Source of the DNA: Candidatus Thermosaccharophagus tengchongensis
GTDB taxonomy: Bacteria > Armatimonadota > Fervidibacteria > Fervidibacterales > Thermosaccharophagaceae
Strand: one strand, 5' to 3'
Assembly (NCBI GenBank): GCA_032161105.1
Contig: JAVHTD010000006.1
DNA: 64,000 bases
Position numbers and translations under genes: made by a program. A model generated the notes under the pieces. That model worked only from the letters and a program-made list of their open reading frames with translations. It did no database searches and was not told the origin of the DNA. Shown in pieces: positions 1-64,000 of the stretch. Positions within the stretch are counted from its first letter, which is position 1; each line of letters opens with the position of its first letter.

Positions 1-80
1 CACAAAAGGCCATAAAGTCAAACCTCATTTGGAGGTGAATGAAAGGGAATCTTTGGCGGTGATTAGCCTTCCTTTCTCTG

Positions 81-270
81 TCAACTGCTTTTTCCTTTCA
101 CATCACCCATCCCAATCCTCCTCATCTTCTCCATGTTCACTAATCATGCCAGCAATTCTACCGTCTCTTCATATCCCTTCCCCACCCACGACATCTCCCA
201 TCAAAAATCTCATTCCTCTTCATCGCCAGTATCTTGTGTTCCACCTTTACCCTTTCCCCTCCCACTTGAC
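81..270 (-). pseudogene. Degenerate 3' remnant of an IS5-like (DDE_Tnp_4/ISL2-type) transposase
   Basis: Manual minus-strand translation gives GGERVKVEHKILAMKRNEIF, then after a frameshift GKGYEETVELLA*LVNMEKMRR. This resembles the R-x-x-VEH-x-I-x-x-x-K ... LIAGLVN C-terminus of these transposases. Strongly purine-skewed, unlike the flanking DNA. Confidence 0.45.
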
Positions 271-294
271 ATGGTCTTGCGGCTATGTCATAAT
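266..294 (+). promoter_or_regulatory. Putative sigma70 promoter for the 378..3059 gene
   Basis: TTGACA (266-271), 17-nt spacer, then TGn-CATAAT (extended -10, 286-294). Confidence 0.6.
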
Positions 295-377
295 GATGGC
301 AGCGTCAAAGTAGAAAGGCTATAGCGCAATAAGTTTCATGAAGTTTGAATGGTCATATTTGATGGAGGCGGTGGAAG

Positions 378-3059
378 ATGACACACGCTGTGGCAATTGC
401 AATCTCGTTTTTGATCAGCAGTGCCGCTCTCTGCCTCGCATCCGATTTCCCGCCGCTGAATGAGGCGGTCAAGTGGCTGGAATCTGAGAGGCTTCGCGGC
501 ACTCTGTTCCACGAACCGAGGTTTGAACCAATGTTTAAGAGGTTCATAAAGCCGAGCGGCATCACCACGAAGGAGCAACTCGCTGTGGAAGTTGTCGGTG
601 AGACATACATCGCCATCATGCCAGATGACGGTAAAGTGAGCGTAAGCATAAAGGCGGTGCGCGGCGCGGATGTATTCCCCAATACCATTTATGCTCTGTT
701 TGACGATGCTGGAAATGAGATAGCTACAGGGATTGTTAAGCTCGGCAAGAGCACCACTTTGCGTGTGAGCAGACAAAAGGGCGTATGCACATTGCTCATT
801 AATAGCGGTCCTGCATCTCGCAATGTTGCCCGCATTAGCTCCAGCAACAGGTGTTGGGCAATAGATGCTCGTGAGCATTCGGCATATGACCGAACACCGA
901 TACATTTACATTTCCTCCGCGACTTGAAGCTTTGCGGGTTTAACTGCGTGATGGTTGACTTTGAGAGGCTGGAGGATGCCTTTGAAACCGACGATGGACT
1001 CGCGTCGTGGAGAAACAAGGTCAAGCAGTGGACTGATTATGCACGCAAAGTGAGACTCAGAATCATCCCGGCGATAAATCTTGGAGGCAGCCCCGCCGAA
1101 GTGAGGGCGTGGGGTGATGTGCGTCGCGGCTTATACATTGAGCACAAGGAGGGCTTGCCATTGGCGCCATGTCCATTGAGCAAAGAGTATTGGGAGCGAA
1201 TTTACCTCCGCCGCGCCCGCGAGGTCGCCAAGCTGTCATTGGAAAATCCATTCATCGTCGGAATCGGATTGGACCCAGAAATGTATCAGTGCTGGATTTA
1301 TGGTCACTACATGCTAAGCGGCACATGCTTTTGCGATAGCTGTCTTGGCGGCTTCCTAAGAGCGAAAGGGCTCTCAGAGGATGTGTTGGGCAAATTGCAC
1401 ACTGGGAAGGAACGCTACGATTGGCTCATGACCAACAAACTCTACAGCGACTACGAAGAATACCTTGAAGATGAGATGGCTAAGATAGCTCAGTGGTGTC
1501 GTGACGAGGTGCATTCAATCAATCCAAATTTGCTGCTCAACATGTTCGTGATAGAGATAGGCAACTGGTTTTGTCGTGGCATTGCTCGTGGCTTCGGCAA
1601 AGCTGGAGTGCCAGCGCTTAACTTTTGCGAACACACCTACTATGGCGTCGGCTACGACCCGAAATGGCTTGAGAGGATAATAAAGGCTTTCAAGGATTGG
1701 GGCGCGTATGTAGTTCAAGGGAGCGCAGTTTGGGGATTGTATTTCCCGCCAACGGACCAGCGCTTTTTAGCGGCGCATTGTTATAACCTTGCGGTTAGGG
1801 GACAAGGATACTGGTTTTGGCCGGGTGATGATTTGTATCGTGATTGGGGCTGCCGTTTCGCTTACCTCAATCGCCCGGCATACTGGGACGAGTATTGGAC
1901 GGCGCTCGCATTGGCGAACAAAGAGATAGAGCAAACGATTGCGAACCCAAACCGAACTTCAATACTGGATGCATGGGAGCCAGTCCCATGGAGGGGCAAG
2001 CTGAACAGCAGGACTGGCAAATGGGATGTTGATGAGTCAATTGTGCGTCCGCAGCGCGAGAGGGCATACCCAGTGACCATTGTCTCGCCGACGAGGCTTT
2101 ACTTCCACATGCCGAGGGAGGGTCAAATTGCGATTGCCGCAAAGGTGCGCAGTGATGGCGTTGCACAGTTGGCATTGGCTCCCAAAGGCGGTGAAACAAT
2201 TGCAAGGACAATGGTCACATCAAAAGAGGAGGCGAAGATTGAGCTTGAAAACCTTAAGCCTGGGATATGGCAGCTGGCAATTGAGCAACCTATAAGCGGG
2301 CAGTTCGCAGAAGTTGGATTGGCGATGGGCGGCTTGATTGAAGATGCATACCTTGCCACATCGCCGCAAGCACTCCCGCTCTACATCACGAAGCCGAAGG
2401 GATTGATCGGGCATTGGTCATTTGATGAGGGCAAAGGAACGGTGGCACATGACAAAAGTGAGCCACCTCAATTTGACGGCACAGTAGTAGGTGCTCAATG
2501 GGTGGATGGAGTTTCTGGCAGCGCAATTAAGTTTGATGGCAGCTCAGGGAGCGTGGAGATACGGGTTAACTTTGAATTCCACTGCTTGAGCGAATTCACC
2601 ATATCGGCATTCGTTCGCTTGGATGATCTTCCGACAAAGGGTAATGGCGCTACCATACTTAACAAAGGACCTGAGGCGCCAGTTCAGCATGTATGGTGGT
2701 GGATTGGGTATCCGCCAGATTACCCGCTCATACTTGAGTTGGGCAATGAGAAACATCGTTGGGGGACAAGCTTCTCAACAAAGCCTCTGAAATGGGATAT
2801 TGGACGATGGTATCATGTGGCAGTCACATTCAAGCGGCGTGGCGACCAGTGCATTGTTCGTCATTACCGTGATGGCGAACTCGTTGGAGAAGTGACAAAA
2901 GTGGATGAGCTTCATTCGGGCACTTATAACTTGCGCATCGGCTCTTACGGCGGGTTGCACTGGATAAACGGGGCGATTGACGAGGTGAAATTTTACAATG
3001 TCGCACTTGGCGATGAAGAAATACGCAATGAAGCGGCGCTCATCAAGGGGCGTAAATGA
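378..3059 (+). CDS. Secreted glycoside-hydrolase-like (TIM-barrel) protein with C-terminal LamG/concanavalin-A-like domain
   Basis: Signal peptide and GGAGG SD. Barrel-like core with PCP, LDPEMY and CFCDSC (GH42-like Cys cluster). C-terminal GLIGHWSFDEGKG...WYHVAVT...GAIDEVKFYNVAL is a LamG signature. Confidence 0.7.
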   Translation: MTHAVAIAISFLISSAALCLASDFPPLNEAVKWLESERLRGTLFHEPRFEPMFKRFIKPSGITTKEQLAVEVVGETYIAIMPDDGKVSVSIKAVRGADVFPNTIYALFDDAGNEIATGIVKLGKSTTLRVSRQKGVCTLLINSGPASRNVARISSSNRCWAIDAREHSAYDRTPIHLHFLRDLKLCGFNCVMVDFERLEDAFETDDGLASWRNKVKQWTDYARKVRLRIIPAINLGGSPAEVRAWGDVRRGLYIEHKEGLPLAPCPLSKEYWERIYLRRAREVAKLSLENPFIVGIGLDPEMYQCWIYGHYMLSGTCFCDSCLGGFLRAKGLSEDVLGKLHTGKERYDWLMTNKLYSDYEEYLEDEMAKIAQWCRDEVHSINPNLLLNMFVIEIGNWFCRGIARGFGKAGVPALNFCEHTYYGVGYDPKWLERIIKAFKDWGAYVVQGSAVWGLYFPPTDQRFLAAHCYNLAVRGQGYWFWPGDDLYRDWGCRFAYLNRPAYWDEYWTALALANKEIEQTIANPNRTSILDAWEPVPWRGKLNSRTGKWDVDESIVRPQRERAYPVTIVSPTRLYFHMPREGQIAIAAKVRSDGVAQLALAPKGGETIARTMVTSKEEAKIELENLKPGIWQLAIEQPISGQFAEVGLAMGGLIEDAYLATSPQALPLYITKPKGLIGHWSFDEGKGTVAHDKSEPPQFDGTVVGAQWVDGVSGSAIKFDGSSGSVEIRVNFEFHCLSEFTISAFVRLDDLPTKGNGATILNKGPEAPVQHVWWWIGYPPDYPLILELGNEKHRWGTSFSTKPLKWDIGRWYHVAVTFKRRGDQCIVRHYRDGELVGEVTKVDELHSGTYNLRIGSYGGLHWINGAIDEVKFYNVALGDEEIRNEAALIKGRK

Positions 3060-3170
3060 AGAGCGGTCATGCGCCATTGAAGCACCGCAAGCAACCAACC
3101 TAACTCGTGAAGTTAACCCGCGCATTGATAAGGCGCATCCGATTTGGAAGCGGTTTCGCACGCGCCATTA

Positions 3171-4535
3171 TTAGCTATCGCTGCGTAAGCCATGAGTTCG
3201 TTTGAGCCTTTTCCAGATGAGTGCAGCTGGGAGCAATGTCAGCAATCCCCCGAGGATGTTTGAAATAGCCATCGCCAACCACGCAGCAATGGCATCATGT
3301 CCCTCAACGATGCACAGCCAATAAGTTGCGGGTATGCGCACCACCCATATTGAGAAGATGGTGATGAGAGCTGGTGAGAGCATATCGCCAGCCCCTCTCA
3401 ATGAAGCGCCGAGAATCATGCCCACAGCCGTGAATGGTTCTGCAACTGCGTTTATACGCAGATATGCGGAGACATAACGCATGGTCAACTTACCGTGCGC
3501 AAACATTTTAGCCCACATGTCCGCTGTGACAAAGAAGATACCACCGAGGACAGCCAGCATCGCAAACCCAAACACCGTCAGTTGGTAGCTGCAAGACCTT
3601 GCACGCTCAATCTGCCACGCACCCACATTCTGCCCAATCATCGTCTGAGCTGCGGAGGCAATGGCAAATGCAGGCATCAGCATGAGGGATTCAATTCTCC
3701 AACCGAGTGTAAGTGCGGCGAGTGCGTCTGTGCTGTTTGATACTCGCCCAATTATGCTGAAGAAGACAAAGGAGCAAAGCGCCCATTGAATGGATTGGAG
3801 GCACACAGGTAACGAGAGCTTTAGAAGCTGCATGTGAGACATGGAATGCCATCGCAATATGCGGTGTGGATTCAATTTGATTGGTGAGCGCCTGAGCAAA
3901 GTTCCGAGAAAAAGCAACCTCACAAGATACGATGAGACAGCGGCAATAGCAGCACCATCTATACCTAACCTCGGCACAAGCAAGGCATTCAAGCTTAACT
4001 GAGTTCCTACTCCCAATGCCGTTGCTATGAACGGCGTCACTACATCACCAAGACCGTGATAGAATGCCCCGAGCAAGAGCGCAAGCACAACTGGCACGAC
4101 GAATGTGATGAAGATGAACAGATAGCGTGTCGCAAGAACTTCAACTTCCTCACTCAAGTTGAAGATGCGCCATATGACGCCCCTGAAGAACCACACCAAT
4201 GCAATGAGCAAACTGAGCAAGAGGCACTGCTGGATAGCGGCAATTGCAACATCTCTTATTGCCTCACGGTTTCCTGCGCCCCAATTCTGCGCTACGAGAG
4301 TCACTGTGGCAGTTAGAAAAGCCATCACTACCGTAAACGGTATCCATGTGGCTTCATCTACAGCTCCAATAGCCGCAACTGCTGCATCGCCAAGCCGCTT
4401 GACGAAATACATTTCGCCAAGCCATGCTGTGGTCTGAAGGATTTGGGATGCCAATGATGGCAACGCAAGAAGCGATATAGCTTGGATGAATGTCCCACGA
4501 AGTATGATTGCTCTGCTTGTTTCATGCCGCCCCAT
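3171..4535 (-). CDS. MATE family efflux transporter
   Basis: About 12 TM segments, two-fold repeat, motifs LGDAAVAAIG, VAQNWGAG, IGQNVGA and SLRGAGD. Confidence 0.9.
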   Translation of the reverse strand: MGRHETSRAIILRGTFIQAISLLALPSLASQILQTTAWLGEMYFVKRLGDAAVAAIGAVDEATWIPFTVVMAFLTATVTLVAQNWGAGNREAIRDVAIAAIQQCLLLSLLIALVWFFRGVIWRIFNLSEEVEVLATRYLFIFITFVVPVVLALLLGAFYHGLGDVVTPFIATALGVGTQLSLNALLVPRLGIDGAAIAAVSSYLVRLLFLGTLLRRSPIKLNPHRILRWHSMSHMQLLKLSLPVCLQSIQWALCSFVFFSIIGRVSNSTDALAALTLGWRIESLMLMPAFAIASAAQTMIGQNVGAWQIERARSCSYQLTVFGFAMLAVLGGIFFVTADMWAKMFAHGKLTMRYVSAYLRINAVAEPFTAVGMILGASLRGAGDMLSPALITIFSIWVVRIPATYWLCIVEGHDAIAAWLAMAISNILGGLLTLLPAALIWKRLKRTHGLRSDS

Positions 4536-4639
4536 ACAGGCTCTCCCTGTGCCGCATGAGTCAACGCAAGCTTTGATGCAACGCCGTTAGCCAATGATGT
4601 GATTAAAGCGCTTCAAGGGCATCACGCAAAATTGTGACG

Positions 4640-5085
4640 CAAGATAACTTTCCTTAAATGGAGCGGCAAGGCGTCTCGGTCATCGCTGTTGGCGAGACCC
4701 CTGAACTTGCGGCAAGCCGAAACGAAGATAACGAACGGGTTCGGAAATTGGCGCAGCGGATTTTCACAGGCGAATCGTGGCTTCCCGTTGCTGACGGAAG
4801 GTTGATTCAGAGACTGAAGGAAAGGAATTGCGGCATTACAGTTGAACCGCAAAATCCTGACTTGTGAGTCGCCCGCTATCAGCGGGACAAATCGCAAATT
4901 TGCTTCATCGTCAACACGACAACCGAACCAATCACAGCGACAGTTAATTTGCCCAACTGGCAGCAAGCCTTTGGTTTCCCGACAATGGCGAAATTCAACT
5001 GGCAAAAGCGGTGCACGGTGGCAAAGGGCTTAAAGCTACGGTCACTGTCTCAGCTCTTGACAGTGTTTTCATTCTTAACCTCTAA
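4640..5085 (+). pseudogene. C-terminal remnant of a large glycoside-hydrolase-like protein
   Basis: Read-through gives GVSVIAVGETPELAASRNEDNERVRKLAQRIF...PDL*VARYQRDKSQICFIVN, then after a frameshift LWFPDNGEIQL...VTVSALDSVFILNL* (TAA 5083-5085). In-frame TGA at 4865 and no N-terminus. Confidence 0.55.
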
Positions 5086-5249
5086 ACGCCAACTTAAACG
5101 CCATTGCAACGATTGCTCATCTTGCGTTACTCTAACCCCGACGAACCCGCCTTTGCTATCCCGACCCTATGGACAACCCCCTCAAGCCACCTGATGCGTT
5201 CAACCTACAGGTGGTCAAATTGCGACACATATGGACTTAATGCCAAGTG

Positions 5250-5327
5250 GTGGCATGCCGTCAAGGATGTCAACACCCTTAAGAGGTGACGCCATATCTC
5301 GTCCTATCCTTGATGGCACTTCGCCAC
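5250..5327 (+). repeat. Intergenic inverted repeat / stem-loop
   Basis: TGCCGTCAAGGAT (5256-5268) pairs with ATCCTTGATGGCA (5306-5318; one G-U on the + strand). Outer GTGGC/GCCAC and inner CACC/GGTG pairings. Confidence 0.6.
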
Positions 5328-5363
5328 GCGCCTAACTACGAACTGATTGGCTCGCTTTTGTCC

Positions 5364-6071
5364 TCACTGGCGATCTTTTTGTGTTCTCCTGCGCAGCATT
5401 TCCATTAGCTGCTTTGCCCTATCTACAGCCATCCGCTCTTCTTCAGATTCAGGTTGTCCCCAAGGCTGCGTTATGCGCCATGTTATTGTGCCACTTAACG
5501 GCGGCTCAGGAAATGCACCCGGGTCATAGAGCTTGTATCCTCTAAACTCAACTGGTTCCTCTTGATAGCAACACCACACTGCATGCCTAATGACCTCAGG
5601 GTCGCCCTCAAACTGCAAATCAATCAGTCGCAGCTGAGCCCTAAAGCGCTCAATGAACTCCATTGGCACATTGAACAAAAACGGGTGTGGCGCATCCGTT
5701 CCGATGATTCGCTTGCGTTCGTCAACGCCGTTGAGAAGTAATGCCTTTAATGCCTCGCCAGTTAAATGACCCTGCGATTCAGGTCCGGCAACGATAAGCC
5801 ACCTTATGTTCGGGTTAGCCACAATGTTGCAGATGATCTTCTCCAAGCCGATATTCTCGGTTTGGACTGTGCCAGCGAGTGCAGCACCTGCCTCTATCGC
5901 CACACGAACGAGCCTTTCTATCTCCTTTGGTGTTTCCTCCGGCGGACAATTCAAAATTACTGCCACAGCCACCGGTGAGTAGTCATTGCCGCGAATGTAT
6001 CTCCCCTCTTCGGGCGGGTAATTCGGATGCGGTGCGACTTTGTAATCCGGTCTTGGTGGCGGCTCAATCAT
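5364..6071 (-). CDS. mtrA: Stand-alone homolog of tetrahydromethanopterin S-methyltransferase subunit A (corrinoid-binding)
   Basis: Motifs SPVAV, GAALAGTVQTENIGLEKIICNIVANPNIRWLIVAG, ESQGHLTGE (Co-ligand His), GVDERKRIIG and IERFRAQ match MtrA. Start placed at ATG 6071 after GAGGTGG. No C-terminal TM anchor. Confidence 0.85.
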   Translation of the reverse strand: MIEPPPRPDYKVAPHPNYPPEEGRYIRGNDYSPVAVAVILNCPPEETPKEIERLVRVAIEAGAALAGTVQTENIGLEKIICNIVANPNIRWLIVAGPESQGHLTGEALKALLLNGVDERKRIIGTDAPHPFLFNVPMEFIERFRAQLRLIDLQFEGDPEVIRHAVWCCYQEEPVEFRGYKLYDPGAFPEPPLSGTITWRITQPWGQPESEEERMAVDRAKQLMEMLRRRTQKDRQ

Positions 6072-6398
6072 TCGCTCCACCTCGCGTTTTTAAAACATCG
6101 GCTATCGCAGAGCATGCGAAGCTGAATCAGCTTGCATTGTCACATTGGCTTAACAGGCAACGGATGACCGCTCCCCATCGGTTCCATCAAAAAGAAGCAA
6201 CGGCTCAAGCTTCGCCTTGGAGCATCGTCATTCTTTAACCACTGTAGCGTGGATTGGTGTGATCGTAAATAGCTTGCGCTATCCCTGTGCGCTATTGTTT
6301 GAATTCGCGCGATGTGATTGCCACATATTTGACCTACGGCAGCTTCGCCATAATGCCGTTGTCGGTTCATACACCTGTGAGCTATGGGGGGATTAAAA

Positions 6399-7136
6399 AT
6401 GCGAGGTGTTGTTTTAGCCGGCGGGACTGGCTCAAGGCTCTACCCACTTACGAAGATAACCAACAAGCACTTGCTACCCATCTACAACAAGCCGATGATT
6501 TACTACCCAATTGAAGCGCTCGTAAAAGCCGGCATCCGTGAGATCATGCTCGTCACAGGTGGCGAATACGCAAGCGATTTTGCACGCTTACTCGGTGACG
6601 GTCGTGAAATGGGCGTCAAGACGCTTTATTACGCGTATCAGGAAAAGCCGCTCGGGATTGCACATGCGTTGAGCTTGGCTGAGGACTTCGTCAATGGCGG
6701 CAAGTGCGTCGTCTTCCTCGGTGACAATGTGATTGAAGGCAACATAATCCGACATGTTAAGCGCTTCTCCGAGCAGGAAAAGGGCGCAATGGTGCTGCTT
6801 AAGGAAGTGCCTAATCCGCAAGATTACGGTTGCCCAGTCTTTGATGGCGAGCGGATTGTGCGCATAATTGAGAAGCCAAAGGAGCCACCAAGCGAGTATG
6901 CCGTCATAGGCATTTACTTTTACGATGCCGAGGTGTTTGAAATCATCCGAGGGTTAAAACCGTCAGAGCGAGGTGAGCTTGAGATCACGGATGTCAATAA
7001 CGCATACGCCGAAAGAGGGCTGCTCTCCTACGACTTCCTTGAAGGATGGTGGGGCGATTGTGGCGCATCAATTGATGCATGGCTTTACATAAACAATCTC
7101 GTGGCAAAGACGGGCGCTAACAAAGTTGAGCTTTGA
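6399..7136 (+). CDS. Glucose-1-phosphate thymidylyltransferase, short form (RmlA/SpsI-like)
   Basis: GVVLAGGTGSRLYPLTKITNKHLLPIYNKPMIYYP, QEKPLGIAHA, LGDN, IEKP and PSERGELEITD. Confidence 0.9.
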   Translation: MRGVVLAGGTGSRLYPLTKITNKHLLPIYNKPMIYYPIEALVKAGIREIMLVTGGEYASDFARLLGDGREMGVKTLYYAYQEKPLGIAHALSLAEDFVNGGKCVVFLGDNVIEGNIIRHVKRFSEQEKGAMVLLKEVPNPQDYGCPVFDGERIVRIIEKPKEPPSEYAVIGIYFYDAEVFEIIRGLKPSERGELEITDVNNAYAERGLLSYDFLEGWWGDCGASIDAWLYINNLVAKTGANKVEL

Positions 7137-7216
7137 CATCACAGCATGGGATAATATGCACAGCCATGGGGCGCAGCATAAGGATGCCAGAACGAGTTGG
7201 TGTAAGGAGTGGGAAC

Positions 7217-7603
7217 ATGGTGCCCAAGTTGATGCGCGTGGTTATTCCGCAAAGGCAGCTATCGTGGCTCATTGAGTTGAATGAAACCAAGACGGCAACG
7301 ATGGTGTATGAGGCGCTGCCAAAGGAGAGCAGCGTTGAAGTATGGGGCGAGGAAATTTACTTCCCTATCGGTGTTCCAAAAGGTGAGGGCGATACAACAC
7401 ATGAGTTTGTCGCTCCGGGTGATGTCGGATATTGGGAACCGGAACAATGCGTTTGCCTCTTCTTCGGTCCAACACCGGAAAGCCCGCCCGGGACAATTAA
7501 ACCAGATGACCCCGTTGTCATCATCGGGCGAATAATAAGCCCCTTTGAAAGCTTCAGGGATGTCAAGGATGGCGATAAAGTGATTGCTGTAAGGGAATTG
7601 TGA
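7217..7603 (+). CDS. Cyclophilin-like fold protein (DUF369/TM1367-like)
   Basis: ALP...WGEEIYFPI, GDVGYW, CLFFGPTPES and VVIIGRI. AAGGAG SD before ATG 7217. Confidence 0.8.
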   Translation: MVPKLMRVVIPQRQLSWLIELNETKTATMVYEALPKESSVEVWGEEIYFPIGVPKGEGDTTHEFVAPGDVGYWEPEQCVCLFFGPTPESPPGTIKPDDPVVIIGRIISPFESFRDVKDGDKVIAVREL

Positions 7604-7662
7604 GTTACCTCATCAGATGCTCACTATGAGCCCGTTAAAAAGCGCAACGCAAACCTGTTCCC

Positions 7663-7899
7663 TCACTTCCCGCCTTGAAGCGCCCTCTGAAACTCGGCAG
7701 CCGGTGATGCAGGCGTGCTCGTTGGTGAAGAAGATGGGCTGCCTTGAAGCGCCCTTTGAAATTCCATTTGCAACTGCTGTGTTGCTGTAGCCTCCTTCGG
7801 CTTTGGGCTGATGCGTTTCCACGACCATACAGCACTACATATTGCTGCAACAACTGCTATTGCAACCACAGCTATGATCCCAATCGTTTTGCCCCGCAT
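7663..7899 (-). CDS. Small single-pass membrane protein with duplicated EFQRALQG motif
   Basis: N-terminal hydrophobic helix and AAGGGG SD. Two 24-nt copies (7672-7695, 7741-7764) differ only at two synonymous positions. Confidence 0.65.
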   Translation of the reverse strand: MRGKTIGIIAVVAIAVVAAICSAVWSWKRISPKPKEATATQQLQMEFQRALQGSPSSSPTSTPASPAAEFQRALQGGK

Positions 7900-7913
7900 T
7901 TTCAACCACCCCT

Positions 7914-8717
7914 TCACTGCTTCGGACCGGAGTAGACGCGCCAATACCAGTATGGATCCTGTGATGGATCAACAGCAATCGTCTTCTTCAGCCACTTAAC
8001 ATGCCCATCAACGAAAGCAACATTGAAGCCACCACTATGCCATGCAGAGCCACCATTGCCAGTCCCAATCACTGGCACAGGACCGCTGCCGCCGCCTACC
8101 TCACTCGCCTCAGGTATAGGCCAGTTACCGCCGGGACGGCGAGGTCCATATACAACGCACCATGAATCGCCAAAGGCAATTGTCTCACCGGGGTATTTAA
8201 TTCTCGCCATGGATGTATAATTTCCGAGTTCGCCCCTATCACCCAGATCAGGACCATCGCTAAACCAGTTCATCCCGTAGCCTCCCCAAAAGCGTATGTA
8301 GCTGTCGGCAGCATTCGCACAGTTAGCATAGATGCCACCAACCACTGTCGGTCCAGCCCATGTTTCCTTACCTCTCCATCCATACGCAACTCCGGTTGGG
8401 CATGCAAACATTTGCACATTCTTCACATATGGCTGAACCAAACCCTGCCACCATATGCGCCCCGATTGACCCTGGAACCATGACTGTGTCCACATCGGGA
8501 GAAATGTTTCGTCATAGTCATTCGCATACATCAGCGCACCAAGGATTATCTGCTTCAAGTTGCTTTGGCATGATGCAGTCCTCGCCTTCTCCCTCGCCCT
8601 CGCAAACACAGGGAACAATATCGCTGCCAAGATGGCGATTATCGCTATCACCACCAGCAGCTCTATCAGCGTAAAACCTCTCCACCTCAACCTAAACATT
8701 CCAACTGCTCGCTTCAT
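7914..8717 (-). CDS. Prepilin-type N-methylation domain protein, DUF1559 / H-X9-DG-CTERM family
   Basis: [43 protein letters not shown] and C-terminal [15 protein letters not shown]. Start at ATG 8717 (AGGAGG SD), or alternatively 8750. Confidence 0.9.
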
Positions 8718-9037
8718 TTCGCATCCCTCCTTTGAGTTTAAAAACATCATGTGGAGATTGTAGGGCGGACGATAGTCCGCCTCACATCGTTCCTCAGTCG
8801 TGAACTCGGGCAGCTGCCCCTGCGAACTTTCACCCCATCACCTCCTTCGGTGTGAGATTGACCCCATTCAGAAAACCCAACTCCCACAACCCAACTTTGG
8901 CACGGCTTAATTTGATTGTAAAGTCTCACATTGCAATCTCATAAAACGACATCAATTGAGCAATGCATTGTTCGTAGTAAGCCACAAAGCGAAAGTGGCG
9001 TCCATCATGACAATGACATTATCAATTGAGCGAGGAA

Positions 9038-10168
9038 TCAGGCCCTTGTGCTGCGCACAAGCAGCGCCATCCCGATAACCAAGGAGAGCAAATTTGGCAA
9101 CCAACATCCGACGACGATCGGTATGCGTCCTTGCCTTGCGAGTATCGTGCCGTAATACCAAGCGAAGTAGTATGCGAGCACAATTATGATGCTCAATCCG
9201 AGTGCCAATCCCAAGCCAGCTTGCCTCGTTCGCAATCCGAGCGGCGCACCGAGCAATGCCATGAGGAAGCACGCCCAAGCAAACACAAACCTGTTGTGCA
9301 ACTCAGTTGCATAGTGCATTTGTGAAAATTTATCGGCACCGTGCCGACGCATATGCGTGAGCTTGCTTCTCAACTCGCTTATTGTCATCTTATCGGGCTC
9401 AAGTTGAAGCGCCTCAATTCTCGCATCGCTTAAGCTCTTACGCAACGGTGGCTCTGGCAAGCTGCCCCAATCACTCGGATGCATCTCATCAAACTTCTGT
9501 GCGAGTGCCACCCTCTCTGTAGAGATTACCTGCCAAAAGCCATCCTTGAGGATCCAGCCACCGTTGCGCCATACTGCCTCCCTTGCCGAAATGAAAGCCA
9601 TTGGCTCGCCATTGCCGTAAAGGACGATTTGGACACCATGCATGATGCCCTTTTCTGGCTCAAACCTTTCAACGAAAATGAGCTGCCTCAATTCGCCATA
9701 AGGTGGGTGACGAAGGATGACCGACTTTGCGATTGGCTTACCGCTAATGCGAGATAGTAGGCGCTCTGCCACTCTATCGCTCTGCGGCACAAGATAATTC
9801 CTCATACCAAACGCAATCACGGATGCCAACGCTCCAATGACAAGGAGAGAAAGGGACAGCCGCGCAAAGCTAATGCCGCTGCTGAATAGCGCAAGTATCT
9901 CGTTATCGTGGCTCAGTTGCCCGATGACGATAACGGAAGCAAGCAGGACAGCCATCGGAAGGCTCATCGTGACTATGTTCGGTAGCCTCAAGACAAAGAA
10001 CTTAAGCGCCTCATGGATTGGCACACCATGTTCCATCACGAGCTCAAGGAAACGGCGCAACAGCTCGCCAACTATGAGGAAGCCAGAGAATATGCCAACG
10101 CCGACAAGGAAGGCAAATGTGCCAATGCGGAGCATGTAACGATCCCAAGTGGTCAACTTGAACAACAC
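9038..10168 (-). CDS. LPS export ABC transporter permease, LptF/LptG family
   Basis: DRY at the N-terminus, LPMAVLLA...GQLSHDNEILALFSSGIS, a periplasmic domain and 3 C-terminal TMs ending WLPN. Confidence 0.9.
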   Translation of the reverse strand: MLFKLTTWDRYMLRIGTFAFLVGVGIFSGFLIVGELLRRFLELVMEHGVPIHEALKFFVLRLPNIVTMSLPMAVLLASVIVIGQLSHDNEILALFSSGISFARLSLSLLVIGALASVIAFGMRNYLVPQSDRVAERLLSRISGKPIAKSVILRHPPYGELRQLIFVERFEPEKGIMHGVQIVLYGNGEPMAFISAREAVWRNGGWILKDGFWQVISTERVALAQKFDEMHPSDWGSLPEPPLRKSLSDARIEALQLEPDKMTISELRSKLTHMRRHGADKFSQMHYATELHNRFVFAWACFLMALLGAPLGLRTRQAGLGLALGLSIIIVLAYYFAWYYGTILARQGRIPIVVGCWLPNLLSLVIGMALLVRSTRA

Positions 10169-10255
10169 CTCTCATGAGCTGTCACTGCCATTGCTGCATC
10201 CGTGCACAAGGAGGTTTCAGACAATACTGCCTCTGCATTTGCCGTGTTGCTCGCC

Positions 10256-11032
10256 CTACATCCTGAAGCTTTCCCCCAAGTAGAATTGGCGTGCTATTGG
10301 GTCTTCGTAAAGCTGCGCAGCGGAGCCCTGTGTCAGTATCTTACCCTTATGAATGATGTAACCACGGTCAATGATGCGCAAAGTCTGATGGACATTATGG
10401 TCTGTGATAAGTATGCCAATGCCCTTCCCCTTCAACCTGAGTATGAGCGCTTGCAGTTCCTCAACTGCGATTGGGTCAACGCCAGTGAATGGCTCATCAA
10501 GCAGCAGGAACTTCGGTGAGAGTGCTACAGCCCTTGCAACTTCAACTCGCCTTTGTTCGCCTCCGGATAAGTCTTGCCCATGTTGATGCCTCAACTCTTT
10601 CAAGTTGAACTCCTCAAGCAGCTGCTCAACAATTTCCTTTCGCTCACGCCTGCCATAACCGCGAAGCTCAAGGACAGAGTGCAAGTTCTGCTCCACAGTT
10701 AGCCTGCGAAATATTGACGGCTCCTGTGGCAGGTAGCCGATGCCCAGGCGTGCCCGCATATACATCGGCATGTGAGTTATGTCTCGCCCGTTGAAGAAAA
10801 CACGCCCACCATTCGGCTTGACAAACCCAACGAGCATGTAAAATGTCGTCGTCTTACCGGCACCGTTTGGACCAAGTAAACCAACAACCTCACCCGGCGT
10901 CACAGCAACATCAACGCCGTCAACGACAGTCCGCCTGCCATACCGCTTGACCAAACCTCGTCCCTCAAGGCGCTCGCCAAATTGTGAGCCACCATCACAT
11001 GCAACGCCATATTGACAACTGCTTACGAACAT
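10256..11032 (-). CDS. lptB: LPS export ABC transporter ATP-binding protein
   Basis: GLLGPNGAGKTTTFYM, RARLGIGYLPQEPSIFR, LSGGE, LLDEPFTGVDPI, LITDHNV and YLGESF. Confidence 0.95.
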   Translation of the reverse strand: MFVSSCQYGVACDGGSQFGERLEGRGLVKRYGRRTVVDGVDVAVTPGEVVGLLGPNGAGKTTTFYMLVGFVKPNGGRVFFNGRDITHMPMYMRARLGIGYLPQEPSIFRRLTVEQNLHSVLELRGYGRRERKEIVEQLLEEFNLKELRHQHGQDLSGGEQRRVEVARAVALSPKFLLLDEPFTGVDPIAVEELQALILRLKGKGIGILITDHNVHQTLRIIDRGYIIHKGKILTQGSAAQLYEDPIARQFYLGESFRM

Positions 11033-11081
11033 GCCACACCATCCCTCAGCATGTCGGCTTACTTCAAGAGCCTTAACTCCC

Positions 11082-11747
11082 TCACTTCTTCATTGTCTTC
11101 TCCGGCGGCTTGCGCTCAATTTGCACATTGACCTCAGGTAAGAGCTGTTCATCTCCGGGCTCAAAGAGCAACTCGCCGCTCTCAAGGTTCATCGTTATCC
11201 TCCCGGCTTTTCCGAGAGCCTGCGACACCTCCGGCGATATACCGCTCACCTTTATCTGCGGTGAGCCCGTCATGATGAGCAGCGATTCCTTTGGGTCAAT
11301 CTGGAGACGCTTACATGAGCCAACCACATGCGCCTTTCGCTCACCCTCAACATCCATCCTCATGTCAAGTGAGACATTGCCCATAGCCTCAGCGCTAACG
11401 ACCGTCCCCAATACACCCTTGCCTTGAACGCCCTTTTGAATCAACCTCGCAATGACTGTGTCGCTCTGTATCCTGCCCTGCGACCATTCAATCACTGCAC
11501 CGCCATATGCTATAACCTCAATTGGCTCCTTGCGGAGCATGAGTTTGATTGATGAGCCGCGCTGCCCAATGCAGTAAACCTTCACAAACTCAAATTGCCC
11601 TCCAGAAACCTCCTGAAGCGCAAGCGCGCTTCCCATGATGCTCATATGCCATATGAATGCCGCGCACAAAAGGCACGCTCCAAGTGAGACGAAGGGCAAG
11701 CTGCGCACAAAAGCGCGCATTGACATCATCTCCCCCTGCCGACTCAA
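11082..11747 (-). CDS. Putative LptA/OstA-like periplasmic protein
   Basis: Signal/anchor segment, beta-rich sequence (AEAMGNV) and position between lptC-like and lptB. Exact start uncertain. Confidence 0.55.
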   Translation of the reverse strand: MSRQGEMMSMRAFVRSLPFVSLGACLLCAAFIWHMSIMGSALALQEVSGGQFEFVKVYCIGQRGSSIKLMLRKEPIEVIAYGGAVIEWSQGRIQSDTVIARLIQKGVQGKGVLGTVVSAEAMGNVSLDMRMDVEGERKAHVVGSCKRLQIDPKESLLIMTGSPQIKVSGISPEVSQALGKAGRITMNLESGELLFEPGDEQLLPEVNVQIERKPPEKTMKK

Positions 11748-12389
11748 TCAATACTTGAGCCACTTTGAAATCCTCAATTGGAGTGACGGTCTGCCCGATA
11801 GCTCAACTTCGCCAAGAACTGTGTCAGCGCGTGCAGAATCAGCGCTGCCAATGAGCATCCCGCCAAGCGCAAATGATACACCGCCAATGGCGAGCACTTC
11901 ACCATCGCTCCACCGCCAGCGCATCCTGCTTGATTTGAGAATGGCATTGTGCTTGTTTGACTTGAGCACCACGTCGCCAATGAACTCAAGCAGCTGCTTT
12001 TGCACACTTACGATGACGCTGCTCCCACTGAAGCTCGCCACAACTGCGCCTTCATCCATCACGCTGCAAACTGGCTTTCTGAGCTTTAGGACATTGCCGG
12101 AATACGAGAGCTCGTCAAAGCCAATTTCAAACTCCCTGCCGCTTGCCGCCTCCCTTCCGAGCAACTTTTCACCGCGAAGCTTCAGCCCGCCAACTTGCGC
12201 CATAAGCGCTTCCAAGCTGCTTCGCCTTGCAACATTGTGTTCGCTTTGAATGGCTGTCTCAACTTGCGCTCTCTCCTCCTGCTGCCACCAAAGCTTTGCA
12301 AGGAAGCCAACGGCTACGACCGATATGAGCAGCGCAAATCCGAAAAGCGATGCGAGCAGCCTCAAGATGCCCCTCACTGCATTATGCAC
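11748..12389 (-). CDS. Putative LptC-like protein
   Basis: N-terminal TM followed by a beta-jellyroll-like pattern (LEFIGDVVL...LKSSRMRWRW...GGVSF). Operon context. Confidence 0.55.
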   Translation of the reverse strand: MHNAVRGILRLLASLFGFALLISVVAVGFLAKLWWQQEERAQVETAIQSEHNVARRSSLEALMAQVGGLKLRGEKLLGREAASGREFEIGFDELSYSGNVLKLRKPVCSVMDEGAVVASFSGSSVIVSVQKQLLEFIGDVVLKSNKHNAILKSSRMRWRWSDGEVLAIGGVSFALGGMLIGSADSARADTVLGEVELSGRPSLQLRISKWLKY

Positions 12390-13143
12390 CCCGCAGTAGG
12401 CAAGAAAGCATGGTGTATAGCGCCTTCAATCCATCCCACGGACGCAATTTCTTACCCTCAAAGAATGAGCGCGGCTTGTATGAGATGGGAAGCTCAAGTA
12501 TCTCAACGCCGCTGAGCCTCAAGAGAGCCGGTATCTCAAAGTCAATTTCAAACCCGCTTGAGCGCAGTTTCAATCGCTTAGCAACATCGCTCCTCATGAG
12601 CTTGTAGCATGTCGCAACATCGGTGACATTCGCCCTGTAAAGCAGCCTGAAGAGGAGGCTCAGGAAACGCCTTCCAAGCTCATACGGATTAAGCCATGAC
12701 TCGCCAATCATCCTCCTGCCGAGTATGCGCGAGCCAAACACGGCTACGGCACCAGTTCGCTCAGCATATTCAAGCAGGCGTATTATGTCGCTCGGGTTGT
12801 ATTCCAAGTCGGCATCCTGCACGATTAAAAACTCACCCTCAGCCATCCCGATGCCAACCTTCACTGATGTCCCCTTCAACATGTTTCTCGGCTGGAAAAC
12901 GGCGCGCAAACCGATGGTGAGCTCATCCGGATGCCAATTGTCAACAAACTCGTTGAGCAACTCCCTTGTCCCATCAATTGAGCAATTGTCCACAACGATG
13001 ACTTCCTTAAGCACCGGAAGACTCATCACCCTGCCGAGCACGGTGAGCACCGTCTGACGCTCATTGTAGACCGGAACAATGACAGTCAACTTTGGGCGGC
13101 GATAAGCTGGCGCAAGTTTGCAACGCACAACCATTTCGCTCAT
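12382..13143 (-). CDS. Glycosyltransferase family 2 (DPM1-like)
   Basis: LTVIVPVYNE, VIVVDNCSIDGT, QDADLEYNP, VFGSR, TDVATCYKL and GFEIDFEI. Confidence 0.9.
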   Translation of the reverse strand: MSEMVVRCKLAPAYRRPKLTVIVPVYNERQTVLTVLGRVMSLPVLKEVIVVDNCSIDGTRELLNEFVDNWHPDELTIGLRAVFQPRNMLKGTSVKVGIGMAEGEFLIVQDADLEYNPSDIIRLLEYAERTGAVAVFGSRILGRRMIGESWLNPYELGRRFLSLLFRLLYRANVTDVATCYKLMRSDVAKRLKLRSSGFEIDFEIPALLRLSGVEILELPISYKPRSFFEGKKLRPWDGLKALYTMLSCLLRGA

Positions 13144-14174
13144 GCCTTTGCGCTCCTCTGAGTTATGCCGAAGAAAGAGCGATACCAATCAATCGTCTTG
13201 AGCAATCCTTCCTCCAACTCATGTCTCGGATGCCACCCCAACAGCCTCTCAGCCTTCTCAACCGAGACATATTGGCGTTGGATTTCTTTGAGCGGCTTCC
13301 CATGACCCTCAATGATTGGCTCAATGTCGCTCCGACCACAAAGCTTGAGTATGAGCGTTGTTAGCTCAAGGACTGTGACAGGCTTGCCAGTGCCTATGTT
13401 AAACGCTTCACCGAAGAGCCCCCCATCGCATGCCCTCATTGCGGCGGCTATGTATGCGCTCACAACATCCTCAATGTAGACATAATCTCGCAGTGGCGTC
13501 CCATCGCTCCGTATGATGGGGCGTTCACCATGCAATGCAGACTTTATCGTGCCCGGTATGATGCGGGAGAAATTTAGGTCGCCGCCGCCATACACATTTG
13601 AGCACCTAAGAATGACGACAGGCATGCCATACGATGCAGCAAAGCATTGCGCAATGAGGTCAGAGCACGCCTTTGATGTCTCGTATGGGAATGCCGGGCG
13701 CAGGGGCATATCCTCGGTATACGGCAATGACGGCTGCTCACCATAGGCTTTGTCACTTGATGCCACAACGATGCTGTTGACCTTCCCAACGAGCCTGCAA
13801 GCTTCAAGGAGCGTCCAAGTCCCGCGCACATTCACATCAAATGCCACACTTGGCGCCCTCATAGCGGCTCCAACGAGTGAGTGCGCAGCAAGATGAAAGC
13901 AGATGGACACATCATAAGCGCTTATAATGCGCTGCAGCAAGTCGCCATCACGAATGTCACCAATGACCACTGTGGAACGCTCGCCCAATTGCCAGCGCTT
14001 GAAGAGCGACATCGGATTGACTTCCCTTACAAGCGCTATAACATTTGCGCCAAGCTCAACGAGTGCCCTCGTGAGCCACGAGCCAATGAAGCCACCGGCA
14101 CCCGTGACAAGAACACTCATGCCGCGCCAAAAATCGGCATCGCCAATGCGCCACGCAAAGCACATTGCCATCAT
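13140..14174 (-). CDS. NDP-sugar 4,6-dehydratase/epimerase (CDP-glucose 4,6-dehydratase-like)
   Basis: FWRG-VLVTGAGGFIGSWL, VASSDKAYG, PYETSK and NVYGGGD. ATGA overlap with rfbF. Confidence 0.85.
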   Translation of the reverse strand: MMAMCFAWRIGDADFWRGMSVLVTGAGGFIGSWLTRALVELGANVIALVREVNPMSLFKRWQLGERSTVVIGDIRDGDLLQRIISAYDVSICFHLAAHSLVGAAMRAPSVAFDVNVRGTWTLLEACRLVGKVNSIVVASSDKAYGEQPSLPYTEDMPLRPAFPYETSKACSDLIAQCFAASYGMPVVILRCSNVYGGGDLNFSRIIPGTIKSALHGERPIIRSDGTPLRDYVYIEDVVSAYIAAAMRACDGGLFGEAFNIGTGKPVTVLELTTLILKLCGRSDIEPIIEGHGKPLKEIQRQYVSVEKAERLLGWHPRHELEEGLLKTIDWYRSFFGITQRSAKA

Positions 14175-14995
14175 TCCTCCCAGACCTTCCAAGGCGCGTT
14201 GCCGCTCTCCCAAAGTTGGTTGAGTGTGAGCGTGTCCTTGTATGTGTCCATACATGCCCAAAATCCATCATGCTTGTATGCCATCAGCTGCCCATCATTT
14301 GCCAACCTGACGAGTGTCTCACGCTCAAGGTCGTCATTCTCGCCAAGGTAGTCAAACACTTCCCTTCTGAAGACGAAGAAGCCGGCATTTATCCACAGGT
14401 CAAGCCTCGGCTTCTCACGGAACTCAATCACTTGCCCATCATCGGCAAGCGTCAGTATGCCAAATGGAGATATCGGGCGGACTGTCGTGATTGTGGCAAT
14501 GCGCCCGTGTGACATGTGAAATGAAAGCAGCTTGCGCAGGTCTATGTCCGAAAGCCCATCAGCGTAGGTGACGAAGAAATGTTCCGTCTCAACATACCGT
14601 TCAATGCGCTTTATCCGCCCACCCGTGTTCGTCTCTTCACCAGTGTATGCCAAAGTTACATCCCATGATTCGCTCTGCGTGAGCCATTTTAGCTCCGCAA
14701 GTGGCGGGCGAAGCAAAATGCGCACATCGCCAACCTGCCAAAGATAGCTCTCAGCAAAGAACTCCCTTATCTTGTGACCGAGATGCCCAAGGCACAGTAT
14801 AAACCGCTTGAAGCCATGATGAGCGTATATCTTCATCACATGCCAGAGTATCGGTCGCCCGCCAATCTCAACAAGAGCCTTTGGAAGGGATGCAGTCCTC
14901 TCCTGAAGGCGCATACCCTTACCACCGCAAAGTATCACAACCGGCAAGTTGGACAGCTCACAAGGCTCACCGAATGGGTTTGTCATTATCATCAC
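14171..14995 (-). CDS. rfbF: Glucose-1-phosphate cytidylyltransferase
   Basis: VVILCGGKGMRL, PKALVEIGGRPILWHVMKIY, TGEETNTGGRIKR, INAGFF, HDGFWACMDT and APWKVW. Confidence 0.92.
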   Translation of the reverse strand: MMIMTNPFGEPCELSNLPVVILCGGKGMRLQERTASLPKALVEIGGRPILWHVMKIYAHHGFKRFILCLGHLGHKIREFFAESYLWQVGDVRILLRPPLAELKWLTQSESWDVTLAYTGEETNTGGRIKRIERYVETEHFFVTYADGLSDIDLRKLLSFHMSHGRIATITTVRPISPFGILTLADDGQVIEFREKPRLDLWINAGFFVFRREVFDYLGENDDLERETLVRLANDGQLMAYKHDGFWACMDTYKDTLTLNQLWESGNAPWKVWEE

Positions 14996-15155
14996 ACCCT
15001 CACTGGAGCGCGCGTTTGGGCGCTGCTTTTATGACAACTTCGGCTGTTGGAGCAGTCCATTAACGAATGAGCTTCAAAATATCATCATAGCAGTTGCACC
15101 GGCGCATAGCAGCAATGTTGGGGAATTACAGCCATAAGCTTGCGACGGTGATACT

Positions 15156-15830
15156 ATGGGCTGCCCAACTCATGCAAAAGATATTGTGAAGCGACTGCGG
15201 GCAATAGATAAGCTGCTCGCAAAGCGCTACGGGAAAAAGGTTTGGAGCAAGCGCAGCAACGCAATTGATGTGCTGATACGGACGATATTGTCTCAACAGA
15301 CAAACGACGAGGCTTGCAACGCAGCATACTCAAACTTAACCCGACGCTTCAAATCCCATAATGAAATCGTGAGTGCGCCACTTGGGGAGATTGAGGACGC
15401 CATCAAGGCAGCGGGCTTGAGCAAGCAAAAGGCACGCTACATAAAGGGGTGCCTTGAGCGGATACTGAGCGACTTTGGAGAGCTGTCAATTGATGAGCTT
15501 GCGAAGATGGACACCGAAAGCGCAATGTCATATCTCACTTCACTCCCCGGCGTCGGATTAAAGACGGCAGCATGCGTTCTCCTGTTCGCCTTCGGCAAGC
15601 CCGTATTCCCTGTGGACACGCACATCCATAGGATTGCGAAGCGAATGAATTTAATCAAGGGTGATGCGAGCGCAGCTGAAGCGCAAGTTTACCTTGACAG
15701 CGTCATCCCGGACGAAATCAAGCATCAGCTCCATCTCAATTTGATTGAGCACGGAAGGAGAGTGTGCACATCACGAAAGCCGTTGTGCGAGAGCTGCTCC
15801 ATAAAGCGGCATTGCAAGCGAAACATTTAA
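15156..15830 (+). CDS. nth: Endonuclease III family DNA glycosylase (HhH-GPD, 4Fe-4S)
   Basis: ILSQQT, LPGVGLKTA, FPVDTHIHR and CTSRKPLCESC...C. Confidence 0.85.
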   Translation: MGCPTHAKDIVKRLRAIDKLLAKRYGKKVWSKRSNAIDVLIRTILSQQTNDEACNAAYSNLTRRFKSHNEIVSAPLGEIEDAIKAAGLSKQKARYIKGCLERILSDFGELSIDELAKMDTESAMSYLTSLPGVGLKTAACVLLFAFGKPVFPVDTHIHRIAKRMNLIKGDASAAEAQVYLDSVIPDEIKHQLHLNLIEHGRRVCTSRKPLCESCSIKRHCKRNI

Positions 15831-15916
15831 AGCGCGCTCTAAAGAGGGATATCACTTGAGCACGCTTGCATGCAGCTGACTGTGTGAGCCTCAAACCGAC
15901 TACAATGCAACTTCCA

Positions 15917-16891
15917 TCAAACATCCCTCATGCAGCTTTTAAGCTCGTCGCCCTCCCAATACACACCCATCGCCCTGAACTTCTCATAGCGTTGCCTGCG
16001 CAATTCCTCCGCACTAAGGTGTGAGAGTTCACCCAATGCCCTAAGAAGCGCTTCCTTGAGGTTGCTTGCGGCGCCATCAGGATCACGGTGTGCGCCACCA
16101 AGCGGCTCTGGTATAATCTCGTCAATGACGCCGAGCTTGAGCGCCTCAGGTGCGGTCAGCCAGAGCGCCTCCGCAGCTTCTGGAGCCCTGCTTTCATCAC
16201 GCCAGATTATTGCTGCACAGCTCTCCGGCTGGATGACGGAATACATTGCGTATTCCATCATGAGCACCTTATTCCCGACGCCAATTGCTATAGCGCCACC
16301 ACTGCCACCTTCACCGATGATCACGGCTATCGTTGGCACGGTGAGCATAGCCATGACCATTTGCGATTCGGCTATAGCCCAACATATCCCACGAGCCTCA
16401 GCTTCGTCCAAGCAGGCTGCGCCGGAAGTATCAATGAGCGTTATCACAGGTCGGTTGAGTTTGTCCGCCAGCTTCATGATCCGGATTGCCTTCCTGTATC
16501 CCTCCGGGTGAGCCATGCCGAAGTTGCGTTCCTGCCTCTCTTTAGCGTCGCGTCCTTTTTGCTGCCCAATTACAGCCACTGGACGACCATCAAGCCATGC
16601 CAAGCCAGCAACGATTGCTTTATCGTCGCCAAAGCATCTATCGCCATGCAGCTCAATGAAGTCATCAAAGATGGCATTGATGTAGTCAAGCGCATAGGGT
16701 CTATCCGGATGGCGGGCAAGCAACACCCTATCATAATCGCTCAACCCATTTAGCAACTCAACCATGCGCCTCTCAAGCTCGGCGATGGCACGGTCTCGCT
16801 CCTCGGAAGGCGGCTGCGCACGAAGTGAACGAAGGCGCTCCTCAATGGAATCCAACTCACGCTCAAATGCCAACTTGTAAGCGCCACCCAT
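15917..16891 (-). CDS. accA: Acetyl-CoA carboxylase carboxyltransferase alpha subunit
   Basis: LARHPDRPYALDYI, ELHGDR, NFGMAHPEGYRKA, IGEGGSGGA and IPEPLGGAH. Start placed at ATG 16891. Confidence 0.92.
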   Translation of the reverse strand: MGGAYKLAFERELDSIEERLRSLRAQPPSEERDRAIAELERRMVELLNGLSDYDRVLLARHPDRPYALDYINAIFDDFIELHGDRCFGDDKAIVAGLAWLDGRPVAVIGQQKGRDAKERQERNFGMAHPEGYRKAIRIMKLADKLNRPVITLIDTSGAACLDEAEARGICWAIAESQMVMAMLTVPTIAVIIGEGGSGGAIAIGVGNKVLMMEYAMYSVIQPESCAAIIWRDESRAPEAAEALWLTAPEALKLGVIDEIIPEPLGGAHRDPDGAASNLKEALLRALGELSHLSAEELRRQRYEKFRAMGVYWEGDELKSCMRDV

Positions 16892-17022
16892 CAGCATCAC
16901 CTTTGGCTGCCCATGAAACCGCAGTGCATGCTTCCCTTTCAAAATGACGCAGGTGAGGTAACCAAAATAATTGTGCCACTGGCTTAGGCGGGATACGACG
17001 AGGGCATCTCGCACTGACTGCG

Positions 17023-19275
17023 ATGAAGGTGGTGACATGCTTGTCCGGCTTTAACGAGGCACACCAAATGCGTGAACGGTGTAGCGCCATATGCAAATCT
17101 TCTGCGAGGCGCCTGCTTGAAGCCTGTATCATCGCCATCGTCGCTGCCGGCGCTGACATGGTGACAGCATTGTGTGCGGCGCAACCAGTTGGGAGCACAT
17201 TTGAGGCGCTGTTGGCTCGCTTCGGCTCAAGATACTCAATCAATGTGCGCCCACAGGAGCGCGCTTGGTATCAATCACCGTGTGGGCGCTTTTACGATGA
17301 GCATGTTGAAACTTTGGTGGGCTTGGATGTGGGCGGGAAAATGTATGCCCTGCCATTCTGCAGGTTGAAAGTAAACGAGTTTGATAGCGTCCACCAGATT
17401 ATGAGCCCGTGCAAATTGACTTGGCGCGCAAGTATACCGTCACAGCAGCTCGTGCTGACCGTGACCTTAACATCCCCATTCTACCCGAAGGATGAGATGC
17501 TCACGCTCATGCCGGCATTCATTGCCGACTTCACTATTGAGAATTTGTCCGAGACAGAAACAGCCAATGGCAAGCTCATTTACAGCAGGCGCTTGAACCC
17601 GAAGCAACTTGCCACACTGCGCATTAGCGATGGGACAGCAATTTTTGAGACGCCGGGTGCATTCCATGCACTTGAAGGGATAAAGGGAGATGGCTGGAAG
17701 ATGGAGACAAGGCGTATTGATGGCGAAGAAACGCACATCGCCTGCACAAGGGAATTCTCGCTCAATCCGAAGTCAAGGGAGACCTTTACTCTCATATTGG
17801 CATGCCACTCAAAGGAAGCCTTCTTTGTGGCAATGGGTTACCCATACAGGTTCAAATATGCAAATCTGTTTGGCGACATCGGTGATGTGTTTAGCTACGC
17901 CAAGGGCAACTTGGAGAGGTTGCGCAAGAGGACAGAGTTGTTTGAGAGGGCGCTCACCGCATCACTTCTTAATGACGGCATGAAAGAGCTCCTCTCGCTC
18001 GCCTTTCAAAGCTACGCCTCAAATGCCCTCTGGCTAATCCCGGCTGAGGATACCGCAAAGTCAAATGGCATAAGGCGCAAGCCGCCATTTGAGGAATGGT
18101 TCTCAGTCCTTGAAGGTGGCGGTGGGCTGTTCAACTCAACGGTTGATGTGGAATACAATATCTCACCGTTCTACCTGCTCTTTTGGAGCGAACCGCTGCA
18201 TATGCTCCTGAGGGAATGGAGTGCCTACCGAAGGGGCGGCGTGATAAGGCACGATATGGGCATGGGATTTATAGCCAACGGCATGGGCTATTACTATGAC
18301 ATGCCGGTTGAGGAGAACACGAATTTCATATTGATGCTGTTCTCACTGTGGGCGAGCACGGCAGATCACAACTTGCTCAAGGAGCATTGGAACGCTGTTA
18401 AAGAGCTTGTGGCATACCTCATCTCAACCGACACAGATGGAAACGGCTTCCCAAACCTCGGCACAAGCAACACGATTGACCAAGGTGTATATGCAATTCA
18501 ACATGCCCCGGAGCAAACTTACCTCGCAATGAAAATGGCGGCGGCTTACCAAGCCGTTGAGCGTATGGCGCGCTTCATCGGTGATAGCGAACTCGCCAAC
18601 CTGTGCCAAATGGAGCGCCGTAAGATTACCACGACATTGAATAGCGCTTGGCTCGGGGACCATTACGCAGTTTGCCTTAACAGGGCTGTGCATGGTTGGG
18701 ATGCCTATTCAATCTACACCGCCAATGGATGGCTCCTTCCATTCATGGTCGGAATGATGCCCGATGTGGATTTGCAGCGCTTGCGCATTGACACAGTCAA
18801 CTCAACGAGAAGGACTTGGAAAGGCTTTGGGTCAACTCACACAAGCATTGATGCGGTGATGTGGATAAGCCAAAACATCTGGCGAGATTGCACAGCAGCG
18901 TATCTTGGAGTTAACCTGCTTGAGCATGCACGCTCATATTGGAACTTGCTATACATGCTCAACAGAACGAGCGGTGGTGCATTCGTTGACTCGTATAACT
19001 ATGAGCACGGTTATGGCAGCCTGCGCTACTACCCGCGCGGTATGGCTGCAGTGGCATATCTTCAGGCGCAAGCTGCACTCTCATTCAACCGCTTGGAACG
19101 CAAGATCATGTTCAGGGTGATGCACAGCGCAGTTTCAATACCACTGCCGCAAGTTGCCGACTGGGCTTCTGAGAAGATACCATCAATTGATGTGCGCATC
19201 ATCAATGGCAAGCCGACGATGAATGTGCTCCACAGCGAGCTGCTTGATGGTTGGAAGATTGAGCTTGTCCAGTGA
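17023..19275 (+). CDS. Six-hairpin glycosidase-like protein (glutaminase GtaA/DUF4965-like), probably exported
   Basis: NSTVDVEYN, HDMG, MPVEENTNFILM, DTDGNG, NTID and YLAMK motifs of an (alpha/alpha)6 fold family. Signal-like N-terminus; start uncertain. Confidence 0.65.
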   Translation: MKVVTCLSGFNEAHQMRERCSAICKSSARRLLEACIIAIVAAGADMVTALCAAQPVGSTFEALLARFGSRYSINVRPQERAWYQSPCGRFYDEHVETLVGLDVGGKMYALPFCRLKVNEFDSVHQIMSPCKLTWRASIPSQQLVLTVTLTSPFYPKDEMLTLMPAFIADFTIENLSETETANGKLIYSRRLNPKQLATLRISDGTAIFETPGAFHALEGIKGDGWKMETRRIDGEETHIACTREFSLNPKSRETFTLILACHSKEAFFVAMGYPYRFKYANLFGDIGDVFSYAKGNLERLRKRTELFERALTASLLNDGMKELLSLAFQSYASNALWLIPAEDTAKSNGIRRKPPFEEWFSVLEGGGGLFNSTVDVEYNISPFYLLFWSEPLHMLLREWSAYRRGGVIRHDMGMGFIANGMGYYYDMPVEENTNFILMLFSLWASTADHNLLKEHWNAVKELVAYLISTDTDGNGFPNLGTSNTIDQGVYAIQHAPEQTYLAMKMAAAYQAVERMARFIGDSELANLCQMERRKITTTLNSAWLGDHYAVCLNRAVHGWDAYSIYTANGWLLPFMVGMMPDVDLQRLRIDTVNSTRRTWKGFGSTHTSIDAVMWISQNIWRDCTAAYLGVNLLEHARSYWNLLYMLNRTSGGAFVDSYNYEHGYGSLRYYPRGMAAVAYLQAQAALSFNRLERKIMFRVMHSAVSIPLPQVADWASEKIPSIDVRIINGKPTMNVLHSELLDGWKIELVQ

Positions 19276-19286
19276 AGAGCCCAAGT

Positions 19287-20279
19287 TTACTCCCACAGCT
19301 TGAGAACGACCTTGGCTGTCTTGCCCGAAATGAATTCATCAAATGCCGTTTGGGCTTCACCGATTGCGAACTCGTGCGAGACAAGCCTGCGCACATCCAA
19401 GCCACGGCGATACAATTCCACCATCTCCCAATACTCGCCCCTGTGATAATACCAACTGCCAAACATGGTGATGTCATTACGGATCAAATTTCCTATGTTC
19501 ACTGTGACCTCCCTATTCTCACCCACACAAGCCAACTTGCCTCCCTTGCCCACAAGCTGCATTGCCAGCGCAAAGCCCTCCGGGCGACCGGAGGCTTCAA
19601 CGACGCCATCCGACATCGCCCCATTTGAGATCTCCCTAACAACACCGACAGCATCCACTGAAGATGGGTTAATGGTGAATTCAGCGCCGAGCGCCTTAGC
19701 ATAATTGAGCCTTTCGTCACGCACATCCAGCGCTATAACCTTTGCGCCGGCGTGCGCAAGATATAGCACGCATCCAAGCCCAACAGGTCCACACCCCACA
19801 ACGGAGACAAAATCACCGGCTTTTATCCCCATGCGCTTGCACGCATGATATGGTGTTCCAAAGCCATCACCGCTGAGCAAAACACCGGCGATGAAGTCCA
19901 CATCGTCCGGCAACGGCAATGGGATGTGTTCCGGGACACAAGCATATTGCGCCTGCAAACCACCACATCCCCTTCTCTCATCGCAAAATGTGTAGATGCC
20001 ACGCTGACACCAAGCGCACTTGCCGCATCCCCAAACGGCATAGATGCCGACTCTTTCCCCGCCCTCCCATATGCGCGACTTTGATGCATCAACTATGATG
20101 CCGACTGCCTCGTGACCGGTATTTGACTCCAACACGCTGTCAGACAATAGCGCGTGGAGGTCGCTGCCGCAAATTGCAGCCACCTCAATCCTGACAAGCA
20201 CTTCGCCATCCTTTGGAACTGGGTCTGGATACTCGCGCACAGCCACTCTTCCGCGCCCAAGATATTGCAAGCCGAGCAT
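19287..20279 (-). CDS. Zinc-dependent alcohol dehydrogenase (MDR family)
   Basis: ICGSDLH, GHE, GCGKCAWCQRG...C and GCGPVG. GGAGG SD before ATG 20279. Confidence 0.92.
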   Translation of the reverse strand: MLGLQYLGRGRVAVREYPDPVPKDGEVLVRIEVAAICGSDLHALLSDSVLESNTGHEAVGIIVDASKSRIWEGGERVGIYAVWGCGKCAWCQRGIYTFCDERRGCGGLQAQYACVPEHIPLPLPDDVDFIAGVLLSGDGFGTPYHACKRMGIKAGDFVSVVGCGPVGLGCVLYLAHAGAKVIALDVRDERLNYAKALGAEFTINPSSVDAVGVVREISNGAMSDGVVEASGRPEGFALAMQLVGKGGKLACVGENREVTVNIGNLIRNDITMFGSWYYHRGEYWEMVELYRRGLDVRRLVSHEFAIGEAQTAFDEFISGKTAKVVLKLWE

Positions 20280-20484
20280 GCCGCCCACCTCCGAAGCGAT
20301 GCTGTCATACGACTTTGATATGTCGCCAACTAACCATCCACCAGTAGCAACTGGACAGCCAAATGTGCCAACTGCCCGCTTCAAATAGCGCTCGGGCATG
20401 CGCTTCAGCTATCATTGTGCTAACATCTGTCGGTGTTCAAGCCAACACGAAGCGTAAAAATTGCAGCGATGAGGTGATACGCAG

Positions 20485-21198
20485 ATGGATGACAAAGGGC
20501 GCTCACACAGATACGAGTTCATGCGTCCCGGAGAGATTGAAAGGGAAAAGGAACACGCTCCCATCGCATACATCCCGTGGGGATCGCTTGAATGGCATGG
20601 ATTGCACAATGCCATCGGTTTGGACGCTTTGAAGGCGCACGCAATCGCGCTCGATGCAGCCAATGAGACCGGCGGCGTCGTCCTACCGCCGATCTTTGCC
20701 GGCTATGGCACGATGAAACCTTACAAGGGCTTTAAGCACACAATTGAGGTGAGCTCCGAAACGATCAAAGCCCTCCTGAGGGAGCTGCTTGAGCAGCTCA
20801 AGGACGAGGGGTTCAAAGTGCTTGTGCTCATCATGGGGCATTACGGAAAGCAGCATGTTGATGCGCTCACGAGCGTCTGCGATGAGTTTCAGTCAATGCA
20901 CAGAGAGATCGCCATGCTCGCTTTCCCTGAGTATCAAGTGGCGATTGACGATGGCATTCGCGGAGATCACGCAGGTGCATACGAAACATCACTCATGATG
21001 CATTACTATCCGGAGACAGTTGATCTGACGCTGCTCCCGCACGAGCGTCCGCTGAGCATGGATGAAGACGGCATAGGCGGTGAAAACCCAAGAGAGCACG
21101 CAAGCGCCGAGAGAGGGCGCAAGATAGCGCAACTGATAGTCAGGCGCATCGTTGAGAGAGTCCAATTAGCGCTTGAGAGGGTGAAGGGGGCTCAGTGA
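20485..21198 (+). CDS. Creatininase family protein
   Basis: PWGSLEWHGLHNAIGLD, GHYG and DHAGAYETS. Confidence 0.88.
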   Translation: MDDKGRSHRYEFMRPGEIEREKEHAPIAYIPWGSLEWHGLHNAIGLDALKAHAIALDAANETGGVVLPPIFAGYGTMKPYKGFKHTIEVSSETIKALLRELLEQLKDEGFKVLVLIMGHYGKQHVDALTSVCDEFQSMHREIAMLAFPEYQVAIDDGIRGDHAGAYETSLMMHYYPETVDLTLLPHERPLSMDEDGIGGENPREHASAERGRKIAQLIVRRIVERVQLALERVKGAQ

Positions 21199-21220
21199 GA
21201 GCCATGTTGAACCGCAAGCT

Positions 21221-22231
21221 GTGGGAGAGAGTAACTTTGCCATGAGCTTGCGCCATGAGGAACTCGCAGCAATGCTGCACCAGATGGCGGCTGCATTCCA
21301 ATCCGGAATGACGGCGCATGAAGCATTGAAGATGCTTGAGGAGAGCTCCTCAAGCAAGCGCAGGCGCTCCATTTATCACGAACTGGCTGCAAGATGCGCA
21401 TCAGGGATGAGCCTATCCGAAGCTATGGCAGCGATGCCGAGGGCATTTCCGAGATGGCTCATCGGCATCGTCAGAGCCGGTGAACGCACCGGAAGGCTTG
21501 CAAACATGCTCAGGTTCGCAGCTGAACAATGCGATTCAGAAGCAGCTTGGCAGAGGAGATGGCGATGGAGCAGGCTTTACCTGAGCATCTGCATCATCCT
21601 CCTCCCATTCGTCATGCCTCTTCCGAGAATGCTGCTCAACGGCTTTCAGTGGTATGCCTCTTTGGTGTTAAAGTGCATCTTGCCAGCATTGTTGCTCGCC
21701 TATGGTGCTGTGCTTGCATGGCGGGCAATTGTGAGGCATCGTGCGATTGACGAGCTCATCAGGCAACTCCTCTCAGTGATGCCAATGTTTGGCGGCACGA
21801 TCACACATAGCTGCATCGCAAACTTTTTGCTCTCCACCGCACAGGCTATTGATGCCGGAATGAGCGCTGCAGATGCAATTGAAGTTGGCTTTGAAGCAAT
21901 GGATGTGGTGAAGTTGAGGGCGAAAGCCGCGGGTGCAAAGAGGGCAGTGAGCGAGGGCACAACCATTTCGGATGCGTTATCAAATTCCGGCTTGCTCAAC
22001 CGTTCGGAAGCCTCAATCATACAAGTTGGCGAGAGGACTGGAACGATAGTGCAAGCTCTAATGCGGGTCGCCGAAGAAAGGCGAAGGCGCGTTGCGTCAC
22101 TTCGCTGGGCATCGCTCATACTCAAATTCGCAATCGTTTACCTCGCCATGGCGATTGCGATCGTGTTTTGCATCTACTCACTTTATCAGGCTTTGTTTGA
22201 ATGGGTGGAAAGGGAATTTGAAGCCCAATGA
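21221..22231 (+). CDS. Type II secretion system F / PilC family protein
   Basis: Two T2SSF repeats (GMSLSEAM...RAGERTGRL and EGTTISDAL...VGERTGTI) separated by TMs. Confidence 0.85.
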   Translation: MGESNFAMSLRHEELAAMLHQMAAAFQSGMTAHEALKMLEESSSSKRRRSIYHELAARCASGMSLSEAMAAMPRAFPRWLIGIVRAGERTGRLANMLRFAAEQCDSEAAWQRRWRWSRLYLSICIILLPFVMPLPRMLLNGFQWYASLVLKCILPALLLAYGAVLAWRAIVRHRAIDELIRQLLSVMPMFGGTITHSCIANFLLSTAQAIDAGMSAADAIEVGFEAMDVVKLRAKAAGAKRAVSEGTTISDALSNSGLLNRSEASIIQVGERTGTIVQALMRVAEERRRRVASLRWASLILKFAIVYLAMAIAIVFCIYSLYQALFEWVEREFEAQ

Positions 22232-22249
22232 GCTCACAAGCGCACCGAG

Positions 22250-23023
22250 GTGATGAGCATGATCATTGACTTCCATTGCCATGTTGGCACGGGTGAGGAG
22301 TTGCAAGCGCCATGGACAACGAGGGCGAGCCTGGAATTATACCTTGAGCGTGCCGAGCATGCCGGGATTGACATGACAGTTGTGTTTGCCATAACGAGCG
22401 ATGACTATGAGCGTGCAAACGCTGAGGTGGCTGAGGTTGTGGCGAACCATCCGGGCAAGTTGATCGGGTTTGCAAGGGTGCACTCAAAAAGGGATGCAAG
22501 CAAGATTGAACGCATGCTCAGGCGCGCAGTTGAAGATTACGGTTTCAAGGGCATAAAGGTGCACGGCGCTGAAGCCATGCCAACAAGGGAGCTTTGCAGA
22601 GCTGCAGAGGATATGCACCTTCCAATACTTGTGGACTTGGTCGGGAGGATTGAGGTGCTGCCTTTGCTCGCAACCGAGTTCAAGGATGTCACATTTGTTG
22701 TGGCTCACTTGGGCAGCTTCTCTGATGATTGGCGCGTCATGCAGTTCATGCCGCACTTGCTCTCAACCTACCCCAACATTTACGCCGATACATCTGGGGT
22801 GCGCTTCTTTGACTACATTTGCGCGGCTGTGAAACAGGCTGGTCCAACAAAACTGCTGTTTGGCTCTGATGGTCCGCTGCTTCACCCGGGCGTTGAATTG
22901 CACAAGGTTAAGCTGCTGCATCTCCCGCCAGAGGATGAAGCGCTCATACTCGGTGGAAACGCCTATAGGCTGCTCTTTAAATCCAACAGCTCAAAAGGTG
23001 GTCATGGTGTGGCTGCGCCTTGA
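22250..23023 (+). CDS. Amidohydrolase_2 family metal-dependent hydrolase
   Basis: IIDFHCHVG, GFKGIKVH, VAHLG, NIYADTS and LLFGSDGP. Confidence 0.88.
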   Translation: MMSMIIDFHCHVGTGEELQAPWTTRASLELYLERAEHAGIDMTVVFAITSDDYERANAEVAEVVANHPGKLIGFARVHSKRDASKIERMLRRAVEDYGFKGIKVHGAEAMPTRELCRAAEDMHLPILVDLVGRIEVLPLLATEFKDVTFVVAHLGSFSDDWRVMQFMPHLLSTYPNIYADTSGVRFFDYICAAVKQAGPTKLLFGSDGPLLHPGVELHKVKLLHLPPEDEALILGGNAYRLLFKSNSSKGGHGVAAP

Positions 23024-25554
23024 GCAGCGCGTCTCTCCTGCCATTGCTTAATAGCATAGATGACGATGTTGATGTTAAAGCGGATGGCGAGCTCCTTAAC
23101 CTGCTGCGGTATCGGCGGGGCTATTTTGCCCGGATGATGATCGCAGATGACATCGCTATAGTCGTTGCGAGAGTAAATGACGGCATGTCTTCCATCCACT
23201 CGGAGCGCCAAAATCGGGTATGTCTCACCGAGGTCGCCCGGCGGGACAGCGCTTATCCTGTAAAAGGCATTGAAGATGGGGTGCGAGAGCGGCAGCTCCT
23301 CCCAATCGGACATGCGCTTATTAAATGTCTTGCACATCTCACGCATGAACGAAACATCAAACGGACCGTGTGAGTTGTCGCCAAAGATTGTCCCGCCAAG
23401 ACGCACATACTCACGCAGCACCTGTCTCTCCTCATCCGTGAGCTCAAAAGAATCCTCACCGTAGAAGAAAAGTATCGGCACATCCTTTACCGCTTCAAGC
23501 GTGAGAGCAACTTTGCGCTCACCCTCAGGCGTGCGAATCTTCGTGCGCCTGTTAAGTTCGCGGAGAACATTATGAACCCTGTTGATGTGCACATCCCAGT
23601 TGGATTTGTCCACAATGGCTATGACTGGATGGCGTGCAAACTCACCACTGATGTCGGTGAACAATCCGCCCTCGGTTGACTCCGGCACAGTCACAAACTT
23701 GACTGGACGACCGACATCCTCTCGCCTAACTGGTGCACCATATGTGCCGCCACCAGTTCCGGCAGCGCCAGCGCGAGCCGTTCCACCAACGGCGCCAGTA
23801 ATACCCGGGCGTTCACCAACACCACCCGTTGAAGTCCCACCACTCGGGCGCACCAAGACGCCGCTTGGCGACTCCCCACGCGGCGGTTCTCCAAGACCGC
23901 TACCGGTGCCAGATTTGACACCCTTTCGGTAACCCGATACATCCCCACCAAAGCCAATAGCCGGTGCCCCGGGACGAGCTTTCATTCCGCCGCCACCACC
24001 GCGCCCAACTGAACCAGCACCACCACCGCCAGCAATTGGACCAGCACCAGACACATAACCGGTTCCACTGCCATACCCGCCTCCGGATGTGCCCGCACCT
24101 GAACCAACACCACCGCCTGGAGATGGCGACCCTACAACTTGTGGTGCACCAATCCCTTCGCCACCCACACCTGTGCCAGCACCGCGCTGCGGTGAACGCG
24201 GCAAGCCAAACGCACCAATGCCAGCACCAGCACCGGTGCCAATACCGGCACCCTCGCCTATGGCTGCACCTCCACCTCCAATGCCACCGAAGCCACCAAC
24301 TGTAGGTTTGCCACGCCCGTGCAACAACTCGCCAAAATCCGCCACCTTGCCGGGACGCAGCTTATCGCCACCCCTGCCACCAACGCCTTCGCCTACACCG
24401 GAAATTTCATCCGTTGGACGAAGTGCACCCCTGAGCAAATCAAGGAATGCACTTCCGATGCGCCCGCCACCCTCTTTTGCAGTTCCGGCTCCGTATGCCT
24501 CAGGACGCGGCTGTGACAAACCTATGCCGCTCTCTTTCGGTCTGCCAATCAACACCCCCTGAGGACCGTGAGCGCCAGAACCACCGCCAACATCAAGCTG
24601 ACCGACTTGACTCGCTCCACCTTTGCCCGGTGGAAGGACTCCGATAGCTATCGGCGCCTGCATTGGCTGTGGCATCCCTTTCGTCATTGCGCCACGCCTT
24701 CCTGATGGAGCTTCTGGCAAGCGCGTCACTTCGTCCTCTTGTGGCGCCGGCGATGCAACTCCCGGACGCCTCTCAACACCAACCCCGGCAACATTTGGGA
24801 GCACTATCGGGGATGAAACTGTTGCCTCGCTTGGCGCATGCCTTTTCGTCAAGGAGCGCGCCACCTCAATAACCTGTGATGTCGTCCTCTCCGAGGAAGG
24901 CAATTCAGCCTGTGAGGGTATAACCTCTCGGCGCATCGTCTCCTCTCTCTGCCCAAATGTTGGCAAAAGCTTAGCCGTTGAGATTTCACGCTGCCCATGT
25001 GAAACCTTCATTTCCGGCGGCTCAATAACCTGTGTTGGCTGCTTTGCAAGCTCAACGCTCGGCTGCTCATATAGCCTCTGCTCAGCAGTTGGGCGAACTG
25101 CCACCCGTTGCGGTTCATGACTGACTTCTCCCTTCTCGGGAGCACTTACCCTCCTCACAATCTCATGTGCGACGGATGGTTGGCGCATAGGCATGCGTTG
25201 AACTTTTACCTCTTCCATGCGGCGCTCAACATGCCGACGGGAGTGCACAACTCGCTTTGCAGCAACCTGCGGGATGGGCGTGGTCCTTTGAGGGCTTTGA
25301 GCGAGAACTCTTTGTGGCTTAACTGGCTCAGCTTTCGGCGTCACTGGCTCGGTTTCAACCCGCTCAATCTCAACTCGTATCACCTGCTCACGGCTAACAA
25401 ATCGCTTTGCGGGAATGTTAATTGCTCCGAGCGGCAGAAGAAGGATGTGAACAACGAGTGACATCACAAAGCACTTCAAAAGGCGCGCATCGGCTTGCCG
25501 CACAAGTGCAGTGCGGTATCTCGCCAACCCATTTGCGAATCTCAAGGTCTCCAT
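23002..25554 (-). CDS. TonB/TolA-like membrane-anchored protein with long Pro- then Gly-rich linker and C-terminal DUF4159 domain
   Basis: TM FVMSLVVHILLL carries the SxxxH motif, followed by roughly 600 aa of low-complexity linker. C-terminal PILFFYG...EERQVLREYVRLGGTIFGD...SFMREM...LPLSHPIF...DGRHAVIYSRND...NIVIYA matches the DUF4159 pattern. Confidence 0.75.
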   Translation of the reverse strand: METLRFANGLARYRTALVRQADARLLKCFVMSLVVHILLLPLGAINIPAKRFVSREQVIRVEIERVETEPVTPKAEPVKPQRVLAQSPQRTTPIPQVAAKRVVHSRRHVERRMEEVKVQRMPMRQPSVAHEIVRRVSAPEKGEVSHEPQRVAVRPTAEQRLYEQPSVELAKQPTQVIEPPEMKVSHGQREISTAKLLPTFGQREETMRREVIPSQAELPSSERTTSQVIEVARSLTKRHAPSEATVSSPIVLPNVAGVGVERRPGVASPAPQEDEVTRLPEAPSGRRGAMTKGMPQPMQAPIAIGVLPPGKGGASQVGQLDVGGGSGAHGPQGVLIGRPKESGIGLSQPRPEAYGAGTAKEGGGRIGSAFLDLLRGALRPTDEISGVGEGVGGRGGDKLRPGKVADFGELLHGRGKPTVGGFGGIGGGGAAIGEGAGIGTGAGAGIGAFGLPRSPQRGAGTGVGGEGIGAPQVVGSPSPGGGVGSGAGTSGGGYGSGTGYVSGAGPIAGGGGAGSVGRGGGGGMKARPGAPAIGFGGDVSGYRKGVKSGTGSGLGEPPRGESPSGVLVRPSGGTSTGGVGERPGITGAVGGTARAGAAGTGGGTYGAPVRREDVGRPVKFVTVPESTEGGLFTDISGEFARHPVIAIVDKSNWDVHINRVHNVLRELNRRTKIRTPEGERKVALTLEAVKDVPILFFYGEDSFELTDEERQVLREYVRLGGTIFGDNSHGPFDVSFMREMCKTFNKRMSDWEELPLSHPIFNAFYRISAVPPGDLGETYPILALRVDGRHAVIYSRNDYSDVICDHHPGKIAPPIPQQVKELAIRFNINIVIYAIKQWQERRAAQGAATP

Positions 25555-25683
25555 CGGTTCATCACCGCGCTTCAAGGGCGCTCAACGCATAAGAGGCATC
25601 CACAAAAGTGAAGGTTGCAACTGCGCCTCCGGCGCTAACTTTGATGAGTAACTTCAAGGCGAGCGCCCAACACATGCAACCCA

Positions 25684-26115
25684 TCATTGAACCTTCTCCC
25701 AGCGATCCCACTCAATCTTTGGCACCGGCTCGGCTGCCAATGCTGCAGCCCTTGCCCCAACGCGCTTGACGGCGTCCATCACGGCGACGGCAACCCAGTA
25801 TGGTATCTCAGCATCACCGCGTATCACGACTTCCTTCGTTCCCACTTCCTGAATGCGCTTGCGCAATGCAAGTTCAAGCTGCGATGGCGAGACACGCACA
25901 TCATCAACCAAGATTTGCCTGTCCGCAGTTATGCGTATGGTTATCTCGTGCTGCCTTATCGGTTGCGGTGACATAGCCCCGGGCAGCTTCAACTTCAATC
26001 CGGTGTCACGAGAGAAAGTGGTTGTGAGCAGGAAGAAGATGATGAGCAGGAAAGCTATGTCCGCCATCGTCACCATCGGTATGGTCGGGACAAGCCTCCT
26101 ATTACTGCGCTGCAT
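25684..26115 (-). CDS. exbD: Biopolymer transport protein ExbD/TolR
   Basis: IPMVTMADIAFLLIIFFLLTT (conserved Asp) and VVIRGDAEIPY...VMDAVK. Confidence 0.9.
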   Translation of the reverse strand: MQRSNRRLVPTIPMVTMADIAFLLIIFFLLTTTFSRDTGLKLKLPGAMSPQPIRQHEITIRITADRQILVDDVRVSPSQLELALRKRIQEVGTKEVVIRGDAEIPYWVAVAVMDAVKRVGARAAALAAEPVPKIEWDRWEKVQ

Positions 26116-26749
26116 GTCCGCCACCTGCCTCAACTGCCGCCACTTGCTCGCGGTGCTCAATTAGCTCCCTCGCAGCTGCTTCCATCTCCATCACAAATGC
26201 ATCCGACCTGCTGATGAAGTAGTTGTATGCGATGTTCGCCGGTATGGCTATGACAAGACCTGTGACAGTCGTTATGAGCGCCTCTGCGACACCGGCTGCA
26301 AACTTCGTCGGGTCACCGAGCCCGTAGACGGTCACTTCAAGGAAGGCTTTGTATAGCCCAGAGACAGTCCCGAGGAAGCCAAGCAGCGGAGCTATAGTCG
26401 CAATTGTTGAAAGCCATACAAGATGCCTCTCAACGAATGACTGCATTGATGCGATCGCAAACGACACAGCGCTTTGCACATCTTCAGCGTTGGATTGCCA
26501 CTTGCGCAACCCGGCGGATAGAACAGCGCCAACGGTGCTCACGGTCGTTTCACAGCACCTCAATGCATCATTTATGGCGCCGCGCTTCAGCGCCTCTGCA
26601 ACCTCACGCATGACGATCTTGTTGTTTCGTGAAATCACATGGTATGTCCAGAGGCGCTCAAAAAAGAGCGCGACCATAACAATTGAGCAAAATATAAGCA
26701 CGATCTCAAACGGTCCGCCACGCAGTATGAATTCAAGCACCCCTCCCAT
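26102..26749 (-). CDS. exbB: MotA/TolQ/ExbB proton channel family protein
   Basis: LSTIATIAPLLGFLGTVSG and AGVAEALITTVTGLVIAIPA...YNYF. Confidence 0.92.
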   Translation of the reverse strand: MGGVLEFILRGGPFEIVLIFCSIVMVALFFERLWTYHVISRNNKIVMREVAEALKRGAINDALRCCETTVSTVGAVLSAGLRKWQSNAEDVQSAVSFAIASMQSFVERHLVWLSTIATIAPLLGFLGTVSGLYKAFLEVTVYGLGDPTKFAAGVAEALITTVTGLVIAIPANIAYNYFISRSDAFVMEMEAAARELIEHREQVAAVEAGGGHAAQ

Positions 26750-26785
26750 TTCGCTTCACCCCCATTGGGCTTACAACTGCGACTG

Positions 26786-29500
26786 CTATAACTTGCCCAT
26801 CGCTTTCAATCTCTCCCTCGCCCTCTCAGCCCACTTCGTTTGCGAATACTTTTCAAGCACCACTCTGTATGCCTTTTCAGCGCGCTCACCCTCGCCAAGA
26901 CGCTCATAACAAAGCCCAGCATAGAATTGAGAGGCACTCGCCCACTCGTGGACATCCTCGTATAGCAATGCCACGCGCAAGAACTCACGCAACGCCTCCT
27001 TCACATCGCCCTTCAACAGGAGGCATTCGCCCACCCTAAATTGCGCCTCAACTGCTAACTCGCCACCATCTCCTGCTGCAACCGCTTTGTAAAGCTCAAT
27101 GGCTGCATCAAATTGCTTACGGTTTTGCTTCGCCCATGCAAGCTCAAACTGCGCCCTTATGGTGAGCTCGTCCTTCGGGTAGCTGTTTATGAACTGCTGC
27201 AACACAGCTTCTGCATCGGCGAACTTCTCAAGCTCGTTCAGACACTTGCCCCTGTATAGCTGAGCATGCTTTGCGAGCGGCGAATTCGGATGCTCCTTAA
27301 TCAGGCGCTCAAAGGTCACCAAAGCCTGAGCATATCTATGCCCATTAAACTGCAGGTAGCCGAGTTGAAGCAATGCATCTGGCTTAATCTCCTCGGGGAG
27401 CCGCTTGCTCAACGCCCCCTCAAACGCATTCATGGCATCAGAATCGCGCTTCAATATGAGCAAAGTCCACCCAAGCCTGTAGAGGGCTTTCCCGCAGAGC
27501 TCCTCATCCTTTCCGGATGAGAGCTTAACCGAGCGTTCGTAATGCGTGAGCGCCTCCTCAAACCGCTTTTGCATGAACAGGAGCTCGCCGATGATGAAAT
27601 GCCCTTCTGGGACATATTGGCTCTGTCCATATTCGTTCACCAAGTGTTCAAATGCTTTGAGCGCATCCTCATGCCTCCCAGCATCTATGTAAGTCCAACC
27701 GAGTTGATACAGCGCCTTGTCACACAACTCCGACTTGGGATGTTCTTTTAGCAGGCGCCAAAAGGCTTTGGCAGCCTCGTCAAAGCGTTTCAACTCATAC
27801 AGGCAAAGCCCATCCCTGTAAAGTGCCGTTGCCAACTTAGCCTCATCCTTTGAGCCCGAATTGATGAATGCGGCAAACTCATCGTGTGCCTCATTGAAGC
27901 GCTTGAGCATCCATAGCGAGTTGGCGCGCCAGTAGTGAGCCTCAGACACAAGCTTGTCATTTGGAAAGCGCTTGATGAGTTCGCCATATGTGCTTGCAGC
28001 ATCCTCATATCGCTCACGGACAAAATGCACAGCGCCGAGCGCAAATAGCGTTGCGGGCATAACAGCAGTCTGCGGGAAACGGGCGAGGATGAACTTGTAG
28101 ACCCTCTCGGCTGCGTCGTATTGCTTCTTCTCATATGCAGCCTTGCCGCTATCAAGCAACGCCAAAGCAATATCTTCAGCTGCCTCATTCGGCAAATCCA
28201 GTTCGCCGACTATTTGCTGAATGCTTTCAAACTCGCCGAGACGAATTAGCCCCAAAATGAGCGATGTCATTGCGCTGCGTATGCGCTCATCCTTCGCAGC
28301 CCACCCCTTTAGCTCCTTCAACTCGTTCACCGCCACACCGATGTTGCCCCTCTTTAGGGAGCACTCAGCCAACATCACCTTCACGAGGGCTGCTTCCCTG
28401 CCATCCTTCGCATGTTCAAGCGCTGCCTCAAGCGACTTTGCAGCCTCATCGTATCGTTCCATCGCCATGTATGCCTCTCCGAGTGCGATGTATGCTCTGG
28501 CAACATACGGTGATTTGGGCATCGTTCTGATGAGCAAGAGGAATTGCGTCGCTGCAGCCTGTGGTTGCTTCATCCGAAGGAGACATTGCCCACTCCAGTA
28601 GATTGCATGGTCTGCGAATGGGTGCGCTCTATCTTCAGCCACCTTTCTGTATATCTCCAACGCTTGCTCGTATCGCTTCATGTTGAAATGGCAATCGGCT
28701 TCACGAACGATTGCCTCCATTGCCGCTTGCGTCTTCGGATAGCGCTCTGCCACTTCGCCAAACAGCTTTGCCGCCTCCTCATAGCGACCTTGCTCAAACT
28801 CCACCCACGCAAGACCAAGCAATGCATCGGCGACCTCGTTGCTTTTCGGATAGCGTTTGATGACCCTCTCATAAGCCGCACGAGCCTCATCGTATCGTTT
28901 CAAATCAAACAGGCATTCACCAATCAACCACTGACATTGCGGCGCAACATCGCTCTCCGGGAACTCAGCTATGCAGCGCTCAAAATATTTCAAAGCCTCC
29001 TCGTGCCTCTTCAAATCGCGCGCAATCAAACCGAGTGAATAGAGCGCATAAGGAGCTTCCGCACTCTTGGGGAATTTGCGCAGCACGAGCTCATACCACT
29101 TGATGGCTTCCTCGTAAAGCTGCATTTGATAGTGAGCTTCGGCGGTCCAATATGTTGCCCTCGCTTCAATTTCTGTTTTCCCCCTTAAACCGGCTTCAAC
29201 TGCAGCCCTCTCAAAAGCCCTCGCAGCCTGCTCATAGCGCTTCAACCTGAAGTTGCAATCGCCGAGGACGAACAGCGCTTCCGGAATGCGTTCGTCCTTT
29301 GAATGCTGCTTTGTGAACCTCTCAAGCTCATCAGCGGCAAGCGCAAATTCCTCCTTCTGATAAAGCCGCATTGCAAATGCAAAGTCCTCATCAGCAGTTC
29401 CGGCTGACGCATAGGACGCGCAAAATGGGAGTGTGCAAATCAAGCATATGCCGGTTTTGATTAGCGTGAGCAATATAGCGCGCTGTAAACTGCACAGCAT
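26786..29500 (-). CDS. Exported long tetratricopeptide-repeat protein (CpoB/YbgF-like repeats)
   Basis: Signal peptide and AAGGAGG SD. Many TPRs with recurring (F/Y/H)P-x-S-x-x-A-x-x-A-L-Y motifs. Confidence 0.88.
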   Translation of the reverse strand: MLCSLQRAILLTLIKTGICLICTLPFCASYASAGTADEDFAFAMRLYQKEEFALAADELERFTKQHSKDERIPEALFVLGDCNFRLKRYEQAARAFERAAVEAGLRGKTEIEARATYWTAEAHYQMQLYEEAIKWYELVLRKFPKSAEAPYALYSLGLIARDLKRHEEALKYFERCIAEFPESDVAPQCQWLIGECLFDLKRYDEARAAYERVIKRYPKSNEVADALLGLAWVEFEQGRYEEAAKLFGEVAERYPKTQAAMEAIVREADCHFNMKRYEQALEIYRKVAEDRAHPFADHAIYWSGQCLLRMKQPQAAATQFLLLIRTMPKSPYVARAYIALGEAYMAMERYDEAAKSLEAALEHAKDGREAALVKVMLAECSLKRGNIGVAVNELKELKGWAAKDERIRSAMTSLILGLIRLGEFESIQQIVGELDLPNEAAEDIALALLDSGKAAYEKKQYDAAERVYKFILARFPQTAVMPATLFALGAVHFVRERYEDAASTYGELIKRFPNDKLVSEAHYWRANSLWMLKRFNEAHDEFAAFINSGSKDEAKLATALYRDGLCLYELKRFDEAAKAFWRLLKEHPKSELCDKALYQLGWTYIDAGRHEDALKAFEHLVNEYGQSQYVPEGHFIIGELLFMQKRFEEALTHYERSVKLSSGKDEELCGKALYRLGWTLLILKRDSDAMNAFEGALSKRLPEEIKPDALLQLGYLQFNGHRYAQALVTFERLIKEHPNSPLAKHAQLYRGKCLNELEKFADAEAVLQQFINSYPKDELTIRAQFELAWAKQNRKQFDAAIELYKAVAAGDGGELAVEAQFRVGECLLLKGDVKEALREFLRVALLYEDVHEWASASQFYAGLCYERLGEGERAEKAYRVVLEKYSQTKWAERARERLKAMGKL

Positions 29501-29596
29501 TTTGCATGCCTCCTTTGACCGTTTGTGAGTCGCCAACCAAATTGTGATGATTGCCACAATGACACAGTTGCATTAGCACTGACCAAACGAACACAG

Positions 29597-31030
29597 CTAT
29601 TGCCCCTCACGCGCATCCGAAACCCTTCCCGAAAGCCTTATGACCAACGGCTCCTGCTTGCCCTTCACAAATCCCATCGTCCGACACACCTCACCAGCAA
29701 ATGCCCAGTCAGCTCTTGAAAAGCCATGTCCAACCCAAGGACGATATGCATGCAGCGCGTATATTCCGGGCACAGAGCCATCCACTCTAAAGACTCCGTG
29801 TTCATCGGTTGAGCACGGCGATGTGCGCGAATCCTGCACCCAAACCATCGCATCGGGGACGACATTACCGCGCTCATCAACAACTGCGCCCTCATGCGAC
29901 ATGCGCTGCATATACGGCTCCGACGGTATCACGGGAAAGATGTTGAACCTGCTCCCATTACCCCTGAACAGGTTTTCATCGGTTATATCTGGAGAGCTTA
30001 TGCCCCACCAAATTCGGCGCGCAATTACCTCATGACCGCCAACTGAATCGCTTATGAGCACCCGTGATATCACCCTGTTGCAATCGCCGCGAGTGTTTAT
30101 CCGCACAACATTCTCACTCGCCTTTGCCCTCCCGAGGATGTGTATGGCGCCCCAACCATGCTCCTCGCCCATGTCGGTTATACTCACATCCTCAATCATG
30201 ATGTTCGGGAAGATGCCGTCATCATTCGGCAACGCTGCAAATGTGCCGCACTTGCTGATGAGGCAGCAGAAGAGATTGAATGACCTCCCAATTGATGAGA
30301 GGGCAAAGCGCTTGAAGTTGCGTATGGTGCAATGCTCAAGAAACGCCTCACCACCCACAGCATCCATATCACCATCCTCAATCAGGCAATACCTTGCAAC
30401 TGCATCCTCTCCGAGCATCAACGCGCCGTTGCCACACCTTCGCATTCGCGAGTATTCAATTGCGCCAGCACGGAGTGTCACTGCAAACTTGAGCGCACCG
30501 CTGAATCCCACATCCTCAAACCAACAATAACCCACATAAGTTGGCGCCTCAGAGCTTAACGGGCTTTGAAGGTGCTTAAACACGCAATGCTTGAAGCAAG
30601 TTCCTTTGGTGCCCTTCTCATCAGACGGGTTCGCCGATTTGGCAACGGTTATCCCGATGACGAGACCTTTGCGCCATTGCTCCTCGTTGCCACCTTTAAA
30701 CAAAATTGGTTTTGTTGGGCTGCCTATGGCACGCAGTTCGCCAAAGACGGATATACATGCTGGCGACTTGATGCTGCCAAAAAACTCAACGACGACTCCC
30801 GGCTCTATGGTCACACTTACACCTTTAGGTATGCGCAGCTCGCCATCAATGCGCACAGGGCTATCCTGTTGGCGCCAAACTTCGCTGCGCTGTAAAGCCC
30901 CCGAGCGAACTGTCGCGCAGATACAGATGCTGCGCGAGAATGCTAAAAGCAACACAAGTTGCATCGCAAGCGACACCGTGCGCATCCGACAGAAACACCT
31001 CGCCACATGCATGGTGATCTGGCAGCTCAT
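29597..31030 (-). CDS. Exported beta-helix-like protein with C-terminal carboxypeptidase-regulatory-like domain
   Basis: Signal-like N-terminus, W...SPVRIDGELRIPKGVSVTIEPGVVV...GELRAIGSPTKPILF, and C-terminal GAVVDERGNVVPDA...TDEHGVFRVDG..PGIY. Confidence 0.6.
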   Translation of the reverse strand: MSCQITMHVARCFCRMRTVSLAMQLVLLLAFSRSICICATVRSGALQRSEVWRQQDSPVRIDGELRIPKGVSVTIEPGVVVEFFGSIKSPACISVFGELRAIGSPTKPILFKGGNEEQWRKGLVIGITVAKSANPSDEKGTKGTCFKHCVFKHLQSPLSSEAPTYVGYCWFEDVGFSGALKFAVTLRAGAIEYSRMRRCGNGALMLGEDAVARYCLIEDGDMDAVGGEAFLEHCTIRNFKRFALSSIGRSFNLFCCLISKCGTFAALPNDDGIFPNIMIEDVSITDMGEEHGWGAIHILGRAKASENVVRINTRGDCNRVISRVLISDSVGGHEVIARRIWWGISSPDITDENLFRGNGSRFNIFPVIPSEPYMQRMSHEGAVVDERGNVVPDAMVWVQDSRTSPCSTDEHGVFRVDGSVPGIYALHAYRPWVGHGFSRADWAFAGEVCRTMGFVKGKQEPLVIRLSGRVSDAREGQ

Positions 31031-31154
31031 TTAACTTGAAAAGCAACTTGCATTGAGGTTGCCAAGGCAAACTCTGCGTGTGCGGCGCACCAATTTGATG
31101 GCGCTGATGTCCGCGTGGTTGCCAATGCGAAGGCATCGGCGACCATGCTCACAG

Positions 31155-32132
31155 TTAAGTGCCGCAGGCGCACAGAATCGGACGGACCTCGCGGTGTCGC
31201 CGCATGTCCCTTTGGCATGCTGAAAAGATTGACTTGATGACTTTGTCAGACCACTCCTCTGGCATGGGCAGCGAGAGCGCAAATGCAGCTGTTGGAGCTA
31301 CATTGCAGATTGATATGGCTTCCCTCAATTCACCGCGCCGCTTCACAGCGCCGCCGGCGAAAATTAGTGGTATGAGTAAATCCCTTTCGTCATTCCCAAA
31401 GTGCGCTCTATTATGCCCACCGTGATCGGCTGTGATGACGAGCAATGTCCCCTCCCAGATGGCGCATTCCTTCAGCACCCTTACAATTGATCCGATGTGA
31501 CTGTCACACTTTGCCACCTTGCTGAGTTGCGCCTTACTCCCCCAACCATGCTCATGCCCTGCTAAATCCACATCCGGAAAGTGGATGAAAAGCACTTGCG
31601 GCTTCATCCGCATGATGCAATCTAACGCTGCATTCAAAACCTTTGATGCATTCGCCCTCTTGATCTCCGGAGCATAGTCAACCCACTTCGGGTTGGCGAG
31701 GTGAAACAGCTTCTTCTTGCCCACAACCATAGCGGTGGTCATGCCCCTTGCCTTGGCGAGGGCGAATAAAGTCTTGCGCTGCACATAGCCCCTCTCCGGG
31801 ATGTAGGAATCAAAGTCAAAGCCGTGAACGGATGGTGGCACAGCGGTGAAAAGGGAGACATGCGCTGGCAATGTTGAAGGTGGCTTTACCGTCCTTGCGA
31901 TAAGTGTATAACACCCATCGCTCATCAGCTGACGGATATTTGGTGCGTCAGCCAACTTCAGCACCCACGATGCAAGTCCGTCAACGGTGATTATGAGCGC
32001 ACGCTCTGCCAATGGCTCGCTTGCGCCTGCCGAACGCTCACATGAATAAGCCAGCCACAACGCTGAGACAAACAGAAGGATGAGCAATTCAAGTGCACCC
32101 TTTATTCGCCTTCCCATCATCTCATCCCTCAC
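31155..32132 (-). CDS. Alkaline phosphatase superfamily protein (nucleotide pyrophosphatase/phosphodiesterase type)
   Basis: IITVDGL, PSTLPAHVSLFT (Thr nucleophile), DLAGHEHG and ITADHGG. Signal peptide. Confidence 0.85.
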   Translation of the reverse strand: MRDEMMGRRIKGALELLILLFVSALWLAYSCERSAGASEPLAERALIITVDGLASWVLKLADAPNIRQLMSDGCYTLIARTVKPPSTLPAHVSLFTAVPPSVHGFDFDSYIPERGYVQRKTLFALAKARGMTTAMVVGKKKLFHLANPKWVDYAPEIKRANASKVLNAALDCIMRMKPQVLFIHFPDVDLAGHEHGWGSKAQLSKVAKCDSHIGSIVRVLKECAIWEGTLLVITADHGGHNRAHFGNDERDLLIPLIFAGGAVKRRGELREAISICNVAPTAAFALSLPMPEEWSDKVIKSIFSACQRDMRRHREVRPILCACGT

Positions 32133-33277
32133 ATCTGTGCCTTTCCGAGTCGCACCGTGAACTTCATCCTCTGACCACCACGCACGACTTCAATTGTGGC
32201 ATCGGAGTATGGCTCGGCAATCCAAACTTCCCTGAGCAAGCTTATGCCCGAATGTATTGGCTTACCATTGAAGCGTGTGATCACATCGCCAGCTTGCAAA
32301 CCAGCATTTGCAGCCGGGCTATTCTCATGAACGCGCAATATCAAAGCGCCTTCCATCGGCTTTATCCCGTAGCGAGTCACCCTTTGGTTGCTGGCATCCT
32401 CAACAATGACGCCAAGATAAGCATGTTCAACGACGCCGCCCTTCATTAACCTGCCAAGTAACGCCTTAACCGTGTTTATCGGTATGGCAAACCCGATGCC
32501 TATTCCGACCCTCTCGCCCGACGGATTGTAGATGAATGTATTGACGCCGATCACTTCGCCGTTCAAGTTGAGCAACGGTCCACCGCTGTTGCCCGGGTTT
32601 ATGAGGGCGCTCGTCTGCAGGTATGAGTGGACACTCCTTCTTCCCTCAACGGATTCAAATTCCCTCTCCTTTGCGTTTATGAACCCGATGGTCACAGTCT
32701 GCCCGAGCCCAAACGGATTCCCAATGGCTATAGCCCAATCACCAACTTCAACCTTGTCGGAGTCGCCAAGCTTTAGCGTCGGCAGCGGCTTCTGCGCATC
32801 CACCTTTATGACTGCCAAGTCAAACCATGGGTCAATGCCAACAACCTTGGCTGTAAACTCGCTCTTATCGTGCAGCTCAACGCGAATCCTCCTTGCACCC
32901 TCAATCACATGCGAGTTTGTGAGTATGTAACCGTCGCTCCGAATGATGAAACCAGAGCCGATGCCCTCAGAGCGCGGCAACGGCTCACCAAAGAACTCGT
33001 GCAGCAGCTGTTCAAATGGGTCAGCAACTATCCTCACCGTTCGTATGTGCACGACGGCAGGCTCGGCTTCCCTTGCAATCCTCGCAAATGCCTTTTGCCA
33101 GTCCGACTGAACTGCCCTTGATTGCCCACCTGACGGCGCCTCACCGGATGTCGCAATGTGAGTTGAAGCGCTTGTCCGCTCGCCTGAGCTGTTCCACTCG
33201 CCAACCCTGTATCCGAAAGCGAAACCGAGCAGCAATGGGATGAGCATGCCTATCAATGCCTTGCATGCCATCCGCAT
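32129..33277 (-). CDS. htrA: HtrA/DegP family serine protease with one PDZ domain
   Basis: GSGFII...TNSHVI, DLAVIKV, AIGNPFGL, INPGNSGGPL and a C-terminal PDZ domain. Confidence 0.92.
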   Translation of the reverse strand: MRMACKALIGMLIPLLLGFAFGYRVGEWNSSGERTSASTHIATSGEAPSGGQSRAVQSDWQKAFARIAREAEPAVVHIRTVRIVADPFEQLLHEFFGEPLPRSEGIGSGFIIRSDGYILTNSHVIEGARRIRVELHDKSEFTAKVVGIDPWFDLAVIKVDAQKPLPTLKLGDSDKVEVGDWAIAIGNPFGLGQTVTIGFINAKEREFESVEGRRSVHSYLQTSALINPGNSGGPLLNLNGEVIGVNTFIYNPSGERVGIGIGFAIPINTVKALLGRLMKGGVVEHAYLGVIVEDASNQRVTRYGIKPMEGALILRVHENSPAANAGLQAGDVITRFNGKPIHSGISLLREVWIAEPYSDATIEVVRGGQRMKFTVRLGKAQM

Positions 33278-33346
33278 TTCACCGTCACCCCCTGTCAAAT
33301 CCGAGGGCGGTTTGATGTGGCGAACGAGCATTGGCTTTGTGCATTC

Positions 33347-36300
33347 TCATTTCACTTTGACTTGTAGGACGAGAGGCTTTGCTCCGTGCTCCTCAAACCA
33401 AATCTTGCCCGCTCGCACCATGTCCAACTTGAGATTGTAAGCACCACCCTTCTTTGGGGCTTTCAGAGAGGCATCAAGTTCCACAGTTTCATCCATCTGT
33501 ATGTCCTTCGGCAGGTTGGAAACGATGCCGGATTCAACTACCACCCCTTTCTCATCAATCCAGCGGCATCCGAGTTGAACGATGTCATCACCGGTCGCAT
33601 TCCATGTTAAAGCGCCCCTATTCCTTAAGCGCAATTTGACTTTGTAAGTTTGACCCGCAATCAACTCCACAGGTATGTCGTGCGATATGACCTCGTAGTC
33701 GTGCTCGGCTATGACCCTAACAAGCACATTGAGCGATGGTGAACCACGCTCACTGAACCAACCTACACCCTCCATGTGCAAGTCCCAGCGCAGCGTGAAT
33801 AAGCCGACACGCTTTGGAGAGCGCACCCTCGCCTTAACTGCCACGCTCTCGTTAAACCCCACATCCCTTGGGAGCGGTGTCCTGAGCTGGACGATGTCTT
33901 TGATCTCGTTTCCGCTCTCATCCAGCCACTGATAGCTGAGCATAATGGGATGCTCACCAGCAGCCATCCAAGTCATCGTCCCACGATTTGCCAGCGTCAT
34001 CTCAACTTCATACTCATGTCCGACAACCATTACGGTGGGATGTTTGACCGGATGGAATTCAGCAACGCATGTTGAGCGCTGAACCGTCACTTCAACCTTG
34101 AGCGCTGCAGAGCCCATCCGTGAAAACGGCAAATTGCCGGCACGAAGCAAATCCCAATGCAAGGTGTAGTCGCCGCTTGCTGATGGAGCTTGCACCCTTG
34201 CTTCAACTTCAACCACCTCTCCGGGCATGACATCATACGGCATCGGCGTCTCTATCGTGGGCATAGCGAATTCCTTCCCATCGGGGGCAACCCATCGGTA
34301 TATCACTCGGACGCTTCTGAGCCCCTTGCTCTCCCATGTCAAAGCACCGATGTTCTTCAGGCGCAGGTTGACGAGGTAGATTTGACCGGGATACATTGCC
34401 TTCGGGGTGTTGTGCCACAAGTATGCGACTGCATATGGCATTTTGACGCTGACCGGATGCACTTCAAAATTGCTCCCCAGTTCCGACAGCCAAGATTGCT
34501 TTCCACCGCGCTCCTGCAGCGCTAAGTCCCAAAGCAGGCTGTATTCACCGGGAACTGATGGTGAGCGTATCCTCACACTCACTTCAACCGTCTCGCCCGG
34601 TTTGACGCCTTCATCCAACGGTGTCAGGATCGGCTGCTCATCAAGCTTTGCACCATGTTGATCAAGCCAGTGATAACCAACCAACACCTTGGCTGGTGCG
34701 TCTTTCGCATTCCACGGCATCGCACCGATATTGCGCAACCTCAACCTCACGGTGTAAATCTGGCTTGGAGCCATCTCCCTCGGGGCATTGTGCCAAATGA
34801 CCTGCGCCGCATAGCGCCTCACAACCCTCACAGGTATGCTCAGCGTCTCGCAACCTTCCTCCGAGAACCAAATTGCACCGCCGTAGCATAAGTCCCACTC
34901 AAGCGTGTAACTCCCGGGATTGTCAGGCGCAATAACCCTCGCCGTCAATTCCACTTCCTCCGATTCGTTGACATCTTTTGGGAGGCTGAATTTCTCGCCG
35001 CGCATCACGATGGCTCCGCTTTCATCCTTCCAACGATACGATAAAGTCACCGCATACCTTCCGGCGGCAAGCCATGTTAACTTGCCCGTGTTGCGCAACT
35101 TAATCACAACCTGAACAGCATCCGATGAGAGCATCTCCTCTGGGATGGTGTGCTCAACATATGAGACGCCATAAATCCTCTCAGCAATCACCGTCACACT
35201 GTCCTCGCTCAAATCACCCTCTTCGTCATAGGCGCGAAGGCGCAATGTGAGCACGCCGCTTAGCTGGCTTACATCCCAAGTTGCTATCACCTCATCCTCA
35301 ACCTGCCTTATCCCATCACGCAGCTCAATCACCGCCCATGAAGTTGGCACAGCACCGCGACCATACTCAAGCGTCAAGTGCTTTAGTTCACCATATGGGA
35401 CTTTGACTGTTGCCCTGATTGGCACAGTCCCTTCAACCCTTGCTCCCTGCTTTGGGTGTGTTATCTGCACATGCGGCAATTGCCTCTCAAGCTCCAAAAC
35501 GAATATCTCCCTGTTGCCGTCAACCACCGCATCGTATGCAATCATGTTGCCCGTCGGTGACCAGCTCGGTGAGGATGGGTTTTCTCCGGGTGCTTCAACC
35601 TTCTTAAGCGAGCTGCCGTCAGCGCTGATTATGACAACTTCGCAGCGACCATCAATTCGCCTCACCGCACAAATCCATTTTCCATCCGGCGACCACGATG
35701 GCGAATATCCCCCCGGCAAAATCAACCTCTCAGTGCGCTCAATCAAATTCATCACATAAAGACCGCTCTTACCATCTCCCTTAGCCACAAAAGCCAATTG
35801 CTTTCCATCCGGTGACCATGCAGGCTCCCAAGCGCCCTGACGCAATTTCCTCGGCTTGCCAGTGCCATCCAAATCAACCAACCAAATTGAATCAACTCCA
35901 TCCCTATCGGAAACGAAGGCAACACACTTCCCGTCGGGAGATATGGCTGGCATCCAGTCAATTCCAGGTGAGTCAGTTATCTGGCGCAGCTTGCCCGTTG
36001 AGAGTTCAAGCAACCAAACATCAATATTGCCGGAGCGGTTGCTCACAAACGCCAGCAAGTCGGCATGGCGCGCTAACGATGGGCTGCTTGCAAATTCACC
36101 CTCGGACTCGGACCTCACGAGTTTCTGGATGCTGCCTGTGAGCGTATCAAGCACCCATATTTCGTTTGCTCCGTCCCTTCCCGAAACGAATGCGAGCCTT
36201 TTGCCATCACCAAACCATGACGGCTGAGCTTCAACCGCCGGTGAACTCGCCACACGCTTTGCCGAACGAACCCTTATGGCAGCCTCGCATGCGGTGTAAG

Positions 36301-36370
36301 CGACGAACACTGTGATGGCAAATAAAGCCACCACAACATTTGAGAGCCTCATCAACAAGTTCACCCCCAC
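33347..36370 (-). CDS. Exported TolB-like PD40 beta-propeller protein with an Ig domain and five tandem NBR1-type Ig repeats
   Basis: Signal peptide and P-x-WSPDGK-x-(L/I)AF PD40 repeats. Five ~120-aa repeats of L-x-N-x-G-x-x-x-W...Y-x-W...P-x-x-x-G-x-Y-x-L-x-WDL...WF. Confidence 0.8.
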   Translation of the reverse strand: MGVNLLMRLSNVVVALFAITVFVAYTACEAAIRVRSAKRVASSPAVEAQPSWFGDGKRLAFVSGRDGANEIWVLDTLTGSIQKLVRSESEGEFASSPSLARHADLLAFVSNRSGNIDVWLLELSTGKLRQITDSPGIDWMPAISPDGKCVAFVSDRDGVDSIWLVDLDGTGKPRKLRQGAWEPAWSPDGKQLAFVAKGDGKSGLYVMNLIERTERLILPGGYSPSWSPDGKWICAVRRIDGRCEVVIISADGSSLKKVEAPGENPSSPSWSPTGNMIAYDAVVDGNREIFVLELERQLPHVQITHPKQGARVEGTVPIRATVKVPYGELKHLTLEYGRGAVPTSWAVIELRDGIRQVEDEVIATWDVSQLSGVLTLRLRAYDEEGDLSEDSVTVIAERIYGVSYVEHTIPEEMLSSDAVQVVIKLRNTGKLTWLAAGRYAVTLSYRWKDESGAIVMRGEKFSLPKDVNESEEVELTARVIAPDNPGSYTLEWDLCYGGAIWFSEEGCETLSIPVRVVRRYAAQVIWHNAPREMAPSQIYTVRLRLRNIGAMPWNAKDAPAKVLVGYHWLDQHGAKLDEQPILTPLDEGVKPGETVEVSVRIRSPSVPGEYSLLWDLALQERGGKQSWLSELGSNFEVHPVSVKMPYAVAYLWHNTPKAMYPGQIYLVNLRLKNIGALTWESKGLRSVRVIYRWVAPDGKEFAMPTIETPMPYDVMPGEVVEVEARVQAPSASGDYTLHWDLLRAGNLPFSRMGSAALKVEVTVQRSTCVAEFHPVKHPTVMVVGHEYEVEMTLANRGTMTWMAAGEHPIMLSYQWLDESGNEIKDIVQLRTPLPRDVGFNESVAVKARVRSPKRVGLFTLRWDLHMEGVGWFSERGSPSLNVLVRVIAEHDYEVISHDIPVELIAGQTYKVKLRLRNRGALTWNATGDDIVQLGCRWIDEKGVVVESGIVSNLPKDIQMDETVELDASLKAPKKGGAYNLKLDMVRAGKIWFEEHGAKPLVLQVKVK

Positions 36371-36421
36371 AACACACGGATCAAACTTGCATCTTGCTTG
36401 ACATCACATGCGCTTGCCAGA

Positions 36422-37192
36422 TTACCGAGATGGCTTAACAGCCCTGCATATGAGCGATATGCCGAATGGAAGTTCAATGTGCTTTATCAACCGTGCTTCA
36501 AGCCCGAGCATGCCAATCAAGAGCTCGTTCAAAAGCCTCGGAAGCCTTATGAACGCAGTGTGCTTGCGAGCGCCAATTTGGGCAATCAACTGCAGCTTGC
36601 GAAACAAAAACACAAATGGCAACAACGGACATATGGCGAAGGATAACTTTTCAATCTCAAACCCGACGGCAACCAGCTTTCGCTCAATCTCAGCTCTGGC
36701 ATATCGCCTGAAATGCCTGAGTGCTATGTCATGCCCGCTCCAAAGCCATTTGAAAGCTGGCACAGTGAGCACCAATACTCCGCCCCCGATTAGGACACGC
36801 CAGAACTCCCTCAGGGCATTAACATCGTCCTCAATATGCTCAAGCACATCAAGTGCCGCTACAAGCTTAGCTGCGCAATCGCGCAACGGCAACCTCAGCG
36901 CATCAGCACATACAAGCAAACCGTTCCAGTGCTCCCTGCACAGGGAGAGAGCAAACTGTGAAATGTCCATCCCAACACATGTGCCGTAGGATGAGAGCAA
37001 TTCCAAGTTTCCACCCGTGCCACAGCCGACATCAACCACCAACCTCTCATCGGCTTTAGAGATGGCAGCAGCATCAAGCAATGCCGCAACAATTCTGCGC
37101 CGCCCGATAAACCACCAGTATGAGCGCTCAAGTTCAAACTGCTCAATGTATTGCTGCTCCTCCAGCTTACTTTCCCCCTTCACCATCGGCAA
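36422..37192 (-). CDS. Class I SAM-dependent methyltransferase
   Basis: YWWFIGRR, VVDVGCGTG, LDVLEHI, LTVPA..WLWSGHD and HFRRY. Confidence 0.88.
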   Translation of the reverse strand: MPMVKGESKLEEQQYIEQFELERSYWWFIGRRRIVAALLDAAAISKADERLVVDVGCGTGGNLELLSSYGTCVGMDISQFALSLCREHWNGLLVCADALRLPLRDCAAKLVAALDVLEHIEDDVNALREFWRVLIGGGVLVLTVPAFKWLWSGHDIALRHFRRYARAEIERKLVAVGFEIEKLSFAICPLLPFVFLFRKLQLIAQIGARKHTAFIRLPRLLNELLIGMLGLEARLIKHIELPFGISLICRAVKPSR

Positions 37193-37343
37193 TCAGCAAC
37201 ATGAGCGTCAAACCACATGTAAGCTAACGCCAATGGCGAATTGATTTCACTTGCATCAGCATGTTTACATCCGCTTGATGGAATGAAGCTCAAATTCGCG
37301 ATGCAGTGAATCACAGCAGTGGTTGATGGAGTGCTGTGACAGG

Positions 37344-38006
37344 TCAAGAACGCCCCTCTGCAACCCCTTCGCTGCCAAATCGCATGATGAACTTGAGCAC
37401 ATGGCTCAACCTGAAGCGCCTTTGATTGCCCGAAGTCCTGTAGTGCTCAAGTAAGCCAGAGTTTGTGTATCTTCGTATGGTTGTCTCACAGACATCAAGC
37501 AGCAACGCCACATCCCTGATTGACATGTCTGGGTCAAGCAACTTGCTCAAGAGCTTCCATCTCGGGCTCTCGTCAGCGCGCCTGTTTATTTCCGTTTGCA
37601 GGCGAGCCACCTGAATCAGTATTTGCTTGAGCAACTCATCAAGCCTATTGTGGCTTCTCGGGTTCTTGATTCCAACCCAAAATGAACGCCCTTGAGCAAC
37701 ACGCGATGATGCGTGAGTGGCAGCCTCAACCGGTTTATTTGTTTCAACCGGCTGCTGTGCTTGGCGCACTTGTTGAGGCTGTGGCAAATGAGTCCGATGC
37801 ACCGTCGGCAGCGCATGCTGCCTCGCCATGCCCCTCCATGGCGGTCTTGGGTGGAGTGTTGATTGAGGTGGGGCATGATGCTCAGCAGGTTGACCCCCCT
37901 CGGTTCTCTTAGCAGCTTCACCGCGAGCAGCTTTCTCCTGTTCCTCCAAGTAGCGCATCCATTCCCTAAGTGACATGCCCTTTCGCTGTTCACTCACAGC
38001 CCTCAC
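37344..38006 (-). CDS. Excisionase/BldC-like (MerR-type) helix-turn-helix protein with long N-terminal extension
   Basis: C-terminal MSIRDVALLLDVCETTIRRYTNSGLLEHYRTSGNQRRFRLSHV. Confidence 0.75.
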   Translation of the reverse strand: MRAVSEQRKGMSLREWMRYLEEQEKAARGEAAKRTEGGQPAEHHAPPQSTLHPRPPWRGMARQHALPTVHRTHLPQPQQVRQAQQPVETNKPVEAATHASSRVAQGRSFWVGIKNPRSHNRLDELLKQILIQVARLQTEINRRADESPRWKLLSKLLDPDMSIRDVALLLDVCETTIRRYTNSGLLEHYRTSGNQRRFRLSHVLKFIMRFGSEGVAEGRS

Positions 38007-38179
38007 CTCTCAACCGAAGCGCAAAGCGCTACGCTGCAATGTGCGCAATGCCTATTGCTATTATGCATCCCCATCCGAAAGGCTAATAGGCTATGCGAGT
38101 GGTTTGGCGTTTGCGCTAAAATGGCAAATGGCGCTAATTGAGTTGCCCCGCATGGGCAGCACCCGGAGGTGACAGGTTA

Positions 38180-39328
38180 ATGCCAAAACGCCAAAAGGAA
38201 GAGGAACAGCAAGACCTCTTGGGAGGCAAGGATATAGAGGATGAATTGGCGCCAAGCACGCAGGTGAGCGAGGAGAAGTTAAAAGCGCTTGAGAGCGCAA
38301 TTAGCCATATTGAGAAGAGGTTTGGAAAGGGAAGCATAATGCGCCTCAGCGACCAGCCAGCAAAGCTGAAGGTTGATGTTATACCGACTGGGTCAATAGC
38401 GCTTGACATAGCAACTGGGATTGGCGGCATACCGAGGGGACGAATAACAGAGATATTCGGTCCTGAGGGTTCCGGCAAGACGACCTTGGCTTACCACATC
38501 ATTGCAGAGGCTCAAAAGATGGGCGGCATAGCTGCGTTCATAGACGCCGAACATGCTATGGACAGGAACTATGTCATGGCACTCGGGATTGACCTTGATA
38601 GGCTGTATATCTCGCAGCCGGACTCCGGAGAGCAGGCGCTTGAGATTGCGGATGAACTTGTGCGCAGCGGTGCTGTTGATGTGCTCGTGATTGACTCAGT
38701 TGCGGCGCTCGTTCCAAGAGCCGAACTTGAGGGCGAAATGGGCGACCAACACATGGGCTTGCAAGCGAGGCTTATGTCACAGGCACTGCGCAAGCTTGCC
38801 GGCTCAATAAATCGCTCACGGACTGCAGCCGTGCTAACGAATCAGGTCCGTGAGAAGCTCGGGATAATGTTTGGCAGCCCTGAGGTGACGCCCGGCGGCA
38901 GGGCGTTAAAGTTCTGGGCATCGCTGAGACTGAGGATAAGCAGGGAGGATTCAATTCGCTCTGGGAACGAAATTATCGGGCACATCTGCAATGTGAAAGT
39001 CGTCAAGAATAAGCTCGCACCGCCATTCCGAGATGCCAGCTTTGAAATACTCTTTGGAAGGGGCATTTGCCGATACAGCAACATCTTGGACATGGCGGTG
39101 CACTGCGAGATAATCGCGAAGGTGGGCACTTGGTATAGCTACAATGATGAGCGCCTCGGGCAAGGGCGTGAGAATGCGTGGCGTTACCTTGAGCAACATC
39201 CGGAGTTGGCAGCCGAAATTGAGCTGCAGATACGGAAGAAATTCAACCTGCCAATTCCGGCGTGGCTCGAGGAGCTCGCTCACAGGCGCAGTGAAGTGGC
39301 ACCTGCGGTCAGTGCTGCTGAAAGTTAG
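38180..39328 (+). CDS. recA: Recombinase A
   Basis: [44 protein letters not shown] and GGRALKF. Start at ATG 38180 after GGAGGT. Confidence 0.98.
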
Positions 39329-39412
39329 CGGGTATGGCTTTGATGCATTCATGTCGGCAATTCAATTAAACGCCCTTGCTCAATGGGCGCAAAGGATATT
39401 GGTGAATAGCCG

Positions 39413-39982
39413 ATGCGCAAGTTGAGGGCAGTTAAATCAAAGGGGGATGCAAACAAAAGGGCGATTGATTATTGCATGCGTTTGCTTTGCCATAGGCAAT
39501 ATAGCGAGGGCGAGCTAAGGCGTAAGTTAATGGAGCGCGGCTATAGCGATGACGAGATAGCAAGTGCCATCAACAGGCTGAATGAGCTTGGTCTGATTGA
39601 TGACGAGGAATTGAGCAAGTGGCTCGTTCAGTCAGCCATTGAGAGGCAAAGCTATGGGAGACACGCTCTCATAGCTCGCATGAGGAACCTCATGCTTTCG
39701 GAGGATTGCATCCAATGTGCCATCAAGATGTTTGATTTGGAGACGGAAGCTGACATTGCTGTAAAGCTGCTGCGTAAGTGGCTTCCTGAAGAGCGCCGTG
39801 GTGATGGTGGTGTGCCGCTAAATGGTGCGGAGGTAAGACGCCTTATCTCGCGCCTTTTAAGGCGCGGCTTCAGCAGCGAAGCCATCGCAAAAGCTTTGAG
39901 GCGCATCGGATGCAAGCCATTTGATGTCGGCGAGTTCGGTGAGGCGTTGCCTCAGCAAAGCATTGAAGAGGCTCTTGATTAA
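39413..39982 (+). CDS. recX: Regulatory protein RecX
   Basis: RLL..RQYSEGELRRKL, GLIDD and LLRRGFS. Directly downstream of recA. Confidence 0.88.
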   Translation: MRKLRAVKSKGDANKRAIDYCMRLLCHRQYSEGELRRKLMERGYSDDEIASAINRLNELGLIDDEELSKWLVQSAIERQSYGRHALIARMRNLMLSEDCIQCAIKMFDLETEADIAVKLLRKWLPEERRGDGGVPLNGAEVRRLISRLLRRGFSSEAIAKALRRIGCKPFDVGEFGEALPQQSIEEALD

Positions 39983-40047
39983 CCCCAAAGCCTCAGGCTG
40001 CCCTCAAACGAGTGCATCGGCTGTTCCCCCAAAGGGGGTGAGCATTT

Positions 40048-41571
40048 ATGACCGCAGTCACACTTGTAATGCCATTGGTTGGTTTACTTCTTGGCGCACT
40101 CATCGGGTATGCAATTTCACTTGTGCAGCGCCGAAAGGGAGAAAGGGAACTGAAGCAGATGGAGCAACGCCTGAGGGAGACGGAGCAGGCGAGAATGAAT
40201 GAGCTGCTGCGAGCGCATGAGGAATTGCAGCGCCAGAGAGGTGAGTTTGAGCAGGAGGTGCGAGAGAGACGAAGGGAGCTGCAGCGCCTTGAAGAACGGC
40301 TGATGGAGAAAGAGAGCTTGCTCATCAGGAAGGAGCAAGCGCTTGACAGCCGAGAGACGGAGCTGAGGAGGCTTGAACAGTGCATCCGTGAGCAGCAGAA
40401 GGAAGTTGAATGTTTGCAGGCGGATTATAGGCACAGGCTTGAAGAAGTGGCAGGGATGTCAACTGCCGAGGCAAAGAGGCTTTTGCTCATAGCGGTTGAA
40501 GAGGAGCTAAGCGATGAATTGGCGAGGCGCATCGCCGAAGCCGAGGAGAGAGCAAGGGAGGAAGCTGAAAGGCGCGCACAGGAGATCATCATATCGGCAA
40601 TGCAGAGATGCGCTGTGCAAGTCGCCACAGCTGCAACTATCTCCGTCGTCACGCTGCCAAGTGAGGAGATGAAAGGGCGAATCATAGGCCGCGAGGGGCG
40701 CAACATAAGGGCATTTGAAATGCTCAGCGGCGTTGATGTGATAATTGATGACACGCCGGAAACGATCGTGCTCTCCTCGTTTGACCCGGTCAGGCGTGAG
40801 ATAGCCAGGTTGGCGATGGAGATGCTCATAGCCGATGGGCGAATCCATCCGGCAAGCATTGAGGAGGCGATTGAGAAGGCAAGACAGGATGTTGAGGCTC
40901 AGATGCTCAAGGCTGCCGAAGCCGCTGTGGTGGAAGCAGGTGTTGACAGGCTGCCACAGGGTCTGATGAAGTTGCTCGGCAGACTTGCCTTCAGGATGAG
41001 TTATGGTCAGAGTGTGCTCTGGCACTCGGTTGAAGTTGCGGTGTTGGCTGGATTGATGGCTGGCGAATTGGGCGCTGATGTTGAAGTTGCGAGGAGGGCT
41101 GGCTTACTGCATGACATCGGGAAAGCGGTTGACCATCAAGTTGACGGTGGGCATGTCCAAATAGGCGCAGAGATATTGCGCAGGTATGGTGAAAGCGAAG
41201 CCGTGATTAAAGCCATGTTGGCTCACCACGAGGATGTGGAGCCGCAGAGTGTTGAAGCGGTGCTTGTTACGCTCGCCGACGCCATCTCAGCTTCCCGTCC
41301 CGGAGCGCGCAGGGAGAGCCTTGAAGCATACATACGCAGGCTTGAAGCTATGGAGCAAATCGCGCATTCATTTGAAGGGGTGCAAAAGGCATATGCGATA
41401 AAGGCGGGGAGGGAGATACGGGTCATAGTCAATCCCGATAAGGTGAGCGATTTGCAGCTCGCAAAGCTGGCAAGGGATATAGCAAAAACGATTGAGCAGC
41501 AAATTCAATACCCGGGGCAGGTCAAGGTCGTCGTCATAAGGGAAAAGCGCCATGTGGAATATGCACGCTGA
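40048..41571 (+). CDS. rny: Ribonuclease Y
   Basis: N-terminal TM, coiled coil, KH domain (KGRIIGREGRNIR), HD domain (LLHDIGKA) and ADAISASRPGAR. Confidence 0.97.
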   Translation: MTAVTLVMPLVGLLLGALIGYAISLVQRRKGERELKQMEQRLRETEQARMNELLRAHEELQRQRGEFEQEVRERRRELQRLEERLMEKESLLIRKEQALDSRETELRRLEQCIREQQKEVECLQADYRHRLEEVAGMSTAEAKRLLLIAVEEELSDELARRIAEAEERAREEAERRAQEIIISAMQRCAVQVATAATISVVTLPSEEMKGRIIGREGRNIRAFEMLSGVDVIIDDTPETIVLSSFDPVRREIARLAMEMLIADGRIHPASIEEAIEKARQDVEAQMLKAAEAAVVEAGVDRLPQGLMKLLGRLAFRMSYGQSVLWHSVEVAVLAGLMAGELGADVEVARRAGLLHDIGKAVDHQVDGGHVQIGAEILRRYGESEAVIKAMLAHHEDVEPQSVEAVLVTLADAISASRPGARRESLEAYIRRLEAMEQIAHSFEGVQKAYAIKAGREIRVIVNPDKVSDLQLAKLARDIAKTIEQQIQYPGQVKVVVIREKRHVEYAR

Positions 41572-41650
41572 CAATTCCCATCTGGGCAAATGAGCGGAAG
41601 GAAACAGGAGTTGGTGCACAATGAATGCCACAAGACTGGGGTGAACAACT

Positions 41651-42475
41651 GTGCGCATACTCTGCATTGGCGATGTGGTTGGACAAGTTGGAAGGAGGAC
41701 ATTGAAGAAGCTCCTTCCGGAGCTAATACGGGAACACGATATTGAATTCGTCATTGCCAACGGCGAGAATGCAGCCGGTGGGCTTGGCATAACGCCACAA
41801 GTTGCCGATGAGTTGTTTGCTTCGGGCGTGGATTGCATCACTACTGGAAATCATGTGTGGCGTCACAAGGAGATAATTGAGCGCATGGCAAAGGATGAGA
41901 GGCTCCTTCGCCCGGCAAATTATCCCCCTGAGACGGTCGGATACGGCTGGACGGTGCTGCGCCCGAGAAGACACAGCAAGAGTGAGGGGGCTGTTTGCGT
42001 CGTTTGCTTGCTCGGACTTGTATTCATGGAGCCGCTTGATTGCCCATTCAGAGCGGTTGACAGGATACTGGAGGAGGTCGGAGAGCTGACGAAGGTCATC
42101 GTAGTTGACTTCCATGCGGAGGCAACATCGGAGAAGCAGGCATTTGCACGATATGTGGATGGGAGGGTGAGTTTGGTCTTTGGAACTCATACGCATGTCA
42201 TGACAGCCGATGAGTGCATCCTGCCAAATGGCACAGCTTATATCACCGATGTCGGCATGACCGGTCCGATAGATAGCGTAATTGGAATGAAGGCGGATGC
42301 GATTATCCATAGGCTTGTAACCAAGCTGCCCATAAAGTTTGAACCGGCTTCTGGGAGGGGGATGCTTTCAGCGGTGCTCGTTGATGTGGATGAAGCGACC
42401 GGGAGGGCAAAGTCAATAGAGCGTATCCTGCTCAAGGAGCCCGAAGCAAAAAACGCAATGGGTGAGGTCGTGTAG
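41651..42475 (+). CDS. ymdB: YmdB/TIGR00282 family metallophosphoesterase
   Basis: GDVVG, NGENAAGG, TGNHVW, RPANYP, DFHAEATSEK, GTHTHV and TDVGMTG. Confidence 0.95.
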   Translation: MRILCIGDVVGQVGRRTLKKLLPELIREHDIEFVIANGENAAGGLGITPQVADELFASGVDCITTGNHVWRHKEIIERMAKDERLLRPANYPPETVGYGWTVLRPRRHSKSEGAVCVVCLLGLVFMEPLDCPFRAVDRILEEVGELTKVIVVDFHAEATSEKQAFARYVDGRVSLVFGTHTHVMTADECILPNGTAYITDVGMTGPIDSVIGMKADAIIHRLVTKLPIKFEPASGRGMLSAVLVDVDEATGRAKSIERILLKEPEAKNAMGEVV

Positions 42476-42654
42476 CACACTTGCGCATGCTGCATGTGCA
42501 AGTTAAATTGTGTGGTGGCACAATCTAAGATACAAACGATGCAGTCACAGCCAGAAACGGAGAGAGGTATGAAATAGTGCGAATGGAACGGCGAGATGAG
42601 CAAAACGCTGTGCGCTTCAGCAGAAAAACAACAAGGCACAGGGGCGGATCGGGG

Positions 42655-42957
42655 ATGAACCAGAGGGAGCGCCAAAGGCAAGGTCACACAGAAGTGTTGC
42701 GTGTCTCATCAAAGTCAAAGCCAAACACAGTTGCGGGTGCCGTCGCCGGCGTCATCCGTGAGAAGGGACGAGTTGAGATACAAACGATAGGTGCGGGCGC
42801 GCTCAATCAAGCCATAAAGGCAATAGCGATAGCAAGGGGCTTCCTTGCACCCTCAGGGATTGACATTGTCTGCACACCGTCCTTTTGCGATGTCATCATA
42901 GACGGGCAAGAGAGGACTGCGATAAGGCTCGTCGTTGAGGCGCGTGATAGAGGTTAA
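42655..42957 (+). CDS. spoVS: Stage V sporulation protein S family
   Basis: EVLRVSSKSKPNTVAGAVAG, IGAGALNQAIKAIAIARGF and ERTAIRL. Confidence 0.95.
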   Translation: MNQRERQRQGHTEVLRVSSKSKPNTVAGAVAGVIREKGRVEIQTIGAGALNQAIKAIAIARGFLAPSGIDIVCTPSFCDVIIDGQERTAIRLVVEARDRG

Positions 42958-43053
42958 TGAGAAAAGCCTTCTCAGGGTTGATTTCGGCGATGGCTCTCGC
43001 ATATCGTCGGATAAGTCGCTTCAGGCATCCCCGTCTGCGATTCAATTTACGCT

Positions 43054-43950
43054 GTGGATGATGAAACGATGCGCCTCCTTCTAATCGTTAACCCTGTTGT
43101 AGCTCAAACTCACACGGCACAGGTAAAGCAGGCTTTGGAGCTGCTCAGCAGCTCGTGCACAGGCATAGAAACGGTATGGACTACAAAGGAGGTGGAGGTT
43201 CAAAAAGCCATTTCGGTTGTAGAGCAGTTTGACCGCGTGGTGGTTGTCGGCGGCGATGGGACGATAAATGAGGTCGCAAACATGCTTGTAGGTTGCACCA
43301 CACCGATCGCCGTTATACCCCTTGGGACTGGAAACACCTTCGCCACGAACTTCGGCATACCAACGGATGTCAAGAAAGCGTGCCAAATAGCACTTTGCGG
43401 GAAAATCACAAGCATTGACATTGGACGGCTAAACAACCGCTACTTTGTGTGTGTTGCCGGCGTCGGATTTGATGCGCATGTCATTCATCAGCTTCAACCA
43501 TCACTCAAGCGCACGCTTGGCAAGTGGGCATACGCAATTGCCTCAATCTGCCACCTCATGCGATATAGGCGGTCAGAAGTGCATGTGAGGATGGGCGATG
43601 ATGAATTTAAAGGCGACGCATGGCTGACTGTGGCAAGCAATGTCCCAATATATGCCCTCAACTTCAAGTTCACGCCGCAAGCCAAACCAAATGATGGCAA
43701 CCTTGACCTGTGCGTATTTCTTGAGCGCTCAAAATTTGAAAGGCTGATGCAAGCTGCGCTGTCGCTTTTCGGATACCACATCCGATTGGGCAGCGTCATA
43801 TACCGGAAGGTGGAGCGAATTGAAGTGGATAGCCAACCGCCGGTGTGGGCGCATGTTGATGGCGATCCCGTGTGCATGACACCCATCACAATCGGCATAC
43901 TACCGAGGGCATTAAATGTGGTTGTGCCACAGAGCCTCAGGCTGCGGTAA
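43054..43950 (+). CDS. Diacylglycerol kinase-family lipid kinase (YegS/BmrU)
   Basis: IVNP, GGDGTINEV, IPLGTGNTFA, GVGFDA and HVDGD. Confidence 0.9.
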   Translation: MDDETMRLLLIVNPVVAQTHTAQVKQALELLSSSCTGIETVWTTKEVEVQKAISVVEQFDRVVVVGGDGTINEVANMLVGCTTPIAVIPLGTGNTFATNFGIPTDVKKACQIALCGKITSIDIGRLNNRYFVCVAGVGFDAHVIHQLQPSLKRTLGKWAYAIASICHLMRYRRSEVHVRMGDDEFKGDAWLTVASNVPIYALNFKFTPQAKPNDGNLDLCVFLERSKFERLMQAALSLFGYHIRLGSVIYRKVERIEVDSQPPVWAHVDGDPVCMTPITIGILPRALNVVVPQSLRLR

Positions 43951-44048
43951 ACTCTGCGTGGATGGAAAATTGGGAAACCCATGCTCGGAGCGGACAGAGG
44001 CGACATGAATGCGAATCAAAAAACTCACATCCAGTGGGGTGGTGCGAA

Positions 44049-45296
44049 ATGGAGCGAGTGCGTGTGGCGATTATAGGGGCTGGTGGCATATTTCGCGGCG
44101 CACACCTTCCGGCGTATTCGCAGATACCGGAGGCGAAGCTCGTTGCGCTGTGCGACATAAGTGAGGCGAGTTTGAACGAATCGCTCAGAGCCACAAAAAG
44201 GCTGTTTGAAAGGGAGGCGGAGAAGCTCAAGGAGGCGGGAAGAGATGAGCTGGCAGAGCAGCTGCTCAGGGATGTTGAGGAGCTAAAACTTTACCGTGAC
44301 TACAATCAGATGCTGAGCGAGGTCAAACCCGACCTTGTGGACATATGCACGATGCCGGATACGCATGCCGCAGCCGCAATTGCCGCATTGAAAGCTGGAG
44401 CACATGTGATGTGCGAGAAGCCGATGGCGAGGACATGGCTTGAGTGCATTGAAGTTGTTGAAGCGGTTGAAGAGAGCGGGCGATTTTATCAACACAACGA
44501 GAACTGGATTTATGACCCGCTATATCACACGCTGCGCAGGTTGGTCCAAAGCGGCGCCTTCGGTGAACTGCAGTTTATCTTCCTGAGCTGCTCCCATCAA
44601 GGTCCGGAAAACAGGGGCGCATTTTGGGACCCGATGGTCAACGGCGGCGGAACGCTGGTTGACATGGCTGTGCACGCATTCACCACAGCATGGTTTCTTG
44701 CCGGTTTCAACATGAAACCGATTTGGGTGAAGGCTGCTGAGCCATATGGCATACGCATCAAGATAAGGGAGCGAATTATTGCCAATGCACCGAGCGAAAT
44801 TGAGGTTGATGATGACGCCCACATACTTGTGCACTTTGAGGAGCCGAAGAGCGGCAGATGGACAAACGCGCATGTTGAAGGCTCGTGGAGCGGCAGGGAT
44901 GCAATTGACGGTCTCTTCATAGGCACACAGGCAATTGCCCGCCATAAGTTCGCTGATGGCAAACCGCAGATTGAGCTTACGGATTCGCTTGGCAACCAAC
45001 AAACCGTTGATGTGATAGGTCCAAACTGGACCCACTGGCCGTCAAGCTTCTACGGCGAGATAAGGACGATGATTGAGTGCGTGCTGCGCAACAGAAAGCC
45101 ACCCTGTGACCACACCATTGGAGCCGAGACACAAGCTGCCATGGGCGCTGCATACCTGTCACAGCTTGAGGGCATGAGGAAGGTGACACTTGAGGAATAC
45201 AAGGAGTGGGCTTTGAGCATCAAGAGGAAAGCCAAGAAGAATGCAAATGAGGTGCTCATCCGTGAGCAGCTGAAGGCGCTAAAGGGCGGGCGGTGA
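44049..45296 (+). CDS. Gfo/Idh/MocA family oxidoreductase
   Basis: VAIIGAGG, HVMCEKPMA and GGGTLVDMAVH. Confidence 0.9.
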   Translation: MERVRVAIIGAGGIFRGAHLPAYSQIPEAKLVALCDISEASLNESLRATKRLFEREAEKLKEAGRDELAEQLLRDVEELKLYRDYNQMLSEVKPDLVDICTMPDTHAAAAIAALKAGAHVMCEKPMARTWLECIEVVEAVEESGRFYQHNENWIYDPLYHTLRRLVQSGAFGELQFIFLSCSHQGPENRGAFWDPMVNGGGTLVDMAVHAFTTAWFLAGFNMKPIWVKAAEPYGIRIKIRERIIANAPSEIEVDDDAHILVHFEEPKSGRWTNAHVEGSWSGRDAIDGLFIGTQAIARHKFADGKPQIELTDSLGNQQTVDVIGPNWTHWPSSFYGEIRTMIECVLRNRKPPCDHTIGAETQAAMGAAYLSQLEGMRKVTLEEYKEWALSIKRKAKKNANEVLIREQLKALKGGR

Positions 45297-45303
45297 GCAC
45301 CGT

Positions 45304-46512
45304 ATGAGGGGTGGCTTGAAAGAGGCGGTCATACTTTGTGCCGGGCGCTCAACGAGAACATACCCGATGACCCTGCGCAAGCCAAAGCCAATGCTTAAGG
45401 TGGCTAACACGAGGATACTTGAGCACCTGCTTCGCCAACTCCAAGGGCTAATTGAGCGTGCCGTGATAGTCATCGGATTTGAGGGCGAGCAATTGGTCAG
45501 GGCTTTTGGCGAGCGCTTTGGCGATGTGAGAATCACCTATGTTGAGCAATCGGAGCAGCGCGGCACAGGCGATGCCCTCCTCACCGCAGAGAGCCACCTT
45601 GGTGAAAGTTTCCTCATGCTCAACGGCGATGACCTGCTTAAGCGTGAAGCAATTGAAATGCTCACTTATCATGAGCTGTGCGTGCTCGCTGCACCCCATC
45701 CACAGCCATGGCGATTTGGCGTGCTCATTACGGAGGGCGAATTCGTGAAAGCCATATGCGAGAAGCCAAAAGGCGCGCCGCCAAATAGCCTCGTAAGCAC
45801 CGGAGCATACGCCCTCACAAGAGCCGTCTTTGAGATGCTAAAGCGCATACAGCCAGCCGAGGGGAAGGAGCTCATGTTCACCGATGTCATACCGATGCTT
45901 TCAAGCTTGGGATTGCGATACGAGGTCACAGAAGACGGTTGGATGCCGGTCACATACCCGTGGGATATACTGCTGTGCACTGATTGGCTCATGAAGGGCT
46001 TAAATGTGCGCAGTATAAGTGGCTACATTGGGAGCGGCGCAAAGCTCATCGGTCCGATTGAGATGGGCGAAGGTTGCCATGTGGGCGATGATGTGATAAT
46101 TCACGGTCCGTGCAAGTTGGGCGACGATGTAAGAATTGGCGAGCGAACGGTCATTCGCTCCTGCGCCATCGGGGATGGCGTAAGCATCGGGCAGGATTGC
46201 GACCTTGATGGATGCGTCATTTATGATGGCGTTCGCATCGGCAACGGTGTCCGCCTGAGGAGGTCGGTGGTTGGCGATTTTGTGACAATCTGTGATGGTG
46301 TCTCAACAAGGACGGAGCCAAGGGATGGAAGGACGGTCATCTCTGTCGTCAAGGGTGAGAGCATTGACACGGGCTTGAGCGATGTCGGCGCCTTCATCGG
46401 CGACGGCGCCCTCATCGGTGAAGGATGCACATTGATGGCTGGCGTGAAAGTCTGGGCAGGCGCACGCATACCGCCGAGATGCACGGTTGAAGCCGATGTG
46501 ATTGAGGGATGA
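45304..46512 (+). CDS. Sugar-1-phosphate nucleotidyltransferase with left-handed beta-helix (archaeal GlmU-like)
   Basis: AVILCAGRSTRTYPMT..KPKPML, Q.EQRGTGDA, LNGDD, YPWDIL, hexapeptide repeats and VKGESIDTG..VGAFIGD. Confidence 0.8.
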   Translation: MRGGLKEAVILCAGRSTRTYPMTLRKPKPMLKVANTRILEHLLRQLQGLIERAVIVIGFEGEQLVRAFGERFGDVRITYVEQSEQRGTGDALLTAESHLGESFLMLNGDDLLKREAIEMLTYHELCVLAAPHPQPWRFGVLITEGEFVKAICEKPKGAPPNSLVSTGAYALTRAVFEMLKRIQPAEGKELMFTDVIPMLSSLGLRYEVTEDGWMPVTYPWDILLCTDWLMKGLNVRSISGYIGSGAKLIGPIEMGEGCHVGDDVIIHGPCKLGDDVRIGERTVIRSCAIGDGVSIGQDCDLDGCVIYDGVRIGNGVRLRRSVVGDFVTICDGVSTRTEPRDGRTVISVVKGESIDTGLSDVGAFIGDGALIGEGCTLMAGVKVWAGARIPPRCTVEADVIEG

Positions 46513-47300
46513 TTGACACGCACGCGCACCTAAACCATCCAGTGTTCCATGATGACTTTCGTGAAGTCATCAAGCGCTCAATTGATTGTGGTGTGAGAGC
46601 TGTCATCAATGTCGGCTACGATTTGCACTCAAGCGAGTTAGCCGTCAAACAGGCAGCTGAATTTGATGGCTTGCTATGGGCGAGTGTCGGCATCCACCCA
46701 CATTATGCAAGCTCGCTCACGAATGAGATGAGCAAGAGATTGCGCGAGCTCGCCATGCATGAGCTTGTGGTTGCAATTGGGGAGACCGGTTTGGACTTCT
46801 ACCGCAACCTATCCCCAAAGGATGTGCAGCTAAAAGCTTTTGAGGCACAAATTGAGATCGCATGCGAGCTTGAGAAGCCGCTGATAATGCACATGCGTGA
46901 TTCCGCCGAAGATGCGGTGCGCATCCTGAGCCAATGCGCGAAATGCCTCATCGGAGTTGTGGCACATTGCTTCAGCGGGGACGAACAACTTGCGATGAGG
47001 TTGATTGAGCTCGGCTGCCACATAGGTATCGCCGGAAACATCACATACAGAAGTGCCAATAGCCTCCGTGATGCCCTCCGATCAATGCCGATTGATAGGC
47101 TGTTGCTTGAAACTGACTCACCGTATCTTGCTCCGACTCCGCACAGGGGGAAAAGGAACGAGCCATCCAACTTGAAACACATTGCTGAGCACATTGCAAC
47201 CATGCACAGCATATCTCTGGATGAGCTGGTGATGGCGACAACTCAAAACGCCATCAGGGTTTTCAACCTGCCAATCAGTGCAGCAGCTTCTGCATGCTGA
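46509..47300 (+). CDS. tatD: TatD family deoxyribonuclease
   Basis: MIDTHAHL, GIHPH, AIGETGLDF, HCFSG, LETDSPYLAP and RGKRNEP. Confidence 0.95.
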   Translation: MIDTHAHLNHPVFHDDFREVIKRSIDCGVRAVINVGYDLHSSELAVKQAAEFDGLLWASVGIHPHYASSLTNEMSKRLRELAMHELVVAIGETGLDFYRNLSPKDVQLKAFEAQIEIACELEKPLIMHMRDSAEDAVRILSQCAKCLIGVVAHCFSGDEQLAMRLIELGCHIGIAGNITYRSANSLRDALRSMPIDRLLLETDSPYLAPTPHRGKRNEPSNLKHIAEHIATMHSISLDELVMATTQNAIRVFNLPISAAASAC

Positions 47301-47338
47301 GGGTTGGCTTGCTGATGGATGACATCTTCCGGCCGGGA

Positions 47339-48559
47339 TCAAACCACCGGCAAGTTTCGCCCTCTCCTTGGCGGTGTTAAGCCCGTGCTCTTGAGCATCT
47401 CAATAGTGGCTTCGGTCAGGTGAAAGCCTCTCTCCTGAAGGGCTTTCACCGGGTCTCTGAGCAGCTTCGCCCTGAAGATTGGGTCTTCTGCGGTGAGCAT
47501 GAAAACTTGCTCAAGTTGAATTTCGTCAAGCTGCTGTATAGCTGCTTTTGCTGACTCGGCAAAGATGCCATTTGGCTCCATCGCCAAGACATGCTGATAC
47601 TCTCGCATCGCATTCGCGTAAGCGCCCTTCTGATGGTAAAGCGTTGCAAGCCTGAACCTCGTGAATGTATCCGTTGGAGCAATGTGCACAAGCCGAGCGA
47701 GAATTTGTATCGCCTCATCCAAGTTGCCCAGTTGAAGGTGAGCAAATGCGAGTATGTCAAGCAGCAACGGCTCATCAGGAATGCGGCTCAAGGCTTTTCT
47801 GCAATACTCAATCACCTTCGCGTAGTTGCCCAGTTCCATATGCAGCTCGGCGAGCGCAATGGTTATGCTGTCGTCATCTGACTCAGCTGCGGCGCTTTCA
47901 AGCATGTCCACAGCTTTCTTCAACTCGCCAAGTTCGTGATACAACTCGGCAGCCCTGGCTTTCAATTGGACATCCGTTAAGCCCTTTGATAAAGCGCTGA
48001 TGATGGTGTTGAGAGCTTCATCCACATTCCCGATGCGCCTCAAACTCTCGGAAAGCAAAAGGTATGCCTCAACCAAGCCATCATTGCGCGCCAAAGCGCC
48101 TCTGCAGCATTCTGCCGCAAGGCTATACTCGCCCGCCTCAAAGGCAATCCTTGCGAGCCTCAACATAGCCCCAGAATCTTCCCCACAGCCTTTCATGGCG
48201 CGCTTCACATCCCTCAAAGCCTCCTTGTAGCGTTTCAGTGAGGCGAGCACCTGAGCTCGGAGCAAATTGCACAATGAGCTGCGCCGAAAGCTCGCGCAGG
48301 CAATATCGGTATATGTGAGTGCCTCATCATACCGATGCAATGCGCTGAGGGAGTGCACCAAGCCGATCAGAATGCTCAACCAGAGCCGCCTTTTGCGCCC
48401 GCGAAGACGCTGCGCTTGAGGAAGTTCCCTCATCGCCTCGTAGGCGTCACGGAGCTCAGCAAGTGCCATCTCATACTCGCCCTTTGACATGAGGCGAGCA
48501 GCATTGCTCACGCACTCCTCTACACGCTTTATCAGCTCGCTCCTTTTACGCCCATGCAT
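47339..48559 (-). CDS. Tetratricopeptide repeat protein
   Basis: Multiple TPR helix pairs and a C-terminal non-TPR tail EDPIFRAKLLRDPVKALQERGF. Start uncertain. Confidence 0.8.
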   Translation of the reverse strand: MHGRKRSELIKRVEECVSNAARLMSKGEYEMALAELRDAYEAMRELPQAQRLRGRKRRLWLSILIGLVHSLSALHRYDEALTYTDIACASFRRSSLCNLLRAQVLASLKRYKEALRDVKRAMKGCGEDSGAMLRLARIAFEAGEYSLAAECCRGALARNDGLVEAYLLLSESLRRIGNVDEALNTIISALSKGLTDVQLKARAAELYHELGELKKAVDMLESAAAESDDDSITIALAELHMELGNYAKVIEYCRKALSRIPDEPLLLDILAFAHLQLGNLDEAIQILARLVHIAPTDTFTRFRLATLYHQKGAYANAMREYQHVLAMEPNGIFAESAKAAIQQLDEIQLEQVFMLTAEDPIFRAKLLRDPVKALQERGFHLTEATIEMLKSTGLTPPRRGRNLPVV

Positions 48560-48612
48560 AAGTTCTGACCCCCGCACGAAAGCCATCAGCTGCGGCGAAA
48601 AGCTCCATCGCC

Positions 48613-50448
48613 TTAAGCATCCTGAGCGGCTGCCTTCACAGGTTGCCATCCAGGGCGCATTTCCATAATGATTTGATCAATCTCATCGCCAGTGATGCTC
48701 TCCTTCTCCATCAGCCGCTCAACAATTCGCTCAAGTATGTCACGGTTAGCCTCAACCAACCTCTTCGCTCGCTCGTAGCAGTTGTTTATGATCGCTTTGA
48801 CCTCCTTGTCAATCTCGTTAGCCATTGCCTCGCTATAGTTCCTGTCCTCAACCAAATCCCTCCCGAGGAATATAGGTCCAGTCCTCCTGCCGAGCGTCAT
48901 CGGTCCGAGGCTTGACATACCAAATTCGCAAACCATCCTCCTCGCCATCTCAGTGGCATGCTCAAGGTCATTCTGAGCACCAGTTGTTACCTCCCCGAAC
49001 ATTATTTCCTCGGCAACCCTTCCAGCGAGCAAGCTGGTTATTTGATCCAGCAATTCACTCTTCGTCCACAGGTGCTTGTCCTCCCAAGGGAATTGGAGCG
49101 TGTATCCCAATGCGAGCCCGCGAGGTATAACGGTCACTTTCCGAACCTGTTGACCATGCGGCAATAGCTTTGAGACGAGTGCATGCCCAGCCTCATGATA
49201 TGCCAATGTTCGCTTTTCCTTCTCGCTCAATCTCCTGCTTCGTCTCTCAGGTCCTGCTGCTACCTTCTCAAGAGCCTCCTCAAACTCAGCCATGCTTATT
49301 TTGTCCTTGCCCTTCCTTGCGGCAAGTATGGCAGCCTCATTCACCATGTTCGCCAAATCTGCCCCGGAAAAGCCCGGGGTCAATTTGGCGAGCACCTCAA
49401 GGTCAACATCACTGTCAAGCGGCTTGCCGCGAACATGGACTTGAAGAATTTGCTTCCTCGCGTTCGCGTCCGGATAGTCAATGACGATGCGCCTGTCAAA
49501 TCTCCCCGGACGAAGCAAAGCCGGATCAAGAACATCGGGTCTGTTTGTGGCAGCCATAAGCACTATGCCGGTATTCGGGTCAAAGCCGTCCATCTCAACG
49601 AGCAGCTGGTTGAGTGTTTGCTCACGCTCATCATGCCCACCACCCAACCCGGCAAACCTGAGTCTCCCAACGGCGTCAAGCTCGTCAATGAAGATGATGC
49701 AGGGCTTCAACGCCTTAGCCTGTTCAAACAGGTCTCTCACCCTTGCAGCTCCAACGCCGACAAACATCTCAACGAATTCAGACCCGCTTGCGTGTATGAA
49801 CGGGACATCCGCCTCACCAGCGACTGCCCTTGCAAGGAGCGTCTTGCCGCACCCGGGCGGTCCAAGGAGCAATATCCCCTTCGGCATATTGGCGCCGAGC
49901 GCTTGAAACCTCTGTGGGTTCTTGAGAAACTCAATCACCTCACGCAGCTCTTCCTTTGCCTCATCACATCCGGCGACATCTTCAAATGTGACTCGCTGCT
50001 GCCCCTTTATGTATCGCCTTGCCCTGCTGCGCCCGAATGAGAGCGCTTGGCTGCTTGTATAGGTCATCTGACGGAACAGCAACCACACTATCCCGAACAT
50101 GAACAACATCATCACGATGAACATGAGCACATTCCCGGCGCTCTCCCAAGACGGGCGCGGCTTAAAGCGCACCCTCACATTGTGCCTCTCAAGGAATCTC
50201 AAAAGGTCACTTAGAGCTTGCTCCGGTGGGAGCTGCACCTTGAACCTGCGCCCAGACTTAAACATTCCAGCCGCTTGATCCCCTGAGATGGTAACTTCGG
50301 CAACATCGCCCGAGCCCACAGCAGCGCGGAAGTCGGAGTAAGATAGCTCAACTGCCTGAAAGCCGGGCAAGCGACCCATCTGCGCAAGGAAGCTCAATCC
50401 AAACGCTATGAGGATTAGCAGCAAAAGCAGCCTGAACATTCGTCCCAT
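48613..50448 (-). CDS. ftsH: ATP-dependent zinc metalloprotease FtsH
   Basis: Two TMs, [42 protein letters not shown] and HEAGH. Confidence 0.98.
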
Positions 50449-50573
50449 AATTGCTTTACCTCACATGCTTAAAAGCCATCCGCTTGCCCACCACAAAGTT
50501 GCGCCTCAAATTGTTCGCCACACCATTTGTCAATTGAACGCCCACGCTCCACAATCCAAGTATGCCACTTAAG

Positions 50574-51710
50574 TCATCGCATCACCCTATCCGCTTTTAG
50601 ATGCCCTTCACCGCCTGTCAGTTTGAACATCTTCACTAAGTCGCCCTCAATCAGCAGCGTGCATTTTGATGGCATCGTTAGCATGGCTCTGTCGCCGCGC
50701 CGCTTTATCAAATCCACAGCCTTATCAATGTGCTCCATCGTGAGGACAAAGTTTTCCCCCTGCAACTTCTGCCACATTGCCCTTATCATGCGCCTTTGTA
50801 TGGCAAGCGGCTGCGAGAGGAAGCGCCTGCGAGAAATGCAAACATGCGAATCGCCCGCATCAATAAGCGCATCACCCAATGCAGCTTGTGTCATTGATTC
50901 AAGCAGCTCATTATCGGCACGCAGCAGCTCAACCATGCGAAGAACAGCAACATCGGCATCCTGATATAGCCTCTCCCTCAACAGCGGCAATAGCTGTAGC
51001 CGAATAAAGTTGCGCCTTATCGTCGGATCAAAGTTTGTGACATCAACCCTCGTCGGGAGACGGTGGACTCTGCAATAGGCTTGCGTTTCAGAACGCCTGC
51101 AAAACATCATCGGGCGTATGAATAAGCCATCGCTGACGGGCGGAATGCCAAGCAGACCGTGCAAACCAGTCCCGCGAAAAATGTTGAGCAAGACCGTCTC
51201 AACGATATCATCGGCTGTATGCCCGAGAGCAACCTTATCAAAGCTGAGTTCGTCACACAACGACCGAAGGAACTCATACCTGACTGCCCTGCCAGCTTGT
51301 TCAATTGACATGCCCCTCTCCCTTGCCACCTCACGCACATCAGCGACATGTATGGTGCAAGGCAGCGAGAAGGATTTTGAGAGCTCGCTAACGAACTGCG
51401 CGTCAGCGTCCGACTCCTCCCCACGCAACTTGTGATTGACATGCGCAACATGCAGCCTATAGCCATGCGATTGTGAGAGCCTCAGCATCACATGCATCAT
51501 TGCGACAGAATCTGCGCCGCCGGAAACCGCAAGCACAACGCCATCGCCATCGTTTAACATGTTAAATCGCCTTATGGCGAGCAACGCCTTCGCAACCACC
51601 GCCATTGGAGCTGGAATGTAATCCCATTCATTCAACCCCTCAACAACGGCGTTGGGCATATCACGAACGCTCAAAGGCTCTTTCAACATTCCCTTCATGC
51701 AGCCGCTCAT
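50574..51710 (-). CDS. tilS: tRNA(Ile)-lysidine synthetase (short form)
   Basis: AVSGGADS, HVNHKLRG, R.VRYEF, GHTADD..ET.LLNIFRG and RNFIR. Start probably downstream of 51710. Confidence 0.92.
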   Translation of the reverse strand: MSGCMKGMLKEPLSVRDMPNAVVEGLNEWDYIPAPMAVVAKALLAIRRFNMLNDGDGVVLAVSGGADSVAMMHVMLRLSQSHGYRLHVAHVNHKLRGEESDADAQFVSELSKSFSLPCTIHVADVREVARERGMSIEQAGRAVRYEFLRSLCDELSFDKVALGHTADDIVETVLLNIFRGTGLHGLLGIPPVSDGLFIRPMMFCRRSETQAYCRVHRLPTRVDVTNFDPTIRRNFIRLQLLPLLRERLYQDADVAVLRMVELLRADNELLESMTQAALGDALIDAGDSHVCISRRRFLSQPLAIQRRMIRAMWQKLQGENFVLTMEHIDKAVDLIKRRGDRAMLTMPSKCTLLIEGDLVKMFKLTGGEGHLKADRVMR

Positions 51711-51839
51711 ATGCCTTCACCTGCCATTGCCGATTCCGTCTCAAGACCAAGTGAAGCATTTATGGGAGCGGACATAAAGCCATCAGGGCACAGCTTAGCA
51801 CCGCCGGATTCGCAAGTGGCTTGATAGGTGTCCATGCAT

Positions 51840-52703
51840 TCAACGGCGCGATTGAGCTTGCGGGAATAACCTGCTATGGCGCTCCCTCAATTCAAGCACA
51901 TGCGCATAGGGCACAGTGATGCCACCGAGCTTGACCAATGCGCTCCCCTCATCGTGGAAGTCGCTCCCGCCAGTTATAACCAAACCAGCTTCCCTTGCCA
52001 TCCTGACGAGCCGCTCACTTTCCGCCTTTGAAATGCGCGGGTGAAATGCTTCAACCCCATCAACACCGCATTTTACGACTTCCCACACCAACTCCAAATT
52101 GCCAAAGTCACATGGATGAGCCACAACCGCCAGACCGTTTGCACGGTGAATTAGCTCCACAGCATCGGCGCAACTGACCCTCTCCCTCGGAACATAAGCT
52201 GGAGCACCTTCCCTCAAATACCGCCTAAAGGCGTCAATGTAATCTTCGGCGTAGCCCAATTGGGCGAGCGCCCTCGCAACATGCCGGCGACAAACTGTCT
52301 CACTGCGGGCTTGTGAGAGGACATCCTCAACCGTTATTCTGATGCCAAGCTGATTGAGCTTTGCCACTATCTTGAACAATCGTTTCATGCGCTGCCTGCG
52401 CATCTCAACCAGAGCCTCAGTCAAGTCATTTGAAGTGTGGTCAATCAAATAGCCAAGCACATGCACCTCAATGCCATCATACTCGGATGTGATTTCAACA
52501 CCGGGAATGACCTCCACATCATACCTGCCGCTGGATGAAAGCTCAAGCGCTTCTGGGATGCCATCAACTGAGTCATGGTCGGTTACGGCTATCGCCCTTA
52601 ACTTGCGCTCATGAGCCATCCGAAACAGCGCTTCAATGCTGTGTGAGCCATCGGAGTGAAATGAGTGAATGTGCAAATCCGCGCGCTCATCTTCGCCAAT
52701 CAT
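51840..52703 (-). CDS. PHP domain phosphoesterase (TrpH/YciV-like)
   Basis: DLHIHSFHSDG, TDHD, GVEI, HVLGY, AHP and TGGSDFH. Confidence 0.9.
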   Translation of the reverse strand: MIGEDERADLHIHSFHSDGSHSIEALFRMAHERKLRAIAVTDHDSVDGIPEALELSSSGRYDVEVIPGVEITSEYDGIEVHVLGYLIDHTSNDLTEALVEMRRQRMKRLFKIVAKLNQLGIRITVEDVLSQARSETVCRRHVARALAQLGYAEDYIDAFRRYLREGAPAYVPRERVSCADAVELIHRANGLAVVAHPCDFGNLELVWEVVKCGVDGVEAFHPRISKAESERLVRMAREAGLVITGGSDFHDEGSALVKLGGITVPYAHVLELRERHSRLFPQAQSRR

Positions 52704-52733
52704 GTTCGTGCTCCCAGTCCTCAGATAAGTGGG

Positions 52734-54878
52734 TTATGCCTCCGTGAGCAATATGCGAGCGTCAAGGACTGTTGCTCCCTCTCCCCTCTGAAAGACCATA
52801 AGCGGGTTGACATCAAGTTCCTCAATCTCATCACAATCAAGCGCCAGCTGCGAAAGCCTGCAAATGCACTCAACTATTGCATCTATGTCCGATGGCGGTT
52901 GACCCCTGTAGCCTTCAAGTATCGCTGCTGAACGGACACTTCTTATCATCCTGAGCGCATCCAACTCCATCACTGGGGCAATCCTGAATGTCACATCCTT
53001 GAGCACCTCAACATAAACACCGCCGAGACCGAACATGAGCAGCGGTCCAAAGAGAGGGTCTCTCTTCATGCCGATGATCGTCTCAACACCCCTTTTCGCC
53101 ATCCTTTGTATCAACACGCCATCAATGCGCGCCTCGGGGCACCTCTCACTAACTTGCTGCATCATCCTTTCAAACGCCTCAGCTACTGAGCTCTCGTCGC
53201 TCAGGTTTAAGATGACTCCGCCAACATCAAACTTGTGCACGATGTCGGCGGAGAGTATTTTCATCGCCACAGGGAAACCGATATCGCAAGCCACTTTGGC
53301 AGCTTCCTCTGGTGCGCTCGCAACGCCCCAGCGCATCACGGGAAAACCATACGCCTCAAGTATGCTCAGAGCCTCATCCTCTCGCACAAACCTTCTTCCG
53401 GCACCTCTAACGGCTCGTATTATTTCCCTGACACGCCCAATATCAACATCGGTGAATGGCTTCGCCTCTGCCCTCGGGCGCGTGATCCACTTGACGAATT
53501 TATACATTGCGCTGAGCGCCCTTATGGCTTGCTCCGGAAAGCTGTAATGCGGTATCCCATTCTCATTGAGCACTTTTACACCGGGCGAAACATCATACCA
53601 ACCCATGAATGTCGCCACAATTGGCTTTCCATCCGACTTTGAAATGCGAACTATCGCCTTAGCCACCTCTTCAACATCCGTCATCGCCTGCGGCGTTAGC
53701 AGGACGGAAATCATGTCCACATTTGGATCCCTCATCACCATGCTCAGAGCAAATTCGTAGCGGTCGTGTTGCGCATCCCCGATCAGGTCAATCGGGTTGC
53801 GAACAGAAGCTGCCGGCGGAAGATATTCCTTAAGCCTTTTTCTCGTTGTCTCCGTCAGGTTGGCAAGCTCAAGCCCATAGCGCATGCATGCATCTGCAGC
53901 CATTATAGCCGGACCGCCGGCATTCGTAACTATTGCCAGCCTCGGTCCGTTCGGGAGCGGCTGGTTGACGAACGCTTCAGCATAGTCAAATAGCTCCTCG
54001 ACTGAATCAACCCTCAGAACGCCAGCCTGAGCGAGTATAGCCTCGTAGACCTCGTCACTCCCAGATAAAGCGCCAGTGTGGGATGTTGCAGCTCTTGCAC
54101 CAGCTGGTGTCCTGCCAGCTTTAATTGCCAGTATCGGCTTCGGCTGCGGCAGCTCACTTGTTATTGTGCTCGCAACTTCAATGAACCTACGCCCACTCGT
54201 GAGCTCTTCAAGATACATCAGGATGACACCCGTCTGCGGGTCTTCGGCGAGCGCCACAAGTATATCGGACTCATCAACATCAGCTTTGTTGCCCATGCTC
54301 ACCACCTTTGAGAAGCCGATGCCCTGCCCACGAGCATAGTCAAGCACGGCTGTGCAAAGAGCACCACTTTGAGAGACGAATGCGATGCGCCCAGCTTGAG
54401 GCATCCTGCTGGCGAAGCTCGCATTCATTGATACGGCTGGGTCGGTATTTATCACGCCCAAGCAGTTTGGCCCGACAAGTGCAATGCCGTAATGGTCGGC
54501 AATCTCTTTAAGCCGCTTCTCGCGCTCAATTCCCTCGCCACCTATCTCCTTGAAGCCCGCCGAGATTACGATGGCGCCCTTAACTCCCTTTCGCCCACAC
54601 TCATCCAACACCTGCGGGACTATTGGCGCTGGCACAACTATGACAGCCAAGTCAACATCACCCGGCACTTCCGTGATGCTCGGGTAAGCCTTCACGCTGA
54701 GTATGGAGTCAGCCCTCGGGTTAACCGGGTAAAGCACGCCGCGATATCCACCCATCAGGATGTTCCGAAAGACAGATTGACCAACGCTGCTTGGATCTCT
54801 TGAAGCGCCTATGACAGCAATTGAGCGAGGACAAAATATCGCCCTCAAATCCTTCCTCGGCTTAAGAGCGCCAATCAT
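52734..54878 (-). CDS. ADP-forming acetate/acyl-CoA ligase, fused alpha-beta subunits
   Basis: PRSIAVIGAS, GPNCLG, SQSGA, GNKAD, SHTGAL (phospho-His), TNAGG, HKFDVGGV and ELDVNP. No GNAT domain. Confidence 0.9.
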   Translation of the reverse strand: MIGALKPRKDLRAIFCPRSIAVIGASRDPSSVGQSVFRNILMGGYRGVLYPVNPRADSILSVKAYPSITEVPGDVDLAVIVVPAPIVPQVLDECGRKGVKGAIVISAGFKEIGGEGIEREKRLKEIADHYGIALVGPNCLGVINTDPAVSMNASFASRMPQAGRIAFVSQSGALCTAVLDYARGQGIGFSKVVSMGNKADVDESDILVALAEDPQTGVILMYLEELTSGRRFIEVASTITSELPQPKPILAIKAGRTPAGARAATSHTGALSGSDEVYEAILAQAGVLRVDSVEELFDYAEAFVNQPLPNGPRLAIVTNAGGPAIMAADACMRYGLELANLTETTRKRLKEYLPPAASVRNPIDLIGDAQHDRYEFALSMVMRDPNVDMISVLLTPQAMTDVEEVAKAIVRISKSDGKPIVATFMGWYDVSPGVKVLNENGIPHYSFPEQAIRALSAMYKFVKWITRPRAEAKPFTDVDIGRVREIIRAVRGAGRRFVREDEALSILEAYGFPVMRWGVASAPEEAAKVACDIGFPVAMKILSADIVHKFDVGGVILNLSDESSVAEAFERMMQQVSERCPEARIDGVLIQRMAKRGVETIIGMKRDPLFGPLLMFGLGGVYVEVLKDVTFRIAPVMELDALRMIRSVRSAAILEGYRGQPPSDIDAIVECICRLSQLALDCDEIEELDVNPLMVFQRGEGATVLDARILLTEA

Positions 54879-55001
54879 TCAGGTTACACCTCCGCCTATG
54901 CATTTCGGCACACATGGCAATCACTATGCCGATTTGAAAGTTAAGTCCACAACGCACATGTTGAAGCGCATCGTGTTGACGAACCGTTAACAACGGTCGC
55001 A

Positions 55002-57617
55002 TTAAATTGGAGAGCGCTGTCGCATGCGCCAGCGTATTGTATCCAACCCAACTGCGAGGAGTATCAAAGCACCCTCAATTGCGTTCTCCCAATATGACGA
55101 GACATGCAAAAACACAAGTGCGCTTGCGATCGTTCCGAGCAGGACAATGGCTAACGCGCTCCCGATGACGCTTCCGCTGCCACCAAAAATATTTGTGCCA
55201 CCAATGACGGCGCTCGCAATGGCAAACAGCTCAAGCCCAATGCCGGCATTTGATTGTATCGCTGTAAACCTCGTCGCGTAGAAGAATGCCCCAAAGCCAG
55301 TTAGCGCGCCGCAGATGATGAAGCTCATACACCTTACAAGTGAGACATTGATGCCAGCGAGCCTTGAACCCTCAGCGTTACTCCCGACTGCATAGATTGC
55401 CCTCCCAAAGGGAGTGTGAGAGAGCGCAATTGACCCTAAGGCTACAGATAGTAAGGCGACATAAACCGGGATGGGCAAGTGAAGTAGCCTCACCTGATAG
55501 GGTGAATTAAACCATGCCGGCAAATCAAGCACCCAATAACCCCCGGTTGCCCAAAGCAAGCCGCCACGAATTATGCTCATCATTCCGAGTGTGACTATAA
55601 CTGGCGGTATTGACAGACCAACGCTTAAAGCCCCGTTAATGAGCCCGCAGAGGGCGCCCACAACCGTTGAAATGAGAAGTGTGATGCAAAGACCGACGCC
55701 GGCTTTTGAGAGCAGCCCACATATGATGGCACACAGGGCAAGCAATGCGCCGACTGACAAATCAATGCCGCCAGAGATGATCACAAAAGTCATTCCAATG
55801 GCTACAAGCATGCTGTATGCATAGTTGGTCAAGATGTCGCTCATGTTTGATGGCGAAAGGAAATCCGGGCGCTTGATTGCGGTCGCAACAGAAACGGCTA
55901 TAAGGAAGAGCAGGAGCATTTGCTCCCTTTTGCCGAGTGACGATAGGCGCAATAACAGGCTCGCAATCGTGCGCCACAGGCTTGCCCCAATGCGGATTGG
56001 AGCGCTCAACGCACCGATGTCGCTGTGAGCCATACTACCGCCCGCCGCGCCGGATGCGGCATGCTGCGATGTGACTTCACCGCCGGTGGCGACTCCGACG
56101 GCGAATGAAAGCACCCTCTCCTGAGTTGCCTCATTGTGCTTCAGCTCCGCTACAAGCTCACCGTCACGCATCACAAGGACTCTATCGCTCATGGCGAGCA
56201 GCTCGGGCATGTCCGACGAAATGAGCAGTATGCCCATCCCGGATTTGGCGAGTTCACCAATGAGCCTGTGTATCTCCGCCTTCGCCCCAACATCAATGCC
56301 CCTTGTCGGCTCATCCAGTATGAGCAACTTCGGGCGACACAAAAGCCACTTTCCGAGCACCACCTTCTGTTGATTGCCACCGGAAAGGAATTTGACTTTC
56401 CTACCAATGTCTGGTGGGTGGATGCGGAGCTTGCTCACCATCTCTTGTGAGAGCTCATGCTCAACACGCGCCCTCGCCACGCCCATGCTCGCAATCTGGC
56501 GCAGAATGGCGAGGGTCATATTTTCACGCACGCTCATCTGCGTGACCAAGCCCTGCTTGAACCTATCCTCGGGAACATAAACAATCCCAAGCTCCATAGC
56601 ATGAGCTGGACCACGCACACGCACCCTTTTGCCGCACCAAATTACCTCCCCATCGTCAATCGGCAATATTCCAAACAGAGCCTGCGCAAGCGAACTTCTA
56701 CCCGAACCCACCAAACCGGCTACACCAACGACCTCCCCCGAACGCACCTCAAATGAGACACCATGAAATCGCCCCTTTGACTTTAGCCCCTTCACTTCAA
56801 GGAGCGTCTCGCCAATCTTGCCCGATGCCTTCTCGTAGTATTGGTCAACTGGACGCCCAACCATGAGCTGAATGAGCTTCTCCCTCGTCACATCGGCTGC
56901 GTTGAATGTCCCCACTCGCTTGCCATCACGGAGGACTGTGACTCTGTCGGCAAGCTTGAAGACCTCATCAATGCGATGCGAGATGTATATGATGCCGACA
57001 CCCATTCCCCTCAATCTCATGACGACATCAAACAAGCGCTCTATCTCGGCTTCCGAGAGGGATGATGTCGGCTCGTCCATGATTAGCAACCTTGCGCTCC
57101 TTGAAAGGGCTTTAACTATCTCAACCAGTTGGCGCTGCGCTTGCGACAGCTCCGATACGGGTGCATCAAGCGGCAATGAGATGCCCAACTCCAACAGGAG
57201 CTGTTGAACCCTTCTTCTCGCTTCTCTCCAAGAGATGAAAAGCAACCTTCGCGGGAGCTTCCCGAGGAGGATGTTTTCAATTGCGCTCAAGTCACCGCAC
57301 AACATCGGCTCCTGATAAATCACGGCTATGCCGAGCGAGATGGCATCACCGGGGCTGCGCAAGTGCACGCTTTTCCCTTCCCATGTGATAGTGCCGCCAT
57401 CAGGTTGATACACCCCGGCAACGATTTTTATGAGTGTGCTCTTTCCGGCACCATTCTCGCCAACTATTGCGTGAACCTCACCCGTGTAGACATCCAAACT
57501 CACGCCATCAAGGGCTACGACGCCGGGGAACTCCTTGCGAATTTCGCGGAGCGAAAGGAGTGGCTCTCTTCCGTTGCCCAAAATGGCACCACTTGTAACA
57601 CCTTGCATTTGCATCAC
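55002..57617 (-). CDS. Fused monosaccharide ABC transporter ATP-binding protein (RbsA-like, two NBDs) and permease (RbsC-like)
   Basis: GENGAGKST, MDEPT, LSGGNQQKV and DEPTRGIDVGAK, then GGIDLSVG, FGRAIYAVGSN and ASAVIGGT in one frame. Confidence 0.9.
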   Translation of the reverse strand: MMQMQGVTSGAILGNGREPLLSLREIRKEFPGVVALDGVSLDVYTGEVHAIVGENGAGKSTLIKIVAGVYQPDGGTITWEGKSVHLRSPGDAISLGIAVIYQEPMLCGDLSAIENILLGKLPRRLLFISWREARRRVQQLLLELGISLPLDAPVSELSQAQRQLVEIVKALSRSARLLIMDEPTSSLSEAEIERLFDVVMRLRGMGVGIIYISHRIDEVFKLADRVTVLRDGKRVGTFNAADVTREKLIQLMVGRPVDQYYEKASGKIGETLLEVKGLKSKGRFHGVSFEVRSGEVVGVAGLVGSGRSSLAQALFGILPIDDGEVIWCGKRVRVRGPAHAMELGIVYVPEDRFKQGLVTQMSVRENMTLAILRQIASMGVARARVEHELSQEMVSKLRIHPPDIGRKVKFLSGGNQQKVVLGKWLLCRPKLLILDEPTRGIDVGAKAEIHRLIGELAKSGMGILLISSDMPELLAMSDRVLVMRDGELVAELKHNEATQERVLSFAVGVATGGEVTSQHAASGAAGGSMAHSDIGALSAPIRIGASLWRTIASLLLRLSSLGKREQMLLLFLIAVSVATAIKRPDFLSPSNMSDILTNYAYSMLVAIGMTFVIISGGIDLSVGALLALCAIICGLLSKAGVGLCITLLISTVVGALCGLINGALSVGLSIPPVIVTLGMMSIIRGGLLWATGGYWVLDLPAWFNSPYQVRLLHLPIPVYVALLSVALGSIALSHTPFGRAIYAVGSNAEGSRLAGINVSLVRCMSFIICGALTGFGAFFYATRFTAIQSNAGIGLELFAIASAVIGGTNIFGGSGSVIGSALAIVLLGTIASALVFLHVSSYWENAIEGALILLAVGLDTIRWRMRQRSPI

Positions 57618-57686
57618 CGGTTAAAGTGGCGTTAAAGCGAGATCAGTTTGCGGCAGGGTTGCCCGAAGGTAAGATCGCCATGCATG

Positions 57687-58733
57687 TTAACTCATTAACT
57701 CAACGACTCTGCCAGTCATAGCGCTCTCGTAAACTGCCTCGGCAATGCGCAACGACCAATAGCCATCCCAAAGGTCCGGACCGCCGTGAGCCTCCCCGAG
57801 GCAACGCTTGACAAAATGCTCAACCTCTTTGAGGTATCCGAATGCTCTCCTGCTATCACCGATGCCAGTCCATGTCGGTGAGAAGGAGTAAAGGTATCTT
57901 CCGGCATGCGGCGCCGCATCGGTGAAATCGTCACGCCTCTGCCAATACAGCCTGAGCATGTCCTCACAGATAAGGTGAGTCTCATATCCGATGAGTTCAA
58001 GCACCTCACAGATGTCCCTAAAGCCCTGCCTGCAATCCAAGCTGCTGAGATAAAGCTGTCCCAAAGCACCGGAGGCAAACTCAAGGTTGACAAGAAAGGC
58101 AAACTGAGTTTCGGTCACTTCACGATACAGCGCATGCACCCATTTAACTTCGCCGCCAAAGTAGCGCACCAAATCAAAGATGTGGCACAGCTGCCCAATG
58201 AGCATCGCTTTACACGGCGGCTCAATACCCCAAATGCTTGGGTAAGGACCTTGAGAGAATTTGCACCTTATGATGTGCAGCTGCCCGAACTCATCCCGGC
58301 TCACGATCTCCTTAGCCATCATGTAGACATCGGCGAAGCGTTTCATGAAGCCAATCTGACCAAATGTGCCGTGAGCATCCGCAAGCTCAGCTAACTCCTT
58401 TGCCTGCTGTGCTGTAACCGCCGATGGCTTCTCAACATACACTGGAATGCCCTTGCTCAATGCCTTCGGAGCAAGCTCATAATGCATCGGTGCCGGTCCG
58501 ATGATGAAGACGCCGTCAAGCTCCTCGCTGTCAAGCATCTCATCCATGTTCACATAGTGGCGTTTTGCGCCGAACTTGCGTGCGGCATTCATCGCCCTCT
58601 CAACAGCGATGTCGCATACCGCCACCAAATCGGCGCTCGGAATGAAGGCGAAGTTTGGAAGTATAGAGCGAGATGAAAAGTTCCCACACCCAACAACAGC
58701 TACCCTCGCTCGCCTCACCGAATCACTCATCAC
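57687..58733 (-). CDS. Gfo/Idh/MocA family oxidoreductase
   Basis: VAVVGCG, VYVEKP, GFMKRF and CHIFD. Confidence 0.88.
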   Translation of the reverse strand: MMSDSVRRARVAVVGCGNFSSRSILPNFAFIPSADLVAVCDIAVERAMNAARKFGAKRHYVNMDEMLDSEELDGVFIIGPAPMHYELAPKALSKGIPVYVEKPSAVTAQQAKELAELADAHGTFGQIGFMKRFADVYMMAKEIVSRDEFGQLHIIRCKFSQGPYPSIWGIEPPCKAMLIGQLCHIFDLVRYFGGEVKWVHALYREVTETQFAFLVNLEFASGALGQLYLSSLDCRQGFRDICEVLELIGYETHLICEDMLRLYWQRRDDFTDAAPHAGRYLYSFSPTWTGIGDSRRAFGYLKEVEHFVKRCLGEAHGGPDLWDGYWSLRIAEAVYESAMTGRVVELMS

Positions 58734-59970
58734 GCTTCACCCCCAAGATGCCCCTTGCAACGAGCATCTCACAGACGTGATCAAGCAGGCGGTGAGCCAC
58801 TTCAAGCTTGCTCATCATCGGCAAGTCCTCACGCTTGCCATCTGCCCTGATTATGGTGACGATGTTCGTGTCAACTCCAAAGCCCGCCCCTTGCCTCGTT
58901 ATGTCATTCGCCACGATCATATCCAAGCCCTTGCGGTGCATCTTCTCAATCGCCCCGGAAATCGGCTCACCGTATTCGGCAGCGAAGCCGACAAGGAGCA
59001 AATCCTTATAGCGCTCTCTAATTGCCGCCATTATGTCGGGCGTTGGCTCAAGCTCTATCACCAACCTATCGTGCTCAATTCGCCTGAGCTTGCCTTCGGC
59101 AGCTTTGACCGGTCTGAAGTCGCAAGGTGCTCCGGCACCGATGACGACATCGCAGCGTTCTCTTGAAAGCTCTTCAAGCATGGCTTCAAGCATGCGCTCA
59201 GTTGTGTCAACGCTTATGACCTTAGCGCCGCTTGGCGGATTGACATCAATGTGACCGCACACAAGCACAACTTCAGCGCCACGCTCAATCGCAGCACTGG
59301 CTATGGCACAGCCCATCTTGCCAGTTGATGGGTTGGATAGGAATCTGACCGCATCAATCGGCTCCCTCGTCGCACCAGCAGTGACAATCATCCTCACACC
59401 ATCAAGGTCTCTCTTGGGCGGCTTGATGGCTCTCTCAATCGCCTCAATGATGCGCTCAATGGGTGCCAACCTGCCCCTCCCAAGCCTTCCGGAGGCAAGC
59501 CAACCGACATCTGGCTCCACAATGATGACGCCCCTGCTTCTCAAAATGCTCAAGTTGGCTTGCGTTGCCTGATGCTCATACATGTCCGCATCCATTGCCG
59601 GCGCCACAACGATTGGGCAGCGAACGGCAAGCAATGTCGTGCTGAGCAAATCATCGGCGATGCCGTGTGCCATCTTGGCGATGATGTTGGCTGTAGCCGG
59701 TGCGACAACTGCCACATCGGCGCCCTTGGCGAGCTCAATGTGAGCCAATGGCGGCTCACTCGGGTTCTCAAACGGGTCAATGAAGACGGGGTTCCCAGAG
59801 AGAGTCGCAAATGTGAGCGGCGTTACAAGCGCTGCACCATGCCTTGTCATAACGACATGAACTGAAGCGCCACGCTGGCGCAGGTGCGAGACGAGCTGTG
59901 CAGCCTTAAAGGCTGCAATGCTGCCCGTGACTCCGACAAGTATTCGCCTCCCATTGAGCACATCGCTCAA
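58723..59970 (-). CDS. coaBC: Phosphopantothenoylcysteine decarboxylase / phosphopantothenate-cysteine ligase
   Basis: GVTGSIAAFKA, APATAN, APAM, TAGATREPIDAVRFLSN.STGKMG, VGFAAE and IVAND. Confidence 0.96.
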   Translation of the reverse strand: MSDVLNGRRILVGVTGSIAAFKAAQLVSHLRQRGASVHVVMTRHGAALVTPLTFATLSGNPVFIDPFENPSEPPLAHIELAKGADVAVVAPATANIIAKMAHGIADDLLSTTLLAVRCPIVVAPAMDADMYEHQATQANLSILRSRGVIIVEPDVGWLASGRLGRGRLAPIERIIEAIERAIKPPKRDLDGVRMIVTAGATREPIDAVRFLSNPSTGKMGCAIASAAIERGAEVVLVCGHIDVNPPSGAKVISVDTTERMLEAMLEELSRERCDVVIGAGAPCDFRPVKAAEGKLRRIEHDRLVIELEPTPDIMAAIRERYKDLLLVGFAAEYGEPISGAIEKMHRKGLDMIVANDITRQGAGFGVDTNIVTIIRADGKREDLPMMSKLEVAHRLLDHVCEMLVARGILGVKRDE

Positions 59971-60005
59971 GATCCATCGCCTCCAAATTCAACATCACAC
60001 AGGGT

Positions 60006-63000
60006 TCACTTTTCTCCTTTCACATACGGATAACGAAACACGGCTGAGTTTCCGGCAGCATCAAACACGCGCACTTCAAGCACGCCCTCACCGGAGGGCA
60101 ACCTATCAACCGGCACTATGAGTTCCTCATCGCGTGAGTCAAAGCTGCCGTCAGCGCTCATCAGCGGATACCACCTATCGCCGAGTTTGAATTCCGCCCT
60201 TGCCACCCATGTGGTTTCATCGCGGACGAATATGCGATGCAGCAGTGAAACTGCTACAGTGCTTCCTTCCGGCTTCGGCGAAATGGCAATTGGCGGCGTA
60301 TTGTCAACGATGAAGCTCGGCGAGATGGTCTCCGTGAGAATCGGGTTGAGCGGATTGCTCAGTGCATCCGAGGCGACAATTTTTAGGATGTATTTCCCAT
60401 CGGGGAATTGCGTTGTGTCCCATTCAAACTTCTCCTGCTGCCAACTTTGCTCCGGCGCAGCACCCTCGGATGTAACCTGCTCGACCAACTCCTCGGAGAT
60501 TTCCGGCATCGGTGGCGTTTCAACAGTTATGCCAGTCTCACCCTTCTGCGGTGCTGGCTGCCCCTTGTCCTTCTGAGTTGCCGTTTCATTGGCACCTTTG
60601 CCATCCGGTTTCTTTTCCTCCTTAGGCTTGACCTCTTTGATGCGCCGCCAAGTCTTGCCGCCATCATTTGAGCAGTAAAGCTCAAACTCAAGCTCATCCT
60701 GATTGGCATCGTATGCCTTCCACTCAACCGTCACAGTTTTTGAGAGCACAGCACCGGGAGACGGCGCAACGAATTGAACGGTTGGGGCGACATTAACCGG
60801 CGTGAACGAGACCATAGCCCCATAAAGCCTTGGCGGGTTGTTCGTGGCATTGCCATCGCATTTGATCCTAATGCGCCATTGCAGCGCCCTTGCAGAGGGC
60901 GACCTGATTACAAAGCCATCGCCAGACAAGTCGGCATTCTCCCAATCACTCCATGTTTCATCCGGTGCCTCACTGTTGCCCGAGCGCGTTTCAACCGTTA
61001 CCTCAGCATTGCCTGCGATGTCCGCAGTGCACTTGAGCAAACGCCAGTCGGCAACGCATGGGAGCATGAACACAGGTGAAGTGTATTCGCCAATGCTTGC
61101 CTTAGCCAACTCAACAATCCTGCCGCTGATTGACATGACGCCGATCAAGCCGTTGGCTCCCTTGACAAGCCGGGTTACAAACTCATTGCTCAACTTGAGC
61201 GCCTGTCCATATACGCCGTCAGCGTCAATCAAGTAAATGGCATGCGGCATAATGCCGCTCACAATGAGAGCGCCATCCGATGAGAGGATGATGTCGGCAA
61301 TGTGCCTTGACGGCGTATCATATAGCAGCTTGCTTTCCCCATCGTCGGAGAGGCGAAATACCTCCCCATGTGGCGTTGTGCCAATGTAAACACGACCATC
61401 CGAAGATGCGCAGAGAGCCGATATTGCGCCCCTCTTCGTTTCCCAGACAAGTCTGTAACTACCATCGGGCGATATGCGCCATAACCTGCCCATCGGGTAT
61501 GTGCCAGCGTATATTGAGCCATCGCCGCAAACTACAAGCGCCATCACATGCTCATCAAGCGCCTCAGTGAGGGGTTTTAAGCGACCATCTTTTGCAACCC
61601 GAAACACGCGCCCCGGTAGACCGGTTGCAATTAGCACATCGCCAGATGGCAGGGAATGCATTTTCCAAATGTGCTTGCAGTTGAGCTTCAGCCAAACCTT
61701 CGGCAAAGCCATATCACCGTCGGTGACCTTTACGGAGTAAATTTCGCCATTCGGCGATGTGCCAATGAGCAGCTCGTCCACAAGCGGGAGCAAAGCTGTA
61801 GGTATGCAATTCAAGTTGCCATCTTTGCAGAGGCTGCAAACTCGCTTTGCAGAGCCATTTGAGATGGCGTAAACAGCACCGCTTTGCCATGAGCACACAT
61901 ACAGAGTCCCGCCCTCCGAAACGGCAGCTTGCCATATGCCACCGTCACCTAAGTCGGCAATGTCAACCGCCTTCAAGCCGATGCGCACAGAGCCATCGCT
62001 TGCCACAAATGCGCCATCGCACCTGCCCCTCATCAAATCCTTCTGCGACTTAATTTCAATCCTGCGAGCCTTCAGGGCATCTTTGGGCAAGCGCTGGAAA
62101 GTGCCATCATCGCGCCTTCCTTGAGCCCCTTCGCCTTGAGCCCCCTTTGCAGCCCCCTGTTCACTCTCATCCGCCTCAGGTTCACTTGTCTGCTCACCAT
62201 CACCCTCATCCTGAAGCGAGAGTCTGCTCGGCTTTCGCATGCGGAGCAACTCAAACGGCATACCGCTTGAACTGGCTTCACCATCGCCCCACATACCGAA
62301 CAACCTCCCAACCTGCTCAATGAGTTCCAGTCCCCCTTCAACCTGGCGCACGCGAGCCCTCTCAAGTTCGGGCGATGGCTGTGGCACTTCCTTTGGGTAA
62401 TCCGGTTCAATCTTGATGCTTAGCACCTTCATCCCACGCACTACACACCCAACATCAACATGCTCAGAGAGCTCGCCATAGCCGACACGAAGCATGTCGT
62501 CGCCGGCTGCGCTCATCACTTCAAGGATGTTAAACGGCATGTTGTTTGCGACCGTTCCGTTGACACAAGCATCCATGTTGGGCAATTGGAGGCACACGAA
62601 TAGCTGGTCATTTCTCTCCCTGCTCACCAGCTCCTCAATGAGTTGCGCAAGTGAATTTGGGCGGCGCTGCAGTATCCCGAGGCGATTGCGCAAGCGCTGT
62701 GCATCTGCGCCGCCACAAACGCCTATGCGCACAGTGCACGCATGCTTAACATCCGGCAGGCGAACTTTGACCTCCTTTTGCTCCCAGCCGGATTGAGCAT
62801 GTCGCATGTGTATTGTGAGCTTTAGCTCCTCGCCCGGGCGCGCCACACGCTTATCACACAAAACGCGCTCAATGAATGCCTCACGCACTCTGCTCGTGTT
62901 CTCAAGTCTTACAATGACGCTCTTAACATTTGCCCTCTCAAACCTGTTCTCCTCAAGCAAAAGCAGCGTTTGAATCAGCTCCGAGGTTGATGGCATTGAG

Positions 63001-64000
63001 TAGCCCAAAAGCCTCTCAAACAAGCTCATCTTGCCCTCAACGAATGCGTTTTGTCGCCTCATCTTGGGCAAGCCATCGGCGCTTATCTCGTAGGAGACAA
63101 ATGTGGTCCCGCAGGGCGCCTCACTGGTCACATTTGTGAATGCGAGCGCGATGAGCAAGTCAACCAATGGCACGGTCAATTCGCGATGCCTGAAGACGGA
63201 CACATTGAAGGTCCGCTCAATACCTCTATCCCTATCGCCAACCGAGATGCGCAGTTGAAGCATTTTTGAGCGCAACCCGACAACGCCAGCCATCGCAAAT
63301 GCCCTATCCTGAGTGAATGTGCCAACTGCTTTAATCGGCGAAGCGAGTTTGATGGACATGTATTGGCTCGGCAATACACCGTGCACATAGGCAGTTGTAA
63401 GGGGCATGCTCGTCTCGCCGGAGAGGAGCAACGGATGCCCGAATGCTATAACGATGTCGCCTTTGCGGTATGTGAGCGTCCCTATTGCCGTTATCTCAAT
63501 GTCCCCACATGTGAGCTGTGCGCCAATTGGCGCACCCGGCTCAAGCATTGCTTTGAGCGCTGAGGCATTAGCCGGTCTGCCGGGTGAGAGAACAGGGATG
63601 AGCGCATACGGCTGAAGGAGTTTTTTCAAGCGCTCAAGCGATGCCTTCGGCATACCGTAAACCATCAAAGGCGTCGCAACCGGAATGAGCAACATTTCGT
63701 CTTGGGGAACTTTCGTCCCGTCCACATCCAATGGGCATGTGCTCAGCTTCACCGAGCTTATGCGTTTGCCTGAGAGAATGATGCTGCCATTCACCGGCTT
63801 CAAATTTATGGTCTTTGGCACAGCCGCGGCGGCAGCCATCTTTTGCGGCATGGTTGATTCAACCATGCTCCTTATCGGCGTCACGCCAGCTATGGGCGCT
63901 TTTGAGAAAGGATACGCATATGCAACCGCCCCAACAAGCTTGCCGGCAATGTAGACCGGAGAGCCGCTCATGCCGGAGACAACACCCCAACCGTTTGAAA
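60006..64000 (-). CDS. SpoIVB/S55 peptidase domain fused to beta-propeller and Ig-like domains (5' end outside the window)
   Basis: The frame is open to the window edge and reads GVVSGMSGSPVY (S55 catalytic Ser motif), then IGTLTY...AFGHP. Propeller repeats (IYAGTYP.GRLWRI) and C-terminal WDTTQFPDGKY...VDNTPP follow. Confidence 0.85.
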   Translation of the reverse strand, partial: SNGWGVVSGMSGSPVYIAGKLVGAVAYAYPFSKAPIAGVTPIRSMVESTMPQKMAAAAAVPKTINLKPVNGSIILSGKRISSVKLSTCPLDVDGTKVPQDEMLLIPVATPLMVYGMPKASLERLKKLLQPYALIPVLSPGRPANASALKAMLEPGAPIGAQLTCGDIEITAIGTLTYRKGDIVIAFGHPLLLSGETSMPLTTAYVHGVLPSQYMSIKLASPIKAVGTFTQDRAFAMAGVVGLRSKMLQLRISVGDRDRGIERTFNVSVFRHRELTVPLVDLLIALAFTNVTSEAPCGTTFVSYEISADGLPKMRRQNAFVEGKMSLFERLLGYSMPSTSELIQTLLLLEENRFERANVKSVIVRLENTSRVREAFIERVLCDKRVARPGEELKLTIHMRHAQSGWEQKEVKVRLPDVKHACTVRIGVCGGADAQRLRNRLGILQRRPNSLAQLIEELVSRERNDQLFVCLQLPNMDACVNGTVANNMPFNILEVMSAAGDDMLRVGYGELSEHVDVGCVVRGMKVLSIKIEPDYPKEVPQPSPELERARVRQVEGGLELIEQVGRLFGMWGDGEASSSGMPFELLRMRKPSRLSLQDEGDGEQTSEPEADESEQGAAKGAQGEGAQGRRDDGTFQRLPKDALKARRIEIKSQKDLMRGRCDGAFVASDGSVRIGLKAVDIADLGDGGIWQAAVSEGGTLYVCSWQSGAVYAISNGSAKRVCSLCKDGNLNCIPTALLPLVDELLIGTSPNGEIYSVKVTDGDMALPKVWLKLNCKHIWKMHSLPSGDVLIATGLPGRVFRVAKDGRLKPLTEALDEHVMALVVCGDGSIYAGTYPMGRLWRISPDGSYRLVWETKRGAISALCASSDGRVYIGTTPHGEVFRLSDDGESKLLYDTPSRHIADIILSSDGALIVSGIMPHAIYLIDADGVYGQALKLSNEFVTRLVKGANGLIGVMSISGRIVELAKASIGEYTSPVFMLPCVADWRLLKCTADIAGNAEVTVETRSGNSEAPDETWSDWENADLSGDGFVIRSPSARALQWRIRIKCDGNATNNPPRLYGAMVSFTPVNVAPTVQFVAPSPGAVLSKTVTVEWKAYDANQDELEFELYCSNDGGKTWRRIKEVKPKEEKKPDGKGANETATQKDKGQPAPQKGETGITVETPPMPEISEELVEQVTSEGAAPEQSWQQEKFEWDTTQFPDGKYILKIVASDALSNPLNPILTETISPSFIVDNTPPIAISPKPEGSTVAVSLLHRIFVRDETTWVARAEFKLGDRWYPLMSADGSFDSRDEELIVPVDRLPSGEGVLEVRVFDAAGNSAVFRYPYVKGEK

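Follow-up and report, generated by a model that had tools for sequence, protein, structure and literature searches.

Few outputs of Ton/Tol-type motors are known, and the question raised by this locus is what such a motor does in a genome without the hallmark domains of either system. The locus lies in a 64,000-nucleotide stretch of DNA (the window) from Candidatus Thermosaccharophagus tengchongensis, in which an initial annotation had proposed a lineage-specific, Tol-like machine assembled from the products of eight co-oriented genes with signal peptides or TM anchors. ORF calling confirmed eight minus-strand ORFs within 23002-36370, and an N-terminal hydrophobic segment was present in every product (Kyte-Doolittle, 8/8); of the exported proteins, the five inspected for a lipobox had none. 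In gene order, they encode a PD40-Ig protein, an HtrA/DegS-type protease, an AlkP/Phosphodiest protein, a beta-helix protein, a giant TPR protein, ExbB, ExbD, and a TonB/TolA-like transducer arm, with intergenic gaps (longest ORF starts) of 15, -4, 124, 39, 36, -59, and 108 nt. The cluster is not due to chance because the whole order is identical in the other genomes of the genus (3/3, 63-89% identity). Promoter and terminator scans of the locus gave chance-level counts (7 versus 10.2 and 17 versus 16.4, respectively). RNA runs X1 and X2 had zero reads on the locus, run X4 yielded two short contigs that were both foreign, and run X3 provided 73 reads (28 at at least 99% identity), too sparse to address co-transcription; an X3 read pile at ∼26,050 derived from other organisms. 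The first-mate directions of the sparse RNA reads mostly agreed with the gene strands.

exbB (26102-26749) encodes an ExbB/TolQ-type subunit with three TM helices, and exbD (25684-26160) encodes an ExbD/TolR-type subunit with TM Asp34. Both exceeded the Pfam cut-offs (MotA_ExbB, PF01618, and PF02472) and fell below those of the equivalog tolQ/tolR models, and each is the only match to its family in the genome. Motif matching revealed that ExbB keeps S22, T128, T161, and P170 and that ExbD keeps D34; the counterparts in Escherichia coli are ExbB S34, T148, T181, and P190 and the essential TM Asp of ExbD (PMC12215075). The ExbB tree was weakly resolved, and the core-associated ExbBs (see below) did not form one supported clade.

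The arm gene (23002-25575) encodes 857 residues ending, as first described, in a DUF4159 domain (657-841). A single TM helix (36-54) carries S39-x3-H43, a motor-box-like strand follows at ∼65-71 as judged by sequence pattern, and the arm segment I-R-V-E-I-E fits the first six positions of the hydrophobic/hydrophilic pattern of the D-box (PMC10907165). By composition, the linker of ∼575 residues is Pro/Glu-rich from 60 to 330 and then 35% Gly from 330 to 630. The SxxxH helix to which the initial annotation had assigned the docking is conserved: when relatives were collected with the head domain alone, leaving the SxxxH region outside the query, the motif was kept in 33/36 single-DUF4159 long proteins versus 0/88 tandem-DUF4159 controls. 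The AF2 model of the head (∼630-850; pLDDT 82.8) matched the DUF4159 protein Hoch_4089 (PDB 4i66; Z 21.9, rmsd 2.8, 191 aligned residues; sequence match E 2.7e-14) and, with structural Z values of 9-10, MetA, ThuA-like proteins, glutaminases, and other GATases; the fold is also common to GH42 domains. In this model, the head is a class-I glutamine-amidotransferase (GATase-I)-like fold. Among 32 head sequences, no alignment column contained at least 30% Cys that could represent the catalytic nucleophile, an acidic residue was invariant at D/E733, and the positions following it varied. What we take to be the nucleophile elbow was placed from a motif associated with the fold. Judging from these sequences, the head is likely to bind rather than catalyze. 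DUF4159 (PF13709) belongs to the same clan as ThuA and GATaseI_like (PMC4702930), and a search of freely accessible literature on the domain returned only the 2016 Pfam paper. The second DUF4159 copy of the genome adjoins DUF4175, and the domain usually stands alone or in tandem.

The giant TPR gene (26786-29557) encodes an exported solenoid of 923 residues, in agreement with the ∼900 residues first estimated, with ∼23 YbgF/BamD-like repeats of 37-residue period. The protein exceeded the cut-off of TIGR02795 through 10 summed repeats, remained below that of NF008068, and retrieved only generic TPR structures in a profile search. The order TPR-exbB-exbD-arm recurs in seven genomes of four other Armatimonadota families (G276, G114, G138, and G236 of f24; G225 of f33; G079 of f31; and G226 of f43). 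G107 (f18) possesses the set with two ExbD, and G024 and G039 have exbB-exbD-arm without the TPR gene. Outside the genus, 12 arm genes match strongly and have sequence upstream of them on their contig, and nine of these directly follow exbB-exbD. The four 3' genes are a conserved unit (the core) and not lineage-specific, contrary to the original proposal, and the class has been described (PMC12204202). The expectation that the neighborhood would be conserved was borne out for all eight genes within the genus and for the core in the four other families, but the upstream four were not found beside the core there, within flanks of 0-12 kb. A strong arm match was present in just 18/301 genomes of the phylum. 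The core is likely dispensable, given that ExbD and the TPR protein were found in 4/4 genomes of the genus versus 0/20 genomes of the sister family, from which full-length matches to the PD40-Ig, beta-helix, TPR, and ExbD proteins are all absent together; this motor-less family provides a natural contrast. In G028, TPR-exbB-exbD is paired with a vWA head, and in G026 with a PA14 head. The vWA, PA14, and DUF4159 heads and that of a second arm on contig C10 (see below) look interchangeable on one chassis. A VIT-vWA protein is fused to DUF4159 in G132, and the BatA-vWA cluster of G028 includes DUF4159.

The PD40-Ig protein (33347-36370; 1007 aa; PD40 and N_BRCA1_IG) has the five NBR1-type Ig repeats noted earlier, seen here as five NxGxxxW motifs. 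Its identification as TolB was not sustained; TolB_N (PF04052) had no match anywhere in the genome, this protein included, and the score of 245.9 against TIGR02800 was below the cut-off of 343.15. Five full-length orthologues occur outside the genus, none in family f24 (0/10) and none adjoining a motor in the DNA examined; four of the five sit in polysaccharide/glycosyltransferase (surface-glycan) loci, and four of the five host genomes are without an arm match. The HtrA/DegS-type protease (32129-33331; TM, trypsin, and one PDZ domain) retains its TNSHV, DLA, and GNSGG motifs and has two paralogues on contig C1. The AlkP/Phosphodiest protein (31155-32132), an alkaline-phosphatase-superfamily phosphodiesterase with intact metal motifs, is present in 19/20 sister-family genomes where ExbD was not found, and its gene was unlinked to HtrA in 4/4 loci checked. 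The AlkP distribution and the glycan loci of the PD40-Ig orthologues indicate that the upstream genes do not track the motor. The beta-helix gene (29597-31030; 477 aa) encodes an exported right-handed beta-helix with a CarboxypepD_reg-like domain; Pfam gave only a sub-cutoff CarboxypepD_reg match, ESM Atlas matches at 0.95 supported the beta-helix, and the gene has close relatives only (7 matches, 54-99% identity). In other families, the seven complete core loci, whose upstream flanks extend only 0-12 kb, contained no match to HtrA, AlkP, NBR1-Ig, or an orthologous beta-helix. HtrA, AlkP, and the beta-helix protein are likely genus-level operon neighbors rather than required parts, and the PD40-Ig protein is probably another. 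The suggestion that a propeller belongs to the machine survives in part: because a PD40 gene adjoins the core in 8/10 other core loci, the machine may include a propeller as its fifth component, but different propeller lineages are involved.

The absence of Pal/OmpA and of a TonB-dependent receptor, first noted for the locus, extends to the whole 97%-complete genome, in which OmpA/Pal (PF00691), TonB_C (PF03544), and the TonB-dependent receptor plug domain had no match and no TonB-dependent barrel exceeded the cut-off. One sub-cutoff barrel match, located behind lptF/G and weakly matching LptD, gave a single-sequence AF2 pLDDT of 31. Diderm features are present (BamA, TamB, Lpt genes, and an SLH-collagen-barrel protein), and Fervidibacter sacchari, a cultured representative of the order, is described as a diderm whose periplasm measures 55 nm (PMC11535203). 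An unclassified 311-aa barrel candidate (C8:16292-17227) was found in 3/3 genus versus 0/10 sister genomes, with weak matches in only 4/15 arm-bearing genomes outside the genus. The TraF_2 barrel C41 was rejected as a partner since it occurs in 10/10 sister genomes and 1/3 of the genus, and PorV had no match in 5/5 genomes. Without Pal, TolB_N, TonB_C, or plug matches, the system is neither Tol-Pal nor Ton, and the job of the single motor is not the textbook one. A scan for SxxxH matched 8/2231 ORFs of the genome. The candidates on C4 and C9 were rejected as polytopic membrane proteins; for four others, exclusion relied on position, proline content, or family matches rather than a full reading. 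An orphan SxxxH arm at C10:29860-31281 has a different, uncharacterized head, for which ESM Atlas returned only unnamed matches below 0.9; this arm likely shares the genome's single motor.

We propose, with about even confidence for and against, that the four-gene unit is a proton-driven force transducer that pulls on a periplasmic client for envelope remodeling or release. By analogy with Ton/Tol structures, the motor would be a 5:2 inner-membrane complex of ExbB and ExbD, the Ser-x3-His helix of the arm is predicted to dock on TM1 of ExbB, and ExbD would capture the motor box. The motor would pull on the client through the 857-residue arm and its DUF4159 head. The giant TPR protein probably holds the client. 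The proposed DUF4159-TPR contact is among the weakest steps, as is the job itself, for which head swapping and vWA co-occurrence suggest that exported envelope proteins or glycoconjugates would be remodeled or released with energy from the motor. The function would be accessory and dispensable, neither outer-membrane tethering nor receptor-based uptake. Counting against this force-transducer reading are the Val that replaces Trp38 (partner of TonB His20) in the window ExbB, the missing Leu and second Ser of the SHLS motif in the window arm, two f3 loci without TPR, three arms of G032 (a genome with two ExbD) that do not follow exbB-exbD, the lack of one supported clade among the core-associated ExbBs, and the fact that no outer-membrane target of the core was found. 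The Val is a phylum trait because this site is V/L/I in 20/20 aligned Armatimonadota ExbBs, two of which have canonical TonB_C proteins as partners. A broader version, which we regard as doubtful, sees in ExbBD a general engine of the periplasm that accepts plug-in heads. One motor in this genome would drive both the DUF4159 and C10 arms, and the TPR-DUF4159/vWA unit would act as a proton-powered remodeler pulling on exported proteins or glycoconjugates. If true, this unit would be the envelope counterpart of the MoxR-vWA systems in which DUF4159 is otherwise seen, and would give Ton/Tol motors a third output that requires neither receptor nor Pal.

The saccharolytic character of the lineage (PMC11535203) fits an alternative in which the motor energizes oligosaccharide or nutrient import via an outer-membrane transporter missed by current models, with the TPR protein as adaptor. 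The PA14 head in G026 is sugar binding and rides on the same chassis, the G107 core adjoins PA14-PD40 and GH2, a GH141-like beta-helix lies directly upstream of the G236 core, the head fold is common to GH42 and ThuA-like domains, and the 311-aa barrel candidate separates the genus from its sister genomes. We nevertheless consider such uptake unlikely: carbohydrate genes are common throughout these genomes, the sister family is equally saccharolytic yet has no ExbD match, the genome is without plug or TonB_C, its lone, sub-cutoff barrel match lies behind lptF/G and weakly matches LptD, and the 311-aa candidate seldom accompanies the arm elsewhere. The original model, in which a single PMF-driven complex for envelope quality control comprises, or is served by, the products of all eight genes, HtrA and the phosphodiesterase among them, gains from the fixed order and short gaps in 4/4 genus genomes, the joint absence of full-length matches to four proteins from the sister family, S41 PDZ proteases upstream of exbB in two f3 loci, and the PD40 genes flanking many cores. 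It is distinctly unlikely given the seven extra-family core loci without the upstream genes in the 0-12 kb of flank available, AlkP and PD40-Ig proteins that do not track the motor, and a beta-helix confined to close relatives.

A sole ExbBD-type motor in a diderm, TPR repeats that score as YbgF/CpoB, and propeller neighbors would also suit a Tol-Pal analogue that tethers or invaginates the outer membrane during division and uses an anchor other than Pal, for example the SLH-domain porin. PMC12204202 reports Tol-Pal from Gracilicutes only, the OmpA matches of the four other core genomes examined proved to be MotB, strong arm matches are rare in the phylum, and the core was not found in the 20 sister-family genomes; together with the absence of Pal, TolB_N, and a TolA/TonB CTD from the genome, these results make the analogue very unlikely. 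The genus possesses ExbBD but gave no match to flagellar MotA/MotB; the sister genus shows the opposite pattern, with MotA present and ExbD unmatched. The Agl-Glt gliding machine of myxobacteria combines a TolQR-like motor with the TonB-like GltG and a TPR partner, and a comparable surface motility or adhesion motor could be envisaged here. Gliding has been suggested for the vWA class (PMC12204202); however, MotB is carried by 4/4 other core-bearing genomes tested, and we hold a motility role to be most unlikely.

Compared with known systems, the locus shares with Ton the motor residues, the S/H helix, the motor-box pattern, and a Pro-rich spacer, but differs in having a giant TPR partner and no TonB_C, plug, or over-cutoff TonB-dependent barrel. 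Like Tol-Pal, it brings together genes for a motor, an arm, a PD40 propeller, and a protein with YbgF-like TPR repeats; unlike Tol-Pal, it has no Pal, TolB_N, or TolA CTD, its TPR protein is 923 aa long, its propeller has orthologues in glycan loci, and its core was not found in the sister family. The head agrees with the known DUF4159 structure in sequence and fold, but caps a membrane-anchored arm; it shares the fold of class I glutamine amidotransferases and lacks their conserved nucleophile Cys. vWA-headed motor-driven force transducers are a recently proposed class (Williams-Jones et al. 2025, PMC12204202). As described there, TPR, tolQ-like, and tolR-like genes likewise precede a gene whose product consists of a TM helix (SHLS), a motor box, a linker, and a globular head, the arm lies downstream of the TPR and tolQ-like genes, and the head is unrelated to the TonB/TolA CTD. 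The differences are a GATase-I-like DUF4159 head instead of vWA, a linker of ∼575 rather than ∼100 residues, and one ExbD in place of a heterologous pair. The phylum list given for the vWA class does not contain Armatimonadota, and the terms 'DUF' and 'amidotransferase' are absent from the main text of that paper. We found no paper on a DUF4159-headed motor variant, although subscription papers or the supplements of PMC12204202 may list such loci. Measured against the class as that article presents it, the core represents a variant of the vWA force transducers with a DUF4159 head. It adds a second head fold and a diderm phylum of the Terrabacteria to the class and places DUF4159 in a mechanistic context.

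ORF calling in the window confirmed eight minus-strand ORFs from 36370 down to 23002 (PD40-Ig, HtrA, AlkP, beta-helix, giant TPR, ExbB, ExbD, and a DUF4159-headed arm), with successive intergenic gaps of 15, -4, 124, 39, 36, -59, and 108 nt when the longest ORF starts were used. Pfam matches (PD40 and N_BRCA1_IG, trypsin and PDZ, Phosphodiest, TPR, MotA_ExbB, ExbD, and DUF4159) bore out the families named in the initial annotation, and all eight proteins possess the expected N-terminal hydrophobic segment. The beta-helix assignment of the 477-aa protein was supported by ESM Atlas, where the two best matches (0.95) were right-handed beta-helix clusters; Pfam gave only a sub-cutoff CarboxypepD_reg match. 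The propeller protein contains five NxGxxxW Ig motifs, as proposed, and the TPR protein exhibits a repeat period of 37 residues. The operon may start further upstream, at window 36422-38006. Two co-oriented, genus-conserved genes lie there: one encodes a class-I methyltransferase and is separated from the PD40-Ig gene by 51 nt, the other encodes a BldC/excisionase-like HTH protein.

The proposal of a lineage-specific eight-gene machine was overstated: the order is fixed in the genus (retained in three of three same-genus genomes), but outside it only the TPR-exbB-exbD-arm core recurs as a unit. Among 301 Armatimonadota genomes, a profile of the arm's C-terminal head matched 73 at the 1e-10 level, and 18 scored better than 1e-50. 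The latter level yielded 16 arm genes in 14 genomes outside the genus, four stopping at a contig edge; nine of the 16 sit directly behind exbB-exbD. A giant TPR precedes exbB-exbD-arm in seven of these nine (genomes G276, G114, G138, G236, G225, G079, and G226 of families f24, f33, f31, and f43; contig ends truncate two of these TPRs), and S41 proteases occupy the TPR position in G024 and G039. In genome G032, three arms are separate from exbBD, though one comes straight after a TPR, and TPR-exbB-exbD-exbD is found elsewhere; the G107 order is TPR-TPR-exbB-exbD-exbD-DUF4159, the helix carrying AxxxH; and SxxxH arms with vWA (G028) or PA14 (G026) heads follow TPR-exbB-exbD. The core locus is real and conserved and, because this arrangement recurs across genomes, we regard the four-gene core as the conserved unit; the machine probably comprises four genes, not eight.

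Profiles of HtrA, AlkP, beta-helix, and NBR1-Ig gave no match in the seven full core loci, whose upstream flanks span only 0 to 12 kb; in G236, a different, GH141-like beta-helix gene precedes the TPR. AlkP is present in 19 of the 20 genomes of the sister family (same order; presumably including Fervidibacter), with no other window-cluster gene adjacent at four of four loci, and profile searches found ExbD and TPR in none of the 20; the ExbB-family match examined there was flagellar MotA. All seven relatives of the beta-helix protein are close ones (54 to 99% identity). Full-length orthologs of the PD40 protein with five Ig repeats occur in G226, G181, G062, G050, and G037, with no exbBD in the surrounding 14 to 20 kb at the five loci and no arm match in four of the five genomes. 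Four of these loci contain ABC-2/Wzx exporters, nucleotide-sugar enzymes, and glycosyltransferases of the GT2 and PMT types; the remaining ortholog is behind an epimerase. Together (loci L091-L095 and window 33347-36370), these proteins constitute a small family that is distinct and sits chiefly in surface-polysaccharide/glycosyltransferase loci; none was found in the ten f24 genomes. Counting against exclusion of a propeller from the machine, a PD40 gene flanks the core in 8 of 10 loci (plain and convergent in all six f24 loci examined, plain and co-oriented in G225, PA14-PD40 in G107). In the tree, the four f24 propellers included and that of G225 form one clade (100/99) with the window's copy outside, so a propeller may belong loosely to the machine as a fifth component, which at this locus comes from a different lineage.

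By alignment, ExbB retains S22, T128, T161, and P170 and ExbD retains D34, corresponding by motif to E. coli ExbB S34, T148, T181, and P190 and the essential ExbD Asp. As described in PMC12215075, E. coli ExbB S34 and W38 touch TonB S16 and H20. The W38 equivalent is Val here and V, L, or I in all 20 aligned Armatimonadota ExbBs, two of them beside canonical TonB_C genes, so this position argues neither for nor against docking. The single TM helix of the arm carries S39-x3-H43; the distal L/S of SHLS, the less conserved part in Ton according to PMC12215075, is absent. A putative strand, I66-E71, follows, matching the start of the D-box pattern as presented in PMC10907165; the sequence then turns Pro/Glu-rich and next Gly-rich (35%) ahead of DUF4159. 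The SxxxH helix proved conserved when 156 proteins were retrieved with the head alone as query: setting aside 32 short or fragmentary proteins, a hydrophobic SxxxH was present in 33 of 36 single-DUF4159 proteins (domain start at residue 300 or later, Met start; two misses have T for S), a set including six genus-level near copies and about five alignment seeds, and in none of 88 tandem-DUF4159 proteins. Ten clusters were looked up; two carried an organism name, both Armatimonadota. The tandem proteins (L082 in G086 and head-search matches) represent a large exported class of ~500 and 700-800 aa lacking SxxxH. Separately, SxxxN replaces SxxxH in 1095-1188-aa arms behind exbB-exbD genes (L055 in G034, L059 in G026); the G034 arm ends in a weak TonB_C match and adjoins a TonB-dependent receptor.

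An AF2 model of the head from nine sequences (pLDDT 82.8) was closest to 4i66, a structure of DUF4159 (Z 21.9, rmsd 2.8, 191 aligned), followed by MetA, a ThuA-like protein, and glutaminases (Z 9-10), in agreement with the Pfam clan placement of DUF4159 given in PMC4702930. Glutaminase chemistry is unlikely, since no column of 32 aligned heads reached 30% Cys; D/E733, invariant across the heads, may be a ligand- or ion-binding position. Elsewhere, DUF4159 occurs as a stand-alone second copy directly behind DUF4175 in the source genome, in a BatA-vWA cluster (G028), in a VIT-vWA fusion (G132), and directly behind baseplate-J and tail genes (L089 in G144), a locus that L090 in G120 resembles in layout.

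The source organism is evidently diderm, since its genome encodes BamA, TamB, OmpH, an SLH-barrel protein, and LptF/G twice. One LptF/G set, with an ABC ATPase, lies at window 9038-12389 behind two ORFs lacking a family match that by position are likely LptA/LptC; GT2 and epimerase genes are upstream. The window also contains a bacterial MtrA-family domain (tetrahydromethanopterin methyltransferase subunit A; 5364-6080, E 2.5e-39) and a 1321-aa ORF with neither a Pfam nor an NCBIfam match (60006-63971). The genome's single MotA/ExbB and single ExbD matches are both at the eight-gene locus. In a 473-aa orphan arm (C10:29860-31281, L066:8861-10282, minus strand), SxxxH is followed by a strand and a Gly/Pro linker leading to a head that matches neither Pfam nor NCBIfam; as the genome has one motor, this arm likely shares the ExbBD of the locus. 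Its SxxxH is retained in four of four genus genomes, and its head, without the rest of the arm, occurs in one sister genome out of 20 and also in other families, where it is part of exported 320-490-aa proteins.

By analogy with TonB and TolA, the DUF4159 arm would very probably be energized by the ExbBD of its locus. Its long linker could conceivably bridge a wide periplasm (PMC11535203 gives 55 nm for F. sacchari), the head might grip either the TPR or a TPR-held client, and pulling might release or remodel exported proteins or glycoconjugates. A single eight-gene complex is the rival reading that the genus-wide order favors and the recurrence of the core alone disfavors. The motor might instead drive uptake through an unrecognized barrel. 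The sole TonB-barrel match was weak and under the cut-off (E 5.8e-4), in an 855-aa gene behind lptF/G that also matched LptD weakly (E 2.6e-4), and profile searches of the source genome gave no match to TolB_N, TonB_C, plug, MotB plug, or PorV. A candidate 311-aa outer-membrane barrel with no Pfam match (C8:16292-17227, L111:6293-7228, minus strand), found in three of three genus genomes, in 0 of 10 sister genomes, and weakly or patchily elsewhere, is a possible, though not established, motor target. A third rival is a Pal-free tether. OmpA/Pal had no match anywhere in the source genome (97.4% complete). Gliding is weakened, as MotB is carried by four of four other core genomes checked. Across the order, ExbBD is present in the genus, where flagellar stators gave no match; sister genus g2 shows MotA (15 of 18 family-matched) but no ExbD, and g3 (two genomes) has neither.

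The locus is without the defining partners of Tol-Pal and of Ton, and no publication describing DUF4159-headed arms turned up in the literature searched. The vWA force transducers outlined in PMC12204202 have the layout TM(SHLS)-motor box-linker-vWA, are encoded behind a TPR gene, tolQ, and a pair of tolR genes, and are assigned no function in that outline. Compared with this class as outlined, the locus falls outside by its DUF4159 head fold and missing ExbD pair, but resembles it in its TPR, motor genes, and SxxxH arm and would work in a similar way.
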